In this document: positions 1 to 64,000 of the stretch, piece after piece
Layout of the letters: every line of letters begins with the position of its first letter
How positions within the stretch are numbered: position 1 is the first letter of the stretch
NCBI RefSeq assembly: GCF_045037415.1
Contig: NZ_CP173438.1
Reading direction: 5' to 3' (one strand)
Source of the DNA: Escherichia coli
Lineage (GTDB): Bacteria > Pseudomonadota > Gammaproteobacteria > Enterobacterales > Enterobacteriaceae
Length of the DNA stretch: 64,000 nt
Program-made: the position numbers and the translations under genes
Notes under the pieces: generated by a model
The model's database searches: none
Seen by the model: only the letters and a program-made list of their open reading frames with translations
What the model was told of the DNA's origin: nothing

Positions 1-1880
1 TTGCAAAAAATGAAAAAAGTAGTGCGACAGGTATATCTCTGGAAGCGACCACGGGAAATAATTTAACGCTCAATGGCACAACCATAAATGCTCAAGGTAA
101 TAAGAGTTCCAGCAACGGCTCTACGGCAATTTTTGCTCAAAAGGGTAATTTGTTGCAGGGTTTTGACGGTGATGCAACCGACAACATCACCCTTGCTGAC
201 TCAAATATTATTAATGGTGGGATTGAAACAATAGTTATTGCCAAGGAGAATAAGGGAATTCATACAGTCAACCTGAATATTAAGGATGGCTCAATAATTG
301 GGGCGGCTAATAATAAACAAACAATTTATGCCTCTGCTTCGGCACAAGGCGCAGGTTCAGCAACGCAAAATTTAAATTTGTCTGTTGCTGATTCAACCAT
401 CTACTCTGATGTCCTGGCCCTTTCTGAAAGCGAGAATTCAGCCGGTACCACAACAAATGTAAATATGAACGTTGCCCGCTCTTACTGGGAAGGTAATGCT
501 TATACGCTCAATAGCGGCGATAAAGCGGGTAGTGATCTGGATATAAATCTTTCCGATAGTTCAGTCTGGAAAGGCAAAGTTTCAGGGGCAGGAGATGCCA
601 GTGTATCTCTGCAAAACGGGTCTGTCTGGAATGTTACGGGTTCCTCAACTGTTGATGCTCTGGCAGTAAAAGACAGTACGGTTAATATCACGAAGGCTAC
701 AGTCAATACTGGCACGTTTGCTTCTCAAAACGGCACTCTGATTGTTGATGCCTCTTCTGAAAACACTCTGGATATCAGCGGAAAAGCGAGCGGTGACTTG
801 AGTGTTTACAGTGCGGGTTCATTGGATCTTATCAATGAACAAACGGCATTTATTTCTACCGGCAAAGACAGCACTCTAAAAGCCACAGGCACAACGGAAG
901 GTGGTCTGTATCAATATGACCTGACACAGGGAGCTGATGGTAACTTTTATTTCGTAAAAAACACGCATAAAGCATCCAACGCCAGCTCCGTGATTCAGGC
1001 AATGGCAGCTGCTCCGGCTAACGTCGCTAATCTGCAGGCTGACACGCTCTCCGCCCGTCAGGATGCTGTCCGTCTGAGCGAAAATGACAAGGGTGGCGTA
1101 TGGATTCAGTACTTTGGCGGTAAACAGAAACATACCACCGCGGGAAATGCATCCTATGACCTGGATGTAAATGGTGTAATGCTGGGTGGTGATACCCGCT
1201 TCATGACTGAAGATGGTAGCTGGCTGGCCGGTGTGGCGATGTCTTCTGCGAAAGGTGACATGACTACCATGCAGAGCAAAGGTGACACTGAAGGTTACAG
1301 CTTCCACGCTTACCTGAGCCGCCAGTATAACAACGGTATCTTCATTGATACTGCTGCACAGTTTGGTCACTACAGCAACACGGCAGATGTTCGCCTGATG
1401 AATGGTGGCGGTACCATCAAAGCTGACTTTAACACCAATGGTTTTGGTGCGATGGTTAAAGGCGGTTACACATGGAAAGACGGTAATGGCCTGTTTATTC
1501 AGCCATATGCCAAACTGTCTGCTCTGACTCTGGAAGGTGTGGATTATCAACTCAACGGCGTGGACGTTCATTCTGACAGCTATAACTCTGTGCTGGGTGA
1601 GGCCGGTACGCGCGTGGGTTATGACTTCGCTGTGGGCAACGCGACCGTTAAACCTTATCTGAATCTGGCCGCACTGAACGAATTCTCTGATGGCAACAAA
1701 GTCCGTCTGGGTGATGAGTCTGTCAATGCCAGCATTGACGGTGCAGCATTCCGCGTGGGTGCAGGTGTACAGGCTGATATCACCAAAAACATGGGAGCAT
1801 ATGCAAGCCTTGACTACACCAAAGGTGACGACATTGAGAACCCGCTACAGGGTGTAGTTGGTATCAATGTGACCTGGTAA
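1..1880 (+). CDS. Autotransporter adhesin (AIDA-I/Ag43 type), C-terminal passenger repeats plus beta-barrel translocator; gene begins upstream of the window
   Basis: Frame is open from nt 3 to the stop at 1878-1880 (the 150..1880 ORF is its TTG-started tail); Gly/Asn/Thr/Ser-rich repeat passenger, then barrel-like C-terminus ending in an aromatic residue (GINVTW). Confidence 0.7.
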   Translation, partial: AKNEKSSATGISLEATTGNNLTLNGTTINAQGNKSSSNGSTAIFAQKGNLLQGFDGDATDNITLADSNIINGGIETIVIAKENKGIHTVNLNIKDGSIIGAANNKQTIYASASAQGAGSATQNLNLSVADSTIYSDVLALSESENSAGTTTNVNMNVARSYWEGNAYTLNSGDKAGSDLDINLSDSSVWKGKVSGAGDASVSLQNGSVWNVTGSSTVDALAVKDSTVNITKATVNTGTFASQNGTLIVDASSENTLDISGKASGDLSVYSAGSLDLINEQTAFISTGKDSTLKATGTTEGGLYQYDLTQGADGNFYFVKNTHKASNASSVIQAMAAAPANVANLQADTLSARQDAVRLSENDKGGVWIQYFGGKQKHTTAGNASYDLDVNGVMLGGDTRFMTEDGSWLAGVAMSSAKGDMTTMQSKGDTEGYSFHAYLSRQYNNGIFIDTAAQFGHYSNTADVRLMNGGGTIKADFNTNGFGAMVKGGYTWKDGNGLFIQPYAKLSALTLEGVDYQLNGVDVHSDSYNSVLGEAGTRVGYDFAVGNATVKPYLNLAALNEFSDGNKVRLGDESVNASIDGAAFRVGAGVQADITKNMGAYASLDYTKGDDIENPLQGVVGINVTW

Positions 1881-1918
1881 GAATAAAGCAGTCGGTTCCC
1901 CTGTCGACTGTTATACCC

Positions 1919-1947
1919 CCTGCAGGCAGCAGTATGCTGCCTGCAGG
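1919..1947 (+). terminator. Perfect 12-bp inverted repeat (cctgcaggcagc-agtat-gctgcctgcagg) downstream of the autotransporter stop; possible terminator stem-loop
   Basis: Palindrome read directly; no strong T-tract follows. Confidence 0.35.
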
Positions 1948-2063
1948 CTATAAATATCCAGTACTCATGATGCTGGCTTTTTGCTGATATTTACCCTGAA
2001 CATTCCTGATACAGACTATTAATACAACCTTATCTGCGACAGATTTCATTTTCTGGATATATT

Positions 2064-2732
2064 ATGAATGAACAAATCAAACAGGATATCGATCTGATTG
2101 AGATTTTATTTTATCTGAAGAAAAAGATTCGTGTTATCCTTTTTATTATAGCTATCTGTATGGCAATGGTGCTGTTGTTTCTGTATATCAATAAAGATAA
2201 TATAAAAGTGAGTTACAGCCTAAAAATAAATCAGACAACACCAGGCATACTTGTTAGCTGTGATAGCAATAATAACTTTGCCTGTCAGACCACAATGACT
2301 GAAGATGTTATTCAGCGAATTACTACATTTTTTCAGACCAGCCCAGATGTCAAGAACAGAGAAATAAAGCTGGAATGGTCAGGAGATAAGAGAGATTTAC
2401 CAACTGCTGAAGCGGAAATATCTCGCGTGCAGGCGTCTATCATTAAATGGTATACGTCAGAATACCATAATGGCAGGCAAGTTCTCGATGAGATACAAAC
2501 GCCTTCAGCAATTAACAGTGAGCTTTATACAAAAATGATATATCTGACCAGGAACTGGTCACTGTATCCGAACGGTGATGGCTGTGTCACTATAAGCTCA
2601 CCAGAAATAAAAAATAAATACCCTGCTGCCATTTGCCTGGCTCTGGGATTTTTTCTAAGTATTGTGATTTCTGTAATGTTTTGCCTTGTCAAAAAAATGG
2701 TAGATGAATACCAACAAAACTCTGGGCAGTAA
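2064..2732 (+). CDS. ykgH: Predicted inner-membrane protein YkgH (222 aa)
   Basis: 222-aa ORF with N-terminal and C-terminal hydrophobic segments; position next to ykgG and length match my recollection of K-12 ykgH; AT-rich. Confidence 0.65.
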   Translation: MNEQIKQDIDLIEILFYLKKKIRVILFIIAICMAMVLLFLYINKDNIKVSYSLKINQTTPGILVSCDSNNNFACQTTMTEDVIQRITTFFQTSPDVKNREIKLEWSGDKRDLPTAEAEISRVQASIIKWYTSEYHNGRQVLDEIQTPSAINSELYTKMIYLTRNWSLYPNGDGCVTISSPEIKNKYPAAICLALGFFLSIVISVMFCLVKKMVDEYQQNSGQ

Positions 2733-2974
2733 TAAACAGCATTCTGACAGAGAGTGCCTGTATAAAACTATAGTGACAGTGACCGGGAAGGGAGCCCGTC
2801 TTCAGGAATGGATTCCTGTCTTTTTAACTGTAAATATCCTGGCATTATTAATGTCAGGATATTTACAGAAGAGCAGCATAACCATGACGGAACGGGGTTA
2901 AGTCAGGTTGTCCTTAACGCTATTCACAACCTCGTATACCGCCTTCAGGTTTATGTCCAGACTACATATCTCTC

Positions 2975-3670
2975 TCAGCAATCCTCAATAATCAGATACA
3001 CCGCTTTCACCGGACCATGAACCCCGACGACTTTGATAAGCTCAATGTCCGCCGTTGAACTGGGACCACTGATGATGTTAATACATGACGGCATTCGTTC
3101 ACCGGCCTGCGCTTTCTGATGCAATTTTTCTGCAAGTTGCGCTACACGCGGCAGGATTGTGCTTTTACGCAGGATAAAAAGAGAAGATTCCGGGAGCAGG
3201 CTCAATGAACGCCCGCGCCCGGCGGCGGAAAAAAGAACCACGCCTCCCGATTCGGTTAAACCATATTCAGCATATACGACGCCCACTATAGCCTGCTCTG
3301 CTTGTGATATGTTCTCAATACCTTTCGCCGGATCCCAAACAACGGCATTGCATTCCTGCTGCAAACGTTCGCTAATCCCCAATTCCTCCAGCCTCGTGTC
3401 ACCGCTAATCACGACCGACTGATCTCCCAGCTCTTTACACAGACGTATTGCAGCTTCTGCCGCCTTCGCCTCGCTGGTCAGTTCACAGCGCGTCAACATA
3501 ACATCGCTGGCAAACTGGATAAACGCGTCACAGCGCTGTTGTTGGGTAAGTTGGGTAAGCCGCTCGTTAGCATAGTTGTTAAGCGGCGCATCTTCTGCTT
3601 GCGGTTCAAGTCGCAGCGGGCGACCCAGTGCCTGAGCAACGTTATTCAAAAATTCGCTCCGATTATCCAT
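2975..3670 (-). CDS. ykgG: LutC-like lactate-utilisation protein YkgG (231 aa)
   Basis: Start taken at ATG 3670 (MDNRSEF...), overlapping the ykgF stop by 8 nt; the longer 282-aa ORF is an upstream extension; last gene of ykgEFG. Confidence 0.8.
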   Translation of the reverse strand: MDNRSEFLNNVAQALGRPLRLEPQAEDAPLNNYANERLTQLTQQQRCDAFIQFASDVMLTRCELTSEAKAAEAAIRLCKELGDQSVVISGDTRLEELGISERLQQECNAVVWDPAKGIENISQAEQAIVGVVYAEYGLTESGGVVLFSAAGRGRSLSLLPESSLFILRKSTILPRVAQLAEKLHQKAQAGERMPSCINIISGPSSTADIELIKVVGVHGPVKAVYLIIEDC

Positions 3671-5090
3671 TCTTATTCTCCTGCGCCTGATGTTTCTTAA
3701 ACCAACTACGGAAACTCTCTCCGTCAGCTTCAGGAAGATCGCGTGCTTCCATCCAGTCGCTAATCGCGCCAAATTTGAGTGGTGTTTTGCCGCCATTGAT
3801 AAACCAGCTTGCCGCATGAGCACCAGCCATCATCCCAACTTTCCACAATCCTGGATGACTATTGGCATAAGCGAACATTTTTATCGCCCGTTGCTCTGCT
3901 TTTGCGGTGATCCCTTTTTCAGCCATCACCCGACGATGACGCAAAATCAGTTTTGACAGCGGAATACGCACCGGACACACGCTGTCACAAGCGGTGCATA
4001 AAGAGCAGGCGTAGGGTAAATCTTTAAAATCTTTATAGCCGCCAAGTAACGGGGAAATCACCGCACCAATTGGCCCTGGATAAATAGAGCCATATCCATG
4101 ACCGCCAATATGGCGATATGCCGGACAAGTATTCATACAAGCCCCGCAACGAATACAGCGCAGCACATCCCGAAATTCAGAGGCCAGCACCTCAGAACGC
4201 CCGTTATCGACAATAACCAGATGAAACTCTTCAGGACCATCAACGTGCCCCGCTTCGCGTGGTCCTGTCAGCCAGGTGTTGTATCCCGTCAAACGTGCAC
4301 CAACGGCACTGCGCGCCAGCATGGTGATCAATACATCTACCTCTGCAAACGTGGGAGCAATACGCTCCATTCCCATCACTGCAATATGCGTTTTAGGCAG
4401 CGTGGTACACATTCGCGCATTACCTTCATTGGTCACCAGGCATACCGAACCGGTCTCTGCCACCGCGAAATTACAGCCGGTAATACCTATTTCAGCACTG
4501 AGGAAATCTTCGCGGATTTTTTGCCGAATGAATAAGGTCATCGCTTCAGGCGTTTCCGGCCCCTCATAGCCCAGACGTTCGTGTAGCACTCGACGGATCT
4601 GATGGCGATCTTTATGAATTGCCGGGACCACAACATGAGAGGGCGGATCTTGATCCAGCTGGAGAATATATTCACCCAGATCGGTTTCAATCACCTGAAT
4701 CCCGGCATCCTGCAACACATGATTGACACCAATCTCTTCGGTCACCATCGATTTAGATTTCACTACCTTCCGGGCATTTTTGCGTTGGGCAACCTGTAAA
4801 ATGTAGCGGGTGGCGTCTTCTTTGGTTTTTGCAAAATAGACGTGACCGCCGTTTTGTGTCACTTTTTCTGAGAGCTGGTACAGATAAGCGTCGAGATTAC
4901 TCAGAACATGATCACGTATCTGGGCGGCCCGATCGCGCCACTCCTCCCAGTGCCCCAATTCATCGACCATTTTTTGCCGATTTGCCCCAATACGCTGCTG
5001 CGCGTTTGCCACCGCTTTGCGCATGATCGGATCTTCAATTTGCTGACGGATGCGTGTCTTAAAATCTGTATTACTGGTTTTGATCGACAT
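3663..5090 (-). CDS. ykgF: LutB-like iron-sulfur oxidoreductase YkgF (475 aa)
   Basis: Two ferredoxin-type Cys clusters (CIRCGACMNTCP and CSLCTACDSVCP); length and operon context. Confidence 0.85.
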   Translation of the reverse strand: MSIKTSNTDFKTRIRQQIEDPIMRKAVANAQQRIGANRQKMVDELGHWEEWRDRAAQIRDHVLSNLDAYLYQLSEKVTQNGGHVYFAKTKEDATRYILQVAQRKNARKVVKSKSMVTEEIGVNHVLQDAGIQVIETDLGEYILQLDQDPPSHVVVPAIHKDRHQIRRVLHERLGYEGPETPEAMTLFIRQKIREDFLSAEIGITGCNFAVAETGSVCLVTNEGNARMCTTLPKTHIAVMGMERIAPTFAEVDVLITMLARSAVGARLTGYNTWLTGPREAGHVDGPEEFHLVIVDNGRSEVLASEFRDVLRCIRCGACMNTCPAYRHIGGHGYGSIYPGPIGAVISPLLGGYKDFKDLPYACSLCTACDSVCPVRIPLSKLILRHRRVMAEKGITAKAEQRAIKMFAYANSHPGLWKVGMMAGAHAASWFINGGKTPLKFGAISDWMEARDLPEADGESFRSWFKKHQAQENKNG

Positions 5091-5100
5091 CTTTATATCC

Positions 5101-5820
5101 TCAGCGGCTCATCAGCACTTCAGCAATATGCATCACTTTGACTTTCTGCCCTTCCCGTTGTAATCGTCCACTGATGTTCAGCAGGCAACTCACGTCAGCA
5201 CCAATTAAATACTCAGGGCGGACTTCCATCAGGTGCGCAACCTTTTCTTTCACCATCTCGCCGGATATTTCGGCCATTTTGACCGAGAACGTGCCGCCAA
5301 ATCCGCAGCAGGTATCCTGTTCAGCAAAGGTCAACAGCTCCAGTCCACGCACATTTTTCAGCAGCGTAAGTGGTTCGTCCTTCACCCCCAGCTTACGGGC
5401 CAGGCTACAAGATGGGTGATACACCGCTCTCCCTTGCAAACTGGCACCTACATCGACTACCCCTAATGTATTAACAATAAAAGAGGTGAGATCCTGCATA
5501 CGCGCGGCAACCTTTTCGGCACGTGATGCCCATTCAGGTTCATCCGCCAGATACGTCGGGTAACTTTTTACGGCATAGGTGCAAGAGCCAGCCGGTGAAA
5601 TAATGGGATCGTCGTTATCCTCCAGTGCGGCGATCAGATTTTTCATCCCTGGAATCGCTTCTTTGATATAACCACTATTGATCGCAGGCTGACCGCAGCA
5701 TCCCTGTTTCTCCGGGAAATTTACGCGACAGCCGAGTTTTTCCAGTAGCAGCACGGAGTCTCGTGCCATTCTTGATTTCAGGGCGTCACCAATACAGGTG
5801 ACAAAGAAATTGACATTCAC
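5101..5820 (-). CDS. ykgE: LutA-like cysteine-rich (CCG-domain) protein YkgE (239 aa)
   Basis: Two CCG motifs (CCGQPA, CCGFGG); first gene of ykgEFG on the minus strand. Confidence 0.85.
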   Translation of the reverse strand: MNVNFFVTCIGDALKSRMARDSVLLLEKLGCRVNFPEKQGCCGQPAINSGYIKEAIPGMKNLIAALEDNDDPIISPAGSCTYAVKSYPTYLADEPEWASRAEKVAARMQDLTSFIVNTLGVVDVGASLQGRAVYHPSCSLARKLGVKDEPLTLLKNVRGLELLTFAEQDTCCGFGGTFSVKMAEISGEMVKEKVAHLMEVRPEYLIGADVSCLLNISGRLQREGQKVKVMHIAEVLMSR

Positions 5821-6345
5821 AACTAATACTCCATTACTTCATGCCCATTTATGCCCGATGGTTCCCTCCTTCCGGGGGATCAATCATCAATAAATATGGC
5901 GTTCTTTTTTAATTGGCTAGCAACATACCACCTCTCATTTGTATGACAAATGATAATCTTTCATCTAAACTTCAAATGCAATAACTAATTTTATTTCTTT
6001 CGGCATCGCTCACATTTTATAGGGAAATCGACGATCATTTTTGGCATAAGAAATCCATTTAAAAAGGCTACATCCCTTATACCTATTCAGAGCTACTTAT
6101 TCAGGGGTTATTGAGATATACACTGATGGTGTACAAAAAAATCACCGACAATAATCACGCATCAAGTAATAGTCGGGATTTTATTTAATTGAAGCAATTT
6201 AGTTTGCATTTTTATTTAAAAACTGAGCTAGAGTCCATCAAAAAAATATATAAAACCCAAAACCACCGTTAGAAATAGAAATAGTTGAAAGGCTCACAAC
6301 TCCCGGAATGCGGATTATCTTTGCCCTGATTTCTGGCGGTTTTAT

Positions 6346-7200
6346 TCAGGGTGCAAGCTGTCTCACCCTTTCCCGATATTCTCCCGGAGTACAACCAAAC
6401 TCGCGGACAAACGCCTTGTGAAAAGATGATTCACTGGCATAGCCTACTGACTCAGCGATCACCACAACAGGGAGCATTTCCCGGGAAAACATCTGGGCCG
6501 CTATTTGTAGACGCAACTTTGTTAATACAGCCAGCGGCGTGGTTCCGGAAACATCACGGAAAAGCTGGGCAAAACTTGCCCGGGACATGTGGGCGATGCT
6601 GGCCAGCGATTCGACGGTCCAGGCGTGTCCAGGCATTTCCATCATTTGCTGTATTACCGCACCAAGACGTGGATGCAGAAGCAAACTGAGAATGTTTTTC
6701 TCTGTATTAACCTGTGCAATCCACTCACGCACCGCGAGGGTAAAGAATGTAGCGCAGATCTGGCTACACAGAGCATCCACTCCCGGCATTGCCGATCTGG
6801 ATTCCTGTTGTAAAAACGGGATCGCCTCCCTCAGCCAGTTATATTCCACGCTATGGTTCACTGGTGCTACAAACAGCGTTTCCGGCAAAGACGTTAAAAA
6901 ATAACGCGCCGAATGTTGCAGCCGAAGAGTTCCACAGACAATACAGGTCGATTCATTATCGACATGACTCAGGCGATGAGCTGAATTTTGTGGTAGCAGG
7001 ACCACATTTCCCGGGCGTAATGTAAAAATCTCTCCCGTCGGCATTTCCAGCTTCGCCGCTCCTTGCGTTAACGCATGCCAACGAATAACCGACAACTCCC
7101 CGGCACCATGTGGAAGTTGCCAGTCACTTCCTAACACGCAATTCTTATCGATCGTTCCTTGTGGAGCGTTAAGCATCAACAAACGGCTAAGAGCATCCAT
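6346..7200 (-). CDS. rclR: AraC-family redox-sensing activator RclR (284 aa)
   Basis: C-terminal AraC-type HTH; start taken at ATG 7200 (MDALSRLL...); divergent from rclA. Confidence 0.8.
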   Translation of the reverse strand: MDALSRLLMLNAPQGTIDKNCVLGSDWQLPHGAGELSVIRWHALTQGAAKLEMPTGEIFTLRPGNVVLLPQNSAHRLSHVDNESTCIVCGTLRLQHSARYFLTSLPETLFVAPVNHSVEYNWLREAIPFLQQESRSAMPGVDALCSQICATFFTLAVREWIAQVNTEKNILSLLLHPRLGAVIQQMMEMPGHAWTVESLASIAHMSRASFAQLFRDVSGTTPLAVLTKLRLQIAAQMFSREMLPVVVIAESVGYASESSFHKAFVREFGCTPGEYRERVRQLAP

Positions 7201-7426
7201 ATCAGACTCCTGAGTGGTTTTTGGATTACAAACACCAACAATCTTAGTCAATAATTAATCTAATACCATCAAATAGTTAATCATGATTTTTGTTTTGTGA
7301 TTCTGATTAAGAAAAAGAAAATACCAGACGATAAGACAAAATATCAAGCGTTGTGAAGAAATGTTATTTGCTCTTTTGCGTCTATAGTCATGATGTCAAA
7401 TGAACGCGTTTCGACAGGAAATCATC

Positions 7427-8752
7427 ATGAATAAATATCAGGCAGTTATTATTGGTTTTGGCAAGGCTGGAAAAACATTAGCCGTCACGCTGGCAAAAGC
7501 AGGTTGGCGTGTGGCTCTCATCGAACAATCAAATGCAATGTATGGCGGGACCTGTATTAATATCGGCTGTATCCCAACCAAAACATTGGTTCATGACGCA
7601 CAGCAGCACACAGATTTTGTCCGTGCCATACAGCGTAAAAATGAAGTGGTTAATTTTTTACGTAATAAGAATTTTCATAATCTTGCGGATATGCCCAATA
7701 TCGACGTGATCGACGGCCAGGCGGAGTTTATCAATAATCATAGCCTGCGTGTTCATCGGCCTGAGGGAAATCTGGAAATTCATGGCGAGAAAATTTTTAT
7801 TAATACCGGTGCACAAACCGTGGTTCCGCCAATTCCTGGAATTACCACCACGCCAGGAGTATATGACAGCACCGGATTACTTAATCTAAAAGAATTGCCT
7901 GGGCATTTAGGTATTTTGGGCGGCGGATATATTGGCGTTGAGTTCGCCTCTATGTTCGCTAATTTTGGCAGCAAAGTAACCATTTTAGAGGCAGCTTCGC
8001 TGTTTTTGCCTCGGGAAGATCGGGATATTGCTGATAATATCGCGACGATTTTACGCGATCAGGGCGTCGATATAATCCTCAATGCCCATGTGGAGCGAAT
8101 CAGTCACCATGAAAATCAAGTGCAAGTGCATAGCGAACACGCCCAACTGGCGGTGGATGCACTGTTAATAGCTTCCGGTCGTCAACCGGCTACCGCTTCG
8201 TTACATCCAGAAAATGCAGGTATCGCAGTAAACGAACGCGGGGCAATTGTCGTTGACAAGCAATTACATACCACCGCAGACAATATTTGGGCGATGGGAG
8301 ATGTTACCGGCGGGCTGCAATTTACTTATATTTCACTGGATGATTACCGCATTGTGCGTGATGAGTTGCTGGGAGAAGGCAGACGTAGTACTGATGATCG
8401 GAAAAATGTGCCTTATTCCGTATTCATGACACCGCCACTGTCCAGGGTTGGTATGACAGAAGAACAGGCCAGAGAGAGTGGTGCTGATATTCAGGTGGTG
8501 ACATTGCCTGTAGCTGCAATTCCGCGTGCCAGAGTGATGAATGATACTCGTGGGGTATTAAAAGCGATTGTTGATAATAAAACCCAACGTATATTAGGGG
8601 CATCACTGCTGTGTGTTGACTCCCACGAGATGATCAATATAGTGAAAATGGTGATGGATGCCGGGCTGCCTTATAGCATATTACGCGATCAGATATTTAC
8701 TCATCCGTCGATGAGCGAATCACTCAATGATCTATTTTCATTAGTCAAATAA
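7427..8752 (+). CDS. rclA: Pyridine nucleotide-disulfide (flavin) oxidoreductase RclA (441 aa)
   Basis: N-terminal FAD-binding GxGxxG (IIGFGKAGKT) and redox-active CxxxxC (GGTCINIGC); start at ATG 7427. Confidence 0.85.
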   Translation: MNKYQAVIIGFGKAGKTLAVTLAKAGWRVALIEQSNAMYGGTCINIGCIPTKTLVHDAQQHTDFVRAIQRKNEVVNFLRNKNFHNLADMPNIDVIDGQAEFINNHSLRVHRPEGNLEIHGEKIFINTGAQTVVPPIPGITTTPGVYDSTGLLNLKELPGHLGILGGGYIGVEFASMFANFGSKVTILEAASLFLPREDRDIADNIATILRDQGVDIILNAHVERISHHENQVQVHSEHAQLAVDALLIASGRQPATASLHPENAGIAVNERGAIVVDKQLHTTADNIWAMGDVTGGLQFTYISLDDYRIVRDELLGEGRRSTDDRKNVPYSVFMTPPLSRVGMTEEQARESGADIQVVTLPVAAIPRARVMNDTRGVLKAIVDNKTQRILGASLLCVDSHEMINIVKMVMDAGLPYSILRDQIFTHPSMSESLNDLFSLVK

Positions 8753-8762
8753 ACTCAAAATC

Positions 8763-8790
8763 AGACGCCAGAACAAATATTCTGGCGTCT
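8763..8790 (+). terminator. Perfect 10-bp stem-loop (agacgccaga-N8-tctggcgtct) between rclA and rclB
   Basis: Inverted repeat read directly; no T-tract, so may be an RNA processing or attenuation structure rather than a terminator. Confidence 0.3.
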
Positions 8791-8860
8791 CAGAGAAAAG
8801 AATCTTATTAATTCCCTGTTACTTTATAAATTCTTAATCACTTCATTGATGGTATTTTAT

Positions 8861-9097
8861 ATGTTTAAAAAATCTGTTTTATTTGCAACACTATTATCTG
8901 GCGTTATGGCATTTTCCACCAATGCAGATGATAAAATAATTCTGAAACATATCAGCGTCTCATCAGTATCAGCATCACCGACAGTTCTTGAGAATGCCAT
9001 TGCTGATATGGCCAGAAAATATAATGCTTCATCCTGGAAAGTTACATCGATGCGAATTGATAATAATTCAACCGCAACAGCAGTATTGTATAAATAA
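8861..9097 (+). CDS. rclB: Small secreted/periplasmic protein RclB (78 aa)
   Basis: Signal-peptide-like N-terminus (MFKKSVLFATLLSGVMAFSTNA); start at ATG 8861. Confidence 0.7.
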   Translation: MFKKSVLFATLLSGVMAFSTNADDKIILKHISVSSVSASPTVLENAIADMARKYNASSWKVTSMRIDNNSTATAVLYK

Positions 9098-9108
9098 GGA
9101 TGTTTACA

Positions 9109-9702
9109 ATGGAAAGATACCTGCACCTGTTAAGTCGGGGAGATAAAATTGGCCTGACATTGATTCGTCTGAGCATTGCGATTGTTTTTATGTGGATTGG
9201 GTTATTAAAGTTTGTCCCTTACGAGGCAGACAGCATTACACCATTCGTCGCAAACAGTCCACTAATGTCGTTCTTTTATGAACACCCGGAAGACTATAAA
9301 CAGTATCTGACTCACGAAGGCGAATACAAACCAGAAGCAAGAGCATGGCAAACGGCTAATAATACCTATGGTTTTTCCAACGGTCTTGGCGTCGTGGAGG
9401 TGATTATTGCTCTGCTGGTTTTGGCTAATCCTGTCAATCGCTGGTTAGGTTTATTGGGTGGGCTGATGGCATTTACCACGCCGCTGGTAACACTCTCATT
9501 TTTAATCACCACTCCGGAGGCATGGGTACCCGCATTGGGTGATGCTCATCATGGTTTCCCTTATTTATCCGGTGCTGGTCGTCTGGTATTGAAAGATACT
9601 CTGATGCTGGCAGGTGCTGTCATGATAATGGCAGATTCGGCACGGGATATTCTTAAACAACGCAGTAATGAATCCAGTTCAACGTTAAAAACTGAATATT
9701 GA
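9109..9702 (+). CDS. rclC: Inner-membrane protein RclC (197 aa)
   Basis: Multiple hydrophobic helices; start ATG 9109 (MERYLHLL), 3 nt after rclB. Confidence 0.8.
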   Translation: MERYLHLLSRGDKIGLTLIRLSIAIVFMWIGLLKFVPYEADSITPFVANSPLMSFFYEHPEDYKQYLTHEGEYKPEARAWQTANNTYGFSNGLGVVEVIIALLVLANPVNRWLGLLGGLMAFTTPLVTLSFLITTPEAWVPALGDAHHGFPYLSGAGRLVLKDTLMLAGAVMIMADSARDILKQRSNESSSTLKTEY

Positions 9703-9735
9703 TAATCCGAACACTGTCTGTTGTTCACTTTTTCA

Positions 9736-9773
9736 GGCGTCAGGCCCCCTTTCTGTTGATGAAGCCTGACGCC
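9736..9773. terminator. 10-bp inverted repeat (ggcgtcaggc ... gcctgacgcc) between convergent rclC and an aldo-keto reductase gene
   Basis: Stem read directly; flanking T/A runs are weak. Confidence 0.3.
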
Positions 9774-9861
9774 ATATTACCGGAGATATGACAGAGTGAC
9801 GATCAATATCACTCCCCTGTTAAAAAATTTTTGTCGTCTCAGGTAAAATAAGTGATTAATA

Positions 9862-10746
9862 TCAATCATGTATTTTTACAGCAAGACAACCACGAACAAA
9901 CTCAGGATTAAAATGTTTTACCGATTCCCCAACATAACCCAAATCTAGCGAACTAATTTGCGCCATTTCTTTCTCTGTCAGTGAGAAATCCCAGATAGCA
10001 AAATTTTCTTCGATACGCTGTTGATGTGTCGATTTCGGAATAACGACCACTCCCCGTTGAATATTCCAACGCAGAATGACCTGAGAAATCGATTTTTGAT
10101 GGGCATCTGCAATACTCTGAAGCAGATTATTTTCAAAGGGTTTATGTCGTCCACCACCTAACGGAGCCCATGCTTCAGGCTGCACGTTATAATACTTCAT
10201 GGTTGCCAGCGCCTCTGGTTGGGCAAAATAGGGATGCAACTCGACCTGGTTGACCATCGGTTTAACTCTTACCGTTTCACAAAAGTTCGCCAGAACATGA
10301 GGGTAGAAATTGGAAACCCCAATCGCTTTTAATTTGCCCTCTTCATAGGCATCTTCGAGTGCACGCCACGCACTAAAATAATCGCGCATGGCCTGGTGCA
10401 ATAAATAGAGATCGAAGTATTCTAGCCCCGATTTTTTTAATGATGCTTCAATACCTGCTGCTGCAATATCCTGATTCAACATATCCTGCACCCACAATTT
10501 AGACGTTATAAATAACTCTTCTCGGGTACATAAACCTTCAGATATGGCTTCACGAACGGCTTCACCGACGGCATCTTCATTACCGTATACCGCTGCAGTG
10601 TCGATGAGTCGATAACCCGTGCGGATAGCATTCAACACTGACTGTTTGCACACGTCTTTATCGGTAACCTGAAAAACACCAAATCCCATCATCGGCATTT
10701 TCAGATTGTTACTTAATACGGAAAATTCCACTGTCAGTCCCTCCAT
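9862..10746 (-). CDS. Aldo-keto reductase (DkgA/YvgN-like)
   Basis: AKR N-terminal signature (MPMMGFGVFQV ... [14 protein letters not shown]) and catalytic-tetrad context (LWVQD, LHQ). Confidence 0.7.
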   Translation of the reverse strand: MEGLTVEFSVLSNNLKMPMMGFGVFQVTDKDVCKQSVLNAIRTGYRLIDTAAVYGNEDAVGEAVREAISEGLCTREELFITSKLWVQDMLNQDIAAAGIEASLKKSGLEYFDLYLLHQAMRDYFSAWRALEDAYEEGKLKAIGVSNFYPHVLANFCETVRVKPMVNQVELHPYFAQPEALATMKYYNVQPEAWAPLGGGRHKPFENNLLQSIADAHQKSISQVILRWNIQRGVVVIPKSTHQQRIEENFAIWDFSLTEKEMAQISSLDLGYVGESVKHFNPEFVRGCLAVKIHD

Positions 10747-10978
10747 TAGGTATGAACAATGAGTCTACGTTAAAACGTAACCTCAAATTAGTATGTGGAT
10801 TTTGATATCACTTATGCAAAAAATTCATTAATAATGTAGGACTGAAACCTCTCTATTTTTGGGGCAATGAAGCAGACGCTATCAGTGCTTTTGCCTTGGG
10901 ACTTGCTGTTTTTGATACACTTAGGGCCCAGGACATAACGAAAATGTGCGATATGACAAAGAATTAACGGAGTATGTG

Positions 10979-11836
10979 ATGATCAGGCAGAAGATTCTAC
11001 AGCAGCTCCTGGAGTGGATTGAGTGCAATCTTGAGCACCCTATTTCAATCGAAGATATCGCACAGAAATCTGGCTACAGCAGACGCAACATCCAGCTTCT
11101 GTTCCGAAATTTCATGCATGTGCCTTTGGGAGAATACATTCGCAAACGAAGGCTTTGTCGTGCCGCCATTCTTGTCCGGCTCTCCGCGAAATCTATGCTT
11201 GATATTGCACTCTCTTTGCATTTTGATTCACAGCAGTCATTCAGCCGCGAATTTAAAAAGTTATTCGGCTGCTCTCCCCGTGAATACCGCCACCGTGATT
11301 ATTGGGATCTCGCAAATATCTTCCCTTCTTTTTTAATACGTCAACAGCAAAAGACGGAGTGTAGATTAGTCAACTTTCCTGAGACACCTATTTTTGGCAA
11401 TTCATTTAAATATGATATTGAAGTGTCGAATAAATTACCGGATGAAGAAGTCAAACTGCGACGTCATCATTTAGTCAGATGTATGAAGAATTTTAAGACG
11501 GATATCTATTTCGTCTCCACGTTCGAACCATCAACAAAATCGGTCGATTTGCTCACAGTTGAAACTTTTGCCGGTACGGTATGCAAACAAACCGATTCAG
11601 AGATGCCGAAAGAGTGGACAATTAACCGAGGACTGTATGCCTCTTTCCGCTATGAAGGTGAGTGGGAGCACTACCCTGAATGGGCGCGAAACCTCTATCT
11701 GATGGAATTACCTGCCAGGGGGTTAGCCAGAGTGAACGGCAGTGATATTGAGCGATTTTATTACAATGAAAACTTCGTCGAAATTGATAGCAATAACATT
11801 GTTTGCGAAATTTTTATCCCCGTTCGCCCGGTTTAG
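10979..11836 (+). CDS. ykgA: AraC/XylS-family regulator with N-terminal HTH and C-terminal GyrI-like effector domain (Rob-like architecture); possibly ykgA
   Basis: N-terminal AraC HTH (SIEDIAQKSGYSRRNIQLLF ... GCSPREYR); start taken at MIRQKIL; the symbol is assigned by position only. Confidence 0.5.
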   Translation: MIRQKILQQLLEWIECNLEHPISIEDIAQKSGYSRRNIQLLFRNFMHVPLGEYIRKRRLCRAAILVRLSAKSMLDIALSLHFDSQQSFSREFKKLFGCSPREYRHRDYWDLANIFPSFLIRQQQKTECRLVNFPETPIFGNSFKYDIEVSNKLPDEEVKLRRHHLVRCMKNFKTDIYFVSTFEPSTKSVDLLTVETFAGTVCKQTDSEMPKEWTINRGLYASFRYEGEWEHYPEWARNLYLMELPARGLARVNGSDIERFYYNENFVEIDSNNIVCEIFIPVRPV

Positions 11837-11960
11837 CCTGTAACTCCATCACATAAGATTTACCCTACCCTGCCACCGTCTAATCGGTGCCAGGGTAGGT
11901 ATTCAGTAAATAATGGCGCTGCGCATGTCAACGCCATTATTATTTATTACATCGTCGTTT

Positions 11961-14900
11961 TTATTTCTCCTCAGCACCTTCAGTATCTGCAGGAACGGCG
12001 TTAATTGTCACAGTCACGGGTTTCATTTCATACCCTCCATATGTCAAAGAGTTGAATGTGAATGTGTATGTACCTGGCTTGTTGGTACTAAATGTACGCG
12101 TGATTTTCCCGCTCGCGAAATGGTCATTTTTCGACGGCAGGAACTGATAATCCGCCTCTGTCACCCCTTCCGGAGCCTCAATGTCGACCCACATGGTTCC
12201 TCCTACCGGGTTGTTTGCCGAGAACAGGGTTACCGTCAGTGTTGCTGTCGTTACCCCATCCGCCACCAGAGAATGCACATCAGATGTTGCGGCGAGCTCC
12301 GCGTTTTTATCATCCGCGACGAATTTAGATTCGGCAGTTTTCGTCGATTCCTGACCGTCGGCCTGTTCCACTTTCGCCGTGAGTGTATATGTCGCTGCGA
12401 CAGTGGTCGTGGCGGTGAAAATAGCCTGCCCTTGCTCATTCGTTGTCGCCGTCCCATTGGGAGTCAGAACTAAATTTTCCGGGCTGGCAGTCAGCGTCAC
12501 TTCGCTATCTTTCAGCAGGTTGTTATTGGCATCAGTCACCGTAACTTTATACGTCTGTTTGGTTTTGCCGTCCGCCACTGCACGGTTGCCAATCACCTCA
12601 ATACTGGAGATGGTCGCCGTAGTCTTATCGGCCACAAACGTTACAGACTGCGCATTCGAAGGCTGGTCATTTCCTGCTGACGCCGTGATCTCATAGGTTC
12701 CGGCAGTCACGGAAACCACCTGCAACTCCGCTTTCCCCTCATCGTTGGCTTTCACCCACACATTATCGCCTGTAAGCGGCTTGACACCCCGGGGCAGATT
12801 AAAGGTCACCAGGCTCCCTGGAACAGGGTTACCATTTTTATCCTCAACGTTCGCCGTCAGCGTAAAGGCATCTTTGCCGTTTGCCACTTTTTGAACGGCG
12901 GTGTCTACCTGCAGGTTTGCCTGACCGGTGCTGGCATCCGCGTTGAATTTCACCGTGACCGTCTTCTGAGCACCATTCACCGAAGCGGAAATATTGTGTT
13001 CTCCCGCAACCGTTGACATAAGCTCAATGTCCACTTTCCCTGCCGCATTGGTTGTTACTGTATTCCCCGTCTTGCTGGTCACACCCTGCGGTAAAGTCAG
13101 CGTAACTTCTTGCCCCTGCAACGGGTTACCATAGCTGTCCACGACGGTCAGGGTTATCTGGTTAGCAGACTGTCCATTAGCCAGTTGGTTATTAACCTTC
13201 ACTGTCATATCACGAATCTCAGCCTTAGATGCGTCACCTGCAACATTCAGCACCAGTGGCTGAGCAACGGCATTTTGGCCGTTCACTCGCGGCATCACAG
13301 ACAACTGACCCGCGGCAGATCCCAGCGTTAAGGTCGACACGTAGACCCCATTACCTTTCTCTGTCCAGTTTCCTGCTGAAGGACGCTCACTCCCCGTGCT
13401 GGCGGCACCACTAAACACTGGTGCATCTGGCTTCAGCCCGGTGACCGGATTCCCGTACGCATCCTTCACGGTGAAGGTGAGTTCCGTCGTCGTTTTAACC
13501 GTTGGAGTTTTATTGTCCGCAACAAGCGTAGAGTTCGCTGATGACATCTCTCCGGCAATAACAGTCAGCTGCGCGGCTTCGGTGGCTGCAGGCTGGCCGT
13601 TGAAGAGCGGCATGACACGAAGCTCGCCCGTCTTTCCGCCTGTAGTTAACGTAGCAACATAGGAACCGTCACCTTTTTCGGTCCAACTGGAAACGGTCGC
13701 CCCTTCAGAGGCGGTCCCCGTCAAACTTGCCGACAACGAAAGACCACTGATAGCGTTGCCATGCGCATCTTTCGCCACCAGCGTTACGGTTGTGCTTTCA
13801 CCGGCTTTTACGTGATCTTCTGCGACAGAGACTTTCGACTGGTTTGAAGATAATGCATCAGCCACCACGGTTACTTTTGCCGCATTCGCTGCCGCGTCCT
13901 GCCCATTGAGCTTCGGCATAACGTCTAATTCACCCGCCGTAGTGCCGAGAGAAATCTGCGCAATCCAGGTCCCGTCGCCATTATCCGTCCAGCCTGATGC
14001 CGTAGAACCAGCAGCAGCTGCGCCCGATAATGACGGTGCATCCGGATTGAGGCCAGTTACAGGGTTGTCATTAGCATCTTTTGCCGTCCAGATTGCCGTA
14101 ACTGTACCGCCAACCACCGGTTTATCAGGATTCAGGGTGATGGACGAATGTGCTGCATCAAGCGGCCCGGCAACAAACTTCAGCGTTTGTTGTAACGTGC
14201 CCAGCTGATACTGCTCGCTGAAGGCACGCACAACAACGTTCCCGGCACGGGTCGAAGAAACCGTGGCGCTGTAAACCCCTGGTTTTATTTCCGAAATGGC
14301 ACCAACGGTTACACCATTAGTGTCTTGCGGAACAAGTCGCAGGCGGCTGGCTTCTCCCGTCACCGGATTACCCTCGGAGTCCACCGCTGTCAGTGTCAGC
14401 GTGTAGGCTTGCTGACCATCAGCAACCACATCACCTGACGGCTCGTTAGCGCTCAGGGTGGAGTTTGCCACATCCATCATCGTGGCCCGCAGTTCTGCAG
14501 TGACAGTTTTGCTCATGTCATCAACGCTAACAGTAATCGTTGCCTCACCTGACTGCGTTCCGGTAGTAAAGACAGACTGATACACCCCTGATTCAGTTTC
14601 GGTGAACTCACCCAGTGTTGGCTTTGCCTGTGATTTAGTGGCCTTCAGGGTACGAGTCACAATATTTCCAGCCGGTTTGAAGGTTAGTTCAGTCTTGATC
14701 TGATCTTTCATGCCCGTGACTGGCTGACCCTCGGCGTCGCGCAGAGACAGCACCAGCGGCTTTTGCTCATTACCGTTAGCAAGCATTTGAATACGGCTCT
14801 GACCGTCAAGCGTTAACGCCGTACGATCGGCGCTCATACCAGCTCCGCTAATAACCACTTCTGTCTGCACACGTTTCGAGGCATTGCCTTTGTTATCGTA

Positions 14901-16208
14901 GGCAATCGCTGAAATCGCATAATAATTGTCTTTGCCTGCCTGATAAGCCGGGAGCGTCACTTGCCACTGATTGCCCTGCCCCGTAATTTTTCCGCCTGCG
15001 GCCAGCAAAGACGGCGCTTCCCATTGCACATTTTTCAGACCGTGAGTTGCTTTGCTGACCACAAGCCCCAGGGAAACCGTCTGGCCGCCCTTGCCTTCAA
15101 TACGCTCAGGCAGAGCAATACGGATCACTTCAGATTTGCGATACTCAAGAACGATATTGTTATTACGCTCAACCAGGTCATAGCGGCTGCCTGCCAGCAT
15201 TCGACGCTCGCGAATGCTGTCTGTATCGAGTTGTTTTTCCAGAGGTTCGCCAATCCGATAATTAACTTCCAGGCCAAAGCGAGTGTCATTCTCACCACTC
15301 TTGCCCTGCTTATGCCCGGCACTCAGGGTCAGAAGAGGCACTGGCGTGTAATTCACTTCAGCGGTAATCGCATGTGGATCTTTCTGGCGTTTATCTTTAC
15401 CAAACAGCCCGACTTCATCGCCATAATACTGTTCATACATGAGGCTTGCGCCAAGCTGCGGCCAGGCAGGTAAATAGCCCTCAGCACGAATATCCCAGCC
15501 ATTCGCCGGGCGTTCCTGATAATCCTCAACATCCGGCGATTTTTTCCAGCCAGAAGCCCGGATATAACCATTGGCGCTCAGTTTCAAATAATCACGCCAG
15601 TATTCCGCACCAACACCAATGCGGGTATGACTACGGGATAAATCATGATCGATAAAAGTATTCACCCCCGCCATCCAGTCATTTTCTGAAAAATGACGCC
15701 AGCCAAAACCAATATTTGACTGAGTACGATCGTCGGTACGATGTATTGCCCCCTGAGTGAACAACATATTTGTCGGTGTATCATAAATCGGATAAAGCAT
15801 TTCCAGCGAAGAGTCCTTCAGCGAGAAATTTTTATCGACATTCAGTTTGACGCGCGCAGTACCGTATTTCCCGAGCCACTCCTGAATTTCCTGGTTAGCT
15901 TTAGCGGTGGCCATTCCGGTAATAAAGTTACGTGTCGCATCGCTATCTGGCTGACTGCTTAAAAATGTCCCGGCATTAGCGGCAAGCGACGCGACATTTT
16001 TCTCCACGTTATTATTAGCAGTTACCGTAGTATTTTCCATGCTCAACCGTGGCTGAACCGCATGCTGCGCACGTGCTGCCATTACTGGCGTAAAGGTGAC
16101 TGCGAGTGGAAAAAGAACCTGAACAGAGATATTTGCCCACGCCACGCAGCGGGCCAGAACTGAATAACGAAATCGTGGCTGTTTATTGTCTGTTTTATAA
16201 CGTGACAT
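11961..16208 (-). CDS. eaeH: Intimin/invasin-like adhesin EaeH/FdeC, full length (1415 aa)
   Basis: N-terminal MSRYKT...RFRYSVLARCVAWANISVQVLFPLA, inverse-autotransporter barrel region, then many Ig-like repeat modules; K-12 carries only a truncated copy. Confidence 0.85.
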   Translation of the reverse strand: MSRYKTDNKQPRFRYSVLARCVAWANISVQVLFPLAVTFTPVMAARAQHAVQPRLSMENTTVTANNNVEKNVASLAANAGTFLSSQPDSDATRNFITGMATAKANQEIQEWLGKYGTARVKLNVDKNFSLKDSSLEMLYPIYDTPTNMLFTQGAIHRTDDRTQSNIGFGWRHFSENDWMAGVNTFIDHDLSRSHTRIGVGAEYWRDYLKLSANGYIRASGWKKSPDVEDYQERPANGWDIRAEGYLPAWPQLGASLMYEQYYGDEVGLFGKDKRQKDPHAITAEVNYTPVPLLTLSAGHKQGKSGENDTRFGLEVNYRIGEPLEKQLDTDSIRERRMLAGSRYDLVERNNNIVLEYRKSEVIRIALPERIEGKGGQTVSLGLVVSKATHGLKNVQWEAPSLLAAGGKITGQGNQWQVTLPAYQAGKDNYYAISAIAYDNKGNASKRVQTEVVISGAGMSADRTALTLDGQSRIQMLANGNEQKPLVLSLRDAEGQPVTGMKDQIKTELTFKPAGNIVTRTLKATKSQAKPTLGEFTETESGVYQSVFTTGTQSGEATITVSVDDMSKTVTAELRATMMDVANSTLSANEPSGDVVADGQQAYTLTLTAVDSEGNPVTGEASRLRLVPQDTNGVTVGAISEIKPGVYSATVSSTRAGNVVVRAFSEQYQLGTLQQTLKFVAGPLDAAHSSITLNPDKPVVGGTVTAIWTAKDANDNPVTGLNPDAPSLSGAAAAGSTASGWTDNGDGTWIAQISLGTTAGELDVMPKLNGQDAAANAAKVTVVADALSSNQSKVSVAEDHVKAGESTTVTLVAKDAHGNAISGLSLSASLTGTASEGATVSSWTEKGDGSYVATLTTGGKTGELRVMPLFNGQPAATEAAQLTVIAGEMSSANSTLVADNKTPTVKTTTELTFTVKDAYGNPVTGLKPDAPVFSGAASTGSERPSAGNWTEKGNGVYVSTLTLGSAAGQLSVMPRVNGQNAVAQPLVLNVAGDASKAEIRDMTVKVNNQLANGQSANQITLTVVDSYGNPLQGQEVTLTLPQGVTSKTGNTVTTNAAGKVDIELMSTVAGEHNISASVNGAQKTVTVKFNADASTGQANLQVDTAVQKVANGKDAFTLTANVEDKNGNPVPGSLVTFNLPRGVKPLTGDNVWVKANDEGKAELQVVSVTAGTYEITASAGNDQPSNAQSVTFVADKTTATISSIEVIGNRAVADGKTKQTYKVTVTDANNNLLKDSEVTLTASPENLVLTPNGTATTNEQGQAIFTATTTVAATYTLTAKVEQADGQESTKTAESKFVADDKNAELAATSDVHSLVADGVTTATLTVTLFSANNPVGGTMWVDIEAPEGVTEADYQFLPSKNDHFASGKITRTFSTNKPGTYTFTFNSLTYGGYEMKPVTVTINAVPADTEGAEEK

Positions 16209-16758
16209 TGAGATAATTTCCTGATGAACGAATTAACGAACATAGGCAGACACAAATAATGGCGTCTGCTTGTCAGAAAAACCGGGGATTTCCCGGTTTC
16301 CTTTTCCACAGAAAAGGAAATACCTTTATGTAAGAAAGTACACCGCCACCTAATATATCCAGTGTCTGTAGCCACTCATCAGGTGGTTGGGCGCGGGATT
16401 ATATTTTTATTTATGGGTAAAAATTTAGCTTTTTGTGCAAGTCATTAAATAGATACTTAAGTTATATTTCTTACTCTGCGGGCAGTGAATAATTCATTAT
16501 CCAGAGTGAATAATAATGACCCGTCTTTAATTAACTGCTATTGGGAGTACGTCGAAGTAAGTATATACGCCGGGATAAACCAATATATTTTTTATGGACA
16601 TTCATTTTTATTCATCGGACTGTAAATTCCGGGGATATCGAACTTGCACGACTAATCTCAACCCTCAAACAGATTTATGAATTTTGTTCATAACCCCTGA
16701 CAAATCCTGCCGTCTAATCGAGCTCTTCCCTTTACGTTATGCTTCTCATGAACGATAA

Positions 16759-19682
<2,924 letters not shown>

Positions 19683-19764
19683 CTAAACTTTCAGGAGATT
19701 TATTATGAATAAACGTATTCTCACGATTGCGCCATTCTTCTTACCGATATTCTGACACACATCA

Positions 19765-20691
19765 TTAACTTTCTATTTTTACTCTTTTCTCCACCATAAA
19801 ATCAATAAAAGCACGAACTTTAGAGGGCATTCTCACCCGAGATGAAACATATATATAAAATCCAGGAAATGAAACGGCCCAATCCTCAAGAATCGGCTGT
19901 AACTTGCCCGCATTGATATGTTCAGCGATTGCAAAATCCAGATGTTGAATGATACCCGTTCCATTCAGCGCCATTCGTATCATGCTTTCGTCATCATTAG
20001 AAATATACTTACCTGACACCTCTATTTCGAACTCTTCATTACCCCCCACAACATTCGAAAACTCCCATGCTGAGAGTGCACCGCTACTTTTATGCCGCAA
20101 CCGAAGACAATTATGGTTACTCAATTCCTGAGGAGTTTCAGGAATACCGTGTTCTTTTAAATAATCTGGCGATGCCACAGTAACCAGTTTAATAAGCGGA
20201 GAAACAGGAATGGCAGTCATATGCTCATCCAGTCCTTGCTCAAGACGTATGCCCACATCACAGCCGTCCGCAATAATGTTAGATAAACCGTCATCCATAA
20301 TGAGTTCTATCTTTGTTTTGGGGTAACGAGTAAGAAACTCGCCAATATGAGGCTCAACAAGCATCCTTGCTGCAACACGGGAGGAATTTATTCTCAACAG
20401 TCCTGTAGGTTCAAGTTGGGTATCACCGACATCTTTCAACGCATCATCAATTTGCCCCAAAGCCGACACCAGCACTTCATACAGATGCTGTCCTTCCTCA
20501 GTAAGCGACATATTGCGGGTTGTACGGTATATCAGCTTGGTGTTAAGACGTTCCTCAAGAGATTTTAAATTCTGGGACAATGCGGCCCGCGTAATACCCA
20601 TTTCAGAGGCTGCTCTGGAAAAACTGCCGGCACGAACAATCAGCGCAAACCAGGCAAGGGAAGGCAAAATTGAAGGCTCTATTTTCATCAT
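19765..20691 (-). CDS. LysR-family transcriptional regulator
   Basis: LysR HTH (FALIVRAGSFSRAASEMGITRAALSQNLKSLEERL); start taken at MMKIEPS; divergent from the hydrolase gene. Confidence 0.7.
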   Translation of the reverse strand: MMKIEPSILPSLAWFALIVRAGSFSRAASEMGITRAALSQNLKSLEERLNTKLIYRTTRNMSLTEEGQHLYEVLVSALGQIDDALKDVGDTQLEPTGLLRINSSRVAARMLVEPHIGEFLTRYPKTKIELIMDDGLSNIIADGCDVGIRLEQGLDEHMTAIPVSPLIKLVTVASPDYLKEHGIPETPQELSNHNCLRLRHKSSGALSAWEFSNVVGGNEEFEIEVSGKYISNDDESMIRMALNGTGIIQHLDFAIAEHINAGKLQPILEDWAVSFPGFYIYVSSRVRMPSKVRAFIDFMVEKRVKIES

Positions 20692-20847
20692 TGTAAACCT
20701 TAACTTAACACTGTGATAGATATTAGACCATTGATGATAACCAATACAAGTCATACTATTACGCCGTTCGCGATATGAACACGAATGCCAGTTGCGGATA
20801 ATAGAAATGATATTTAAATCTGTTTAGGCAAATCCCTGGAGCTTGAA

Positions 20848-21768
20848 ATGAAAACTGTTTCAATAAAACACACTTACTGGGATATAGCTGCTGATATCTA
20901 TTTCCCTGACGATTTTAATAGTGAAAAAAAGTATCCTGCCATTATCAGTGCCCATCCAATTGGAAGCTGCAAAGAACAGACATCGGGTAGTGTGTATGGT
21001 GCCGCCCTGGCAAAAGCTGGCTTTATCGTCATTGCTTTTAATGCCAGTTTTCAGGGAAGCAGCGGTGGAGAACCGCGTTATCTGGAAGATCCAACAATGC
21101 GAGTAAAAGACTTCAGCATTGTCGTTGATTACCTTACCACCTTACCTTACGTTGATGCCGGGCGTATTGGTGTACTGGGTATTTGTGGTGGAGGTGGATA
21201 TGCCATTAATGCCGCAATGACAGAACGTCGGATTAAAGCCATTGGTACTGTCACAGGTGCAAACTACGGGCGTCTTATGCGTGAGGGATTTACAGCGTTT
21301 AATCCTATCGGAGCACTCGAAGCAATGGCGCAACAAAGAACAGACGAAGCTAACGGCGCAAAACTTCGCGTAGATGATTTGCTTCCTTCTTCTCCGGAAG
21401 CAGCTCTTGAAGCGGGATTAACAGAAATAGACCTTTTTGAAGCAACAGAATATTATCGTTCGCCACGAGGCTGTGCGCCTAATGGGGTAAATCGTTCGCT
21501 ATTTTCACATCAGACTGTTGCCGTGGGCTGGGATGCTTTTCATCTTGCAGAAGTCCTGTTAACTCAACCACTAATGGTTGTAGTAGGCGATAGAGTGGGC
21601 GCTTTTGGTGCCTATCGTGACGGCTGCGAAATTATTGGTCGTGCAGCCTCAAAACATAAAGAGTTGGTCGTGGTTGAAGGTTATTCACATTACGACCTGT
21701 ATGATAAGCCAGAACCTGTGAAACAGGCGCTCGATAAATTAATTCCTTTTTACAAAACACATTTGTAA
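20848..21768 (+). CDS. Alpha/beta hydrolase, dienelactone-hydrolase-like
   Basis: Nucleophile-elbow-like motif with Cys (GICGGGGYA) and alpha/beta-fold length. Confidence 0.55.
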   Translation: MKTVSIKHTYWDIAADIYFPDDFNSEKKYPAIISAHPIGSCKEQTSGSVYGAALAKAGFIVIAFNASFQGSSGGEPRYLEDPTMRVKDFSIVVDYLTTLPYVDAGRIGVLGICGGGGYAINAAMTERRIKAIGTVTGANYGRLMREGFTAFNPIGALEAMAQQRTDEANGAKLRVDDLLPSSPEAALEAGLTEIDLFEATEYYRSPRGCAPNGVNRSLFSHQTVAVGWDAFHLAEVLLTQPLMVVVGDRVGAFGAYRDGCEIIGRAASKHKELVVVEGYSHYDLYDKPEPVKQALDKLIPFYKTHL

Positions 21769-21940
21769 TAACCTTGCAGGGAGATTCATTATCTCCCTGA
21801 CATTTATCCTTTATTGACTACACGACAATAATAAAATTACTCAAAAAGAATTCTATTAAAGGAAAAAAGCATCAAAAAGTAGCAACTCAACTTATTAAGA
21901 TTATACGCATTAAAATCAGATAAACATTTGAGGTATTGTT

Positions 21941-23083
21941 ATGACAAATAAACACCCATCATTGTTTTCTCCTTTTATGCTGACAGAAAAAATAAAGCTA
22001 CGTAATCGTATCGTTATGGCTCCTATGACAACCTGGTCAGCTAATCCTGATGGAACCATCTCTGAGCAAGAACTCGAATTTTATAAACGTCGCTCACAAA
22101 ATGTTGGTTTAGTAATAACAGGATGTACCTATGTCACGCCAAGCGGCATTGGGTTTACTCATGAATTTGCCGCGTATGACGACCGTTTCATTAACAGCCT
22201 TGAAAAGTTAGCAGCTGCAGCCAAAAGTGGCGGTGCTCCGGCTATTTTGCAGATTTTCCACGCCGGTAATAAAGCCATCCCGGAGCTTGTGCCAAATTAC
22301 GATGTTATTAGTGCCAGCGCATCAAGCGTAAAATCTGGTGACTTTATGAAGAGAGTGGTACAAAGCAGGGAAATGACTGAAAACGAAATTCAGGAAACCA
22401 TTAGAGCATTCGGAGATGTCACAAAAAGGGCGATTAAAGCAGGTTTTGATGGCGTTGAACTTCATGGTGCGCACGGATTCCTTCTGCAGAATTTCTTCTC
22501 CCCTCTATTTAACCAGCGTAATGACCGATGGGGAGGAGATCTTGAAGGACGTATGCGCTTCCCGCTGGCCGTATTACAGGAAGTAAAAAATGTAGTCTAT
22601 GAATATGCGACAAAGCCCTTTGCTATCGGTTACAGAATATCTCCTGAAGAATCTGTAACAGGGGGACTGCGGATAGAGGATACTTATAAACTCCTTGATC
22701 GGCTCATTTCATCCGGTATTTCGTATATACATACCTCGCTGGTCAGTATTAACGATAGCTACCCTGTTGAGTCGCCAAATGGTCCCCGAACTATTGAATT
22801 GATTTTAAATCATATTGCAGGCAGAGTGCCGGTAATCGCCGCAGGTAAAATACGCACACCGTCTCAGGCTCAAGAAGCAATTTCCGCTGGCCTGCCACTT
22901 GTTGCGATCGGTAAAGGGCTGGTGATAAATCCAGAATGGGTGACTTTAGCTGAATCAGGTAGAAGTCATGAAATTCAAACAGCCCTTAATCCACAACGCG
23001 TTCCTGAATTAACCATTCCGGATAAACTATGGGATCAAATTCAGGCATCGAAAGGAACTGGCTGGTTTCCGTTAATGGATTAA
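21941..23083 (+). CDS. NADH:flavin oxidoreductase / Old Yellow Enzyme family
   Basis: OYE-family organisation (N-terminal MAPMT, central GVELHGAHGFLLQNFFSP); 380 aa. Confidence 0.75.
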   Translation: MTNKHPSLFSPFMLTEKIKLRNRIVMAPMTTWSANPDGTISEQELEFYKRRSQNVGLVITGCTYVTPSGIGFTHEFAAYDDRFINSLEKLAAAAKSGGAPAILQIFHAGNKAIPELVPNYDVISASASSVKSGDFMKRVVQSREMTENEIQETIRAFGDVTKRAIKAGFDGVELHGAHGFLLQNFFSPLFNQRNDRWGGDLEGRMRFPLAVLQEVKNVVYEYATKPFAIGYRISPEESVTGGLRIEDTYKLLDRLISSGISYIHTSLVSINDSYPVESPNGPRTIELILNHIAGRVPVIAAGKIRTPSQAQEAISAGLPLVAIGKGLVINPEWVTLAESGRSHEIQTALNPQRVPELTIPDKLWDQIQASKGTGWFPLMD

Positions 23084-23513
23084 ATATCGATTACTCTCCC
23101 GAGAGTAAAACTATCAAATCAATGAGTAACCGATACAGCCTCGCAAATTCTTTCAGATAATTAACCCGTCACTGCGGCACGTTCTCTCGCAAGGCGTGCC
23201 TGCAGTGTAATCCAGTATGTATCCGGCATAGTTGACGGTTTAATAGACTCAATTCCTCTCCCTGGTTACCTACAACGATATCTTGTATAACACCCCAGGA
23301 GATACGACGTTACGATGAGATGCGATATGCTCCTCAGCGCCAATCAACGCCAGGACTGGGCCAGTCTTGAGATCAGACTCATTCCCGTAACTGATTTCAG
23401 GCGACATATATCAATGACGTTGGGGCAATAAAAGATAGCCGATGTAATACATCTATTCAAATTTGTGATACATGTCAAAAAATTGGTTGACCAAACTCGT
23501 TATTTATATAAGG

Positions 23514-23537
23514 GCACTTACGAAGTGCACTCTTTTT
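23514..23537 (+). terminator. Short hairpin (gcactt-acg-aagtgc) followed by a T6 run
   Basis: Read directly; intrinsic-terminator-like, 20 nt before the ykgR ribosome-binding site. Confidence 0.4.
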
Positions 23538-23555
23538 TAAAGCGAGGAAGTACCA

Positions 23556-23657
23556 ATGAAAGAGAATAAAGTACAGCAAATCAGTCATAAACTGATTAAT
23601 ATCGTTGTTTTTGTCGCAATTGTAGAATACGCCTATTTATTTCTCCATTTCTATTAA
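23556..23657 (+). CDS. ykgR: Small membrane protein YkgR (33 aa)
   Basis: ATG 23556 preceded by gaggaag; encodes MKENKVQQISHKLINIVVFVAIVEYAYLFLHFY with one hydrophobic helix; not in the ORF track because under 60 aa. Confidence 0.5.
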   Translation: MKENKVQQISHKLINIVVFVAIVEYAYLFLHFY

Positions 23658-23992
23658 TAACGGCAATAAACTGTTCACTTCAGTGATATTTAAAATATGC
23701 ATCCTCTCCCTTTTTTGTAAGTAATTATTATATCCGTGGGAGAGGAATACACATTGTCAGGTAATCAATCATGCTGCAATAAATCATCGGCCAGTAAAGT
23801 GGAGATAGCCTCCATTCTCGAAAAATCCATACTCTCAGCGAAACCATCATCAATCACTCATCCAGGCGTTTATGGGAGCGTCGCCAATGGCTGCTAACAA
23901 TGCCAGACTTCCCCGTTGCGGAAATTCCACATCCCACAAATAGTCACAGTGATTGGGTGTTGAAATGATCCGGATGAGCATGTATCTTTACG

Positions 23993-24010
23993 GTTATGTT
24001 ATAACATAAC
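23993..24010 (+). promoter_or_regulatory. Zur-box-like perfect 18-bp palindrome GTTATGTTATAACATAAC just upstream of ykgM
   Basis: Palindrome read directly; resembles the Zur consensus core TGTTATA-N-TATAACA; ykgM-ykgO are known zinc-repressed ribosomal paralogs. Confidence 0.55.
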
Positions 24011-24021
24011 AGGTAAAAATG

Positions 24022-24285
24022 ATGAAACCCAATATCCATCCTGAGTATCGTACTGTGGTGTTCCACGACACCAGCGTTGATGAGTACTTTAAAATCGGCT
24101 CGACTATCAAAACAGACCGTGAGATTGAGCTGGATGGCGTAACGTATCCGTACGTAACAATTGATGTCTCTTCGAAATCGCACCCGTTCTATACAGGGAA
24201 GCTGAGAACAGTGGCATCAGAAGGAAATGTTGCACGGTTCACCCAACGTTTTGGTCGTTTTGTTAGCACGAAAAAGGGGGCATGA
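24022..24285 (+). CDS. ykgM: Ribosomal protein L31 paralog (zinc-independent), YkgM/RpmE2 (87 aa)
   Basis: L31-like sequence lacking the CxxC zinc ribbon ([18 protein letters not shown]...). Confidence 0.85.
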
Positions 24286-24425
24286 TGAAAGTCCTTAACT
24301 CTCTGCGTACCGCAAAAGAACGCCATCCAGACTGTCAGATTGTGAAGCGAAAAGGACGGCTGTATGTGATTTGTAAATCTAATCCACGTTTTAAGGCCGT
24401 TCAGGGTCGTAAGAAAAAACGTTGA
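24285..24425 (+). CDS. ykgO: Ribosomal protein L36 paralog YkgO/RpmJ2 (46 aa)
   Basis: ATG overlaps the ykgM stop (ATGA); encodes [46 protein letters not shown]; below the ORF-track size cutoff. Confidence 0.8.
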
Positions 24426-24475
24426 TTTAAAATTCGACGAATTAACGATATTTGTCTGATTAATAATCAGACCGG

Positions 24476-24515
24476 ATTAATGTTGGTGTATTTATTACAC
24501 CAGCATTAATTTTCC
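24476..24515 (+). terminator. Intrinsic terminator after ykgMO: 15-bp imperfect stem then TTTTCC
   Basis: attaatgttggtgta-tttat-tacaccagcattaat followed by a T-run. Confidence 0.5.
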
Positions 24516-37038: not shown

Positions 37039-37828
37039 CTTCGACTCCTTCCGGTTTAAATGTGCGGGGAACAGTAATTTGATAATCCGGCTCCAGCCAG
37101 CCACCAGGTATGATTTGCCGCTTTCCCGTACCTGTTTCTATACCGCTTTGATCAAGATACTGAAAATAAGGGTGTCCATTACGCCGGGCAAGGTAAAGCA
37201 TCACCCGGTTGGTTTTAATCGAATGACTGGCGCGAAGCAGTGCCTGCAATTTGCGTGGGCTGAGAAGATTCCCCCCCTGAAACAGAGCATCGGCATGTTC
37301 GAACGAGATCAACGAAGGAACGCCGCAGGCGATCTCATACGCGGCCAGTTCCGGTGCACTGCCTGCTAACTGCCGGTCGCCAATTTTCAGTTCCGTAGTA
37401 AATGACGAGACATCAACGGTAAGGCCCGATGTATACAGCGTGATAAATGTTGCTGATTGTTCGAAGGCAGCAAACCATCCCGGCAGTTTGACGTAAGCCG
37501 GAAGCGCGAGCCAGACCTGCGGCTTACCCGGTTCGGTATAGTGCGCATGGCCCTGAAGCGCAAGGCTGGTTAGCCCCGCCACCCGAACAGGCTTTTCCCA
37601 CTGTGTTTGAAGGCAGTAAACCGCGTCTACCCAATCCGGCTCACGGCCCGTCCGGCAGTACACACCGTGAGCGATGCGCCTGAGCCAGCCATTCTGAACA
37701 TAGAGATAAGAAAGCTTACGATCTACGCCATTGCGGGTAAGCCATGACTGGAGCAGCACCTGACCGGGTAGCGTGTTTTGCATCAACCAGTTTAGATAGT
37801 TTGGCAAATGTCGCTCCTGAATAGACAT
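37025..37828 (-). CDS. AbiEi-like antitoxin/transcriptional regulator candidate (267 aa)
   Basis: Immediately upstream of and overlapping the DUF1814-like gene, the arrangement typical of AbiEi-AbiEii pairs; family assignment from memory, not verified. Confidence 0.45.
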   Translation of the reverse strand: MSIQERHLPNYLNWLMQNTLPGQVLLQSWLTRNGVDRKLSYLYVQNGWLRRIAHGVYCRTGREPDWVDAVYCLQTQWEKPVRVAGLTSLALQGHAHYTEPGKPQVWLALPAYVKLPGWFAAFEQSATFITLYTSGLTVDVSSFTTELKIGDRQLAGSAPELAAYEIACGVPSLISFEHADALFQGGNLLSPRKLQALLRASHSIKTNRVMLYLARRNGHPYFQYLDQSGIETGTGKRQIIPGGWLEPDYQITVPRTFKPEGVEDGSA

Positions 37829-38090
37829 TAGTAGAAATATTTAAACCAGTGTAGGTTCAGGGATACGCCACAGCAAGAAATAGTTTAATGATTCCTCATT
37901 TCGTCCACTTAAAATCGACATTGAGCAAAAAATACAAACTTACCTACATTCAGGCAAAGTGCGACAAATAGACTCGGTCGGTTTAAAGAGAACGTGTAAC
38001 ATAGATGCAAATCGAACAGACATTGTTGCCAGCCGTTCCAAGGTTGTGGGGCGCTGCATGGCCTGAGACGTGATAAATACAGGGAACACA

Positions 38091-41000
38091 ATGAAATTCA
38101 CTGAAGATACCCGAGTAAAAATCCCCGTCATCCTCCACCTGATACGGCTGGGCTACCACTACCTGTCCCTTAAAGAACAACGCTGGGACAAAGAAACCAA
38201 TATCTTCCCTGACCTCTTCACCGCTGCGATTGGCAGAATAAATCCCGGACTTGCGCCAGACGACATCGGACGCCTGTTAAAAGACCTCACGCTGCTTCTC
38301 GACAACGATGATCTGGGCCGCGCCTTCTTCGAAAAACTCAGTGACCGTTCCGGTATCAAACTGATCGACTTTGATAACTTCAACAACAACAGTTTCCATG
38401 TCGTCACCGAACTGACATGCGAAAACGGTGATGAAGAATTCCGCCCGGACATCACGCTGCTGATCAACGGCATGCCGCTAATCTTTATCGAAGTGAAAAA
38501 ACCCAACAATCGGGAAGGCATCGTCGCAGAACGCAACCGCATCAACGAACGCTTTAAAAACCCCAAATTCAAACGCTTCGCCAACATCACCCAGTTCATG
38601 ATCTTCTCCAATAACATGGAGTATGACGACAGCGACCCGGAGCCGATTCAAGGGGCATTCTACGCCAGCAGCTCTTACAGCAACCCGGTATTCAACTACT
38701 TCCGCGAAGAAGAACTCTTCAACCTGACCAACTTACTGAAACCGCTGTCAGAAGAAACCGAAATCGCCGTCCTGAAAGACAACAACCTGGAAGTGATCCG
38801 CACCAACCCGGAATTTCAGACCAACAAAGATCACAACCGCCCGACAAACCGCCTCTGCACCGCGCTGTTGAGCCGGGATCGGCTGGCATTTATCCTGCGC
38901 TATGCGCTGGTGTATGTAGCCGAACCGGGCGGCATCCAAAAACACATCATGCGCTACCCGCAGCTCTTCGCCACCAAAGCGATTGAGCGCAAGCTGAACG
39001 CGGGTGTGAAAAAAGGCATTATCTGGCACACCCAGGGCAGTGGGAAAACCGCATTGGCATACTACAACGTGCGCTTCCTGACAGATTACTTCCAGAATCA
39101 GCAGGTGATCCCGAAATTCTACTTTATTGTCGATCGTCTTGATCTGCTCCAGCAGGCGCAGCGTGAATTCACCGCCCGTGGCTTAATCGTTCACCTTATC
39201 GACTCCCGCGAAGCCTTCACTCGCGATATCAAAGCAACGCAGGCGCTGCACAACCACCACGGCAAAGCGGAAATCACCGTCGTCAACATCCAGAAATTCC
39301 GCGATGACCCGGATGTCGTCACCACCAAAGACTACGACATCAACATCCAACGCGTGTACTTCCTCGATGAAGTCCACCGCAGCTACAACCCCAAAGGGAG
39401 CTTCCTGGCGAATTTAAGCCAGTCGGACACCAACGCCATCAAAATTGGCCTGACCGGTACGCCTCTGCTGGGCACAGACTACAACTCCCGCGACCTCTTC
39501 GGCGACTACATCCACAAATACTACTACAACGCCTCCATCGCCGACGGCTACACGCTGCGCCTGATCCGCGAAGAGATCGCCACCAACTACCGAATGATCC
39601 TGCAACAGGCGCTAAAAGAGGTGGAAGTCAGAATGGGCGATGTGGATCGCAAATACATCTACGCCCATCCCAGCTTTGTTAAACCGATGCTGAACTACAT
39701 CGTCACCGACTTTGCCAAAAGCCGGGGCGCGCTGAATGATGACACCATCGGCGGCATGGTGATTTGCGACAGCTCTGAACAGGCCAAGCAGATGTTTGAG
39801 ATATTCAACACTGACTACGCCGAATCGCCCACCGCCGCCGATGAAGTCTCCGAAGAAATGCCGGTATTACAGGCCGCAGAACCTGCCGCCGTTTACCACC
39901 TCCACGCCAAAGAAACGCGGAAAATCAAACGCGCCGCCCTGATCTTGCACGACATCGGCAGCAAGCAGGAGCGCAAAGAATGGGTGGAGCAATTCAAAGC
40001 GGGCAAGATTGACCTGCTGTTCGTTTACAACATGTTGCTCACCGGCTTCGACGCCAAACGGCTGAAAAAACTCTACCTCGGGCGGGTGATCAGAAAGCAC
40101 AACCTGCTCCAGGCGCTGACCCGCGTCAACCGTACGTACAACCACTTCCGCTACGGCTACGTGGTGGACTTCGCCGACATCCGCCAGGAATTTGACGCTA
40201 CCAACAAAGCCTACTTCGAAGAGCTACAGGCTGAACTTGGCGACGAAATGGAGCACTACTCCCGCCTGTTCAAATCGGCGGAAGAGATCCGCGAAGAAAT
40301 CGAACACATCAAAGACGTTCTGTTTAGCTTCGATACCGAAAACGCGGAAATCTTCACTGACCAGATAAACCAGATCCAGGACCGGGAAACCGCGCTGGCG
40401 CTAAAAAACGCGCTGGCCGACGCCCGCAGCCTGTACAACCTCATCCGCCTCCAGGGCAACACTGAGTTTCTCCAGGCGCTGGATTTCAACAAACTCAACA
40501 TCCTTTATCGCGAAGCCAGCCGCCGCCTCGACTTACTCAACCTAAAAGCGGATCTGGAACAGGGCGTTGACCTCTCCGGCCTGCTGAACCGGGCGCTGGA
40601 AGAGGTGATCTTTGAATTCCATAAAGTGGGTGAAGAAGAGCTGGTACTGGCCGACGAGCTGAAAGAGACGCTGCGCCGCACCCGCGAAGCGCTGGCCGCC
40701 AACTTCGACCAGCAGGACCCGCAGTTCGTCAGCCTGAAAGACGAACTGGAGCGTCTGTTTAAGAAAAAGAAACTCAGCGAAGTCACCCAGCAAGAAATGG
40801 TTGCGAATATCGGCACACTCAATAAAATTCATGGCCGCATCAAAGAGCTAAACCGCCAAAACAACCTGCTGCGCCAGAAATACCGGGGCGACGTGAAATA
40901 CGCGCGTACCCACAAACGCCTGCGCGAGCGCGGCGGCCTGAGCGAGCCGGAGCGTAAAATCTTCGAAGCACTGCTTAGCGTTAAGCTGGATGCAGATGAA

Positions 41001-41189
41001 AAAGTGCTGAACAACAGCCAGATACTGAACAATGAAAGCTATTTTGAGCGGCATATGGAGTCATGCGTCATCACGCACTTTGAGGATGAGCACCATATCA
41101 CTCTGACCTCCAGTGCGGTAAGCGACATCAACCGCCTGATTGTGGCGGAATACCTGAACGAATTTAATACCGGAGCACGAACGTGGTAG
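38091..41189 (+). CDS. hsdR: Type I restriction enzyme R subunit HsdR
   Basis: HsdR N-terminal nuclease-like region (PDITLLINGMPLIFIEVKKP), helicase Walker A (QGSGKT), DEVH box (FLDEVHRS), TGTP, motif VI; start at ATG 38091 after aggga. Confidence 0.8.
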   Translation: MKFTEDTRVKIPVILHLIRLGYHYLSLKEQRWDKETNIFPDLFTAAIGRINPGLAPDDIGRLLKDLTLLLDNDDLGRAFFEKLSDRSGIKLIDFDNFNNNSFHVVTELTCENGDEEFRPDITLLINGMPLIFIEVKKPNNREGIVAERNRINERFKNPKFKRFANITQFMIFSNNMEYDDSDPEPIQGAFYASSSYSNPVFNYFREEELFNLTNLLKPLSEETEIAVLKDNNLEVIRTNPEFQTNKDHNRPTNRLCTALLSRDRLAFILRYALVYVAEPGGIQKHIMRYPQLFATKAIERKLNAGVKKGIIWHTQGSGKTALAYYNVRFLTDYFQNQQVIPKFYFIVDRLDLLQQAQREFTARGLIVHLIDSREAFTRDIKATQALHNHHGKAEITVVNIQKFRDDPDVVTTKDYDINIQRVYFLDEVHRSYNPKGSFLANLSQSDTNAIKIGLTGTPLLGTDYNSRDLFGDYIHKYYYNASIADGYTLRLIREEIATNYRMILQQALKEVEVRMGDVDRKYIYAHPSFVKPMLNYIVTDFAKSRGALNDDTIGGMVICDSSEQAKQMFEIFNTDYAESPTAADEVSEEMPVLQAAEPAAVYHLHAKETRKIKRAALILHDIGSKQERKEWVEQFKAGKIDLLFVYNMLLTGFDAKRLKKLYLGRVIRKHNLLQALTRVNRTYNHFRYGYVVDFADIRQEFDATNKAYFEELQAELGDEMEHYSRLFKSAEEIREEIEHIKDVLFSFDTENAEIFTDQINQIQDRETALALKNALADARSLYNLIRLQGNTEFLQALDFNKLNILYREASRRLDLLNLKADLEQGVDLSGLLNRALEEVIFEFHKVGEEELVLADELKETLRRTREALAANFDQQDPQFVSLKDELERLFKKKKLSEVTQQEMVANIGTLNKIHGRIKELNRQNNLLRQKYRGDVKYARTHKRLRERGGLSEPERKIFEALLSVKLDADEKVLNNSQILNNESYFERHMESCVITHFEDEHHITLTSSAVSDINRLIVAEYLNEFNTGARTW

Positions 41190-42820
41190 AACTGGAATTT
41201 AGAGACAAAACCAAAGCCCTGATCGACAGCCTGAAAAGCATCTGTGCGAACTACGGCCTGGGCAACGACGGTAACGAATTCAAAATTATCACTCAGGCAT
41301 TCCTGTACAAATTCCTGAACGACAAATTCGCTTTTGAGGCCAAACAGAAAGATAAAAGTATCGCCAGCGCCGAAAGCTGGGAAGATGCGCTCAGCGCAAT
41401 GAGCGAAGATCAACTGAAAAAGCTGCAACAGCGGATGGCCCCGGATACCGCCCGCCTGAAGCCGCACCATTTTATTCGTTACTTGTATAACCGACAAAAC
41501 GCAGCGGACTTTGCCAGAACTTTTGACGACACCCTGATGGACATCGCCGCCACCAACAACGACGTCTTCGCGGTCAAAACCGACGGCGGCGCGAAAGTGG
41601 TGCTGTTTGAGCGCCTCAGCCAGTACATCGCCGACGAATCAAAGCGCGATGATTTCTGCCGCGCCATCATCAACAAGCTGGCCGATTTCAGCTTCGAACG
41701 CATCTTCACGCAGAAATTCGACTTCTACGCCACCATCTTTGAATACCTGATCAAAGACTACAACAGCAACTCCGGCGGCAAATACGCGGAATACTACACG
41801 CCCCACGCCGTGGCGCGCATCATGGCGGAAATCCTGGTGCCGAAAGCGCAGCAGGGCGTGGTGCGCAACGTAAGCTGTTACGACCCGTCCGCCGGTTCCG
41901 GCACGCTGCTGATGAACGTGGCGCACGCCATTGGGGAAGATCGTTGCAGCATCTTTGCCCAGGATATCTCGCAGAAATCCTCCAGCCTGCTGCGTCTGAA
42001 CCTGATCCTCAACAACCTGGTGCATTCGATCCCTAACGTTATCCAGGGCAACACTATTCTGCATCCGTTCCACAAGGACGGCGGCGCGCTGAAACGCTTT
42101 GACTACATCGTCTCCAACCCGCCGTTTAAGATGGATTTCAGCGACTTTCGTGACGCGCTGGACAGCAAGGAAAACCAGCAACGTTTCTTTGCCGGGATAC
42201 CGAAAATCAAAGCCAAAGCCAGGGACAAAATGGAGATTTACCAGTTGTTCCTGCAACACATCATTTTCTCGCTGAAACCGGGTGGCAAGGCGGCGGTCGT
42301 CGTGCCGACCGGGTTTATCACCGCGCAATCGGGCATTGATAAAGGCATTCGCGAACATCTGGTGCAAAACAAGATGCTGGCGGGCGTGGTTTCCATGCCG
42401 TCGAATATCTTCGCCACCACCGGTACCAACGTGTCGATCCTGTTTATTGACGCCAGCAACAAAGAGAAAGTGGTGCTGATCGACGCCTCGAATTTAGGTG
42501 AAAAGGTCAAAGACGGCAAAAACCAGAAAACGGTGCTGACGGAGTGCGAAGAAAAACGGATCTGCGAAGCGTTTAACAACAAGTGGAGCGAAGAGGATTT
42601 CTCGGTGGTGGTCAGCTATGACGACATCGCCGCGAAAAATTACTCGTTCAGCGCCGGACAGTATTTTGATGTGAAAATCGAATACACCGACATGACGCCG
42701 GAACAGTTTGCCGCGAAGATGAAAGGATTTACGGAGAATCTGAATAATCTCTTTGAACAGTCGCGCGAGTTAGAAGTGCAAATAAAAATGCAGATGGCAG
42801 ATATCAAATATGAAATTTAA
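41183..42820 (+). CDS. hsdM: Type I R-M N6-adenine DNA methyltransferase HsdM
   Basis: AdoMet motif (DPSAGSGTLL) and catalytic NPPF (IVSNPPFKMDF); overlaps the hsdR stop. Confidence 0.8.
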   Translation: MVELEFRDKTKALIDSLKSICANYGLGNDGNEFKIITQAFLYKFLNDKFAFEAKQKDKSIASAESWEDALSAMSEDQLKKLQQRMAPDTARLKPHHFIRYLYNRQNAADFARTFDDTLMDIAATNNDVFAVKTDGGAKVVLFERLSQYIADESKRDDFCRAIINKLADFSFERIFTQKFDFYATIFEYLIKDYNSNSGGKYAEYYTPHAVARIMAEILVPKAQQGVVRNVSCYDPSAGSGTLLMNVAHAIGEDRCSIFAQDISQKSSSLLRLNLILNNLVHSIPNVIQGNTILHPFHKDGGALKRFDYIVSNPPFKMDFSDFRDALDSKENQQRFFAGIPKIKAKARDKMEIYQLFLQHIIFSLKPGGKAAVVVPTGFITAQSGIDKGIREHLVQNKMLAGVVSMPSNIFATTGTNVSILFIDASNKEKVVLIDASNLGEKVKDGKNQKTVLTECEEKRICEAFNNKWSEEDFSVVVSYDDIAAKNYSFSAGQYFDVKIEYTDMTPEQFAAKMKGFTENLNNLFEQSRELEVQIKMQMADIKYEI

Positions 42821-43101
42821 TTATCTGAAAATTAAAGATGTATGTGATTTTGTCGGAGGAAGTCAACCTCCAAAATCTCAATTTATTTATGTATCTAAAC
42901 CTGGATATGTCAGGTTGATCCAGACGCGTGATTACAAAACGGATGCATTTCCCACGTATATACCAATATCGTCGACGAAGAAATTTTGTGATGAATTCGA
43001 TATTATGATTGGTAGGTATGGTCCCCCAATTTTTCAAATATGTCGCGGATTGAAAGGAGCATATAACGTTGCCTTGCTGAAGGTTAGGTAATGACTCCAA
43101 C

Positions 43102-43605
43102 TTATTGATAGTGTTTTATGTTCAGATAATGCCCGATGACTTTGTCATGCAGCTCCACCGATTTTGAGAACGACAGCGACTTCCGTCCCAGCCGTGCCAG
43201 GTGCTGCCTCAGATTCAGGTTATGCCGCTCAATTCGCTGCGTATATCGCTTGCTGATTACGTGCAGCTTTCCCTTCAGGCGGGATTCATACAGCGGCCAG
43301 CCATCCGTCATCCATATCACCACGTCAAAGGGTGACAGCAGGCTCATAAGACGCCCCAGCGTCGCCATCGTGCGTTCACCGAATACGTGCGCAACAACCG
43401 TCTTCCGGAGCCTGTCATACGCGTAAAACAGCCAGCGCTGGCGCGATTTAGCCCCGACATAGCCCCACTGTTCGTCCATTTCCGCGCAGACGATGACGTC
43501 ACTGCCCGGCTGTATGCGCGAGGTTACCGACTGCGGCCTGAGTTTTTTAAGTGACGTAAAATCGTGTTGAGGCCAACGCCCATAATGCGGGCTGTTGCCC
43601 GGCAT
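43102..43605 (-). CDS. insB: IS1 InsB reading frame (expressed as an InsAB fusion by -1 frameshifting)
   Basis: Canonical IS1 insB sequence including [17 protein letters not shown]. Confidence 0.85.
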
Positions 43606-43799
43606 CCAACGCCATTCATGGCCATATCAATGATTTTCTGGTGCGTACCGGGTTGAGAAGCGGTGTAAGTGAACTGCAGTTGCCATGTTTTACGGCAGTG
43701 AGAGCAGAGATAGCGCTGATGTCCGGCGGTGCTTTTGCCGTTACGCACCACCCCGTCAGTAGCTGAACAGGAGGGACAGCTGATAGAAACAGAAGCCAC
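43524..43799 (-). CDS. insA: IS1 InsA (91 aa)
   Basis: [24 protein letters not shown]... Confidence 0.9.
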
Positions 43800-44975
43800 T
43801 GGAGCACCTCAAAAACACCATCATACACTAAATCAGTAAGTTGGCAGCATCACCGAAGGTTATACCTAAAGAAGGTGTAAGTCGTGATTTTTTATACTAT
43901 TTTTTGAAGCAAGACTCTGTTTTCCAATATGTTGATAAATTATCTGCCAGAACCGGAGGACAAACTGGAGTTGATCTAGTTTCTTTAAAAGAATATCCAG
44001 TCAGGATACCTGAAGAAATTGAATGTCAAGAAAAATTGGTGACTATTCTTAGTGTTATTGATAAAAAAATCGCCCTCAACAACCGCATCAACACGGAACT
44101 GGAAGCGATGGCGAAAACACTGTATGACTACTGGTTTGTACAGTTTGATTTCCCTGATGCCAACGGAAAACCGTATAAAACCTCCGGCGGGAAGATGGAG
44201 TATAACGCCACGCTGAAACGGGAAATTCCGGCAGGTTGGAATGACTCCATTCTTGGTAAGTTTATTGAGTTAGATCGTGGCGTTACTTATAGCAAAGAGG
44301 ATGTTCGAACTCAGGATGATAAAGATACGATAGGCATTCTTCGCGCTACAAATGTGACGGGAAATAATGTTGATATTGATGATTTAGTCTTCATTCCTTC
44401 TAGTAGAGTAAACGTTAATCAAATGCTAAATAAATTTGACATATTGATCGTGATGTCAAGTGGTAGTAAGGAGCATGTAGGGAAGAATGGCGTGTATTAT
44501 TTCGAAAAAAAAACATGCATTTGGCGCATTTTGTTCAAAAATTACACCCGTCAGAAAATACAGATATTTTATAAATACATTCCTGCAATCGAAATGGTTT
44601 AAGTCTTATATAAACAATCAGTGCTTGGGAACTAATATTAATAACCTGACCAATACGCATATCACTAATTGTGAAATCATATGCCCCACTCCTGATGTTG
44701 TGGCGTTATTCGAGAATAAAATGATGCCAATTTATAATAAACTGGCATCAAACACTCAAGAGAATAGTCATTTAATCCAACTCCGCGACTGGCTCCTCCC
44801 TCTACTTATGAACGGACAGGTCACGGTCAAATAATCCCCGGCGTGGTTTTGCGAGGCGCATTCCAGATCCGCATTGCGCCGCACTCACCGCAGCAAAACC
44901 GCTTGCCGTTCATAACCGATCGCAGTATCTTTCTCCCGCGCCTGCAAAATCAGGCGTCGGGATTAGCCTCCTGAA

Positions 44976-45167
44976 AACCGTTACAGGCGACACTTGACGC
45001 ACCAGCGTCTTTTTTGTGTCGTGCGTTCGGCTACACCTCAATGGCGGGCCGGGCGGGGGCGTCGCAAGACGCGCCGGTTTCCTGTAACGCCGGTAAGGCT
45101 AACCCCGTCCGGTTCCGCCCCCATGAGATTAGCCTCTCTAGTGGCGGACATAATAAACCGTTACAGG
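44976..45167 (+). repeat. Three copies of the motif CGTTACAGG (direct at 44978-44987 and 45158-45167, inverted at 45081-45089), with a second repeated block gattagcctc at 44961 and 45127; upstream of the orphan ORF
   Basis: Read directly from the sequence. Confidence 0.5.
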
Positions 45168-45176
45168 AGACGCCCT

Positions 45177-45647
45177 ATGGCTACAATCCTCATCTCTGAC
45201 TGCGATTTACTCGATCTATTGTCCGCTCCCTTCAATGCCACCACGGATTTCACCGTCCTGGCCGACTACTGCGCCCGCTTCGCCGAAACCCTGATAGAAA
45301 CCGACGATCCGGCGCTGCGGCTGGCGCTCTGCGGACGGCTTCACGCGGCTCTTGCGCTATTGCAACCCACGCTGCACGACCCCATCCCGCCGCATCTGAT
45401 TGAAAGCCTGACCGTTGATACCCTTCCCGCCACACCAGAGCACTTTATTTCCGAACCAGATTCCTTGTGCGAATACTGCCTCGCGCTGCTCCAGCTACTG
45501 CTGGAACGTCCAGCAGAGCCAAAAACGGAACAAACCCTGACCGGGCTTCTGTGTGAGCTGGTCTGGAATTTCACGGAAGGACTCAAATCCCCGCGCTGGC
45601 TGCGTACCGCCGACGGCGTAAAATTTATCAGTGAGGTGGCCGCATGA
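45177..45647 (+). CDS. Hypothetical protein, 156 aa, no recognised domain
   Basis: ATG 45177 preceded by SD aggag; the longer 217-aa ORF is a GC-rich upstream extension with no SD; Leu/Ala-rich acidic protein. Confidence 0.4.
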
Positions 45648-45792
45648 TGCAACAGGACTGACATTCCGCCGACATTATTGCGGTGCTGAAAAAGCGGGGA
45701 ACGCCTCTGGCGGCACAGAGAAAAACTCATTGCGGAAGCGCTGTAAATATCGCCAGAAATCATCTGGTCCTCAAGGTACTTTGATAGCAAAG

Positions 45793-45879
45793 GCAAGCTG
45801 GCTGGTTCAGTCCGGAGTCTCTCTTCTTGCACTTAAAGAGATGGGAGGATGGGAAACTCTTGAAATGGTTCGTCGTTAG
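45793..45879 (+). pseudogene. Remnant of a tyrosine-integrase 3' end (...[28 protein letters not shown]), copy B, next to intact thrW
   Basis: Integrase C-terminal signature truncated by TAG at the conserved Tyr codon position. Confidence 0.45.
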
Positions 45880-46010
45880 GCTCACCTTTCAGCCAGGCAT
45901 TTCACCGGGCACGCGAGCAAAATCGATGCGATTATAAGTCGCAATGGCACAAATACGGCACAAGAGGAGAACGTGGTGTATTTAAATATGGGGTAACTAC
46001 TTGATTTTAA

Positions 46011-46086
46011 TGGTGCCGATAATAGGAGTCGAACCTACGACCTTCGCATTACGAATGCGCTGCTCTACCAACTGAGCTATATCGGC
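46011..46086 (-). tRNA. thrW: tRNA-Thr (anticodon CGU), 76 nt including CCA
   Basis: Reverse complement reads GCCGATATAGCTCAGTTGGTAGAGCAGCGCATTCGTAATGCGAAGGTCGTAGGTTCGACTCCTATTATCGGCACCA; cloverleaf arms and CGT anticodon identifiable. Confidence 0.9.
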
Positions 46087-46200
46087 CCTGAAAGGACATG
46101 TTCACGAACGTGAATCACGGTGGACAAGGTTAAAACTAACCGGGCGATGCGTCAATGGCCTTGTGAATCAAATGGCTACTTTTGCATCACCCGGTTTTAT

Positions 46201-47454
46201 TTACGCACGAATGGTGTAATCACCAATGCCGATCCACTTGTAAGTGGTCAGTGCTTCCAGCCCCATTGGGCCGCGCGCGTGGAGTTTTTGTGTGCTTACC
46301 GCCACTTCCGCCCCCAGTCCAAACTGGCCGCCGTCGGTAAAACGCGTAGAGGCGTTAACGTAAACAGCGGAGGAATCCACTTCGTTAACAAAACGCTGGG
46401 CGTTGCGCATATCGCGGGTCAGGATCGCATCGGAGTGTTGCGTGCCGTGTTCACGAATATGGGCAATGGCGTCATCCAGATCGCTAACGATTTTGACGTT
46501 CAAATCTAATGACAGAAACTCATCGTCATACTCTTCGGCTTTAACAGCCACCACCTTCGCGGGGCCTGCCTGCAACTGCGCCAGCGCGGCTGTATCAGCG
46601 TGTAACGTCACGCCGCTTTCCGCCATTTGTTTGCTTAATGCGGGCAGGAAGCTATCAGCGATGTTTTTATTCACCAGCAACGTTTCTACCGTATTACACG
46701 TGCTCGGACGCTGAGTTTTCGCGTTGACAATTACTTTCAGGGCTTCAGCGATCTCTGCGCTTTCATCAACGTAAATATGGCATACGCCTATACCGCCTGT
46801 GATCACCGGGATTGTCGACTGCTCGCGGCACAGTTTATGCAAACCAGCCCCGCCGCGCGGGATCAGCATGTCGATGTATTTATCCATACGCAGCATTTCA
46901 CTGACCAGCGCACGGTCAGGATTATCAATCGCCTGCACGGCACCCGCCGGTAAGCCACAAGAGTTCAGGGCGTCCTGAATCACCGCCACCGTTGCAGCGT
47001 TAGTGCGACACGTTTCTTTGCCGCCGCGCAGGATCACTGCGTTACCTGTTTTCAGGCACAGCGAAGCGACATCAACCGTCACGTTCGGGCGCGCTTCATA
47101 AATCACGCCAATAACCCCCAGCGGTACGCGACGACGCTCAAGACGCAGGCCGCTGTCCAGTACGCCGCCATCGATTACCTGCCCCACCGGATCGGCGAGG
47201 TTGCACACCTGGCGCACATCATCGGCAATGCCTTTCAGCCGTGCGGGCGTCAGTGTCAGACGGTCAAGCATCGCTTCGCTAAGGCCATTGGCACGCGCGT
47301 CTGCAACATCCTGCGCGTTAGCGTTGAGGATACTTTCGCTTTGTGCTTCCAGTTCATCGGCGATTTTTTCCAGCACACGATTTTTTTCGCGGCTGGAGAG
47401 TTGCGCTAATTTATACGAGGCTTGCTTCGCGGCAATGCCCATTTGTTCCAGCAT
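46201..47454 (-). CDS. proA: Gamma-glutamyl phosphate reductase ProA (417 aa)
   Basis: Recognised sequence and length; adjacent to proB. Confidence 0.9.
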
Positions 47455-47465
47455 CGGCCAGCTCC

Positions 47466-48569
47466 TTAACGGGTAATCATGTCATCACGGTGAACGGCAA
47501 CCGGGCCGTATTCATATCCCAGTATTGCATCAATTTCTTGCGAGTGGTGTCCGGCAATACGGCGTAATGCATCGCTGTTGTAACGACTGACGCCGTGGGC
47601 GATATCGCGACCTTCGAGGTTGCAAATACGGATGACTTCACCACGCGAGAAATTGCCAGTCACGCTTTTAATGCCTTTCGGCAACAGGGAGCTGCCGCGT
47701 TCCAGAATGGCGGCAGTTGCCCCTTCATCTACCGTGATTTCACCCGCAGGCGGCGCACCGAAAATCCAGCGTTTACGGTTTTCAAGCGGAGTCGCCTGGG
47801 CATGGAACAGCGTACCGACGGAAATGCCTTCCATCACATCACCAATAACGCCCGGCTTGCTGCCCGCGGCAATAATGGTGTCGATACCCGCACGGCAAGC
47901 CACGTCAGCGGCCTGCAATTTGGTGCTCATACCGCCAGTTCCGAGGCCTGAAACGCTATCACCGGCAATCGCGCGCAGTGCGTCATCAATGCCGTACACA
48001 TCTTTAATCAGTTCTGCCTGCGGATTGCTGCGCGGGTCAGCGGTATACAAACCTTTTTGATCGGTCAGCAGCAACAGTTTATCGGCACCCGCCAGAATCG
48101 CCGCCAGCGCAGAAAGGTTATCGTTATCACCGACCTTAATCTCTGCCGTAGCGACAGCATCGTTCTCATTAATTACCGGAACGATATTGTTATCGAGCAA
48201 CGCACGCAGGGTATCGCGGGCGTTCAGGAAGCGTTCACGATCTTCCATATCAGCACGGGTCAGCAACATCTGCCCGACATGAATGCCGTAAATTGAAAAC
48301 AGCTGTTCCCACAGTTGAATCAGTCGACTCTGCCCTACCGCCGCCAGCAGCTGTTTTGAAGCGATAGTCGCTGGCAATTCCGGGTACCCCAGGTGCTCAC
48401 GTCCGGCGGCAATCGCACCCGACGTCACAATAACAATCCGATGCCCGGCGGCATGTAACTGCGCGCACTGGCGAACAAGTTCAACGATATGGGCACGGTT
48501 CAGGCGGCGCGATCCGCCTGTTAGCACACTGGTGCCGAGTTTTACCACCAGCGTCTGGCTGTCACTCAT
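47466..48569 (-). CDS. proB: Glutamate 5-kinase ProB (367 aa)
   Basis: Start taken at [16 protein letters not shown] (ATG 48569); kinase plus C-terminal PUA-like region. Confidence 0.9.
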
Positions 48570-48758
48570 GATTCTCTGCCATTCAATTTTAGGAAAAAAT
48601 GATATCAAACGAACGTTTTAGCAGGACTGTCGTCGGTTGCCAACCATCTGCGAGCAAAGCATGGCGTTTTGTTGCGCGGGATCAGCAAGCGTAGCGGCAG
48701 TTGTTTACGCTTTTATTACAGATTTAATAAATTACCACATTTTAAGAATATTATTAAT

Positions 48759-48785
48759 CTGTAATATATCTTTAACAATCTCAGG
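48759..48785 (+). promoter_or_regulatory. Pho box (PhoB site) in the phoE promoter: CTGTAATATATCTTTAACAATCTCAGG
   Basis: Tandem CTGTAAT-like 7-mers with about 11-bp periodicity, about 70 bp upstream of the phoE start. Confidence 0.5.
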
Positions 48786-48857
48786 TTAAAAACTTTCCTG
48801 TTTTCAACGGGACTCTCCCGCTGAATATTCGCGCGTTAATTAAAATCAGGAATGAAA

Positions 48858-49913
48858 ATGAAAAAGAGCACTCTGGCATTAGTGGTGATGGGCATTGTGG
48901 CATCTGTATCCGTACAGGCCGCAGAAATATATAACAAAGACGGTAATAAACTGGATGTCTATGGCAAAGTTAAAGCCATGCATTATATGAGTGATAATGA
49001 CAGTAAAGATGGCGACCAGAGTTATATCCGTTTTGGTTTTAAAGGCGAAACACAAATTAACGATCAACTGACTGGTTATGGTCGTTGGGAAGCTGAGTTT
49101 GCCGGTAATAAAGCGGAGAGTGATACTGCACAGCAAAAAACGCGTCTCGCTTTTGCCGGGTTGAAATATAAAGATTTGGGTTCTTTCGATTATGGTCGTA
49201 ACCTGGGCGCGTTGTATGACGTGGAAGCCTGGACCGATATGTTCCCGGAATTTGGTGGCGACTCCTCGGCGCAGACCGACAACTTTATGACCAAACGCGC
49301 CAGCGGTCTGGCGACGTATCGGAACACCGACTTCTTCGGCGTTATCGATGGCCTGAACTTAACCCTGCAATATCAAGGGAAAAACGAAAACCGCGACGTT
49401 AAAAAGCAAAACGGCGATGGCTTCGGCACGTCATTGACATATGACTTTGGTGGCAGCGATTTCGCCATCAGTGGAGCCTATACCAACTCTGATCGCACCA
49501 ACGAGCAGAACCTGCAAAGCCGTGGCACAGGCAAGCGTGCAGAAGCATGGGCAACAGGTCTGAAATACGATGCCAATAATATTTATCTGGCAACTTTCTA
49601 TTCTGAAACACGTAAAATGACGCCAATCTCTGGCGGCTTTGCCAATAAGACGCAGAACTTTGAAGCGGTCGCTCAATACCAGTTTGACTTTGGTCTGCGT
49701 CCATCGCTGGGTTATGTCTTATCGAAAGGGAAAGATATTGAGGGCATCGGTGATGAAGATCTGGTCAATTATGTCGATGTTGGTGCTACGTATTATTTCA
49801 ACAAAAATATGTCAGCGTTTGTTGATTATAAAATCAACCAACTGGATAGCGATAACAAATTGAATATTAATAATGATGATATTGTCGCGGTTGGCATGAC
49901 CTATCAGTTTTAA
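48858..49913 (+). CDS. phoE: Phosphate-starvation outer-membrane porin PhoE
   Basis: Signal peptide [16 protein letters not shown]..., porin barrel, C-terminal ...GMTYQF. Confidence 0.9.
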
Positions 49914-49951
49914 TGGATATTGCCGGATGTGATGCATCCGGCACATTTCAT

Positions 49952-50410
<459 letters not shown>

Positions 50411-51655
50411 TTAACACAAACGTTTTTCGATCCAGTCTGTGATTTCCTGAAGGCCTTTGTCAAAATTCCGATACACCGGGTTAAATGGGATCTCTAATAA
50501 TTTACCGTCAGCAGATGACGACGTGATTAAGCGTGAGTCCTCTTCCGGGCTGAACGGATCGTTCTTCCAGTAGCCTGATAACATTGGCGTTGGGCAGCGA
50601 CGTCCCAGCAACCCTTGCACTTTTAATGAATAGCGATTCAGCTCCACGCGCAACGCTTCGTCAGAAGCATCATGCATCCCCAAACGACTCGCCAGAACGT
50701 CAAGATACATTTCCGGCACCTGTTGCTGGCACTTAAAATCACTCAACAGGGTATGAACTACCGGACCAAGACAGGCAACCGCTTTCAGACGCGGCGATTC
50801 AAGGTATGCCAGACGTACGGCAACGTTAGCGCCGAAACGGAAACCAAAGGCCGCGACGCGAGTGTGATCCACCCACGGTACGTTAGGCAACGCCTTTAAA
50901 ACGTGCTGATGCAACAGGCTGGAGTCCTGGGTGAGCTTCCATTTTGAAGAAAAGCCCACCGACGGCATATCAATAGTCAGCATCGCAATGCCGCGCAGCG
51001 CAAAATAACGTTCATACAGGCTGTAATAGTCTGTCTGCATCGCATCCAGACCACCACACATTAATACTGTCGGGAACGGGCCATCGCCTTTCGGCATATG
51101 CAAAAAGCCGGTGATGGGCGCACCGCCGGGTACGGTAAACTCCATCTGCCGCATCGTGCCCGGCAGACGCTGAGCGGCCTCTTCATAGGCGCGGTTTGAC
51201 AAAGCCTGCGCTTGCTCGGCCAGGTCATCTCCTTTCAGATGAGGATAGGCAGCAATGTTGTACAACGTAGCCGCATGCAGCCAGTGTCGACCGCTGAGTT
51301 GCGGATCTTCTTCCGCACAGGCTTTTTGTTGCCACACCATCGCCTGGGTAGCCCACTCATAAATCCAGTTGCCGCCGCGGTAGCCAATCACCGTATCGTA
51401 TAAATCATCGTCGGTACGTTCGGCATCGCTCATCACAATACGCGCCTGGACTTCGAGGATTTCACGGGGGTCAATGCCGCGCCAGATCCACATCAGACGG
51501 TTAATCATGCGATACCAGTGAGGGATGGTTTTACCATCAAGGGCCGACTGCACAGGCAGTTGTGCGCCGTGACTAAAGCGGCGGACTAGCGTCGAGGTTT
51601 CAGGATGTTTAAAGCGGGGTTTGAACAGGGTTTCGCTCAGGTTTGCCTGTGTCAT
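50411..51655 (-). CDS. frsA: Esterase FrsA (414 aa)
   Basis: Alpha/beta hydrolase with GFRFGANVA nucleophile-elbow-like motif; length and synteny. Confidence 0.85.
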
Positions 51656-51746
51656 AGATGCAGCCTCCAGAATACTTACTGGAAACTATTGTAACCCGCC
51701 TGAAGTTAAAAAGAACAACGCCCGGCAGTGCCAGGCGTTGAAAAGA

Positions 51747-52205
51747 TTAGCGACCGGAGATTGGCGGGACGAATACGACGCCCATATCCCACGGCTGTTC
51801 GATCCAGGTATTTTGCGGGATATCAACAACATAATCATCAACCAGCGGACGACCAGCCGGTTTTGCGAAGATGGTGACAAAGTGCGCTTTTGGATACATT
51901 TCACGAATCGCAACCGCAGTACCACCGGTATCTACCAGGTCATCAATAACGATGAAGCCTTCGCCATCGCCTTCTGCGCGTTTCAGCACTTTAAGCTCGC
52001 GCTGGTTGTCGTGATCGTAGCTGGAAATACAAACGGTATCGACATGACGAATACCCAGTTCACGCGCCAGTAACGCACCCGGTACCAGACCGCCACGGCT
52101 TACGGCAATAATGCCTTTCCATTGTTCAGAAGGCATCAGTCGGCTTGCGAGTTTACGTGCATGGATCTGCAACATGTCCCAGGTGACGATGTATTTTTCG
52201 CTCAT
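51747..52205 (-). CDS. gpt: Xanthine-guanine phosphoribosyltransferase Gpt (152 aa)
   Basis: PRPP-binding motif ([14 protein letters not shown]). Confidence 0.9.
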
Positions 52206-52465
52206 GTGAAGTGTCCCAGCCTGTTTATCTACGGCTTAAAAAGTGTTCGAGGGGAAAATAGGTTGCGCGAGATTATAGAGATCTGGCGCACTAAAAACCA
52301 GTATTTCACATGAGTCCGCGTCTTTTTACGCACTGCCTCTCCCTGACGCGGGATAAAGTGGTATTCTCAAACATATCTCGCAAGCCTGTCTTGTGTTGAC
52401 AACATTTTCTGCTAACCCTGTGACCTGCAATACTGTTTTGCGGGTGATCGACAAGGAGACTTAAC

Positions 52466-53923
52466 GTGTCTGAACTGTCTCAATTATCTCCACAGCCGCT
52501 GTGGGATATTTTTGCCAAAATCTGTTCTATTCCTCACCCGTCCTATCATGAAGAGCAACTCGCTGAATACATTGTTGGTTGGGCAAAAGAGAAAGGTTTC
52601 CATGTCGAACGCGATCAGGTAGGTAATATCCTGATTCGTAAACCTGCTACCGCAGGTATGGAAAATCGTAAACCGGTCGTCTTGCAGGCCCACCTCGATA
52701 TGGTGCCGCAAAAAAATAACGACACCGTGCATGACTTCACTAAAGATCCTATCCAGCCTTATATTGATGGCGAATGGGTTAAAGCGCGCGGCACCACGCT
52801 GGGTGCGGATAACGGCATTGGTATGGCCTCCGCACTGGCGGTTCTGGCTGACGAAAACGTGGTTCACGGCCCGCTGGAAGTGCTGCTGACCATGACTGAA
52901 GAAGCCGGTATGGACGGTGCGTTCGGCTTACAGAGCAACTGGTTGCAGGCTGATATTCTGATTAACACCGACTCCGAAGAAGAAGGTGAAATCTACATGG
53001 GATGTGCGGGGGGTATCGACTTCACCTCCAACCTGCATTTAGATCGTGAAGCGGTTCCAGCTGGTTTTGAAACCTTCAATTTAACCTTAAAAGGTCTGAA
53101 AGGCGGTCACTCCGGCGGTGAAATCCACGTTGGCCTGGGTAATGCCAACAAACTGCTGGTGCGCTTCCTGGCGGGTCATGCAGAAGAACTGGACCTGCGT
53201 CTTATTGATTTCAACGGCGGCACACTGCGTAACGCCATCCCGCGTGAAGCCTTTGCGACCATTGCTGTCGCAGCTGATAAAGTCGACGCCCTGAAATCTC
53301 TGGTGGATACCTATCAGGAGATCCTGAAAAACGAACTGGCAGAAAAAGAGAAGAATCTGGCATTGCTGCTGGACTCCGTAGCGAACGACAAAGCTGCATT
53401 AACGGCGACATCTCGCGATACCTTTATTCGTCTGCTGAACGCCACCCCGAACGGAGTTATCCGTAATTCCGATGTAGCCAAAGGCGTGGTTGAAACCTCC
53501 CTGAACGTCGGTGTGGTGACCATGACCGACAATAACGTAGAAATTCACTGCCTGATCCGTTCTCTGATCGACAGCGGTAAAGACTACGTAGTGAGCATGC
53601 TGGATTCGCTGGGTAAACTGGCAGGTGCGAAAACCGAAGCAAAAGGCGCATATCCTGGCTGGCAGCCGGACGCTAACTCTCCGGTAATGCATCTGGTACG
53701 TGAAACCTATCAGCGTCTGTTCAACAAGACGCCGAACATCCAGATTATCCACGCGGGCCTGGAATGTGGTCTGTTCAAAAAACCGTATCCGGAAATGGAC
53801 ATGGTGTCTATCGGGCCAACCATCACCGGTCCACACTCCCCGGATGAGCAAGTTCATATCGAAAGCGTTGGCCATTACTGGACACTGCTGACTGAACTGC
53901 TGAAAGAAATTCCGGCGAAGTAA
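52466..53923 (+). CDS. pepD: Cytosol non-specific dipeptidase PepD (485 aa), GTG start
   Basis: M20-family metallopeptidase motifs (HLDMVPQ, GADNGIGMA); length. Confidence 0.9.
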   Translation: MSELSQLSPQPLWDIFAKICSIPHPSYHEEQLAEYIVGWAKEKGFHVERDQVGNILIRKPATAGMENRKPVVLQAHLDMVPQKNNDTVHDFTKDPIQPYIDGEWVKARGTTLGADNGIGMASALAVLADENVVHGPLEVLLTMTEEAGMDGAFGLQSNWLQADILINTDSEEEGEIYMGCAGGIDFTSNLHLDREAVPAGFETFNLTLKGLKGGHSGGEIHVGLGNANKLLVRFLAGHAEELDLRLIDFNGGTLRNAIPREAFATIAVAADKVDALKSLVDTYQEILKNELAEKEKNLALLLDSVANDKAALTATSRDTFIRLLNATPNGVIRNSDVAKGVVETSLNVGVVTMTDNNVEIHCLIRSLIDSGKDYVVSMLDSLGKLAGAKTEAKGAYPGWQPDANSPVMHLVRETYQRLFNKTPNIQIIHAGLECGLFKKPYPEMDMVSIGPTITGPHSPDEQVHIESVGHYWTLLTELLKEIPAK

Positions 53924-53978
53924 TTATTTGATTTGCTGCCGGATGGCGTTTAACGCCTTCCGGCAGTTTCATCCTTCA

Positions 53979-54593
53979 TTATCCTTCGATAAAAGCCATC
54001 CCTGTGAACGTTCGTCGCGGGTTGCCACGTTCAATCTGGTGATGGAACATTCGCCGCTGCGATTTCAGCGCCGCGCTATTTTCCTGTTGCTGTTGTTCCA
54101 GCTTCCAGGCAATCAGTAATCGCGCCAGCCGTTTGTTAGCATGCTGACTGCGCTCTGACTGAACCTTCACGCTAATACCGGATGCCAGATGCGTGGCGCG
54201 TACCGCCGAGTCGGTTTTATTGACATGTTGACCGCCCGGCCCCGACGAACGCAGCGTCTCATAACGGATTGCATCCGATTGTTCCTGCTCATCAGCGGTA
54301 AAACGCCCAATGCCCAGAAACCAGTTTTTGCGCCCATGATGAGGCCGATACGGACTCGGACAAATCCACTGAATAGTGCCGCACCAGCTTTCGCTTAGAG
54401 CCCATGCGTTATCGCCATCCAGAGAAATCAGCGCCGAACGCAGTGTGTCAGAGTAGCGACCCGTTTCTGTTTCCAGCACCGTTACCGCGACGTCCTGTCG
54501 GGTAGCTTCTTTAATCAGCCTGTCCAGTGCTTTTTTCACTGCGAGACAACATTCTTCCGGCCCCTGAGCAGAGGAGAGTTGTAGCAAGATCAT
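53979..54593 (-). CDS. prfH: Peptide chain release factor homolog PrfH, full length (204 aa) with GGQ motif
   Basis: [16 protein letters not shown] motif; start ATG 54593 overlaps the stop of the upstream rtcB-like gene (ATGA). Confidence 0.75.
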
Positions 54594-55741
54594 CCTTTTT
54601 TCCCTCCACTGTTTTTGAGCGTCAGCACCGGGCGCAGTCGCGCGACAGGAATAATTAACCCAGCCAGCACCAGACATTGCACCACGCTTTCAGCCGATTT
54701 ATAGGCTTGTGGCGCTTCTTCAAAGATGAGTTGTTTATCGCGACAAATTACCCGACTGCCAAGTTCAGTCCGCGAGAGTTGCGTCGCCGTGTATTTCGCT
54801 GCCAGACGCCCTTTACACTCGGTGCGCCCCCATTTACGCCCCGCCCCATGCGCCAGCGAGTGGAGCGTTTTTTCGTTCGCAACAGGTTTAACCAGCCAGG
54901 AGTAATCGCCGCGTGAACCGGGAATAATCACCAGACCGTTGTCATCCGGCGTGGCGCCTTTACGATGCAACCAGCCCTGTTGATCGCCGATTTGGCACGC
55001 GCTAACAAAGTTATGCGCCACATCCAGAACCGGACTTCCGGTGGCCTTAACTTGTTGCATTATGCGCAAAGCGATCAGCTGGCGATTAATACGCGCAAAC
55101 GCCAGCGCATCGTCATGTTCCGCAATATACCGTAGCGCGTCGTCACTGCCTTCAGGCAAACCATGATGCGAAAACGAGGCAATATGCCGCTGTAAAATAG
55201 ACTGCCCCAATCCCCTCGAGCCGCTATGAACCAGTAGTTGCAGATGCTGCGCATCCAGACCAGCCCGTGCAAACAGTTCCGCGTCGATAATTTGATCAAT
55301 CTGTTGCAGTTCTGCGAAGTGGTTACCGCCACCGATGGAGCCAAGCGAGTTGTGCCACGGATGCTGTGCAAATGCTGACGGCAGGTTTTCCTCCAGCCAG
55401 CTTTCTTCAGCAACGTCATCCAGATCTGATAATCGCTTTTCAAACTTATCGGCGTTGTATTTGCGAGCGAGAATATCTGTTTGCCATAGCGCCATGCCGC
55501 AGCCGATATCATTGCCGACCAGTGCCGGGTAAAAACGACCAACAGAGAAGAACGCTGCGCCAATCGGGTAGCCGCGTCCGGGATGTAAATCTGGCATCCC
55601 CACAACGCGCTGCATGTTGGGTAAATTTGCCGTGGTGTGTAATTGTTGGATCGCTAAACTCTCGATCCACAGGTCATCAGATGCGATGGTAAATACCGCA
55701 TCGGATAAGGGACGAATATATTTGCCCATGTACCATTCCAT
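54590..55741 (-). CDS. RtcB-family RNA ligase paralog (partner of PrfH; intact counterpart of the K-12 ykfJ fragment)
   Basis: RtcB-like sequence with metal-binding His/Cys context ([17 protein letters not shown]); translationally coupled to prfH. Confidence 0.75.
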
Positions 55742-55918
55742 TTATGAATAAAAATCAGGAAATGGCAGACGAATCCAGGGCAAGAAAAAAGAATTAATCC
55801 TGGAAAGGTCTGCAAAGAGTCATTGATAAAGGATTTGTCATGATTTACCTCCTTGCAGTTTGTGGAATAAGAAAACGCGCACATACTAGACGGGCGTTAT
55901 TTTCATTGCAAGCTGGAT

Positions 55919-56371
55919 TTAATGTTGCGGTTTATATCGCATATAAAAATTAGTAAACCACGTTCCCCGGCATTCAACGCGCTGCTGCTTAACTGTCTGA
56001 AAACCATAACGTTCAAAAAAGGGTTTTGCGGTTATGCTGGCGTCCACCGTAAGTTCGGATTCAGACTTAATCAATGGTTTTAACAAAGCGCTGGCAACTC
56101 CGCGTCGGGTGTATTCCGGTTCAACAAATAACATATCGATATAATGTCCAATGCGGGTAATAAAACCAACCGGTTGTGCATTAATAACTGCAACCCGCAC
56201 TTGTGATTTCGCGAGTTTCTCCTTCCAGCGAGATTCGTCAATCTGCGCCCAGGCGGCAATTTGCTGTGGAGAATAGTGCTGACTCGCCGTCATCGTAACA
56301 GCTCGAAGGAAAATAGCGCATAGTTGCTGAAAATCACCAGGCTGATAGTTTCTTATTTGTATGTTATTCAT
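55919..56371 (-). CDS. yafP: GNAT-family acetyltransferase YafP (150 aa)
   Basis: GNAT fold motifs; ATG overlaps the dinB stop (ATGA). Confidence 0.8.
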
Positions 56372-57423
56372 AATCCCAGCACCAGTTGTCTTTCCATTTG
56401 CGGGTCAAGCAACGTCACATGCAGCCCCACCAGTCGCACACCGCGCCCGCCGCGGCGTTCATCCCAGGTTTTACGCGCGGTGGCGATTAGATCAGATTTA
56501 TTCAGCCGCGGCCAGACGTGTTCCTGGGTGGTTTGCTGAAAATCGTCGAACTTTAATTTCACCCCCTGGCGGGCAATCAGCAAATCAGGTTTTACCTTTG
56601 CCAAACGACGCTCCAGTTCAGGGTAAAGCCGCTCGATGATCGCTTCACATTCAGACCAGTGATGAATATCTTCCGCCATCGTACGTTCTACACCGACGGA
56701 TTTTCGCAACCTTTCGCTGTTAACGTCGCGTTCGTCAATGCCCTGACTACGCTCCCACAAAATGCGGCCAAATTTGCCAAAGCGTTTAAGCAGCATCACC
56801 AGATCACACTTTTGCACATCACCGCAGGTCCGCAGCCCCATCGCTTCCAGTTTTGCCGCCGAGACTTTGCCGACGCCGGGAATTTTTGCCAGCGGTAAGG
56901 TTTGTAAAAATGTCGGAACTTCTGCCGGCGTAATCACAAACTGGCCGTTGGGTTTATTCATGTCGGAGGCGATTTTGGCGAGAAACTTTACTGGTGCCAC
57001 GCCCGCAGACGCCGTCAGTTGCAGCTCGTTGAAGATCGTCTGGCGGATTTCCTGGGCGATGAGGGTCGCAGAACCGTGGCAATGGACGCTATCGGTGACA
57101 TCGAGATAGGCTTCATCCAGTGATAACGGTTCAATGCGCGAGGTATAGCGCGAGAAAATTTCGCGGATATGATTTGAGGCTTCTTTGTAGGCGTCAAAGC
57201 GCCCTGGAAGCAAGGTGAGATGCGGGCATAATTTGAGCGCCATCCCTGTCGGCATAGCGCTACGTACGCCAAATTTACGCGCGGGATAATTGGCGGTGCT
57301 GATCACCCCCCGTCGTTCGCGGCTGCCGCCAATAGCAATAGGGATATCGCGCAGGGCGGGATTGTCGCGCATCTCCACCGCTGCGAAAAAGCAGTCCATA
57401 TCCACATGAATGATTTTACGCAT
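56368..57423 (-). CDS. dinB: DNA polymerase IV (Y-family) DinB (351 aa)
   Basis: [33 protein letters not shown]... Y-family signature. Confidence 0.9.
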
Positions 57424-57437
57424 TGCTCACCTCTCAA

Positions 57438-57457
57438 TACTGGTAAAGTATACAGTG
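57438..57457 (-). promoter_or_regulatory. LexA (SOS) box upstream of dinB: CACTGTATACTTTACCAGTA on the minus strand
   Basis: CTGT-N8-ACAG-type palindrome 15-35 nt upstream of the dinB start. Confidence 0.65.
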
Positions 57458-57493
57458 ATTTCAGGGTTTGAGAAATGCGTAAAGATTCAGCAT

Positions 57494-58417
57494 TTAACGC
57501 GTTCGCTGCGAAAGCACCTGCTGCTTATCCAGCTTTTGCACCAGCGGCTGCACCACTTTATCCCCATGCTGACCAAAGTATTGATACAGCGTATCGGACG
57601 CACTTTTGGTCAGCACCATAATCTCAATGCGCCGGTTGCCCGCGCTTTGCGGATTTTTGGCATCCAGCAGCATCTGGTCCGCCATTGCACTTACCTGCAT
57701 CACTTTATCTTCCGGCATTCCGGCCTCTTCCAGCACCCGACGAGCTGAAAGCGCGCGATCGCCCGAAAGGTTCCAGTTGTTGTAGATATTGTTTTTGTAG
57801 GCCATCGCATCGGTATGCCCGGTAATAATAATTTTGTTATCGAGCGAGTCGAACACTGGCGCAAGCTCCACCAGCAAAGTTTTAAAGAACGGCATAATCT
57901 TCGCGCTGCCGCGTTCGAACATATTGCGGTTCTGGTCGTCTTTAATCAGCACGCGTAATCCCTGGGGAACAATCTCCATCTCCAGATTCGCTTCCATATG
58001 CGCATCACGGGCGATGGTATTGATACTGGTTGCCAGCTCGCCAAGCTCGGTGGCGGATTTCTTCTTCAGCAGCGCCGTTTTCTCGTTGACGTCGCGCGCT
58101 TTTTTCTCCGTCTCTTCCGGCACCGCCACGGTGGCAGGTTTTGGCGGATGAGACGGGCTGATTTTATTTAACGGCGACAACCCACCACCGTTAAAAATCG
58201 ACTGCCCGTGCAGCGCGGCGATAATGCTTTCACGCTCGGATTTACTGACGCTGTTGACAATCCACAGCGTCATAAATAGCGCCATCATTGCCAAAGTAAA
58301 GTCGGCGAACGCCACCTTCCACGCCCCGCCGTGATGCCCGGCATGATTCTTTTTGATCTGCCGCCGGACGATGGTGGTTTTTGCCCCACGTTCGCGGTGG
58401 TTGCCCGTCTTTCTCAT
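57494..58417 (-). CDS. lafU: Lateral-flagellar (Flag-2) stator protein LafU (MotB-like, OmpA-type C-terminus)
   Basis: MotB-like TM/plug region (WKVAFADFTLAMMALFMTLW) and OmpA-like peptidoglycan-binding C-terminus; start taken at MRKTGNH; adjacent to dinB as expected for Flag-2. Confidence 0.7.
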   Translation of the reverse strand: MRKTGNHRERGAKTTIVRRQIKKNHAGHHGGAWKVAFADFTLAMMALFMTLWIVNSVSKSERESIIAALHGQSIFNGGGLSPLNKISPSHPPKPATVAVPEETEKKARDVNEKTALLKKKSATELGELATSINTIARDAHMEANLEMEIVPQGLRVLIKDDQNRNMFERGSAKIMPFFKTLLVELAPVFDSLDNKIIITGHTDAMAYKNNIYNNWNLSGDRALSARRVLEEAGMPEDKVMQVSAMADQMLLDAKNPQSAGNRRIEIMVLTKSASDTLYQYFGQHGDKVVQPLVQKLDKQQVLSQRTR

Positions 58418-58419
58418 GC

Positions 58420-64000: not shown

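Follow-up and report, generated by a model that had tools for sequence, protein, structure and literature searches.

Which gene runs off the left edge of this stretch of Escherichia coli DNA, next to ykgH and at the place where K-12 has its bet genes, and did the gene arrive there at the expense of the bet operon? The stretch as a whole, 64 kb in length, is referred to here as the window. An earlier note on its first lines had proposed an adhesin autotransporter, perhaps EhaA-like, lying in an islet or a replacement at this junction. We find it very highly probable that positions 3 to 1880 hold the distal four-fifths of hyxB (also called upaB), an adhesin gene much studied in E. coli of the urinary tract and the last gene of the PAI-X islet, which is inserted in the betA–ykgH spacer, and that its product is an autotransporter of the classical type Va. 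Publications already cover the gene, its ligands, the solved structure of the CFT073 homologue, and the islet with its prevalence, and the identification has little importance beyond annotation; it does correct the first reading on the bet genes and on EhaA, and assigns the window, whose closest matches are ST131-type (O25:H4) strains, to a genome that carries PAI-X. The features are collected in Table 1.

Table 1. Features at the left end of the window, with positions, strand and the basis of each assignment
Feature	Position	Strand	Basis and remarks
hyxB/upaB, 3′ part (1,878 nt)	3..1880	+	Codons 139–763 plus stop; reading frame still open at the window edge
Passenger (α) domain, portion	3..1049	+	Match to 6BEA ends at full-length residue 487, window residue 349
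β-barrel translocator domain	1098..1811	+	PF03797, amino acids 366–603
Imperfect hairpin just 3′ of the stop	1884..1915	+	11-nt arms, 82% complementary; in the MFE fold; islet DNA
Perfect inverted repeat	1919..1947	+	Arms 1919–1931 and 1935–1947; 13 nt each; 3-nt loop
PAI-X right junction	1953..1954	.	K-12 homology restarts at 1954
Terminator-like hairpin	1958..1985	+	Stem 1958–1976, then CTTTTTG; terminator scan
ykgH	2064..2732	+	ORF; RefSeq annotation; K-12 counterpart b0310; core-genome flank of the islet

Identity and integrity of the truncated gene

The reading frame is open from nucleotide 3 to a TAA stop at 1878–1880 and comprises 625 codons; the window begins too far downstream to include codons 1–138 of hyxB (414 nt), the promoter or the remainder of the islet. 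Its translation is the last 625 amino acids of the 763-amino-acid HyxB of strain SK1144, from which the window differs by 2 mismatches in 18,100 overlapping bases, and RefSeq names the product of the matching gene ‘outer membrane autotransporter HyxB’. A megablast search of 5,426 complete E. coli genomes with window positions 1–2100 gave a query coverage of at least 80% in 1,571. Many genomes were 100% identical at the DNA level over the 2,100 bp, and the matches were all annotated as hyxB and then ykgH, the neighbour that the earlier note had named. The allele is one that is borne by many ST131-type (O25:H4) genomes.

A sequence search of the Protein Data Bank (PDB) returned entry 6BEA, ‘Autotransporter protein UpaB’, with E = 2.5e-256 over the passenger. 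UpaB is the c0426 product of UPEC CFT073 and is named HyxB in UTI89 and EC958; hyxB and upaB are one gene (Phan et al. 2013, PMC3789825). The two proteins have in common the gene, the locus, the last place in PAI-X beside ykgH and an identical β-domain, and 729 of 763 amino acids (95.5%) are the same. They differ by 34 substitutions and a 2-amino-acid deletion, mostly within the N-terminal 110 residues, which are encoded upstream of the window; the part encoded within the window carries 11 of the substitutions, none of them in the β-domain. In a survey of UpaB, 95% of alleles were more than 89% identical (Paxman et al. 2019, PMC6488583). An orthologue of CFT073 UpaB should be highly identical over its full length and should be the last PAI-X gene, adjoining ykgH, and we found both; the ykgH side of the gene is visible in the window, and the hyxA–hyxR–ipbA–betA side is known only from near-identical genomes.

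Because near-identical genomes have an intact hyxB, we infer that the gene is intact in the source genome too. The opposite view, that a lesion upstream of the window has made hyxB a pseudogene and that no adhesin is made, draws on several observations: codons 1–138 lie beyond the window edge; hyxB is occasionally inactivated by IS1 or ISEc52 in a few genomes that are otherwise 100% identical (NZ_CP124436.1 and NZ_OZ039827.1); and in O157:H7, hyxB is internally deleted, with ipbA and hyxR as pseudogenes. Against it, the window's 625 codons show no interruption and match exactly those of an intact 763-amino-acid gene, and among the matches listed hyxB is uninterrupted in 28 of the 30 genomes at 100% identity. 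A disrupted gene is very improbable here.

PAI-X, the bet operon and EhaA

In K-12, betA ends 212 bp from ykgH. A BLAST comparison of K-12 with the islet locus shows 5,989 extra bp at a single point of this spacer, with K-12 DNA collinear on both flanks; the adhesin islet that had been suspected at the junction is PAI-X, which K-12 lacks. Genomes without the islet match the megablast query from 1954 to 2100 only, which supports the right junction independently, and 1,953 bp at the right end of the islet fall in the window. The order in SK1144 is betT, betI-betB-betA, ipbA (= fimX/hbiF), hyxR, hyxA, hyxB, ykgH and ykgGFE, and CFT073 has the same order. The PAI-X of UTI89, CFT073 and EC958 matches in its four genes, in their order and in the betA–ykgH insertion site, and we found no difference from it. 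PAI-X was described as fimX plus hyxRAB and as present in 24 of 50 genomes (Phan et al. 2013, PMC3789825), and upaB was reported in 34% of 3,017 genomes (Paxman et al. 2019, PMC6488583); our counts place the prevalence at 29–35% of the 5,426 genomes, in line with these figures.

The locus has some of the properties of a genomic islet. It is present or absent at an exact junction and its base composition is atypical, with a GC content of 31–41% in its left part versus 52–60% in the bet genes. Flanking repeats or an integrase, further properties of such islets, were not found: no direct or inverted repeats were detected at the islet termini, a target duplication would amount to at most a 2-bp AT ambiguity at the junctions, and the only recombinase in the islet, IpbA/FimX, is annotated as a DNA invertase, although it has a Phage_integrase domain. 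IpbA/FimX is reported to invert fimS and hyxS (for hyxS, PMC6083910).

Imperfect inverted repeats of 33 nt surround 240 nt in the gap between ipbA/fimX and hyxR (locus L001, 13507–13812, upstream of the window). These repeats correspond to the published hyxS invertible promoter element (PMC6083910), and the pair is the only long inverted repeat in the islet. We also observed a decayed PAI-X in O157:H7 strain 146N4 (locus L003, 6000–9843), in which a frameshift disrupts ipbA, internal stops interrupt hyxR and ykgH, and hyxB has lost an internal segment.

The phrase ‘where K-12 has the bet genes’ gave the position of the adhesin gene correctly and erred in implying that the bet genes are absent. 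We looked for the operon in genomes that carry the islet, and betT and betIBA are intact directly upstream in all those opened (SK1144, CFT073 and O157:H7). A left-junction query of 1.2 kb across the betA–islet boundary, at a coverage of at least 80%, detected this junction in 1,801 of the 5,426 complete genomes. The junction and the intact operon together therefore indicate insertion rather than replacement. There is no bet DNA within the 64-kb window because the bet genes lie upstream of position 1.

This missing bet DNA, and the mere 212 bp that part betA from ykgH in K-12, are what could suggest that the islet had replaced the operon. That the operon is intact in SK1144, at 2 mismatches in 18.1 kb from the window, as well as in CFT073 and O157:H7, that K-12 DNA is kept to the left and to the right of one insertion point, and that the betA–islet junction occurs in more genomes (1,801) than does the full-length 3′ part of hyxB (1,571) make a replacement exceedingly unlikely. 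The islet was cleanly inserted and the bet operon was not replaced.

The suggestion that the gene is EhaA or a close relative fares no better, and we give it almost no credence: EhaA of O157:H7 is likewise a type Va adhesin autotransporter of E. coli encoded near the bet operon, the two genes lying within about 10 kb of each other around it, but it is 1,327 amino acids long (HyxB, 763), has its gene in the pdeL–betT interval across the operon from PAI-X, aligns with HyxB by BLASTP over the barrel only (21% identity, E = 1e-8), the passengers showing no significant similarity, and falls in group 8 of a published phylogeny in which UpaB is in group 12 (PMC9289746). On the barrel-only identity and the pdeL–betT locus, we rejected EhaA as the identity of the gene. 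An intact ehaA is present between pdeL and betT in O157:H7 strain 146N4 (locus L006, 25277–29260).

Autotransporter domains and ligand-binding residues

The claim that the frame is the 3′ part of an autotransporter had been staked on a barrel domain being found by an HMM search, and one was found. Pfam PF03797 (autotransporter β-domain) matches amino acids 366–603 with E = 9.3e-48 and 163.6 bits against a cut-off of 26, and TIGR01414 covers amino acids 226–625 with E = 2.6e-69. The closest solved barrel in the PDB sequence search is that of BrkA (3QQ2, E = 7e-23). The C terminus, ...VVGINVTW, ends in an aromatic residue, the outer-membrane insertion signature; such a terminal residue is typical of classical autotransporters. 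At the other end, the full-length gene of a near-identical genome encodes an N terminus of MKNSKAFYRSALATAIVMALSAPAFA/AD, signal-peptide-like by eye, which lies upstream of the window.

The passenger qualifies as β-helical by its near-identity to the crystallized UpaB passenger, a 13-turn right-handed β-helix in which extended strands and loops form a groove (PMC6488583). By the match to 6BEA, the portion encoded in the window includes the β-helix with its fibronectin- and glycosaminoglycan (GAG)-binding faces and the autochaperone region. A Sec signal peptide would carry HyxB/UpaB into the periplasm, the C-terminal 12-stranded barrel would insert in the outer membrane and export the passenger, and the β-helix would remain at the cell surface.

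Ag43 (Flu) and AIDA-I have the same secretion architecture as HyxB/UpaB, and the assignment of the adhesin to the AIDA-I type agrees with the placement of UpaB in that class (Paxman et al. 2019, PMC6488583). Membership of the self-associating Ag43/AIDA-I group is a separate matter, and we ruled it out: neither protein is among the PDB sequence matches at E ≤ 1e-3, the UpaB and Ag43 passengers are 12% identical and UpaB, unlike Ag43, does not self-associate (PMC6488583).

In UpaB, glycosaminoglycans bind in the groove and fibronectin type III domains on the opposite face; these activities and the role in bladder colonization are established for the CFT073 protein only (PMC6488583). We compared the residues listed in that study after correcting an 11-codon offset, the original c0426 annotation starting at an upstream TTG. 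In the window allele, 10 of the 11 residues of the fibronectin patch (S1 plus D375) are kept, the sole change being D119G, encoded upstream of the window, and the GAG groove (G1 plus K343) keeps all of its residues (8 of 8). The window allele probably works like the CFT073 protein, as this conservation of sequence suggests, and fibronectin and GAG binding, known from the literature, would then aid colonization of the bladder.

The 11 changes from CFT073 UpaB within the part encoded in the window include two of note. One is Y187S (window positions 108–110), in the hydrophobic patch of the GAG groove; the other is a tight run of changes at residues 230–235, TAGNKT to IAKENK (T230I/G232K/N233E/K234N/T235K; window nucleotides 237–254). 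Recombination could have brought in the 230–235 cluster as a patch, or the cluster could mark a variable surface loop. Y187S and this cluster could conceivably alter the ligand specificity or antigenicity of the ST131-type allele; we allow this a slim chance, which is a joint estimate with that for a second conjecture, on the palindrome described below.

Hairpins downstream of hyxB and neighbouring loci

A perfect palindrome had been noted beyond the stop codon as 12 bp in length. It is real, and its arms are 13 nt long and 100% complementary. The window contains two perfect inverted repeats of at least 13 nt with a loop of up to 10 nt, and 20 block shuffles contained none; the 13-bp palindrome is not a product of chance. 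The other such repeat, AAAAATGGCGC...GCGCCATTTTT at 33142–33174 between ykgJ and yagU, is a canonical bidirectional intrinsic terminator.

When positions 1875–2000 are folded as RNA, three hairpins form in succession (z-score −5.0 relative to shuffled sequences). The second, the 13-bp hairpin, is islet DNA and ends 6 bp short of the right edge. Because CTATAAAT comes next rather than a U-run, it is not a canonical intrinsic terminator. It is invariant in an alignment of the window, CFT073 and O157:H7, and covariation is uninformative for a hairpin that does not vary across the three islet variants aligned. The hairpin is single-copy in 1,880 of the 5,426 genomes. The third hairpin is ancestral DNA common to K-12, in which the betA stop is about 110 bp upstream of it.

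Scanning the islet and the hairpin region against Rfam identified no family; a mir-6511 match on the hairpin is meaningless (27 bits against a gathering score of 87, E = 0.22). A dispersed repeat family was also discarded as a source of the palindrome, which occurs as one copy in the window and once per E. coli genome; matches with 2 mismatches occur in the window at chance level.

Going by folding and position only, the 13-bp hairpin would stabilize the 3′ end of the hyxB transcript or assist termination, and hyxB transcripts would end at the displaced ancestral terminator, the third hairpin with its U-run. The 13-bp palindrome might do more than shape the transcript end: in an islet with no target duplication, terminal repeats or integrase, it might be a relic or a recognition element of the inserter, or else a protein-binding operator between hyxB and ykgH. 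This is the second conjecture, and the same low estimate covers it and the one on the ligand specificity or antigenicity of the allele.

Beyond the islet, YkgH has a weak resemblance to the Wzz N-terminal segment (PF02706, amino acids 8–52, E = 7e-4, 20.3 bits, below the cut-off of 25.5) and to TIGR01006 (E = 0.0095), and a C-terminal hydrophobic segment gives it a topology resembling that of a short polysaccharide co-polymerase. The islet genes hyxA and hyxR modulate O-antigen chain length, according to a published report (Phan et al. 2013, PMC3789825). That ykgH sits next to them may be coincidence.

Farther along, an island at about 34405–46086 adjoins tRNA-Thr(CGU), the tRNA gene lying at 46011–46086 on the minus strand and a 62-bp repeat of its 3′ part at 34405–34466. 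In the closest genomes this island carries integrase pseudogenes, IS1, an AbiEi/AbiEii toxin–antitoxin and a type I restriction–modification system. SK1144, otherwise near-identical, has a different island of 24 kb at tRNA-Thr(CGU), with another type I restriction–modification system and a type I Zorya system.

The window contains further adhesin loci at about 11961–16208 and about 25500–32300: the inverse autotransporter gene fdeC (eaeH) and the ecpRABCDE common-pilus operon, both assigned by correspondence with SK1144, with 98% identity over the ecp stretch.

Follow-up and report, generated by a model that had tools for sequence, protein, structure and literature searches.

An intact allele of the inverse autotransporter adhesin gene fdeC (eaeH) in Escherichia coli and its flanking hairpins

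In Escherichia coli K-12 the eaeH locus holds only a remnant, and the presence of a long uninterrupted open reading frame (ORF) at the same chromosomal position in another strain raises the question of whether this ORF is an intact and potentially functional adhesin gene, to which type of adhesin its product belongs, and whether such an allele is in any way special. We addressed this question in a stretch of 64,000 nt of the E. coli chromosome (contig NZ_CP173438.1), hereafter the window. With high confidence we assign the ORF to fdeC (synonym eaeH), as an intact allele of this prototype of the FdeC-type inverse autotransporter adhesins; the explanation includes a probable termination of its transcription at a downstream hairpin. 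As a copy of a well-studied gene the ORF is ordinary; it is already known and brings nothing new.

Identity and architecture of the product

The gene is the following:

11961..16208, minus strand: fdeC (eaeH) coding sequence, intact, 1415 aa plus stop, supported by the ORF and by matches to PDB 4E9L and RefSeq

The original prediction of an uninterrupted 1415-aa ORF representing eaeH/fdeC was borne out. Translation reads from ATG to TAA without internal stops, the product is identical in 412 of 414 residues (99.5%, aa 595-1008) to the crystallised FdeC fragment 4E9L, from which it differs by the substitutions I749T and V914M, and both the nucleotide and the protein sequence are 100% identical to RefSeq genes annotated as "inverse autotransporter adhesin FdeC" (WP_000092552.1). 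The alignment with six other full-length alleles, which the prediction had called for, revealed no frameshifts or internal stops; all seven alleles, including the one under study, are intact, 1415-1418 aa long and 92-100% identical at the amino acid level, and the same figures for RefSeq-annotated fdeC alleles lie within the range of >91% given for FdeC by Nesta et al. (2012). In the NCBIfam search no HMM attained its curated cut-off and no FdeC-specific model was among the matches, the best being the IatC N-terminal model (638 bits against a cut-off of 2400). The name fdeC therefore rests on near-identity and not on a family model; these low scores reflect the content of the library and do not count against the FdeC identity.

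The predicted succession of a signal region, an inverse autotransporter barrel and a long array of Ig-like repeats agrees with the results of domain prediction:

16065..16208, minus strand: signal-like N-terminus, approximately aa 1-48, read from the translation, with a putative cleavage site
15138..15983, minus strand: inverse autotransporter beta-barrel, aa 76-357 (Pfam PF11924, matches to 4E1T and 4E1S)
14805..15137, minus strand: first Ig-like domain (D00-like), aa 358-468
11970..14804, minus strand: tandem array of nine Ig-like (Big_1 / Invasin_D3) repeats, each about 100 aa long, aa 469-1413 (self-derived HMM, Pfam, AF2)

The signal-like region, as read from the translation, comprises a basic n-region (R3, K5, K9, R12, R14, R20), a hydrophobic stretch of 24 aa (CVAWANISVQVLFPLAVTFTPVMA) and an A-x-A-type motif, AARA, and only about 30 aa separate it from the barrel. 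The latter matches PF11924 (IAT_beta) at aa 76-350 with an E-value of 4.8e-110 (368 bits against a cut-off of 22.3), and its aa 113-357 match the barrels of invasin (4E1T, E 4.6e-85) and intimin (4E1S, E 9e-73). The D00-like domain was recognised by its similarity to the intimin D00-D0 structure 6TQD (aa 358-466, E 2.5e-11). Together with nine repeats found by the self-derived HMM across aa 470-1412 (Pfam passenger scores of 240 bits for Big_1 and 303 bits for Invasin_D3) it makes a passenger of ten Ig domains. AF2 predicts an all-beta structure with two beta-sandwiches for aa 1190-1415; among PDB entries this model comes closest to tandem intimin Ig domains, while InvD and invasin rank lower; in this model the final Ig repeat is the tip domain and carries no lectin cap. 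Pfam, at E <= 0.01, detected neither LysM nor lectin domains. The N-terminal barrel preceding a C-terminal passenger of the Ig superfamily (Big) is the arrangement of inverse autotransporters (type Ve), and about ten Big domains in the absence of LysM and of a C-type lectin cap are that of the FdeC type, whose prototype is described with 10 Big domains (PMC4943183) and without LysM or lectin (PMC6714894).

The description of the product as "intimin-like" holds for its architecture only. Intimin (Eae) of EPEC and EHEC has in common with it the N-terminal inverse autotransporter barrel, the D00-like domain and the Ig-like passenger, but it possesses LysM and a C-type lectin-like Tir-binding tip, both absent in FdeC, and four Ig domains as opposed to ten; besides, it lies among LEE genes, whereas fdeC here is immediately flanked by reductase and regulator genes. 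With the NCBIfam model intimin_all the product attains 389 bits, well short of the cut-off of 1400, and only its aa 57-484 align. Invasin of Yersinia and the E. coli proteins YeeJ, IatC and IatD belong to the same secretion class, and the barrel of YeeJ is 59% identical to that of FdeC (PMC5595812), but a lectin-like cap is present in all four, and LysM in YeeJ, IatC and IatD, while FdeC has neither (PMC6714894). The closest characterised counterpart is FdeC of the ExPEC strain IHE3034 (ECOK1_0290; Nesta et al. 2012, PMC3324786), with the same gene, locus and architecture; its reported length is 1416 aa as compared to 1415 aa here, and the comparison of residues covers the crystallised fragment only.

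Locus, prevalence and selection

The gene occupies the locus of K-12 eaeH and of the orthologous EaeH of ETEC H10407: next to the rcl and on the side of the ykgM/ecp genes, it converges with a ykgA-type regulator.

10979..11836, plus strand: convergent AraC-family regulator, HTH plus GyrI-like (Pfam HTH_18, HTH_AraC, GyrI-like; RefSeq annotation), an intact homologue of the K-12 pseudogene ykgA

That K-12 has only a truncated, IS-associated version was confirmed in MG1655, where the orthologous eaeH (b0297) is an 888-nt pseudogene that keeps only the first 876-888 nt and then adjoins IS3A, which truncates ykgA too. Over the 542 nt upstream of fdeC, H10407 and DH5alpha, a derivative of K-12, show an identity of 93-94%.

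A survey of 5426 complete E. coli genomes, with a coverage threshold of 80%, found fdeC in 5077, of which 4585 retain at least 80% of the gene and 492 less, and no match in the remaining 349. The truncation in K-12 is thus the exception and an intact fdeC the norm. Published figures range from a prevalence of 99% in ExPEC, with >91% identity (PMC3324786), to only 67% of 126 genomes in which the gene was complete (Goh 2019, PMC6714894), and in strain TUM13881 we found an IS1 inside an allele otherwise 100% identical to ours. The sampled non-B2 alleles differ by 6-8% at the protein level, mostly after aa 1050. Pairwise dN/dS ratios of the whole gene are 0.16-0.39; the distal Ig domains give 0.27-0.41, and the barrel, for the five divergent alleles, 0.04-0.07. 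Purifying selection on fdeC is clear, and these values are consistent with a functional gene. The claim that the allele is potentially functional stands in so far as the gene is intact and under a fitting mode of selection, but its intactness, given the 4585 of 5426 genomes above the threshold, is not a special feature.

Hairpins downstream of the gene and the putative leader upstream

The two hairpins predicted between the convergent genes, at 11857-11940, are real and lie within a few bases of that range:

11909..11941, no strand assigned: stop-proximal hairpin with a 13-bp stem, a G+C core between AAUAAU and AUUAUU (inverted repeat, fold, allele alignment)
11864..11899, no strand assigned: second, lineage-specific hairpin with 15-bp arms (inverted repeat, folding, allele alignment)

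They are formed by inverted repeats of 13 nt (11909-11921/11929-11941, 92% complementary) and 15 nt (11864-11878/11885-11899, 93% complementary), both within the spacer of 124 nt that separates the stop codon of fdeC from the end of the regulator gene at 11836. The folding of this spacer is far better than that of its shuffled versions (z = -7.8 for the strand of fdeC, z = -5.6 for the opposite one), and on either strand none of 200 shuffles was as good. The stop-proximal hairpin is present in all seven alleles with 100% of cells paired, and the three pairs that vary all remain compatible with G-U pairing on the fdeC strand. We propose that it is probably a bidirectional intrinsic terminator common to fdeC and the convergent regulator gene.

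It is conceivable, if rather unlikely, that the hairpins are not terminators but remnants of small palindromic elements or protein-binding sites. The second hairpin is indeed an indel between lineages (it is deleted in the O157, mip270 and 94-3024 alleles) and has no U-tract on either strand; the five double-sided changes seen where it is kept, mostly in NCTC86, look compensatory, but could come from maintenance of a palindrome at the DNA level. Moreover, a simple consensus-based terminator scan called neither hairpin, presumably because of a loop or tail outside its criteria. On the other hand, the stop-proximal hairpin is conserved in every allele, and its flanking A- and U-rich tracts are typical of bidirectional terminators. 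An origin from REP-like dispersed repeats was considered and rejected: the spacer is single-copy in each genome, and the arm motif recurs in the window only at the level expected by chance. An Rfam scan of positions 11000-17500 at E <= 1 returned no family match either, so that neither these hairpins nor the upstream leader correspond to a described RNA.

Upstream of the gene the following elements were delineated:

16217..16222, minus strand: AGGAAA Shine-Dalgarno sequence of fdeC, 8 nt upstream of the ATG (sequence inspection)
16209..16450, minus strand: conserved, putatively promoter-proximal or leader region of fdeC (alignments A2 and A3, consensus fold)
16440-16422 and 16403-16398, minus strand: TTGCAC box and TATAAT
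16394-16340, 16319-16298 and 16269-16246, minus strand: long stem, hairpin 1 and hairpin 3
16273..16297, minus strand: terminator-like hairpin ACCGGG-AAAUC-CCCGGU (16297-16281) plus U-tract, with a putative function

The approximately 245 nt upstream of fdeC form a local conservation trough, with a divergence of 1-4% as compared to 10-14% in the adjoining intergenic DNA, and in the literature searched we found no description of this trough and its terminator-like hairpin. The notion of an "ultra-conserved upstream region" had to be toned down, as the neighbouring HTH gene differs only by 3-7% at third codon positions (the L006 row, with an indel, being left out) and fdeC by 8-24%; this indicates that fdeC itself is hyper-divergent and the leader a local trough. 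The 53 nt upstream of the ATG, including the Shine-Dalgarno sequence, are invariant in all eight sequences of alignment A2. The terminator-like stem is kept across E. coli lineages, in Escherichia sp. E1V33 and in E. whittamii, while most of the variation in this hairpin falls in the loop; one compensatory pair was found in the hairpin at 16269-16246, and the U-tract segment UUUUCUGA (16280-16273) is complementary to the Shine-Dalgarno region UCAGGAAA.

It is tempting to consider these approximately 185-245 nt as a structured mRNA leader, an attenuator or a fourU-like thermosensor, acting beyond the H-NS-bound promoter; we regard this as doubtful. The Shine-Dalgarno sequence is predicted to be mostly paired (probability of being unpaired 0.04-0.24) and to melt only gradually between 25 and 45 C. 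However, the predicted occlusion varies with the assumed 5' end, low values are unexceptional among 40 genes of the window, and in a fixed context of -100 to +30 the region looks open (0.67). These in-silico thermometer controls do not make the idea compelling, and we keep it as a hypothesis. The consensus promoter and terminator scans yielded 6 hits versus 5.8 in shuffles and 4 versus 5.0, respectively, and never called the hairpins of interest; in the upstream one, an extension of the stem by A-U and G-U pairs would use up the U-tract. Searches for small ORFs that might explain the upstream conservation found only short, unconvincing ones, and a literature search for fdeC and thermometers returned irrelevant papers only.

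Role of the adhesin and its regulation

Judging from its near-identity to published FdeC, the allele under study would be expected to behave likewise. The N-terminal signal region would direct the protein to Sec export, the 12-stranded barrel (aa ~76-357) would insert into the outer membrane, for which assistance by the TAM has been reported (PMC4943183), and would export the C-terminal passenger, whose ten Ig-like domains (aa 358-1413) would form a rod projecting from the surface. According to the literature, the gene would be silent by default, in an H-NS-type silenced domain, with the protein appearing upon contact with host cells, at or above 39 C, or at alkaline pH. From the hairpin analysis, its transcription would most likely end at the conserved stop-proximal hairpin shared with the AraC-type gene. 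Temperature induction of fdeC is described in PMC11143625, which cites Easton 2014 on H-NS.

The published phenotypes of FdeC are context-dependent: in vitro, the wild type adhered no differently from the fdeC mutant (Nesta 2012, PMC3324786), and in APEC a deletion of the gene even raised adhesion (PMC11143625). Two other views of the gene were weighed. An intact ORF could nonetheless be cryptic, silenced, without contribution in this strain and heading for a loss of the K-12 type, as under many conditions in vitro its product was not detectably expressed (PMC3324786), eaeH of K-12 lies in a transcriptionally silent protein-occupancy domain where even an inserted lac promoter is silenced (PMC4191405), and the IS insertions and deletions are recurrent, with one in an identical allele and with the incomplete copies counted by Goh (2019). 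We find this very improbable in view of the clear purifying selection, particularly on the barrel, and of the intactness of every sampled full-length allele; furthermore, in B2 strains expression is induced by host contact, and fdeC mutants are attenuated in mouse urinary tract infection, where FdeC contributes to the colonisation of bladder and kidney (PMC3324786). The other view, that the main role is remodelling of the bacterial surface (biofilm formation, cell-cell interaction, down-modulation of motility) and not host adhesion, appears improbable too, though less so. At 42 C, APEC IMT5155 adhered more and was more motile when fdeC was deleted (PMC11143625), recombinant FdeC promotes biofilm according to citations in PMC4943183 and PMC5595812, and a lectin-like receptor-binding cap is absent. 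Against this stand the same attenuation in the host and the binding of recombinant FdeC of IHE3034 to epithelial cells and to collagens I, III, V and VI with a Kd of ~1e-8 M (PMC3324786), and host adhesion and surface remodelling can coexist. An intact gene for the FdeC adhesin remains the preferred reading.

The finding is a matter of routine annotation, the identical gene in other genomes having already been named by the NCBI pipeline. Nonetheless, among the adhesins of pathogenic E. coli FdeC is broadly conserved and a candidate for vaccines, and the intact copy means that the strain, which belongs to a human clinical clone that is widely sequenced, retains the FdeC potential. The only route to novelty leads through regulation, since H-NS accounts only in part for the tight silencing of fdeC and its switch-on by temperature or contact with the host, and the conserved structured leader offers a hypothesis for fdeC regulation that is cheap to test. 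If it were true, fdeC would be subject to a further control after initiation, by an attenuator or a thermosensor, and this could account for the lack of detectable FdeC in vitro and for its appearance only at or above 39 C or on contact with the host.

Reading frame and domain architecture

The fdeC gene (synonym eaeH) forms one unbroken ORF on the minus strand, running from an ATG at 16208 to a TAA at 11963-11961 and encoding 1415 aa, with the Shine-Dalgarno (SD) sequence AGGAAA located 8 nt ahead of the start codon. The coordinates, length and intactness given in the original prediction proved exact when the ORF was re-derived, and its identification as a full-length fdeC/eaeH is borne out by the closest PDB match of the product, the crystallised FdeC fragment 4E9L (412/414 residues identical, aa 595-1008), as well as by several RefSeq records from complete E. 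coli genomes that are 100% identical to the window gene and annotated "fdeC: inverse autotransporter adhesin FdeC". The protein of strain 18AR0845 (WP_000092552.1) is identical to that of the window, and its neighbourhood is also the same. Because none of the NCBIfam models reaches its own cut-off with the window protein, the name fdeC rests on this near-identity. By its domain architecture the protein is of the FdeC type and not an intimin; it scores 389 bits against the cut-off of 1400 for the NCBIfam model intimin_all.

The inverse-autotransporter beta-barrel occupies aa 76-350 (Pfam, E 4.8e-110), separated by only ~30 residues from the signal-like region and followed C-terminally by many Big_1 and Invasin_D3 stretches; the PDB search also matched the barrels of invasin (4E1T) and intimin (4E1S), and the intimin D00-D0 domains (6TQD) at aa 358-466. 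An HMM seeded on a single repeat and iterated within the FdeC protein revealed nine repeats of ~100 aa tiling aa 470-1412; its first iteration independently recovered two repeats outside the seed set (E 5e-17 and 7e-5), and the later iterations are circular by construction. With the D00-like domain at 358-466 added to the nine repeats, the Ig-like domains number ten, as published for FdeC (PMC4943183) and in agreement with the predicted barrel and long Ig-like array. Pfam detected no LysM or lectin domain in the protein at E <= 0.01. An AlphaFold2 model of the tip (aa 1190-1415; shallow alignment of 7 alleles, mean pLDDT 76) is all-beta and comprises two sandwich domains. In the PDB it matches tandem intimin Ig domains (D0-D1, D00-D0) best; InvD and invasin rank lower, and no lectin fold is among the matches. 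The TM-scores are low (~0.35), as is expected where the angles between domains differ.

Distribution, losses and allele diversity

A match to fdeC was found in 5077 of the 5426 complete E. coli genomes, and at least 80% of the gene lies in one place in 4585 of the 5426; ~16% are without a copy at >=80% coverage, and in 537 records the identity to the window gene is 99% or more. Over its first 25 kb the window matches dozens of human clinical isolates at 100% identity; it therefore represents a much-sequenced clone. K-12 indeed carries the truncated, IS-associated version that had been anticipated: the MG1655 orthologue, eaeH, is reduced to a pseudogene of 888 nt adjoining IS3A, which also truncates ykgA, and the arrangement in a K-12 derivative is the same. 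Independent IS insertions were observed across E. coli among the matches to the window gene, namely IS3 after nt ~876-888 (K-12), IS3 after nt 1360 (strain LD27-1), and IS1 in strain TUM13881, whose allele is 100% identical apart from the insertion.

Six further full-length alleles, chosen to cover the range of identities, all have intact reading frames of 1416-1418 aa, and their proteins are 92-97% identical to that of the window. Pairwise dN/dS values (Nei-Gojobori) amount to 0.16-0.39 for the whole gene, 0.04-0.07 for the barrel (five divergent alleles), 0.11-0.16 for the Ig domains at 358-1050, and 0.27-0.41 for the distal domains; judging from these ratios, fdeC is under purifying selection, relaxed toward the exposed tip. 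The substitutions form a mosaic and cluster after aa 1050; for example, up to this residue the ESM2.2 allele hardly differs from that of the window, and beyond it the differences come in blocks. Third codon positions of the non-B2 alleles differ by 8-13% in codons 1-1050 and by 12-24% in the later codons (window 11961-13058), which makes fdeC hyper-divergent relative to the neighbouring AraC-type regulator gene, with only 3-7%. The block-wise differences suggest recombination or diversifying selection at the tip, and the hyper-divergent mosaic pattern suits a recombining surface antigen. This pattern has been described as FdeC subtypes or variants (PMC4943183, PMC11143625).

The convergent downstream spacer

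Downstream, fdeC faces a convergent plus-strand gene that ends at 11836 and encodes an AraC-family HTH and GyrI-like regulator. Two inverted repeats lie in the 124-nt spacer that separates the two genes:

11909-11921 / 11929-11941, stop-proximal hairpin
11864-11878 / 11885-11899, second (distal) hairpin

These are the two hairpins expected there. On the fdeC strand the folding energy of the spacer is -50.3 kcal/mol, compared with a mean of -26.8 for the shuffles (z -7.8), and on the opposite strand it is -40.7 kcal/mol (z -5.6); 0 of 200 shuffles fold as well on either strand. The stop-proximal hairpin is present in 7/7 alleles with 100% of cells paired, and its three variable pairs exhibit one-sided changes that always yield G-U on the fdeC strand, corresponding to A-C mismatches on the opposite one. 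Its G+C core between AAUAAU and AUUAUU(U) has the layout of a bidirectional intrinsic terminator, from which we infer a putative terminator function. The second hairpin is dispensable, being deleted from the O157, mip270 and 94-3024 alleles; where kept, it shows five double-sided changes, mostly in NCTC86, and has a U-tract on neither strand. For the regulator gene it may serve as an accessory 3' stem; alternatively, it may be a palindrome that is maintained at the DNA level. Repeat checks ruled out a dispersed-repeat origin of either hairpin, Rfam has no family for them, and a simple terminator scan called neither.

The upstream region, a possible leader, and its regulatory context

The 555 nt upstream of fdeC are common to genomes that otherwise differ beyond a homology break at ~16758. 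Divergence between lineages is 10-14% in the middle 210 nt of this region and 1-4% in the 245 nt adjoining the ATG, so that the leader is a local conservation trough in comparison with the adjacent intergenic DNA. The elements discussed below are:

16209-16450, minus strand, fdeC promoter-proximal region or leader
16440-16422, TTGCACAAAAAGCTAAATT box (TTGCAC box)
16403-16398, TATAAT
16394-16340, predicted long stem
16297-16281, middle leader hairpin, ACCGGG-AAAUC-CCCGGU followed by U5
16280-16273, UUUUCUGA
16224-16217, UCAGGAAA

The break coincides with the start codon of the first reductase gene in a segment of this lineage (16758-23083) that lies between fdeC and the ykgM/ecp side and encodes two aldo/keto reductases, two LysR regulators, a hydrolase-like ORF and an NADH:flavin oxidoreductase. 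These genes are absent from K-12, NCTC86, mip270 and 94-3024, and O157 retains only a truncated reductase pseudogene. In 18AR0845, with its otherwise identical fdeC, IS1 (L001:1715-2412) takes the place of the second LysR-family gene (19768-20754).

One scan of a genome collection yielded orthologous leaders from the divergent E. coli E69, Escherichia sp. E1V33 and E. whittamii. The TTGCACAAAAAGCTAAATT box and TATAAT are invariant across the leaders, and the spacer between them diverges in E69; a consensus sigma-70 promoter scan called none upstream of fdeC. The E69 leader (L013:7035-7305), far more divergent than in other sampled E. coli, especially in the box spacer and the long upstream stem, several pairs of which are broken, supplied most of the informative variation.

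Three consecutive hairpins occur in the leader. The middle one, which from its sequence looks like an intrinsic terminator, varies mainly in the loop; its stem has a wobble-compatible C-to-U change in three alleles, and the closing pair is lost in E. whittamii. The third exhibits one compensatory pair (G-C to A-U). RNAalifold pairs UUUUCUGA with UCAGGAAA, a prediction in which the SD is occluded. The SD is predicted to be poorly accessible (0.04-0.24); the value increases only gradually with temperature, varies with the assumed transcript start, and is ordinary among 40 genes of the window. Rfam gave no match for the leader, and the literature search turned up no publication that connects fdeC with an RNA thermometer. 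That the structured leader occludes the SD is a hypothesis for which the in-silico controls are uncompelling.

Contact with host cells induces FdeC, a surface-exposed protein that binds epithelial cells as well as collagens I, III, V and VI (Kd ~1e-8 M), contributes to colonisation of bladder and kidney, and acts as a protective antigen (PMC3324786). The commonest inverse-autotransporter architecture has FdeC as its prototype, and assembly of the protein is aided by TAM (PMC4943183). Expression is H-NS-repressed and induced at >=39 C and alkaline pH, according to Easton 2014 as cited in PMC11143625, and the K-12 eaeH locus is a transcriptionally silent protein-occupancy domain, where even an inserted lac promoter is silenced (PMC4191405). 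The low G+C content at ~16400-16600 (0.30-0.36) is consistent with H-NS binding there.

The fdeC gene described here is already known and routinely annotated, and it is present in its common, intact state; the original observation is confirmed and its interpretation supported. The conserved structured leader is the only loose thread in an otherwise known feature.

Follow-up and report, generated by a model that had tools for sequence, protein, structure and literature searches.

The Zur-repressed ykgM-ykgO operon of Escherichia coli and the neighbouring small membrane protein gene ykgR

Introduction

The genes ykgM and ykgO encode paralogues of the ribosomal proteins L31 and L36, and a small gene, ykgR, is located upstream of them in the same orientation. 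The original prediction for this locus united the three genes in a zinc-limitation module, which raises the question of whether ykgR indeed belongs to the zinc response, and of what a short hairpin with a T6 run in front of ykgR might do. The locus is part of a 64-kb stretch of an Escherichia coli chromosome, referred to as the window in the following, in which positions 23300-24600 match many complete genomes with 100% identity; the segment is present in 5087 of 5426 complete genomes. Its counterpart in strain K-12 MG1655 is found at 312.3-313.8 kb on the minus strand and shows 98% identity. Genes were named according to the RefSeq annotation of an identical genome, in which ykgL is a frameshifted gene on the opposite strand and the three genes of interest are placed as follows.

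23556-23657, plus strand: ykgR, a small membrane protein of 33 amino acids (annotation; NCBIfam NF041474, 78.1 bits with a cut-off of 40, aligned over residues 1-33 of 33)
24022-24285, plus strand: ykgM, a type B (zinc-independent) ribosomal protein L31 of 87 amino acids (annotation; NCBIfam NF002462, 122.9 bits with a cut-off of 86)
24285-24425, plus strand: ykgO, a type B ribosomal protein L36 of 46 amino acids (annotation; NCBIfam NF002021, 91 bits with a cut-off of 70)

The 5' neighbours of ykgR are a gene for an alpha/beta hydrolase and a gene for an NADH-dependent flavin oxidoreductase (21941-23083). Of these genes, only a 90-bp remnant, 'ykgP', is left in K-12, whereas the strain studied here keeps them.

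The segment very probably comprises two independent transcription units, ykgMO and ykgR. Its core is the well-studied Zur-repressed zinc-starvation operon ykgM-ykgO, which is already known and whose picture is unchanged by the present analysis. The identity of the operator, the binding of and repression by Zur, the protein families, the gene arrangement and the 3' end of the ykgR transcript rest on data presented here or already in print.

The Zur operator of ykgM

The perfect 18-bp palindrome that had been predicted just upstream of ykgM is present: GTTATGTTATAACATAAC occupies positions 23993-24010, ends 11 nt before the annotated ykgM start codon and occurs a single time in the window, even if three mismatches are allowed. 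Perfect palindromes with 9-bp arms are found three times in the window, with 0.66 expected by chance; palindromy by itself is not rare, and the feature that goes beyond chance is the match to the Zur motif.

23992-24011, strand not applicable: Zur operator PL31p (pattern match, matrix score and conservation; EMSA and repression published for K-12)

The operator agrees at 19 of 20 positions with the structure-based two-dimer pattern TGWNAYRWTATAWYRTNWCA, which has a central TATA; the sole departure is position 1, where the operator carries a G and the pattern a T. This is the only match to the pattern in the 64 kb at up to two mismatches, and 0.17 matches would be expected by chance. For formal scoring, a matrix was built from the K-12 znuC, zinT and pliG operators only, and the ykgM site was left out. 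On this leave-one-out matrix, the ykgM site reaches 24.3 bits and the training sites 25.3-27.7 bits, while none of 200 random 64-kb sequences attains 24.3 bits (maximum 19.9). The next independent site in the window scores 11.0 bits and is located away from ykgR; the matrix scan detected no further Zur boxes in the 64-kb window. Orthologous loci were collected with one genome per species, which returned 80 ykgM loci, 78 of them from outside Escherichia. A Zur-type site with at most two mismatches to the pattern is found upstream of ykgM in 76 of the 78 non-Escherichia loci, and in 70 of the 78 the site immediately follows a TTG...TAnnnT promoter, with its end 10-13 nt from the start codon. The proposal that the palindrome is the Zur box of ykgM is thus borne out by the pattern, by the motif scan that had been suggested as a check and by conservation among orthologues.

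It has been shown that two Zur dimers bind K-12 PL31p, which carries the identical palindrome, in an all-or-none cooperative manner (Gilston 2014; PMC4219657). In the same study, which cites Panina 2003 for the K-12 ykgMO/PL31p system, binding was demonstrated by EMSA, PL31p had the lowest apparent Kd among the four E. coli operators compared, and it conferred 560-fold repression in vivo (PMC4219657, Table 3). Zinc-dependent Zur binding and repression are already experimentally established for the K-12 operator and, the sequence being identical, can be expected to carry over to the operator described here. Apart from the G instead of T at position 1, essentially nothing speaks against this reading of ykgMO.

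YkgM, YkgO and the ykgMO transcript

The original prediction described the L31 and L36 paralogues as lacking the zinc-ribbon cysteines, which is true for YkgM but only partly for YkgO. In an alignment, residues C16, C18, C37 and C40 of RpmE correspond to T, V, S and S in YkgM, which does not contain a single cysteine. Residues C11, C14, C27 and H33 of RpmJ correspond to H14, C17, C30 and F36 in YkgO; two of three L36 cysteines are therefore retained, the first being replaced by histidine, and the claim of lost cysteines is only partly true. H14, C17 and C30 are conserved in nearly all YkgO orthologues.

The junction of ykgM and ykgO reads GCATGATGAAAG. According to the annotation, ykgO starts at the second ATG (24285) and has a single nucleotide in common with the ykgM stop codon (TGATG). 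The 'ATGA' overlap proposed earlier stems from the first ATG (24282), a codon that is GTG in K-12 and that provides this strain with an extra in-frame start; it is a strain-specific feature. Orthologues of ykgO begin with MKV or MQV, and the spacing between ykgM and ykgO is -4 to +5 nt in most of them (Enterobacteriaceae). The ATG at 24282 is probably not the real start of ykgO.

Two further elements frame the operon.

23960-23988, plus strand: sigma-70 promoter of ykgMO, TTGAAA-17-TATCTT (9 of 12 matches in a consensus scan; identical in K-12)
24454-24514, plus strand: probable ykgMO terminator consisting of tandem hairpins (fold, inverted repeat and palindrome; putative function on the plus strand)

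The same promoter hexamers have been given for ykgMO by Shimada 2014 (PMC3946193). The palindrome begins 4 nt after the -10 hexamer TATCTT (23983-23988) and should therefore overlie the transcription start that we infer from these hexamers. Under zinc-sufficient conditions, two zinc-loaded Zur dimers would sit cooperatively on the palindrome and cover the start, and RNA polymerase would produce no mRNA; when cytosolic zinc falls, Zur would leave the operator and ykgMO would be transcribed. Translation of ykgM and ykgO, whose stop and start codons share one base, is predicted to be coupled. The cysteine-free L31 paralogue and the L36 paralogue with its incomplete ligand set would then take the place of the zinc-binding L31 and L36 in the ribosome. 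In addition, a study from 2022 reported that L31B represses the translation of rpmE via the rpmE 5' UTR (PMC9825181).

The ykgMO transcript probably ends at the tandem hairpins and U-run at 24454-24514. A 19-bp perfect palindrome (24454-24472) is followed here by a 17-pair stem across 24474-24512, whose 3' arm runs into TTTT (24511-24514), and the whole element folds with -29.8 kcal/mol (z-score -5.8). The Term-seq 3' end at K-12 312325, which lies beside the second hairpin 3' of ykgO, belongs to the opposite strand.

The ykgMO/Zur switch illustrates how enterobacteria free zinc and keep their ribosomes running during zinc starvation, including the starvation imposed by nutritional immunity of the host. 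It is already well described, down to an operator model based on a crystal structure.

ykgR as a separate transcription unit

The 33-amino acid open reading frame predicted upstream of ykgM is present, contains one hydrophobic segment and is annotated as ykgR. In the literature, YkgR is described as a small membrane protein that is induced in stationary phase, inserted via SRP and cleaved by RseP. Of 5426 complete E. coli genomes, 5071 carry the gene. Searches with tblastn and blastn identified ykgR loci in three lineages, all within Escherichia, namely E. coli, E. albertii and a divergent one whose genome was deposited as E. coli; in each of them ykgR and ykgM share their orientation, and ykgR precedes ykgM by around 360-465 nt. 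The same searches revealed no ykgR at any of the 78 non-Escherichia loci with ykgMO. While ykgMO and its operator span the Enterobacterales, ykgR is found in Escherichia alone.

23702-23751, plus strand: 3' hairpin of ykgR (CCTCTCCC...GGGAGAGG core) and RNA 3' end (fold; Term-seq)

The hairpin downstream of ykgR (23702-23746) folds with -19.4 kcal/mol (z-score -4.7). The Term-seq supplement of Adams 2021 contains a strong 3' end at K-12 313047(-) in two of its three condition lists. By alignment, this end corresponds to window position 23751, which is 94 nt past the ykgR stop codon, 6 nt past the hairpin and well before the ykgM promoter. Thus, ykgR is a transcription unit apart from ykgMO with a 3' end of its own. 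The unit would begin at its own conserved promoter-like block at around 23450-23512 and extend to the strong 3' hairpin and RNA end at 23702-23751. Each transcription unit in the region has a strong 3' structure, namely 23170-23207 after the oxidoreductase gene, 23702-23746 after ykgR and 24454-24514 after ykgO.

Small membrane proteins often modulate transporters, and ykgR and ykgM keep their shared orientation in three Escherichia lineages; both points would fit a role of ykgR in the response to zinc limitation, either by co-regulation with ykgMO or by an action of YkgR together with the zinc-free ribosomal proteins or a zinc transporter. We nevertheless consider such a role very improbable. 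The matrix scan of the 64 kb detected no Zur-box-like site near ykgR, the RNA 3' end of ykgR precedes the ykgM promoter, and none of the 78 loci outside Escherichia, in which ykgMO and the operator are retained, contains the gene. In an O157:H7 genome, ykgR is a frameshifted pseudogene. The published properties of YkgR, which are stationary-phase induction, SRP insertion and RseP cleavage, do not concern zinc, and no bacterial zinc or Zur study naming ykgR was found among the full-text matches listed. The separate 3' end, the lack of a Zur-like site and the restriction to Escherichia thus leave the proposed membership of ykgR in the zinc module unsupported, and a small chance of a zinc link persists in view of the synteny of ykgR and ykgM within Escherichia.

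The weak hairpin in front of ykgR

A minor remaining question is how ykgR is transcribed and whether the short hairpin in its leader does anything. Two elements upstream of the gene are of interest here.

23464-23479, plus strand: candidate CRP-like site TGTGAtacatgTCAAA (9 of 10 core positions of TGTGA-N6-TCACA)
23514-23538, plus strand: weak hairpin, ACTC and T6 in the ykgR leader (sequence, terminator scan and folding)

The hairpin consists of a 6-bp stem (23514-23519 and 23523-23528) with three G-C pairs and the loop ACG, and it is followed by ACTC and the T6 run (23533-23538). Hairpin and T-run had been placed 20 nt before the ribosome-binding site; both exist, but the distance from the end of the T-run is 6 nt to the Shine-Dalgarno sequence GAGGA and 17 nt to the ykgR ATG. 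The Shine-Dalgarno sequence is predicted to be accessible (pairing probability 0.05-0.08). The core stem has a folding energy of -4.8 kcal/mol, an extended form reaches -6.6 kcal/mol, and the z-score of the fold is -1.7. A permissive terminator scan of 1.8 kb (23000-24800) returned this hairpin as its single site, and shuffled sequence gives 1.4 sites; the hairpin is no better than chance. A scan of 22800-25600 against Rfam at E-values up to 10 yielded chance-level matches only, none of them at the hairpin or the operator.

A block of around 60 nt directly 5' of the hairpin is kept in all Escherichia lineages, and farther upstream E. albertii no longer aligns. The block contains the CRP-like site, a GATGT-N3-ACATC repeat, TTGGTTGACCAA and an A/T-rich -10-like stretch, TATTTATATAAG. 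The CRP-like sequence is the only such match in the window, where 2.1 would be expected by chance; its two half-sites remain constant across all ykgR leader variants seen, and the spacer varies. If it acts as a class II site, a type centred about 41.5 bp upstream of the start, transcription would begin near G23513-23514, and the ykgR mRNA would then open with the hairpin. No sigma-70 promoter upstream of ykgR passes the consensus scan, and the supplements of Cappable-seq and SMRT-Cappable-seq contain no entries at the ykgR start coordinates in either K-12 coordinate version. Reg-Seq 2025 includes ykgR in its set of genes.

Between this strain and K-12, the block 23440-23665 is uniformly invariant. 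Despite seven substitutions in the 15 hairpin bases, E. albertii retains five of the six pairs, through one double change from A-U to G-C and two G-U pairs. Since there are few independent lineages (three), the number of retained pairs does not reach significance (83 of 500 shuffles). The G-U pairs work only in RNA of the plus strand, which argues for a feature at the RNA level on this strand. The E. albertii stem comprises nine pairs, abuts the U-run with -8.7 kcal/mol and reaches into bases upstream of the proposed start. The divergent Escherichia lineage has lost one pair of the stem. The T6 run and the flanking CTC are invariant in six of six aligned ykgR leaders; a set of 101 metagenome copies is uninformative on T6 because the search pattern required TCTTTTTT. 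In these copies, the only single-base stem change within E. coli is A to G, which keeps the pairing (U-G). In two contigs (L091 and L127), the 5' arm and the loop are missing owing to a 12-nt deletion, and ykgR itself is intact; the existence of two such natural variants suggests that the hairpin is dispensable.

It is reasonable to regard the hairpin as regulatory rather than as a terminator. The reading that we tentatively prefer, and hold to be quite possible, is that it forms a stem-loop in the 5' leader of the ykgR mRNA and influences stability or leaky early termination; the hairpin would most likely be located no more than a few bases from the mRNA 5' end and would not be the terminator of an upstream gene. 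This leader reading is suggested by the conserved block, which starts only around 60 nt before the hairpin at the point where the E. albertii alignment begins, and by the G-U pairs of E. albertii, which fit plus-strand RNA. It gains further from observations that weaken the notion of an intrinsic terminator or insulator, which would stop transcripts of the hydrolase/oxidoreductase operon or an unannotated upstream RNA before they reach ykgR. Such a terminator would account for the hairpin being the sole terminator-like match in 23000-24800, for the growth of the stem toward the T-run when upstream bases are included, for the longer E. albertii stem that abuts the U-run and for the constancy of T6 and CTC in all aligned leaders. 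However, the E. coli core stem is weak and separated from U6 by the 4 nt ACUC, shuffled sequence yields as many such sites, and the hydrolase/oxidoreductase operon already has a far stronger 3' structure of its own (23170-23207, -21.7 kcal/mol). Moreover, in E. albertii and at the divergent Escherichia locus no upstream gene on that strand is nearby. Term-seq in three conditions (Adams 2021) recorded no 3' end at the T-run (K-12 31325x-31328x), a comparison that is limited by very short RNAs and by the missing upstream operon in K-12. Taken together, a terminator before ykgR appears unlikely.

We also think it rather unlikely that the hairpin and T6 are functionless, that is, a short inverted repeat that arose by chance in a conserved, AT-rich promoter and leader region. 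The modest z-score, the chance-level outcome of the terminator scan, the covariation short of significance, the broken pair in the divergent lineage, the deletion contigs with intact ykgR and the equal invariance of the whole block 23440-23665 would all be expected of such a repeat, whereas the five pairs that E. albertii keeps through compensating and G-U changes and the pairing-neutral A to G change within E. coli would not.

Some observations on the hairpin run counter to the leader reading. The E. albertii stem extends upstream of the proposed start, as the stem of a terminator of incoming transcripts would. In addition, the scan found no sigma-70 promoter, the number of CRP-like sites is within chance, the covariation is not significant and the two deletion variants do without the hairpin although their ykgR is intact.

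Three other candidates were considered and rejected. Attenuation by a leader peptide would involve a 22-amino acid open reading frame (23472-23540) that spans the hairpin and terminates within the T-run; in the other Escherichia lineages, ACC or ATC stands in place of the ATG of this frame. A palindromic DNA operator would not tolerate the pairing of E. albertii, which needs G-U pairs that are suitable for plus-strand RNA but not for DNA. Pairing of the U-run with ykgR codons 1-3 (CUCUUUU/GAAAGAG, predicted probability 0.78) is disrupted by two uncompensated substitutions in the divergent Escherichia lineage and thus lacks support.

It seems improbable that either the hairpin/U6 element together with the upstream block (CRP-like site and GATGT-N3-ACATC repeat) represents an uncharacterised, Escherichia-specific leader tuning the small membrane protein YkgR through early termination or 5'-end stability, or the adjacency to ykgMO reflects a role of YkgR in zinc starvation.

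Comparison with known systems

The putative leader hairpin of ykgR would resemble, by analogy, the 5'-terminal stem-loops of the ompA type, which stabilise E. coli mRNAs. The likeness lies in a short stem-loop near the presumed 5' end and upstream of an accessible Shine-Dalgarno sequence; in contrast to the ompA type, the ykgR stem is weaker and followed by a U6 run, and its position relative to the 5' end is deduced from the promoter-like block.

The ykgMO part of the locus matches K-12 PL31p in its promoter hexamers, the 18-bp palindrome, the 5' leader and both proteins, save for silent or adjacent SNPs; one of these, C for T at 23991, is located one base outside the operator 20-mer. With the znuA/znuC, zinT and pliG operators, the ykgM site shares the 20-bp two-dimer architecture, the TATA at the centre and the RNNNY elements. 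It differs from them in being a perfect palindrome and the tightest binder, and in its G instead of T at position 1.

A similar Zur logic governs a C- ribosomal paralogue in B. subtilis, the L31 paralogue YtiA, although the Zur boxes of Gram-positive bacteria are unlike the present operator in sequence. In Yersinia pestis, Zur represses ykgM-rpmJ2 by the same logic, and the encoded cysteine-less paralogues replace the zinc-binding forms during zinc starvation (PMC2706843). None of these loci includes ykgR. The position of the operator is kept across the Enterobacterales, including the locus described here.

Conservation upstream of ykgR

The segment at 23440-23665 (about 225 nt), which comprises the block upstream of ykgR, the leader hairpin and the coding sequence of this small membrane protein gene, shows 100% identity to K-12, and its flanks differ from K-12 at 2-4% of positions. 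Two short inverted repeats are found in the conserved upstream block (23451-23463 and 23483-23494), both of which could be regulator sites. The arms of the repeat GATGT-N3-ACATC are invariant across Escherichia and its spacer is variable; the other repeat, TTGGTTGACCAA, reads TTGGTTGGCCAA in E. albertii.

Further upstream, a strong hairpin without a U-run is predicted at 23170-23207 (-21.7 kcal/mol, z -4.4), around 90 nt past the stop codon of the flavin oxidoreductase gene. K-12 retains only the remnant 'ykgP' of this gene but has conserved the hairpin stem.

Natural alleles and copies of ykgR

An identical 12-nt deletion of GGCACTTACGAA, which is flanked by AAG repeats, was found in two metagenome contigs, L091 and L127, which differ in their background SNPs:

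L091, near 1361-1390, minus strand: 12-nt deletion
L127, near 1128-1157, minus strand: 12-nt deletion

In both, the leader hairpin has lost its 5' arm and loop and ykgR is intact. The deletion is a natural allele that is ready for testing this hairpin. In E. coli O157:H7, the annotation gives ykgR as a pseudogene (strain MB41-1, L087, 216-316), with a frameshift caused by the loss of one T from the run GTTGTTTTTG. The ykgR region has two to three matching places in some genomes, and 13 matching places are located on plasmids.

Hairpins downstream of ykgO and the status of ykgL

Two tandem hairpins are found 3' of ykgO, the first of which is the 19-bp perfect palindrome GTCTGATTAATAATCAGAC (24454-24472), with the ykgO stop codon located 29 nt before it. 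This palindrome, which differs by one arm base in K-12, shares bases with the 3' end of the reading frame of ykgL, which lies on the opposite strand. Two other perfect palindromes are present in the window:

50380-50398: TTTTACCAAATTGGTAAAA, 9-bp arms
18019-18035: ATCAACACCGTGTTGAT, 8-bp arms

A long hairpin (24475-24514) lies between ykgO and ykgL, and published Term-seq data place an RNA 3' end at this hairpin on the strand of ykgL (K-12 312325, + strand of K-12), a position inside the annotated ykgL reading frame. In this strain, ykgL is frameshifted, which casts some doubt on whether it is a real gene.

Metal-ligand residues of YkgO

Among the 78 YkgO orthologs recovered (24285-24425 of the window and loci L003-L082), Cys17 and Cys30 are kept in all 78 (RHPDC...VIC), and His14 is kept in all but one. 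YkgO still possesses metal-binding residue types at three of the four positions that align to the zinc ligands of RpmJ, although it is classed as the zinc-independent form.

Follow-up and report, generated by a model that had tools for sequence, protein, structure and literature searches.

In a 64,000-nucleotide stretch of Escherichia coli DNA (contig NZ_CP173438.1; hereafter the window), the hsdS gene of a type I restriction-modification (R-M) system is interrupted by an insertion sequence and contains, further downstream, a run of nine adenines that throws it out of frame. A sequence-only reading took these changes as two independent lesions. How many of them are real, and what would they do to restriction and modification in this strain? 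Comparison with other genomes indicates that the locus is very probably EcoMIII on GI-thrW of an ST131 strain, in which an intact IS1 in hsdS is predicted to abolish both RTACN4GTG methylation and restriction, the extra A being either neutral slippage or a consensus error.

Identity and setting of the operon

The window carries the three genes of a type I cluster in the order hsdR, hsdM, hsdS, the last of which spans 42810-44834 (repaired gene). The two intact genes and the neighbours that place them on the island are the following.

36118..37807, - strand: abiEii/abiEi toxin-antitoxin pair, adjoining hsdR on GI-thrW (from the annotation of the identical sequence in strain 4/1-1)
38091..41189, + strand: hsdR of EcoMIII, 1032 aa, intact
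41183..42820, + strand: hsdM of EcoMIII, 545 aa, intact
46011..46086, - strand: tRNA-Thr (CGT), the thrW attachment site bounding the island, followed by proA

Both hsdR and hsdM, which had been called intact from the sequence, are base-for-base the active alleles, with 100% nucleotide identity to the genes for WP_000673070.1 (strains 4/1-1 and THO-003) and WP_000229741.1, respectively. The 3´ end of hsdM overlaps the start of hsdS by 11 nt. HsdR matches the NCBIfam model TIGR00348 (hsdR) with E=6.5e-77 and HsdM matches TIGR00497 (hsdM) with E=1.5e-42, both below the curated cutoffs; the RefSeq annotation names the identical DNA HsdR, HsdM, and HsdS. The assignment of the third gene as the hsdS of a type I system also holds, the repaired HsdS being WP_000671528.1.

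In strain EC958, WP_000673070.1, WP_000229741.1, and WP_000671528.1 are annotated beside tRNA-Thr and proA, and the window encodes an identical HsdR, an identical HsdM, and, once repaired, an identical HsdS. The type I system on GI-thrW of EC958 is EcoMIII, which methylates RTACN4GTG at >99% of sites, and knockout of EcoMIII in EC958 results in the loss of this methylation (Forde et al., 2015, mBio, PMC4659465). The window shares with EC958 the island and the hsdR-hsdM-hsdS order in addition to these proteins. The two differ in hsdS, which is intact in EC958, whereas the window gene holds IS1 (and A9) and is predicted to be null.

A complete IS1 element in hsdS

The element, its target-site duplication, and the pieces of hsdS around it are arranged as follows (TRD, target recognition domain).

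42810..43086, + strand: hsdS 5´ fragment, codons 1-92, part of TRD1
43079..43086: left copy of the 8-bp target-site duplication GAAGGTTA
43087..43854, - strand: complete IS1, 768 bp, antisense to hsdS
43102-43605, - strand: insB, intact, 167 aa
43524-43799, - strand: insA, intact, 91 aa
43855..43862: right copy of the 8-bp target-site duplication GAAGGTTA
43863..44504, + strand: hsdS middle fragment, with the remaining TRD1, the central conserved region, and the start of TRD2
44505..44513, + strand: A9 homopolymer, A8 in the wild type
44514..44834, + strand: hsdS 3´ fragment, with the remaining TRD2 and the C-terminal conserved region, one base off the frame of the middle fragment

Elements of the IS1 family are about 768 bp long, have imperfect terminal inverted repeats of ~23 bp, and carry insA and insB´ joined by a -1 frameshift at an A6C site. 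They duplicate 8-9 bp of target, 8 bp being the less common length, and prefer AT-rich targets. The element in hsdS agrees with the family in its length and ends, in its insA/insB´ pair with the A6C site, and in its direct duplication. Imperfect terminal inverted repeats, GGTAATGACTCCAACTTATTGAT and GGTGATGCTGCCAACTTACTGAT, form its ends. The insA and insB products both match the NCBIfam NF033558 IS1 transposase model and together span its 199 positions end to end, and the A6C frameshift motif TTAAAAAAC lies in the insA/insB overlap (as the reverse complement at ~43545-43553). The duplication is 8 bp rather than 9 bp long because the next bases outward differ. With a target gene that is AT-rich (37% GC in hsdS compared with 52-53% in hsdM and hsdR), every structural hallmark of classical IS1 insertional inactivation is present and no material difference from it was found.

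Excision of IS1 together with one GAAGGTTA copy restores the wild-type gene exactly at the insertion site, which confirms to the base the earlier placement of the element, its 8-bp duplication, and the continuity of the frame after its removal. As the gene stands, the 5´ ORF runs into IS1 and stops at 43091, giving 93 aa; the middle fragment shares its frame after removal of 776 nt. When the element, a single duplication copy, and a single A are taken out, hsdS becomes a 1248-nt, 415-codon ORF that ends at 44834, the single ORF that had been foreseen for an A8 tract; it matches, at 100% identity, the hsdS annotated as intact in ST131 strain 4/1-1 (WP_000671528.1). The repaired protein contains two Pfam Methylase_S matches (residues 4-174, E=2.6e-10; residues 215-367, E=0.005), and its TRD2 aligns with TRD1 of EcoKI HsdS (E=1e-24). 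Two target recognition domains with conserved regions between them are found in the repaired HsdS only; both are interrupted in the window, the first Methylase_S domain by IS1 and the second by the A tract. A TTG at 43841 starts a 253-codon ORF that spans the IS1/hsdS junction.

This junction was absent from all RefSeq complete genomes searched with the junction sequence, and no protein identical to the 93-aa N-terminal stub, to the 115-aa C-terminal ORF, or to the 253-aa junction ORF (starting with either L or M) was found on exact look-up. A single 'full-length' junction match consists of two joined pieces ~550 bp apart. The window holds a second IS1 copy, from which the copy in hsdS differs by 2 substitutions and an 11-bp indel. 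The IS1 insertion is a firm lesion and would suffice alone to abolish restriction and modification.

Close relatives and other disrupted alleles

Apart from these lesions, no difference separates the window from strain 4/1-1 over ~63 kb or from THO-003 over ~25 kb (100% identity in both cases), and a direct check showed the hsdS of THO-003 to be intact. The other IS1 of the window is shared by 71 complete genomes, all of which belong to the 538 RefSeq complete genomes possessing the segment around the A tract, a set with neither A9 nor the IS1/hsdS junction. These comparisons show the lesions to be confined to this strain. An attempt to date the events by SNP markers was abandoned, the two 'mismatches' against 4/1-1 being alignment spill-over into the second IS1 and informative substitutions being absent.

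The hsdS allele is carried, over at least 80% of its length, by ~519 complete genomes. The full-length copies sampled among them were, with one exception, intact and identical at 100%; only three disrupted alleles came to light. In strains 18044 (NZ_AP022326.1) and 22726 (NZ_CM190138.1), IS1 lies in hsdS after nt 709 and nt 1067, respectively; strain Z0117EC0055 (NZ_CP098203.1) carries a CATT duplication at hsdS nt 662, a 4-nt tandem duplication. These strains belong to the same clone as the one studied here and likewise have a disrupted hsdS beside intact hsdR and hsdM, with IS1 as the agent in two of the three. They differ in that none has A9 and in that the IS1 of 18044 and 22726 is another isoform, ~93% identical to the element studied here, which is inserted after nt 277; 9-bp duplications were deduced for those two strains from the locus length. 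No earlier description of these disrupted alleles was found in the literature on EcoMIII or on ST131 hsdS and insertion sequences. Strong recurrent selection for loss of hsdS was considered and rejected, with only three disrupted alleles seen among ~519 carriers, nearly all of them intact. The AT-rich target preference of IS1 is explanation enough for its hits in this gene.

The extra adenine in TRD2

The nine adenines cause a +1 shift, as first read, at codons 309/310 within TRD2, and the shifted frame stops at 44602. The 338-aa A9 product, truncated at its C terminus, would keep TRD1 in full together with the central conserved region, followed by ~95 residues of broken TRD2 and a 29-residue out-of-frame tail. 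A wild-type length of A8 is supported by sequence comparison because the intact orthologues are identical and the downstream FGAFC motif shared with EcoKI HsdS is read in the A8 frame; identity to the gene for WP_000671528.1 reaches 100% only when A9 is changed to A8. The exact A8 segment is present in 535 of the 538 RefSeq complete genomes, and neither A9 nor A7 occurs in any of the 538.

We favor, at somewhat better than even probability, a sequencing or consensus error as the origin of the extra A, in which case IS1 is the only lesion of the strain. No other homopolymer in the 64 kb is as long as the A9 tract (a single one reaches 8), and the extra A is the sole base-level difference from close relatives in ~63 kb. 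The contig resolves two IS1 copies, which makes a long-read origin probable, and residual long-read errors concentrate on the longest homopolymers. Public assemblies point the same way. Public protein collections contain products of A6, A7, A9, and A10 alike, each recorded on 2 to 83 contigs (83 for A7). Most of the A9 assemblies inspected have further homopolymer errors close by: one contig (L029) has +1 changes in T6, A6, and T7 runs, another (L030) reads C8 for C7, and a third (L028) has four other 1-nt deletions. Of 12 inspected A6/A7 assemblies, 7 also lose bases in C7, G6, or G5 runs. The idea that these products mark a biological mutational hotspot was rejected after the carrier contigs had been aligned, because the frequent base losses with A6/A7 and the frequent +1 changes or scattered 1-nt deletions with A9 are a platform-error signature. 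Against a consensus error, the window matches the reference at its other A8 run (26129-26136), at the C7 run (37271-37277), and at each of the thirteen 7-nt runs, so that errors are not widespread in this assembly. Some public A9 contigs (L031, 10.8 kb; L009-L012) are also free of other indels.

A real second mutation, produced by replication slippage in A8 and neutrally fixed before or after the IS1 insertion, is a serious possibility that falls somewhat short of even. The A9 is present in the sequence as given, the assembly is otherwise clean at 14 runs of at least 7 nt, and strains 18044, 22726, and Z0117EC0055 attest to the independent natural decay of hsdS. However, the A9 allele is found in none of the 538 high-quality genomes, and two private hits in one 1.25-kb gene, with no substitution in ~63 kb, would be unlikely without selection. 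Of the two independent lesions initially proposed, the IS1 insertion stands; the extra A is not established as a biological lesion, being private, located in the longest homopolymer, absent from the 538 genomes, and part of a tract that is often miscalled.

A role of the tract in phase variation, switching EcoMIII between on and off or altering its specificity in the manner of the poly-G tract in hsdS of NgoAV, is very improbable. The likeness to NgoAV of Neisseria gonorrhoeae and to other type I systems that vary through simple sequence repeats (SSRs) lies in a mononucleotide run within hsdS, a change in whose length truncates HsdS past TRD1 and the central conserved region, and in the presence of A6, A7, A9, and A10 products in public collections. 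In contrast to those systems, the EcoMIII tract has only 8 nt, which is short for a contingency locus, and shows no reliable length polymorphism in E. coli genomes. The appreciable variation in tract length that marks SSR phase-variable R-M genes was not found among the 538 RefSeq complete genomes, so that the earlier suggestion of a phase-variable tract is not supported. The variant alleles inspected lie mostly in contigs with other homopolymer miscalls, and the tract can switch nothing once IS1 is present.

At most a very slim chance is left for a causal link in which A9 arose first, the resulting half-HsdS of 338 aa dimerized into a new palindromic specificity harmful to the unmodified chromosome, and IS1 in TRD1 was selected as a rescue: truncation of HsdS at the C terminus leaves EcoDXXI, EcoR124I, and NgoAV active, with a symmetric specificity, and the A9 product keeps the corresponding parts, but this is precedent only, no clean A9-only genome exists among the 538, the product is burdened with its broken TRD2 and out-of-frame tail, and a chromosome faced with a new specificity is normally shielded by restriction alleviation.

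Predicted phenotype

In other ST131 strains, HsdS guides both the M2S1 methylase and the R2M2S1 nuclease to RTACN4GTG. The strain studied here has an intact IS1 that has transposed in antisense orientation into hsdS codon 92/93, within TRD1. A 93-residue HsdS stub remains, and the downstream part of hsdS seems to have neither a credible start codon nor a promoter of its own. HsdM and HsdR would both be unable to find DNA on their own; with HsdS lost, RTACN4GTG methylation and EcoMIII restriction are predicted to be lost despite sequence-perfect hsdR and hsdM. The extra A would also wreck TRD2. It adds no further consequence because IS1 is already there, and would represent neutral slippage in an already dead gene or a residual homopolymer consensus error.

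HsdS is needed for methylation and restriction alike in type I R-M systems (Loenen et al., 2014, PMC3874165). This established biology supports the initial proposal that loss of the specificity subunit abolishes both activities, and we infer an r-m- phenotype for this strain. The ORF that starts at TTG-43841 and crosses the junction is a point against a complete null, as it might yield a truncated product; such a protein would be short of 90 TRD1 residues and, given A9, of most of TRD2.

Significance

The hsdS lesion is an ordinary strain-specific pseudogene, a case of sporadic gene decay in an already known system. The hsdS A8 tract is miscalled in many public assemblies, giving rise to database entries of frameshifted HsdS (A6, A7, A9, A10) that could pass for phase variation or gene decay and call for caution. 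Were the improbable causal link true, a pandemic E. coli clone would carry, in the A tract of EcoMIII, a latent switch of specificity. Should the phenotype predicted from the IS1 insertion hold, this ST131 isolate would lack one of the three m6A marks typical of the lineage (RTACN4GTG) and one barrier to incoming DNA, and its own DNA would be restricted on entry into EcoMIII-positive relatives. As befits a routine pseudogene, the significance is limited; its relevance is to strain-level studies of plasmid exchange and methylomes.

The EcoMIII locus

The interrupted gene belongs to EcoMIII, the GI-thrW type I system. The following features define the locus.

36118-37807, AbiEi/AbiEii toxin-antitoxin pair, adjoining hsdR
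38091-41189, + strand, hsdR
41183-42820, + strand, hsdM
42810-44834, + strand, hsdS
about 45793-45996, integrase remnants of GI-thrW with internal stops
46011-46086, tRNA-Thr(CGT)

At the nucleotide level, the hsdR and hsdM genes, which the sequence-only reading had called intact, match the genes encoding WP_000673070.1 and WP_000229741.1 exactly. Both accessions, together with WP_000671528.1 for HsdS, are annotated in the reference ST131 strain EC958, in which the hsd cluster is flanked by an AbiEi/AbiEii toxin-antitoxin pair and tRNA-Thr/proA. EcoMIII of EC958 methylates RTACN4GTG at >99% of sites, as established by SMRT sequencing and knockout (Forde et al. 2015, PMC4659465). When the region was searched by megablast against 5,426 complete E. 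coli genomes, the uninterrupted 1248-nt hsdS gene turned up in many genomes of human origin, among them O25:H4/O25b:H4 (ST131-type) strains. The island itself is degraded in the window; in the reference annotation, integrase remnants lie beside tRNA-Thr and again past AbiEii.

An IS1 element interrupts hsdS

Direct reading of the sequence and a script check both confirmed an IS1 with an 8-bp target duplication within hsdS.

43079-43086 and 43855-43862, target duplication GAAGGTTA, 8 bp
43087-43854, - strand, IS1, 768 bp, with IS1 terminal inverted repeats at its ends
43102-43605, - strand, insB, 167 codons (ORF and NF033558 match)
43524-43799, - strand, insA, 91 codons (ORF and NF033558 match)

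The duplication cannot be extended to 9 bp. InsA and InsB jointly span NF033558, the NCBIfam model of the IS1 transposase, from end to end, and the element has the A6C frameshift motif. It lies after codon 92, within target recognition domain 1 (TRD1), and reduces hsdS as it stands to a 93-aa stub. It is antisense to hsdS, and the remainder of the gene is located 3' of it with no promoter of its own. When IS1, one copy of the duplication and a single A are taken out by script, the predicted ORF (1248 nt, 415 aa) is restored; it is 100% identical to the intact WP_000671528.1 gene of strain 4/1-1. The hsdS gene is a strain-specific pseudogene of a known system, produced by a classical mechanism.

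The window and strain 4/1-1 are 100% identical over 1-43086, 43855-59280 and 60038-64000 apart from the extra A, and differ only by this A and two IS1 insertions. Two apparent mismatches proved to be alignment spill-over into the second IS1.

59272-59280 and 60038-60046, 9-bp duplication TATTTTTTG of the second IS1
59281-60037, second IS1, defective, 757 bp, with an 11-bp deletion in insB

The Flag-2 lateral-flagellar sigma-factor gene and motA flank this second copy. Two substitutions and the 11-bp deletion separate it from the hsdS copy, of which it is therefore not the donor. Its junction is common to 71 RefSeq complete genomes and thus marks an ST131 sublineage that includes this strain. 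THO-003, the one member of the 71 examined directly, has an intact hsdS; over 25 kb its only differences from the window are the absence of the hsdS IS1 and of the additional A. The hsdS::IS1 junction was found in no complete genome searched. Both lesions therefore originated, or show up, on the branch of this strain alone.

The A tract of hsdS

The run at 44505-44513 comprises nine A, as confirmed by reading and by script. It encodes Lys309-Lys310 within TRD2 of HsdS. In the repaired protein, Pfam Methylase_S matches residues 4-174 and 215-367, and TRD2 (residues 213-366, window about 44222-44685) aligns with EcoKI HsdS TRD1 (PDB 2y7c, E=1e-24). In the alignment to EcoKI HsdS, the FGAFC motif shortly 3' of the tract is kept only in the A8 frame, which independently confirms A8 as the functional length.

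The suggestion that the tract mediates phase variation is not supported: it is short, and reliable length polymorphism was absent from both the inspected variant contigs and the 538 RefSeq complete genomes containing the segment, of which 535 match the A8 version exactly and none the A7 version or, at >=99%, the A9 query. Predicted frameshift products are on record in the protein/contig collection (A6, 26 contigs; A7, 83; A9, 4; A10, 2), against at least 1000 contigs for the A8 product. A biological hotspot was rejected as their source because alignments of the carrier contigs revealed homopolymer miscalls nearby. Seven of 12 inspected A6/A7 contigs also lost bases in nearby C7, G6 or G5 runs; among A9 contigs, L029 carries three more one-base insertions (at T6, A6 and T7), L030 reads C8 for C7, and L028 has four further single-base deletions. 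Contigs free of other errors are limited to L031 (10.8 kb) and a few of 2-5 kb. In the main, therefore, the length variants look like platform errors, and the tract is a known base-calling trouble spot.

A real slippage event is a fair contender for the window's A9, as the other A8 run, the C7 run and thirteen runs of 7 nt are free of error, and the assembly is therefore otherwise clean. A residual consensus error is nevertheless the reading we lean slightly towards: the tract is the longest homopolymer of the 64-kb window, it holds the sole single-base difference from relatives, and A9 is matched by none of the 538 genomes and occurs mostly in contigs with other miscalls. The original proposal of two independent lesions is thus only half secure, with the IS1 insertion as its firm half.

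Sporadic loss of hsdS

Three further complete genomes carry independent lesions of the same hsdS.

Strain 18044, IS1 after nt 709
Strain 22726, IS1 after nt 1067
Z0117EC0055 (dog, South Korea; NZ_CP098203.1, L032), CATT 4-nt tandem duplication at nt 662, annotated by RefSeq as a frameshifted pseudogene

The IS1 isoform of 18044 and 22726 is ~93% identical to the window's hsdS copy. The allele is present over >=80% of its length in about 519 genomes, and all but one of the sampled full-length matches are intact and 100% identical. IS1 target preference suits AT-rich DNA, which fits the composition of hsdS (37% GC, versus 52-53% for hsdM/hsdR). Loss of hsdS is sporadic decay, for which selection is needless as an explanation. 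Literature searches found the characterisation of EcoMIII and no description of its disrupted hsdS alleles.

In some non-ST131 E. coli (the ETEC hits H140 and H141), hsdS shares nt 471-1248 (the central conserved region and TRD2) at 98% identity but diverges in its 5' part. The pattern suggests TRD shuffling to another specificity, and the partial sharing explains why 538 genomes contain the A-tract segment versus about 519 with the whole allele.

Functional consequences

HsdS is required for the M2S1 methylase as well as the R2M2S1 nuclease. Because IS1 by itself leaves a 93-aa stub, the status of A9 is irrelevant to function. The remainder of hsdS, 3' of the antisense IS1, lacks a promoter, and the intact hsdR and hsdM would be idle. 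The phenotype predicted from type I biology is loss of RTACN4GTG methylation and EcoMIII restriction.

The 'frameshifted HsdS' entries for A6, A7, A9 and A10 (2 to 83 contigs each; public contigs L006-L012 and L016-L031) call for caution in surveys of pseudogenes and phase variation. By sequence, EcoMIII TRD2 shows clear homology to EcoKI TRD1. The latter recognises AAC; the EcoMIII half-site for TRD2 would be GTG/CAC, and the pair might aid specificity prediction.

Follow-up and report, generated by a model that had tools for sequence, protein, structure and literature searches.

The closest described relatives of the locus analyzed here are the immI immunity region of P1 and P7 (c4, icd, ant), the immunity region of P4 (PLE, seqA, the cI RNA with seqB, seqC, and kil/eta), and the isrK-orf45 (STnc1160)-anrP region of Gifsy-1 in Salmonella. 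The mechanisms by which these systems work have been described for c4 of P1/P7 (PMC12197685) and for CI/seqA and kil/eta of P4 (PMC10111431, PMC4825925). IsrK corresponds to seqA, and C4 corresponds to the CI immunity RNA of P4 (PMC3632133, PMC4825925); in Gifsy-1, IsrK activates orf45-anrP through translational coupling (PMC4825925). The window, which is the whole stretch of 64,000 nucleotides of Escherichia coli DNA that we analyzed, surrounds the tRNA gene thrW, with proA, proB, and phoE lying beyond it. Next to thrW, the segment 44903-45176 is very probably a P4-type antisense-RNA immunity switch that gates an open reading frame of 156 codons (ORF156), the whole being what remains of a decayed island. 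The regulatory module is thus of a known kind, while the protein that it gates is uncharacterised.

Table 1. Features of the module and its surroundings next to thrW, in window coordinates. Promoter and RNA features are predictions.
Feature	Position	Strand	Description
Putative promoter, equivalent of P4 PLE	44903-44931	+	-35 TTGCCG at 44903-44908, 17-nt spacer, -10 TATCTT at 44926-44931
IsrK / P4 seqA-type leader RNA	44938-45015	+	Rfam isrK 68.0 bits, gathering score 50
b1, GATTAGCCT	44961-44969; extended pairing 44958-44969	+	in the second leader hairpin
a1, CGTTACAGG	44979-44987	+	single-stranded in the leader RNA
Intrinsic terminator of the leader	44996-45015	+	stem and T-run
C4 / P4 CI-type antisense RNA	45037-45125	+	Rfam C4 (RF01695) 71.8 bits, gathering score 45
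'ash family protein' ORF (RefSeq)	45041-45199	+	runs through the C4 RNA, out of frame with ORF156; Pfam Phage_ASH E=1.3e-7
a', CCTGTAACG	45081-45089; extended 45077-45089	+	loop of the second C4 hairpin
b', AGGCTAA (complement of GATTAGCCT)	45096-45102; extended to 45107	+	single-stranded, before the closing stem
Putative alternative hairpin	45115-45147	+	45115-45121 (3' strand of the C4 closing stem) pairs with 45141-45147, b2 in the loop
b2, GATTAGCCTC	45127-45136	+	loop of the alternative hairpin
a2 target site	45159-45171; core CGTTACAGG 45159-45167	+	inverted repeat of 13 nt, 92% complementary
ORF156, RefSeq WP_000201175.1	45177-45647 including stop	+	156 aa; first cistron 3' of the antisense target, position of P4 kil
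Ner-like (HTH_35) repressor pseudogene	45644-45797	+	ATG overlaps the ORF156 stop (ATGA)
Lambdoid-phage integrase 3' relic and attachment site	45793-46010	+	91% identity to phage int 3' end/attP
tRNA-Thr(CGT), thrW, integration site	46011-46086	-	ARAGORN; Rfam tRNA 71.8 bits

The module begins with a stretch that is colinear with the P4 promoter region and in which the -35 CTTG and the -10 TA...T are at least 90% conserved over 79 loci, so that 44903-44931 would be expected to act as a promoter with a transcription start near 44938. The leader RNA folds into a 5' hairpin followed by a second hairpin that displays b1, and it combines the features by which IsrK/seqA leaders are recognized, namely a score above the gathering score of the Rfam model (RF01394), two 5' hairpins, and an intrinsic terminator. 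The Rfam c4-a1b1 model (RF03163) matches 44925-44977 with 43.8 bits, below its gathering score of 46.7, but this shortfall says little because P4 itself reaches only 44.1 bits on the same model and likewise falls just under the gathering score. The match to the C4 model covers its full length (1-87 of 87), and the matched RNA has the long closing stem around two hairpins, supported by co-variation, that is expected of a C4 RNA. In the Rfam structure, both a' and b' lie in unpaired parts of C4, and in the window these exposed segments are exactly complementary to a1/b1 upstream and to a2/b2 downstream on the same transcript.

The downstream target lies over the ribosome-binding site of the first cistron. 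The 13-nt duplex between a' and a2 spans the whole Shine-Dalgarno sequence AGGAG (45165-45169), 7 nt 5' of the ATG at 45177, and its predicted energy is -17.4 kcal/mol, as compared to -13.6 for the duplex with a1. Whole-RNA duplex energies between C4 and its targets are not distinct from those with shuffled targets because the sequences are GC-rich, and only the site-level duplexes are informative. Finally, the 3' strand of the C4 closing stem can pair with a segment further downstream. Here 91.1% of the cells are paired, with 37 double-sided cells, while slid controls give 24-69%; these values support an alternative hairpin that would present b2, more weakly than the C4 structure is supported.

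The starting point for this analysis was an earlier note on the DNA, which had described a motif occurring twice in direct orientation and once inverted, a second duplicated block, and a good Shine-Dalgarno sequence in front of an ORF adjacent to thrW. All of these are present in the sequence, two of the motif copies lying 1 nt away from where the note had placed them. The motif CGTTACAGG has only these three matches in the 64-kb window, where 0.32 are expected, and three were reached in 1 of 100 shuffles. The second block, GATTAGCCTC, occurs at 44961-44970 and 45127-45136, a count that alone is not unusual; with the complementary AGGCTAA inside the C4 RNA, it likewise forms a set of three copies. 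That the arrangement is beyond chance is shown mainly by its conservation and co-variation across related loci, which are described next.

We collected 80 loci with relatives of ORF156, taking one genome per species, and built an alignment of the DNA upstream of the ORF from 79 of them. Conservation extends over the promoter boxes, leader hairpins, terminator, and C4 RNA, and to the start ATGGCTAC. The letters of the motifs vary among the loci, and in ∼66 of the 79, which belong to the Enterobacterales, all three copies of each motif change together. The copies are thus kept in relatives that carry the ORF, contrary to the loss that the earlier note had named as grounds for giving up its proposal. 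There are at least 12 a-types, among them GTTACAGG, CTTACTGG, CTTGTTGG, CATACTGG, and CTCATCGG, and at least 6 b-types (TTAGCCT, TTGGAAC, TTGGTCT, TTGACCT, TTAGCAT, and TTGGCAT), which occur in mixed combinations; a and b variants assort independently, also in loci without a Ner gene. Over the 79 loci, a1/b1 and a'/b' are paired in 97.3% of cells, and a'/b' and a2/b2 in 96.3%, the cells changed on both sides numbering 218 and 221, respectively. For both pairings, none of 500 shuffles reaches the observed value, and sliding the partner by 1-3 columns reduces the paired fraction to 25-46%. A similar pattern is seen for the C4 fold itself, which is 97.2% paired with double-sided changes in 19 of its 26 pairs (0/500 shuffles; slid controls 34-46%). 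The one-sided changes are mostly G-U wobbles, as in the 10 U-G cells at one pair.

These elements place the locus close to P4, whose immunity region gives the same three Rfam matches in the same order. The DNA of the two is colinear through promoter, leader hairpins, terminator, the CI/C4 RNA, and both target sets, down to the first codons ATGGCTAC (MAT..T), and the overlap of the target with the ribosome-binding site of the first gene is common to both. However, the motif sequences differ, and hence the immunity specificity, and P4 has ∼90 extra nucleotides between the terminator and CI. The gated gene also differs, since the 156-aa helical protein encoded here is unrelated to Kil/Eta, epsilon, or ORF151, and the neighborhood contains neither alpA/vis upstream nor a primase downstream, with the operon continuing instead to a Ner-like repressor and recombinase genes. 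With P1/P7 immI, the locus shares the Rfam C4 family, the position of a1/b1 upstream and of a2/b2 over the ribosome-binding site of the first cistron, and a translationally coupled second cistron. In P1/P7, a few loop bases set the specificity (PMC12197685), and the ORF156 loci likewise hold many specificity variants. The downstream genes here are not icd and ant, however, and the setting is a relic of a chromosomal island rather than a plasmid prophage. The Gifsy-1 region resembles the locus in having an IsrK leader with its own terminator, then a C4-like RNA and a coupled, gated regulator, but it yields a Rha-like anti-repressor, which turns on AntQ, whereas this operon encodes ORF156 and a Ner-like repressor. 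In two loci (L008 and L021), the RNA sRNA-Xcc1 (Rfam RF02221), with its own direct-inverted-direct motif CTCAAAA, stands in for C4 before genes of this protein family; its scaffold differs from that of C4, and the window contains no copy of it.

A small ORF annotated by RefSeq as an ash family protein runs through the C4 RNA. Its equivalents in 68 relatives range from 3 to 199 aa, and their phase relative to ORF156 is divided 29/20/19, so it is probably not a conserved coding gene here. This lack of conservation in length and frame within the ORF156 family sets it apart from the small ORF that passes through C4 in Gifsy-1. We nevertheless do not regard it as a plain artefact, since translation runs across the corresponding region in P4 (eta) and in Gifsy-1 (orf45) (PMC10111431, PMC4825925), and it may serve as a leader in the manner of orf45 (PMC4825925).

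The earlier note had called the ORF an orphan lacking any recognisable domain and had considered that it might be a decayed phage gene. The absence of a known domain is borne out by our searches. Neither Pfam (searched with ORF156 and 25 divergent members), NCBIfam, nor PHROGs holds an ORF156 family, a sequence-profile search against the PDB gave nothing, and PADLOC at E<=0.1 returned no match for ORF156, two distant homologues, the Ner protein, or the Integrase_1 protein. The ORF is nevertheless no orphan, since its homologues form 608 clusters (228 representatives at 50% identity in a full scan), and they are found in Escherichia, Salmonella, Klebsiella, Enterobacter, Citrobacter, Dickeya, Pectobacterium, Brenneria, and other genera. 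The median dN/dS is 0.25 over 1895 pairs, 99.8% of which lie below 0.5, and 31 columns are invariant among 20 genera-level relatives; more than 500 E. coli genomes carry an intact copy with at least 99% identity. The tests of conservation and coding potential that the earlier note had proposed thus leave the ORF standing, and what has decayed is the operon and the surrounding island rather than this gene. Judged by this conservation, ORF156 is a real, conserved protein of an uncharacterised family. The suggestion that the region was the best candidate for something uncharacterised survives for the protein, which belongs to no known family, and lapses for the motif module, which is a known kind of antisense-RNA control.

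The AF2 model of ORF156 (pLDDT 84, pTM 0.77) is a confident four-helix bundle with a C-terminal β-hairpin, and fold searches recover just generic helical bundles or uncharacterised members of the family. We found no homology to the first-cistron proteins of the known systems, P4 Kil/Eta, P4 ORF151, and P1 Icd. The comparison by hhalign gives a probability of 0.1% for P4 ORF151 and of 6.6% against the P4 kil frame, the latter over the first 19 residues only, and both candidates were rejected; with the P4 kil product, ORF156 shares its first residues, MAT..T, and nothing further. Among 50,697 phage records, the sole tblastn match to ORF156 is in one unannotated 1.5-kb fragment, which is neither P4 nor P1. 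The protein also does not resemble the hydrophobic toxin of <60 aa that is paired with an antisense RNA in type I toxin-antitoxin systems, being a soluble helical bundle of 156 aa.

Downstream of ORF156, an intact Ner-like gene is coupled through an ATGA overlap in ∼42 of the 80 loci, and its product matches Pfam HTH_35 and PHROG 769, 'transcriptional repressor'. The copy in the window, located by tblastn with an intact homologue as query, is a pseudogene with TGA in place of the codon for Trp6, an internal deletion/frameshift, and a second stop. In ∼35 of the 80 loci, ORF156 stands without a coupled downstream gene. The typical order in the relatives is ORF156, Ner, a toxin-antitoxin pair or small HTH gene, an Integrase_1/Phage_int_SAM_2 protein of 294 aa, and a convergent P4-type Int, with the backbone ending at tRNA-Asn or tRNA-Phe; strain NRG 857C is one example in which this backbone is intact. 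An AF2 prediction for an ORF156-(G4S)5-Ner fusion with a paired alignment of 19 rows gave no confident complex (pTM 0.49). More distant homologues of ORF156 stand first in an operon that continues to a DUF927 primase; the elements concerned, which also encode a P4-type integrase and AlpA, are P4-like satellites. Near one distant homologue there is no C4 RNA, and at another the C4 RNA is found downstream of the gene. These cases indicate that the association with the RNA switch is a property of the Enterobacterales subfamily rather than of the protein family as a whole.

At the thrW end, RefSeq labels the segment following the Ner remnant an integrase pseudogene. This relic shares 91% identity with the 3' end of int and with attP in the phages HK542, mEp213, mEp043, and SfX, and it gives no match to the integrase of P4-type islands. 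On that evidence, it comes from a different, lambdoid phage and lies outside the P4-type module. These four phages integrate at thrW. Because the integrase fragment on the thrW side is lambdoid, the P4-type module has lost its own recombinases. What the window contains is a relic that retains intact RNA genes and an intact ORF156 but has a dead Ner gene and none of the recombinases of the island. The gene set of a P4-like satellite (P4-type integrase, alpA/vis, primase alpha, and sid, delta, and psu for capsid size and late control) is not found in the island. The sequence of the locus is identical across hundreds of E. coli genomes, and in strain 4/1-1 (NZ_CP023844), which carries the identical island, the annotated features are limited to ORF156, the ash ORF, hsdRMS, AbiE, and recombinase pseudogenes.

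On the other side, homology to an island with different cargo starts at 44902, just before the promoter. Nothing upstream of the promoter is conserved among the relatives, and this slot is filled by variable cargo. In the window, it holds a type I restriction-modification system, in strain JCH767 a large reverse transcriptase and AbiE, in strain NRG 857C a UvrD-helicase and ATP-dependent nuclease pair, which we take from its annotation to be Gabija-like, and at other loci Rhs elements.

The co-variation of three motif copies, considered alone, would also be expected of DNA sites evolving in step with a protein that binds them, since on double-stranded DNA the inverted copy is the same site. 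Since a Ner-like DNA-binding gene belongs to the operon, the motifs could be bound by a repressor or recombinase controlling ORF156 or recombination at thrW, much as the earlier note had supposed when it read them as operator or recombinase-binding sites. However, the inverted copies sit in unpaired regions of a strongly co-varying RNA that matches curated families, and the one-sided changes are wobble-compatible transitions, as RNA pairing predicts. The independent assortment of a and b, which extends to loci devoid of the Ner gene, points the same way, as does the homology of the module to P4 seqA/CI/seqC, for which RNA-RNA pairing has been demonstrated experimentally (PMC10111431, PMC4825925). 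These observations favor RNA pairing over protein-binding sites, an explanation to which we give hardly any credence. The motifs are instead the a1/b1, a'/b', and a2/b2 pairing sites of an IsrK/C4 antisense-RNA module, and the supposition of the earlier note that the region upstream of the ORF is regulatory holds in this form.

Accepting the RNA switch, one may still ask what it gates. If C4 and ORF156 formed an addiction or toxin-antitoxin-like pair in which ORF156 inhibits growth like P4 Kil or P1 Icd, the survival of both in decayed islands would be explained. ORF156 does occupy the Kil/Icd slot directly after seqC/a2b2 (PMC10111431), the RNA and ORF156 are kept together here and in several loci that lack an integrase, and TraDIS in S. 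Typhi shows a requirement for the IsrK-like RNAs that P4-like prophages carry (PMC3632133). That two loci gate the same family by a second, unrelated antisense RNA also suggests that tight control matters. Yet seven natural variants without the C4 RNA (L011, L039, L044, L061, L065, L070, and L077) keep ORF156 intact, which argues against a potent toxin, and the protein, a soluble bundle rather than a small toxic peptide, shares no sequence with Kil or Icd past the first ∼10-19 residues and has no PADLOC match. We therefore consider such a pair unlikely. Still less likely, in our estimate, is that ORF156 is a decayed or non-functional phage gene, or a leader ORF of which only the translation is relevant. 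The operon in the window is indeed decayed, with its Ner pseudogene and foreign integrase relic, and Gifsy-1 orf45 acts mainly via translational coupling, its amino-acid sequence being unconserved (PMC4825925, PMC12197685). But the purifying selection, invariant columns, and confident fold of ORF156, its near-identity in the E. coli genomes, and its occurrence alone, with no coupled gene to serve, in ∼35 loci are all at odds with that explanation.

The RNA families and their fold, the co-variation of the pairings, the cover of the ribosome-binding site by the predicted duplex, the coupling geometry, the gene order, and the conservation of ORF156 are shown by the analysis above, and the steps of the mechanism that follows are inferred from P1/P7, P4, and Gifsy-1 (PMC12197685, PMC10111431, PMC4825925). 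A constitutive promoter would transcribe the leader with its decoys b1 and a1, and most transcripts would end at the leader terminator, giving a short RNA that bears a1/b1. From transcripts that read through, the C4/CI-like RNA would be cut out, and its exposed a'/b' would pair with a2/b2 on further transcripts. Because the a'-a2 duplex covers the ribosome-binding site, translation of ORF156 would be blocked, and the block would extend to translation of the ATGA-coupled Ner-like gene; by analogy with P1 and P4, early termination of transcription may follow. The a1/b1 of the short leader RNA would compete for C4 and thereby lift the block, as IsrK does in Gifsy-1, and stronger upstream transcription could provide an alternative form of relief. 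ORF156 would then be the gated first product of the early operon of the island.

As to what this product does, our best guess, made with low confidence, is that ORF156 has no enzymatic activity and regulates by binding a partner, in the manner of an anti-repressor or switch factor; we do not take it for a toxin. A broader and more tentative proposal, which we regard as possible though rather doubtful, is that ORF156 founds an uncharacterised family whose members are what P4-type RNA immunity gates in Enterobacterales islands integrated at tRNA genes. It could then be a new kind of switch factor that might, for example, awaken a helper prophage as an anti-repressor or activate island excision together with the Ner-like and Integrase_1 proteins. 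If this is true, control of ORF156 would be important enough that two unrelated antisense scaffolds, C4 and the sRNA-Xcc1-like RNA, have been recruited for it.

The motif array itself needs no new biology, and its assignment to an antisense-RNA module removes a false lead toward protein operators. The many specificity variants of a and b represent a natural set of immunity types. The switch is located at the integrase-proximal end of many tRNA-associated islands with defence cargo directly upstream of its promoter, the cargo including restriction-modification systems, DRT, AbiE, the helicase and ATP-dependent nuclease pair, and Rhs, and it may decide the timing of island activity. ORF156, which is widespread and under purifying selection, offers a defined, testable target for understanding how P4-type islands switch on.

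The int remnant that abuts thrW matches the phages HK542, mEp213, mEp043 and SfX. As this lambdoid int/attP remnant shows, at least two kinds of element, one P4-type and one lambdoid, have used thrW, and what is left of them was fused by a deletion.

Features of the window at thrW and at the cargo side of the leader promoter
Feature	Position	Remark
hsdS, type I restriction specificity gene	42810-44834	broken by IS1 copy
IS1 copy inside hsdS	about 43087-43854	
Boundary stretch	44835-44902	equivalent position in relatives L002 and L003
Integrase fragment adjoining thrW	45793-46010	91% identity to lambdoid-phage int 3' end plus attP

At the other side, in islands that carry different cargo, the shared sequence starts exactly at the leader-promoter -35 box (44902). 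The site immediately 5' of the promoter behaves, as judged from these comparisons, as a point at which defence-gene cargo is exchanged. E. coli strain 4/1-1 contains an otherwise identical island without the IS1 copy in hsdS. Comparison of the window with this strain reveals one 1-nt indel across 43855-44839 and 100% identity from 44840 onward. The indel probably sits in the A9 run at 44506-44514, which would explain why two ORFs overlap in different frames. Elsewhere in the window, 32980-33180 (-) is a full-length match to Rfam IS009 (193.6 bits against a gathering score of 117), which has no connection with ORF156 or the C4 antisense RNA.

Seven loci in the upstream alignment A2 (L011, L039, L044, L061, L065, L070 and L077) are natural variants that lack the C4 RNA through deletion, and ORF156 is intact in every one. 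The alignment suggests that some of these arose by joining of the upstream decoy sites to the downstream targets, either b1 to b2, as in L011, or a1 to a2. In such loci the module would be constitutively de-repressed.

In distant P4-like elements (L095, 4267-5142; protein P0233), an ORF156-like domain and a translated C4 region appear as one long protein, and these fusions are a product of gene callers. The ORF156-like part of P0233 is flanked by two C4-like stretches, a layout that suggests tandem immunity modules. In L088, the 294-aa Integrase_1/Phage_int_SAM_2 gene, a member of the conserved island backbone downstream of ORF156, is immediately preceded by an EFASI RNA (Rfam RF02957, 99 bits) at 9733-9861.

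Two relatives carry an sRNA-Xcc1-type RNA, not C4, before the ORF156 homologue: L008, where the Rfam match at 7841-7925 scores 69.5 bits against a gathering score of 53, and L021. This RNA has a direct-inverted-direct motif of its own, CTCAAAA, and represents a second antisense scaffold preceding the ORF156 protein family.

Follow-up and report, generated by a model that had tools for sequence, protein, structure and literature searches.

The rtcB2-prfH locus of an Escherichia coli strain: an intact gene pair and a conserved leader that may sense stalled ribosomes

The gene pair

The window is a stretch of 64,000 nucleotides of E. coli DNA, in which rtcB2 and prfH lie one behind the other on the minus strand, preceded by a short leader ORF (Table 1). 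A sequence-only reading had placed a full-length pair of an rtcB-like gene and prfH at 53979-55741, with the stop of the first gene overlapping the start of the second as ATGA. Both genes are real and the overlap is as described; the rtcB2 start, however, lies 12 nt inside that interval, at 55729. The longest ORF of the RtcB family in the program's list runs from 55741 to 54590 (383 aa), and its start was rejected because the alignment to the NCBIfam profile begins at residue 5 of this ORF, RefSeq annotates the gene as 1140 nt (WP_000521559.1, strain SK1144), and the first ATG is ACG in O26-type alleles and so is not conserved. The second ATG is the conserved one and the one annotated by RefSeq. 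A 232-aa prfH ORF from 54677 was ruled out in favor of the start at 54593 by the profile alignment, the 7SA4 chain and RefSeq; the resulting protein agrees with the earlier description of about 204 aa with a GGQ motif, which is found at residues 120-122. Both genes are full length, as judged from end-to-end matches to curated NCBIfam models, and neither frameshifts nor internal stops were found in the sequence of either gene. The region is 100% identical to the annotated genes of strain SK1144.

Table 1 Features of the rtcB2-prfH locus, with positions in the window
Feature	Position	Strand	Details
Inverted repeat	53936..53966		13 bp, imperfect; between the convergent prfH and pepD stops; read from sequence
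prfH CDS	53979..54593	minus	204 aa + TAA stop; translation, TIGR03072 match
GGQ motif codons of prfH	54228..54236	minus	G120, G121, Q122; peptidyl-tRNA hydrolysis center
Segment absent from E. coli K-12	54496..55522	minus	1027 bp; BLAST of BW25113 sequence against the window
rtcB2 CDS	54590..55729	minus	379 aa + TGA stop
ATGA overlap	54590..54593	minus	rtcB2 TGA 54592-54590 on prfH ATG 54593-54591
prfH Shine-Dalgarno	54602..54607	minus	GGAGGG, within the 3' end of rtcB2
RtcB2 His294 codon	54848..54850	minus	GMP-accepting nucleophile; alignment to P. horikoshii RtcB
Helix P3 (predicted)	55733..55765	minus	CCAUUUCC (55765-55758) with GGAAUGG (55739-55733), U-rich loop; just 5' of rtcB2 ATG
Segment 3	55765..55779	minus	CCUGG 55779-55775, GUCUGC 55770-55765; 3' arm of long-range helix P2
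Leader ORF	55794..55841	minus	15 codons + TAA, MTNPLSMTLCRPFQD; ends 64 nt 5' of rtcB2 ATG
Segment 2	55808..55819	minus	CUCUUUGCAGAC; in leader codons 8-11
Segment 1	55848..55858	minus	CUGCAAGGAGG; leader Shine-Dalgarno region and 5' arm of P1
Candidate sigma-70 promoter	55883..55911	minus	TTGCAA 55911-55906, 17 nt spacer, TAGTAT 55888-55883

Of 87 loci in other species and replicons, 85 have rtcB2 directly 5' of prfH in the same orientation, and a start-stop overlap of 1-14 nt is kept in 79 of these 85 (4 nt in 28, 1 nt in 50 and 14 nt in one locus). Since the order is so widely shared, mostly with an overlap, the arrangement is not due to chance. The GGAGG core of the prfH Shine-Dalgarno sequence is situated 9 nt 5' of the ATG, and a GGAG-type sequence is present at the matching place in all seven diverged loci inspected. 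The geometry of the overlap and of this internal Shine-Dalgarno sequence suggests that PrfH synthesis is linked to RtcB2 translation, as was also concluded by Baranov et al. 2006 (PMC1586002). That prfH has a strong Shine-Dalgarno sequence of its own is a point against coupling. The inverted repeat downstream of prfH is possibly a shared terminator of prfH and pepD; it was missed by the terminator scan because it lacks a U-run.

At least 80% of the locus is carried by 2709 of 5426 complete E. coli genomes, which makes the finding itself ordinary, and the allele was found again at 100% identity in several unrelated isolates. The locus has been lost repeatedly in E. coli, by deletions of the K-12 and O157 types, in other shorter alleles, by one IS1 insertion and in one frameshifted allele. 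In BW25113, rtcB2 (ykfJ) and prfH are both annotated as partial pseudogenes, in agreement with the earlier statement that K-12 is truncated in both. The truncation in K-12 is a single deletion that takes rtcB2 codons 70-379 and approximately the first 32 codons of prfH, and is flanked by a 9-nt microhomology, TACCCGnCA; it was mapped by BLAST, the global MAFFT alignment having scrambled the deletion region.

Apparent copies on mobile elements were also inspected. The one close match among phages, the record 'Salmonella phage S.Kent 1-2-1', is an unverified contig of 4.8 kb and was not taken as phage-borne; its PrfH sequence occurs on Salmonella genome-assembly contigs, where the gene stands between dinB and pepD, and the other phage matches are distant RF-like genes. 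Most matches to E. coli plasmids are F-primes or chromosome-sized records and were set aside. True plasmid or megaplasmid copies do exist, in Ralstonia and on an IncC plasmid of Klebsiella. No PADLOC model covers RtcB2 or PrfH.

The two proteins and their published role

RtcB2 matches NF007153/PRK09588 with 642 bits (cut-off 407) over profile positions 1-378 of 379, and TIGR03073 'release_rtcB' with 618 bits (cut-off 272). Alignment to P. horikoshii RtcB showed a complete active site, with the metal ligands (Asp, Cys and three His) and the GMP-accepting His; a loss of metal-binding residues, which had been named as evidence against a functional protein, was thus not found. Together with His294, the residues D47, H49, D74, C77, N136, H137, H168 and H239 are all there, and the set aligns to D65, H67, D95, C98, N202, H203, H234, H329 and H404 of the P. 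horikoshii enzyme. An H294N mutant of RtcB2 was reported to be inactive (PMC9304027). Because DNA identity is 95% or higher across E. coli, the protein is presumably near-identical to RtcB2 of strain ATCC 25922.

PrfH matches TIGR03072 with 329 bits (cut-off 167) over profile positions 1-200 of 200, and is identical at 203 of 204 residues to chain 8 of PDB 7SA4, which is the ATCC 25922 PrfH on a damaged ribosome; the sole difference is K20R, with K20 here and R20 in the solved protein. It aligns to residues ~115-305 of RF2 only, i.e. to domains 2-4 without domain 1, and has the same length end to end as EcPrfH, without a C-terminal ArfB-like tail. On comparison with the published list, the contact residues R52, S53, R83, H85, H86, R88, K89, N90, R181, H184 and R189, plus Q122, were all found to be kept. 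The eleven residues other than Q122 read the cleaved A1493 3'-phosphate, h18/S12, C1914 and C1054, and the mutants Q122E and Q122N are inactive (PMC9304027).

The identity and role of the module are already fully published (Baranov 2006; Tian 2022; Maviza 2022, 2026). The repair or rescue function to which the sequence-only reading had referred was described for the ATCC 25922 proteins (Tian 2022, PMC9304027; Maviza 2022, PMC9223846; Maviza 2026, PMC13166195). PrfH, a factor that resembles RF2 but has no domain 1, gave peptide release only on damaged ribosomes (PMC9304027). RtcB2 is a 3'-phosphate/5'-OH RNA ligase that re-ligates 16S rRNA via a His294-GMP intermediate, and it repaired 30S subunits cut by E3 or CdiA but not cleaved tRNAs (PMC9304027). 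With near-identical proteins, ligation by RtcB2 was best on free 30S subunits, and PrfH accelerated repair when ribosomes were translating. In ATCC 25922 the wild-type copy in the chromosome is protective, and RtcB2 alone protects cells when overexpressed (PMC9223846); hence, the need for PrfH depends on conditions.

The locus described here very likely represents a chromosomal rtcB2-prfH operon in intact form, the bacterial system known to rescue, and afterwards repair, ribosomes cut by ribotoxins. Its predicted substrate is the ribosome in which colicin E3, or a ribotoxin of the CdiA-CT type, has cleaved the 16S rRNA at the A1493-G1494 junction. The intact genes, the kept residues and the 203/204 identity of PrfH all support the expectation that this strain has the functional version. 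In common with roughly half of E. coli, the strain should therefore resist colicin-E3-type ribotoxins better than K-12. The finding of an intact module is useful for annotation of the strain, but it is not new.

The leader and its predicted helices

The leader ORF has a consensus Shine-Dalgarno sequence, AAGGAGGT, 5 nt 5' of its ATG, and is invariant in six E. coli alleles. The Salmonella leader has the same length and the same Shine-Dalgarno sequence, the C-terminal LCRPFQD is invariant between E. coli and Salmonella, and the leader spacers of the two are far closer to each other than the adjacent coding sequences. A similar leader was found 5' of rtcB2 in 73 of 85 loci (~80 species), compared with 3.7% of shuffles. 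The candidate promoter was left unreported by the scanner because it agrees with the consensus at 8 of 12 positions, which is below threshold. In Salmonella, TTGCGC-17-TACTAT stands at the aligned position, though the spacer has diverged, and this positional conservation suggests that the element is the promoter of the leader and the operon. A promoter and terminator scan of the minus strand of the spacer upstream of rtcB2 found nothing, and an Rfam scan by E-value of 53900-56400 gave only two sub-threshold chance matches. The K-12 spacer was ranked 98 in the candidate table of one riboswitch-prediction paper, without further analysis, and a literature search on the E. coli leader peptide sequence found nothing.

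Three helices were identified in the leader RNA. Within segment 2, P1 takes its 3' arm from positions 55819-55810 and P2 its 5' arm from 55813-55808; an inner CCAGG of the segment 2 region is found at 55803-55799. P1 and P2, like P2 and P3, share nucleotides, so that the helices are mutually exclusive, and they involve the leader coding region. P1 forms in the minimum-energy fold and is 87% paired across 28 species, compared with 39-62% in slid controls; it shows no covariation because it is too invariant. P2 is the sole consensus helix from RNAalifold and is 95% paired, with 20-43% in slid controls. The number of doubly changed cells was 13 in P2 against 3.8±1.5 in shuffles (0 of 500 reached 13), and 10 in P3, which is 72% paired, against 5.2±1.7 (2 of 500), these shuffle statistics being inflated by relatedness among the sequences. 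Thus, P2 covaries, support for P3 is moderate, and P1 shows conserved complementarity. It was also observed that the block CUUUGCAGG is kept even in lineages that translate it in a different frame (L-C-R versus F-A-G), and the constraint is therefore on the RNA and not on the peptide.

In the minimum-energy fold of E. coli, the stem of P3 extends and pairs the rtcB2 AUG itself. Repeat insertions in the P3 loop, at 55747/55746, are found in the K-12 and O26-type alleles. When the footprint of a ribosome on the leader start codon was masked in folding, P2 formed in 10 of 11 species; RBS accessibility gave no consistent distinction between on and off states from taxon to taxon. On the minus strand of the E. 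coli spacer, no intrinsic terminator of the kind proposed for P. aeruginosa is evident. Since no terminator was found, and the P3 hairpin has no 3' U-run and covers the rtcB2 start, the output of the leader may lie at the level of translation, unless the element has some other mode of action.

Possible induction by stalled ribosomes and comparison with known systems

Published work on RtcB2-PrfH has relied on overexpression from plasmids or on chromosomal copies expressed constitutively, and does not address regulation. In the mechanism proposed here, the 15-codon leader ORF and its three mutually exclusive helices would control expression of the operon. In RNA that is free, or whose leader has been translated to its end, P1 and P3 would form, P3 would mask the rtcB2 start, and the operon would be off. 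A ribosome stalled at or near the leader start would occupy segment 1 and leave segment 2 free to pair with segment 3; the resulting P2 would prevent P3, expose the rtcB2 start and turn the operon on. E3-cleaved ribosomes pile up at start codons (PMC13166195), and because toxin-damaged ribosomes stall there, the operon may sense its own substrate. The E. coli operon is thus probably induced by ribosome stalling, through the leader. A broader proposal is put forward tentatively: it is quite possible, though we would not call it likely, that rtcB2-prfH of E. coli and of most gamma- and betaproteobacterial carriers is under a leader/RNA switch like PA5471.1 of P. aeruginosa, induced by ribosomes stalled near the leader start. 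PA5471.1 controls armZ-PA5470 by attenuation upon ribosome stalling, control of the downstream gene having been shown experimentally, and armZ is induced by aminoglycosides, chloramphenicol, and suhB or cca mutations. K-12 ykfJ was reported to be inducible by 4-azaleucine. A conserved stall-sensing leader, if true, would give a testable answer to the question of when cells make these repair enzymes.

The module could also be mainly a general translation-stress device, induced whenever ribosomes stall (under antibiotics or amino-acid analogues) and then releasing the stalled ribosomes, as reported for PA5470 and armZ of P. aeruginosa, with resistance to colicin E3 as just one outcome. The response of a PA5471.1-like leader to stalling in general would fit this, as would the effect of 4-azaleucine, the reported relief of macrolide-induced stalling by PA5470 and the rescue of intact stalled ribosomes by a second PrfH subfamily. 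This is nevertheless fairly unlikely, since E. coli PrfH neither released peptide on intact ribosomes nor bound them (PMC9304027), RtcB2 acted on 30S subunits and not on tRNAs, the operon gave no protection against tRNA-targeting colicins (PMC9223846), and the C-terminal tail seen in the dual-function subfamily is absent from the PrfH of this strain.

Another explanation concerns the leader itself, whose ORF and helices might be kept for a reason other than attenuation, either as a functional small protein or as an element of mRNA stability or processing. The invariant C-terminus of the peptide speaks for this, as do the lack of an evident terminator and the inconsistent accessibility changes across taxa; yet the reading of CUUUGCAGG in different frames by lineage indicates constraint on RNA, P2 covaries, and the comparable Pseudomonas leader controls its downstream gene, which makes this explanation improbable. 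It is very improbable that the genes are intact but silent or decaying in this lineage, like those of about half of E. coli, and give the strain no protection, as might be read from the repeated loss of the locus in E. coli (deletions, IS1, frameshift) and from the consensus scan without a promoter in the spacer, since nonsense and frameshift changes are absent, the catalytic and contact residues are all kept, the leader and candidate promoter are conserved to Salmonella, the identical allele recurs in unrelated isolates, and the chromosomal copy of ATCC 25922 is protective.

Among the known systems, RtcB2-PrfH of ATCC 25922 is from the same species and has the same chromosomal locus, two genes with overlapping stop and start, an RtcB2 of the same length (379 aa) and a numbering that fits H294. 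The ykfJ-prfH pseudogenes of K-12 occupy the same locus, with ~97.6% identity in the retained parts and an identical leader ORF, but in K-12 the P3 loop carries a 129-bp dispersed repeat and yafN-yafO lies upstream. RtcB1 of E. coli, encoded by rtcBA under RtcR/sigma-54 control, has the fold and chemistry in common with RtcB2 (3'-phosphate/5'-OH ligase, His-GMP intermediate, Mn2+ ligands), although the two are only ~28% identical (PMC9304027); its repair substrates, unlike that of RtcB2, are tRNAs rather than the 30S subunit cut by E3, its partner is RtcA rather than PrfH, and its regulation differs. CgPrfH of Capnocytophaga gingivalis (PMC12829566; PDB 9MOR) is also a PrfH-family protein encoded with an RtcB, and has the GGQ and rRNA-recognition domains found here. 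It has 231 aa and an extra C-terminal tail, which also allows rescue of intact non-stop ribosomes, whereas PrfH here has 204 aa and is tail-less.

The leader itself appears to resemble PA5471.1, the stall-sensing leader of P. aeruginosa, as the latter has been described. In PA5471.1-armZ(PA5471)-PA5470(prfH), the order is a short leader ORF, a gene of the RtcB2 family and then prfH, as here, and ArmZ belongs to PRK09588, the model matched by RtcB2. In the PA5471.1 system, the place of the ribosome on the leader decides between alternative RNA structures, and the same is proposed here. The set of loci covers Pseudomonas species other than P. aeruginosa; their leaders (MQQLITLCRSRLA; 13 aa, Q at codon 3) match the description of PA5471.1 and share the CUUUGCAGG core with E. 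coli. The systems differ in that PA5471.1 lies ~250 bp upstream and has a proposed terminator, whereas the 15-codon leader of E. coli ends 64 nt before rtcB2 and has no evident terminator; moreover, ArmZ has a further role as anti-repressor of MexZ, and mexXY is absent from E. coli. In the literature library that was searched, no paper joins ArmZ with RtcB2-PrfH, and a recent review calls leader control in the P. aeruginosa ArmZ/MexXY pathway unique. If true, the proposed leader would link RtcB2-PrfH to this antibiotic-response pathway, and ArmZ, the Pseudomonas antibiotic-resistance regulator, would be a co-opted member of the repair module.

The rtcB2-prfH pair and its two proteins

The RNA ligase gene rtcB2 and the release-factor homologue gene prfH share the tetranucleotide ATGA, which contains the stop codon of the former and the start codon of the latter. 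A GGAGGG sequence precedes prfH, and its GGAGG core is placed 9 nt 5' of the ATG. PrfH is composed of 204 residues, with the GGQ motif at residues 120-122. The sequence-only reading had described the overlap, the approximate length of PrfH and the motif correctly, whereas its start for rtcB2 needed a correction of 12 nt. The longest RtcB-family ORF (383 aa) starts at 55741, and this start was rejected in favour of 55729 (379 aa), since the NCBIfam profile alignment starts only at residue 5, RefSeq annotates rtcB2 as 1140 nt in all genomes inspected, and the first in-frame ATG is ACG in O26-type alleles. prfH and pepD are convergent, and their stop codons flank a 13-bp imperfect inverted repeat without a U-run, which may be a terminator common to both genes.

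Coordinates of the pair and its surroundings in the window
Feature	Position	Strand	Remark
thrW island	about 20685-46086		adjoins tRNA-Thr
tRNA-Thr (thrW)	46011-46086		
pepD	52466-53923	plus	flanks the pair
Inverted repeat	53936-53966		
K-12 deletion	55522..54496		1027 bp
rtcB2 stop TGA	54592-54590	minus	
prfH start ATG	54593-54591	minus	
GGAGGG	54607-54602	minus	within 3' end of rtcB2
K-12 insertion site	55746-55747		loop of helix P3
Leader ORF, helices and candidate promoter	55733-55911	minus	helices P1, P2 and P3
Leader ORF MTNPLSMTLCRPFQD	55841-55794	minus	15 codons; preceded by AAGGAGGT
yafP	55919-56371	minus	flanks the pair
dinB and yafP	55919-57423		4-nt overlap
Lateral (Flag-2) flagellar cluster	about 57494-64000		past dinB

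Both proteins match their family profiles over the full length, and neither frameshift nor truncation was found: RtcB2 scored 642 bits against NF007153/PRK09588 (cut-off 407) and 618 bits against TIGR03073 'release_rtcB', and PrfH 329 bits against TIGR03072 (cut-off 167). PrfH is identical at 203/204 residues to chain 8 of PDB 7SA4, the protein of E. coli ATCC 25922 whose structure was determined on a damaged 70S ribosome; the sole difference is K20 in the window and R20 in the solved protein. The residues reported to touch the cleaved A1493 3'-phosphate, h18/S12, C1914 or C1054 in that structure are all kept (R83, H86, R88, R189, K89, N90, R52, S53, R181, H184 and H85), as is the catalytic Q122. 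No structure of RtcB2 was found among those deposited. Alignment to Pyrococcus horikoshii RtcB showed that the metal ligands, on which the earlier reading had made its claim depend, and the nucleophile are conserved (D74, C77, H137, H168, H239 and H294); the H294N mutant of RtcB2 is inactive in vivo (PMC9304027).

It was reported that colicin E3 and CdiA-CT(ECL) cut 16S rRNA between A1493 and G1494, that EcPrfH releases peptide from damaged ribosomes only, with no requirement for A-site mRNA, and that EcRtcB2 acts as a ligase on the damaged 30S subunit and not on cleaved tRNAs, RtcB1 doing the opposite; reversal of E3-like toxin damage in vivo requires both activities (PMC9304027). ATCC 25922 is sensitised to colicin E3 by loss of either gene, and the sensitive K-12 is protected by plasmid-borne rtcB2, with or without prfH (PMC9223846). 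It was later found that RtcB2 needs no PrfH to repair 30S and 70S particles, and that PrfH speeds the repair of translating ribosomes (PMC13166195). These experiments support the interpretation of the pair as a repair or rescue module; it is a real, correctly interpreted, already characterised and common system.

Distribution of the pair and its loss in E. coli

Plasmids and phages were searched with tblastn, and species-representative genomes were then scanned once with a query limited to the PrfH-specific N-terminal domain in order to keep out RF1 and RF2. The 87 loci obtained represent some 80 gamma-, beta- and alphaproteobacterial species. In 85 of them the two genes share a strand and rtcB2 lies directly 5' of prfH; one of the remaining two loci is incomplete because its contig ends there. 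The junction is a 1-nt overlap (TGATG or TAATG) in 50 of these 85 loci, a 4-nt overlap (ATGA) in 28 and a 14-nt overlap in one, while five have a gap of 0 to 2 nt and one outlier a gap of 181 nt. Because it is conserved across loci, the arrangement is regarded as a selected feature. All seven diverged loci read have a GGAG-type sequence ahead of the prfH start, and the geometry suggests that translation of the two genes is coupled.

In Salmonella, the pair occupies the E. coli position, between dinB and pepD-gpt-frsA-crl. A diverged pair, with 44% identity in PrfH and a leader ORF of its own (MQNTSTSFAGLVR), adjoins sul1 on the conjugative K. pneumoniae IncC resistance plasmid pKpnB4_3 (L005 1686-3549), which indicates that the module is horizontally mobile, leader included. 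A Shinella plasmid carries a second, longer RtcB-family gene immediately 5' of the pair (L007 126-1550). PrfH is also encoded by a 4.8-kb phage-collection record ('Salmonella phage S.Kent 1-2-1', OR850930.1); contigs of Salmonella genome assemblies carry the exact sequence, where it lies between dinB and pepD, and the record is probably host rather than phage DNA.

The statement of the sequence-only reading that both genes are truncated in K-12 was borne out by the BW25113 annotation, where both are partial pseudogenes. When the K-12 sequence was compared with the window by BLAST, a single deletion appeared, with ends in a 9-nt microhomology (TACCCGnCA), that joins codon 69 of rtcB2 to approximately codon 33 of prfH. 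K-12 also has a 129-bp insert (L002 6821-6949) in place of window 55747-55746. The inserted sequence is a repeat dispersed in E. coli, of which genomes have a median of 5 copies, and it looks like an ERIC/IRU element. O26-type alleles, with intact genes, have a 57-bp remnant of the repeat at the same site (L009 and L012 spacers) and no longer have the first in-frame ATG. Among complete E. coli genomes, 2709 of 5426 have 80% or more of the 2-kb locus, the remainder having K-12/O157-type or other shorter alleles. Some otherwise full-length alleles have been inactivated by an IS1 insertion or frameshift in rtcB2 (genome matches H16 and H18 (L012)), hence independent loss of the module is still under way in E. 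coli. The locus is 100% identical to that of strain SK1144 and several further isolates. Baranov et al. (2006) had already described both the loss of about 1000 nt from K-12 and O157:H7 and the intact state of the genes in CFT073, 042 and UTI89 (PMC1586002).

The overlap of dinB and yafP means that the yafN-yafO toxin-antitoxin pair, located between them in K-12, is absent from the window; Salmonella also lacks yafP, and rtcB2 directly follows dinB. The Flag-2 cluster includes lafU, motA, a FliA-type sigma factor gene, fliL, fliK and fliS, whereas K-12 has only lafU and an flhA fragment at the corresponding place. In the thrW island, a complete type I Zorya anti-phage system (zorA-D) is accompanied by a type I restriction-modification system that includes a DUF4268 gene, and by genes for an integrase and a UvrD-like helicase.

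A conserved leader ORF and candidate RNA helices

The 177-nt yafP-rtcB2 spacer on the minus strand contains a leader ORF, which is unchanged in six E. coli alleles differing by 2-5% elsewhere. The Salmonella ORF has equal length and an identical Shine-Dalgarno sequence; it has diverged in the first half, and its last 24 nt, like the approximately 100 nt from there to the rtcB2 start, are nearly identical to E. coli and far more conserved than the rtcB2 coding sequence (75% protein identity). Leader-type ORFs (ATG, 8-30 codons, Shine-Dalgarno match of at least 5 nt, no more than 300 nt 5' of rtcB2) are present in 73 of the 85 loci, compared with 3.7% in shuffled controls. The encoded peptides belong to one family, whose members are MQQLITLCRSRLA for Pseudomonas species, MTTTNMNTLCGQSQK for Proteus and MRHLAFPFAGPCLG for Ralstonia. 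Some lineages translate the conserved nucleotide block CUUUGCAGG as L-C-R and others as F-A-G, and this use of different frames points to a constraint on the RNA and not the peptide.

RNAalifold gave a single consensus helix, P2, for a 28-species alignment, in which GCAGGN in the leader ORF pairs with NCCUGC some 45-130 nt further downstream. P2 was paired in 95% of cells (slid controls 20-43%), with 13 doubly changed cells against 3.8±1.5 in shuffles (0/500); for example, GCAGAC/GUCUGC in E. coli corresponds to GCGGAC/GUCCGC in Proteus. P3 (CCAAUCC with GGAUUGG, just 5' of the rtcB2 start) was paired in 72% (controls 20-49%), with 10 doubly changed cells against 5.2±1.7 (2/500). P1, the leader Shine-Dalgarno region with CUUUGC, was paired in 87% (controls 39-62%) and is nearly invariant, with 2 doubly changed cells against 1.8±1.1 (294/500). 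Adjacent helices are mutually exclusive, since P1 and P2, and P2 and P3, have nucleotides in common. The minimum-energy fold of E. coli contains P1 and an extended P3 in which the rtcB2 AUG is paired. On masking a ribosome footprint at the leader start, P2 formed in 10 of 11 species; with the ribosome at the leader stop, P2 was blocked and the rtcB2-proximal hairpin returned. A simple RBS-accessibility score gave no consistent separation of leader states, and a terminator scan of the minus strand of the E. coli spacer found none.

Likeness to the PA5471.1 leader of Pseudomonas

The four RtcB2-PrfH papers make no mention of a leader, promoter, regulation, ArmZ or Pseudomonas, and 'ArmZ' and 'RtcB2' were not found together in the literature searched; homologous leaders may have been noted by Morita et al. 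(2009). According to a 2025 review, this leader control is unique to MexXY. The P. aeruginosa leader PA5471.1, of 13 codons, governs armZ (PA5471) and PA5470 by attenuation: when it is translated in full, a 3:4 terminator can form, which stalled ribosomes prevent. ArmZ, described as an RtcB-like ligase, represents cluster PRK09588, the model that RtcB2 of the window also matches, and PA5470 is annotated as PrfH. According to a review, K-12 ykfJ is a PA5471 homologue and can be induced by 4-azaleucine, which inhibits translation. Ribosomes cut by E3 accumulate at start codons (PMC13166195), and at the leader start codon they would occupy the position expected to switch the leader on. The conserved leader of rtcB2 resembles the PA5471.1 attenuator; it is what is added to the known pair, and offers a testable model of how the repair operon gets induced.

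Follow-up and report, generated by a model that had tools for sequence, protein, structure and literature searches.

The dinB-yafP operon of an Escherichia coli chromosomal segment: a known two-gene SOS allele and the possible history of its missing yafN-yafO genes

In E. coli K-12 the SOS-regulated gene dinB is separated from yafP by the toxin-antitoxin genes yafN and yafO (together yafNO), whereas in the 64,000-nucleotide stretch of E. coli DNA analysed here (the window) dinB appears to run directly into yafP. This locus raises the questions of whether the short arrangement is genuine, how yafP would be expressed from it, and whether the toxin-antitoxin genes were lost from this lineage or never entered it. 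The two genes of the window are head-to-tail open reading frames on the minus strand, both of them intact. According to the list of open reading frames and the family profiles, dinB (57423..56368) encodes DNA polymerase IV (Pol IV) of 351 aa, and yafP (56371..55919) encodes a GNAT-family N-acetyltransferase of 150 aa; the proteins are 99.4% (DinB) and 94.7% (YafP) identical in amino acid sequence to those of K-12. DinB belongs to the NCBIfam equivalog NF002677 (546 bits, cutoff 256), matches the Pfam families IMS, IMS_HHH and IMS_C, and retains residues D8, F13, Y79, D103 and E104, as well as the C-terminal QLVLGL. In E. coli Pol IV, D8, D103 and E104 are the catalytic carboxylates, the retained residues include the steric gate, and QLVLGL is the beta-clamp-binding motif. 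YafP belongs to the equivalog NF007338 (326 bits, cutoff 146), and its GNAT domain was recognised by Pfam Acetyltransf_10 (1.9e-19) as well as by Acetyltransf_7 and Acetyltransf_1; by its fold and acetyl-CoA-binding domain it is a predicted GNAT N-acetyltransferase.

The two genes meet at the sequence ATTATGA (56368..56374, minus strand), in which the dinB stop codon TGA and the yafP start codon ATG overlap as ATGA. The plus strand reads TCAT at 56368-56371, i.e. ATGA on the coding strand, so the stop-start overlap described in the original prediction is correct. Across the junction the coding strand reads ...CTGGGATTATGAATAAC..., and all six further two-gene alleles of E. coli that were checked have the same junction as the window, GGGATTATGAATAAC. 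The ATGA overlap is also present in Escherichia sp. MOD1-EC7003, a member of a cryptic clade, and in E. marmotae (GGGGTTATGAATAAC). ATTATGA occurs once at the window locus, whereas four-gene alleles carry one copy on each side of yafNO.

Alignment of the locus to its counterpart in the K-12 lineage (L001) left one clean gap of 759 bp, located exactly at the junction; L001 is annotated as dinB-yafN-yafO-yafP, in agreement with the placement of yafNO between dinB and yafP that the original prediction gave for K-12. Homologues of the missing genes were then sought in the whole 64 kb. The best E-value obtained with K-12 YafN and YafO in tblastn was 0.79, and blastn with the 755-bp yafNO segment (word size 7) gave at best an E-value of 0.011, for a 20-nt match at 11.7 kb. 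Inside 55919-57423, the interval in which yafN or yafO homology would speak against direct coupling of the two genes, neither search returned a match, even at chance level. No diverged or displaced yafNO elsewhere in the window was found by the same whole-window tblastn and blastn (word size 7) searches. The type II YafN-YafO toxin-antitoxin system, with a PhdYeFM-type antitoxin gene followed by a gene of a YafO-family toxin, is thus not encoded in the 64-kb window. The single 759-bp gap and the negative searches bear out the proposal that dinB is coupled directly to yafP, and its description as a shorter variant of the K-12 SOS operon is backed by the alignment, by the searches and by the RefSeq annotation of identical loci elsewhere. 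An assembly or sequencing artefact could in principle produce the same picture, but this is extremely improbable, since both reading frames are intact and a 200-bp junction probe found the contiguous dinB-yafP junction in 2,566 of the 5,426 complete RefSeq E. coli genomes (about 47%; the count may contain up to about 16 three-gene or truncated alleles, as the search joins pieces less than 600 bp apart), including loci 100% identical to that of the window from independently sequenced strains.

The arrangement is therefore a common polymorphism, and it is an already known one, which the original prediction did not mention. The yafNO segment was found in 2,847 of the 5,426 genomes, and between them the two classes cover practically all genomes that bear the locus. 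The two-gene operon was published by Gutierrez et al. 2011 (NAR 39:4192; PMC3105422), who reported only dinB and yafP in 40% of sequenced E. coli and in 50% of the ECOR strains, and described the two genes of this form as "always fused", with an ATGA overlap and an invariably identical junction. In the same study (PMC3105422), strains of group A mostly had four genes, all B1 strains had two, and groups B2 and D were mixed. CFT073 was selected by these authors for its two-gene operon, and a YafP-YFP fusion in this strain was made in stationary phase and upon mitomycin C treatment; nitroaromatic genotoxins were also found to be more cytotoxic with YafP, except where Pol IV was present (PMC3105422). 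In the published view, such genotoxins are modified by YafP and the lesions that result are bypassed by Pol IV, a partnership that explains the lasting linkage of dinB and yafP.

The operon of the window is, with high confidence, the two-gene allele of the LexA-controlled dinB operon in the same form as in CFT073: the Pol IV gene comes first, yafP adjoins it with an ATGA overlap, yafNO is absent and a LexA box lies upstream. Compared with the published description of CFT073, the gene content, the overlap and the LexA-controlled promoter are the same, and no material difference was noticed, the window carrying its own mosaic of SNPs. The four-gene operon of K-12 (McKenzie et al. 2003) has in common with the window the promoter, the LexA box, dinB, yafP, and the flanking lafU and rtcB/prfH/pepD. 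It differs in an extra 759 bp with yafN, for the antitoxin, and yafO, for the mRNA interferase, as well as, according to PMC7781912 (citing McKenzie 2003), a second promoter upstream of yafN. Moreover, yafP of K-12 begins 9 nt after the yafO stop codon instead of overlapping dinB, and rtcB and prfH of K-12 are pseudogenes, whereas the copies in the window are intact.

Expression of the operon would start at a sigma-70 promoter-like site, TTCTCA-16-TATACT (57474..57447, minus strand; -35 TTCTCA, 16-nt spacer, -10 TATACT), which was located by a consensus scan with 9/12 matches and has the same sequence in K-12; its function as a promoter is deduced from these hexamers. The -10 hexamer is overlapped by a LexA (SOS) box, identified by motif match as the 20-mer CACTGTATACTTTACCAGTA (57457..57438, minus strand). 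The core of the box, ACTGTATACTTTACCAGT (57456..57439, minus strand), is the sole ACTGTAT-N7-CAGT match in the window, where 0.02 would be expected by chance, and the 20-mer agrees with the K-12 dinB box at 19/20 positions, the last base being A here and G in K-12. The LexA box that had been noted upstream of dinB is thereby confirmed. With one promoter and its -10 element inside the LexA box, the operon would be repressed until DNA damage inactivates LexA, as judged here from the sequence. LexA/SOS control of the operon has been demonstrated experimentally for CFT073 and K-12 (for induction in CFT073, see PMC3105422).

At the level of translation the two genes differ. A strong Shine-Dalgarno sequence, GAGAGGTGAG (57426..57435, minus strand), precedes dinB, with a predicted duplex energy of -10.1 kcal/mol with the 3' end of 16S rRNA, while the pairing upstream of yafP is not convincing (-5.5 kcal/mol and bulged in the window, +0.4 in K-12). 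An AUGA stop-start overlap is the classic layout for termination-reinitiation. Since yafP has no Shine-Dalgarno sequence of its own and its AUG overlaps the dinB UGA, YafP is most likely produced by this mechanism: ribosomes ending at the dinB stop codon would reinitiate on the yafP AUG, a translational coupling for which no frameshift is needed. The yafP gene of K-12 is likewise without a Shine-Dalgarno sequence and begins 9 nt after the yafO stop, so its expression probably relies on upstream translation in the long as well as the short operon. Gutierrez et al. 2011 (PMC3105422) proposed a different route, in which YafP of the overlapping arrangement is made through programmed translational frameshifting out of the dinB frame, because they saw no Shine-Dalgarno sequence and yafP is out of frame with dinB; the anti-Shine-Dalgarno complementarity of yafP in the window is likewise weak. 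However, the same feature is found in K-12. Furthermore, yafP has its own ATG overlapping the dinB stop, a frameshift would give a DinB-YafP fusion and not a separate 150-aa YafP, no slippery heptamer is evident in CTGGGATTATGAATAAC, and ATGA overlaps are, as stated in PMC3105422 itself, the commonest gene overlap in E. coli. Programmed frameshifting is thus very unlikely, and termination-reinitiation is the reading adopted here.

Without the 759-bp cassette, the strain would have, in comparison with K-12, neither an SOS-tied YafO ribosome-dependent mRNA interferase nor the YafN antitoxin. The second promoter upstream of yafN is missing as well, and expression of yafP would therefore be governed by the promoter and the translation of dinB alone. 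The practical use of the result lies in these two expectations, i.e. an SOS response of the window strain that lacks the YafO mRNA interferase, and a yafP gene tied only to the promoter and translation of dinB; as a discovery it carries little weight, because the allele is common and published.

How the short form arose can be approached through the sequences that flank the cassette. In 6/6 four-gene alleles ATTATGA is present on both sides of it (GGGATTATGA directly followed by TGTATAC... at one end and ...TATATTATGA directly followed by ATAAC at the other). The direct repeat is hence 7 bp long, and not 4 bp as given by Gutierrez et al. 2011 (PMC3105422), and by bracketing the cassette it offers a simple route to recurrent precise deletion. 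Strain N58, which has the four-gene operon, is identical to the window over the final 359 nt of dinB and the initial 216 nt of yafP, and the two have in common a 3' haplotype of dinB that was not seen in the other alleles of the comparison, which covered 13 sampled alleles, a small subset of the diversity. Four haplotypes can be told apart by two SNPs, one 30 nt upstream of the junction and the other 36 nt downstream of it, and three of them (3/4) were seen with both operon forms; the six other E. coli two-gene alleles with the same junction differ from the window by up to about 4% in dinB. The occurrence of one junction on diverged dinB genes, the shared flanking haplotypes and the N58 match support repeated events, and the existence of a four-gene allele with identical flanks favours loss. 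Precise deletion between the ATTATGA repeats is consequently the most likely history of the window lineage, a conclusion that we hold with somewhat better than even confidence.

The locus is also a recombination mosaic, as seen when window positions 56372-57423 were compared with L008 and L009. An O18:H1 strain has the same yafP as the window (100% identity) but a dinB with 35 differences, and the 3' half of the window's dinB is identical to N58, while the middle of the gene (positions 120-693) differs from N58 at 21 sites.

Several alleles appear to be caught in the course of cassette decay. A premature stop codon in yafO next to an intact yafN was found in PKF4 (L010, 683-1081), where yafO is annotated as a pseudogene, and in SCPM-O-B-8794 (L004, about 3950), where CAG TAA in place of CAT AAA removes the last 13 residues of YafO and yafN is again intact. 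Such nonsense alleles fit a decay of the cassette in which the toxin gene goes first. A third operon form, dinB-yafN-yafP, occurs in Escherichia sp. E1V33 (L003, 3621-4000) and E. coli GF43 (L017, 1552-1877); in both, a deletion at a short TTAT microhomology has removed yafO beyond about its eighth codon, and yafN is an orphan antitoxin gene. Among the 5,426 complete genomes, no more than about 16 have a truncated cassette. Together, the partial-deletion and nonsense intermediates show that loss of yafNO is ongoing. A further variant was noticed among two-gene alleles: in E. coli BS-04 (L015, 1270-1300) the junction is shorter by 6 nt (…GACAACGTTGATTATGAAT), the C-terminus of DinB reads …MERQR in place of …MERQLVLGL and so lacks the beta-clamp-binding motif, and yafP starts 2 nt past the stop codon. 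This junction was seen in one genome only and could be a sequencing error.

A probable deletion in the window lineage leaves the question of which form is the older one. In Citrobacter amalonaticus, Klebsiella aerogenes, Kluyvera intermedia (YafP 57-60% identical) and E. marmotae (YafP 81-84%), dinB is followed by a YafP orthologue with no toxin-antitoxin genes, as in the window. A CTGTAT…CAG LexA-type box lies upstream in all four taxa, and the chromosomal neighbourhood shared with the window includes pepD, gpt and frsA, with or without rtcB-prfH. The junctions of these taxa have a spacer of 2-5 nt instead of the 4-nt overlap of the window, except for E. marmotae, which has ATGA. On the other hand, the four-gene order dinB-yafN-yafO-yafP is found at the same position in two gut-metagenome scaffolds (L023/L024, 2097-4358), which are Pseudocitrobacter-like, a genus label taken from the cluster members. 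Their dinB-yafN spacer is homologous to that of E. coli, and their nucleotide identity to K-12 is 78.6% for yafN, 76.9% for yafO and 80.3% for dinB. Both the two-gene and the four-gene forms are therefore old, each being present in more than one genus. The operon of E. whittamii is of the four-gene type, as is that of E. fergusonii according to PMC3105422 alone; a scan of genome contigs for exact peptide words of YafP returned four Escherichia loci and one unrelated planctomycete GNAT protein, with no E. fergusonii or E. albertii among them. More distant yafNO pairs (about 66% nucleotide identity) are located in unrelated loci of Klebsiella variicola and of a Pectobacteriaceae genome.

Within Escherichia the divergence of the cassette is shallow. 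Between K-12 and E. whittamii, yafNO has 10/693 differences compared with 95/1509 in dinB and yafP (Fisher p = 7e-8), and the mean dS among six alleles is 0.05 for yafO and 0.12 for yafN against 0.23 for dinB and 0.17 for yafP, so that the flanks have diverged 3-5 times as much as yafNO. Between genera, by comparison, yafNO is as diverged as dinB, and slow intrinsic evolution therefore does not explain the shallow divergence in Escherichia; recent lateral spread of one yafNO cassette lineage within the genus is likelier.

These observations give some room to a history opposite to deletion, in which the two-gene form of the window is a retained ancestral state, yafNO having entered an old dinB-yafP core and spreading in Escherichia by homologous recombination in the flanks. 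It would account for the occurrence of dinB-yafP without yafNO, in the same neighbourhood and behind a LexA box, in E. marmotae, C. amalonaticus, K. aerogenes and Kluyvera intermedia, for the homologues of yafNO in unrelated loci of K. variicola and the Pectobacteriaceae genome, for the AT-rich composition of the cassette (41.8% GC, compared with 53.9% in dinB), and for a cassette that is 3-5 times less diverged than its flanks in Escherichia, yet diverged like dinB between genera. Nevertheless, the Pseudocitrobacter operon, with yafNO diverged about as much as dinB, means that the four-gene form is old too, and four genes are also present in E. whittamii and, per PMC3105422, in E. fergusonii. 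The presence of yafNO in N58 on flanks identical to those of the window is likewise difficult to obtain by gain, which would need both crossovers to fall in a stretch of about 30 nt by the junction that is invariant in the sampled E. coli, and the partial-deletion and nonsense intermediates indicate that loss is ongoing. Retention of the ancestral state in the window is accordingly a doubtful possibility, though not a negligible one, and deletion between the ATTATGA repeats is kept as the preferred history of this lineage.

For the locus as a whole, it may be suggested, tentatively and with a little less than even confidence, that dinB-yafP is an ancient core common to several genera and that yafNO acts as a selfish cassette which may or may not occupy one fixed site, its lateral sweeps through homologous recombination being opposed by recurrent precise excision at the ATTATGA repeats and by toxin-first decay. 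The published picture is that of a four-gene ancestor with three deletions; if the optional-cassette reading were true, that picture would be too simple, and alleles like that of the window would be a mix of retained and reverted ones. The additions made here to the literature are the two-gene and four-gene forms in other genera, the shallow divergence of yafNO in Escherichia and the decay intermediates. Together with the 7-bp repeat, they may be modestly useful for studies on the turnover of chromosomal toxin-antitoxin cassettes; the observations on polarity and cassette dynamics, which come from sequence comparison, should be regarded as a modest by-product of the analysis.

Downstream of yafP, no intrinsic terminator was found on the coding strand by a pattern scan, and folding of 55845-55925 gave a best structure that does not surpass shuffled sequence (z = -0.68). 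The next genes on the same strand are rtcB2 (379 aa; NF007153, 642 bits) and prfH (TIGR03072, 328 bits), which are intact, overlap by 4 nt and occupy 53979-55729 (minus strand), immediately after dinB-yafP and without a convincing terminator in the interval. RtcB2-PrfH is known to repair ribosomes damaged by colicin E3 (PMC9304027, PMC9223846), and no mention of dinB, yafP or a link to the SOS response is made in PMC9223846. A 15-codon open reading frame, MTNPLSMTLCRPFQD (55794-55841, minus strand), is located between yafP and rtcB, and 5 nt ahead of it stands the consensus Shine-Dalgarno sequence AAGGAGGT. The encoded peptide is the same in K-12 and in seven further loci of E. coli, cryptic-clade Escherichia and E. 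whittamii, with one substitution in SCPM-O-B-8794; this putative gene might encode a leader peptide for the rtcB-prfH ribosome-repair genes.

On the other side of the operon, an IS1 element (about 59287-60061; insA 59336-59611, insB-like gene 59633-60022) is inserted in the Flag-2 cluster, between motA/lafT, a stator gene of the lateral flagella, and a gene for a FliA-like sigma factor, and probably disrupts the expression of the lafT-lafU stator genes. The same insertion, with 100% identity over 6.6 kb, is present in Ecol_AZ146, THO-003, p4A and at least nine other genomes, and is absent in DETEC-E480. Over the whole of 57400-64000 the window matches Ecol_AZ146 and no fewer than 11 further genomes with 100% identity; an island of Ecol_AZ146 has been treated among the pathogenicity islands of the ST131 complex (PMC8097792). 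Beyond the thrW tRNA gene, positions 1-45994 of the window are not collinear with Ecol_AZ146, which has a myo-inositol island there. The best matches of 22000-46000 are annotated as fdeC, the ecp fimbrial operon, a type I restriction-modification system and an integrase, and no genome matches this part of the window in one piece. The strain from which the window derives probably belongs to phylogroup B2 and is ST131-like.
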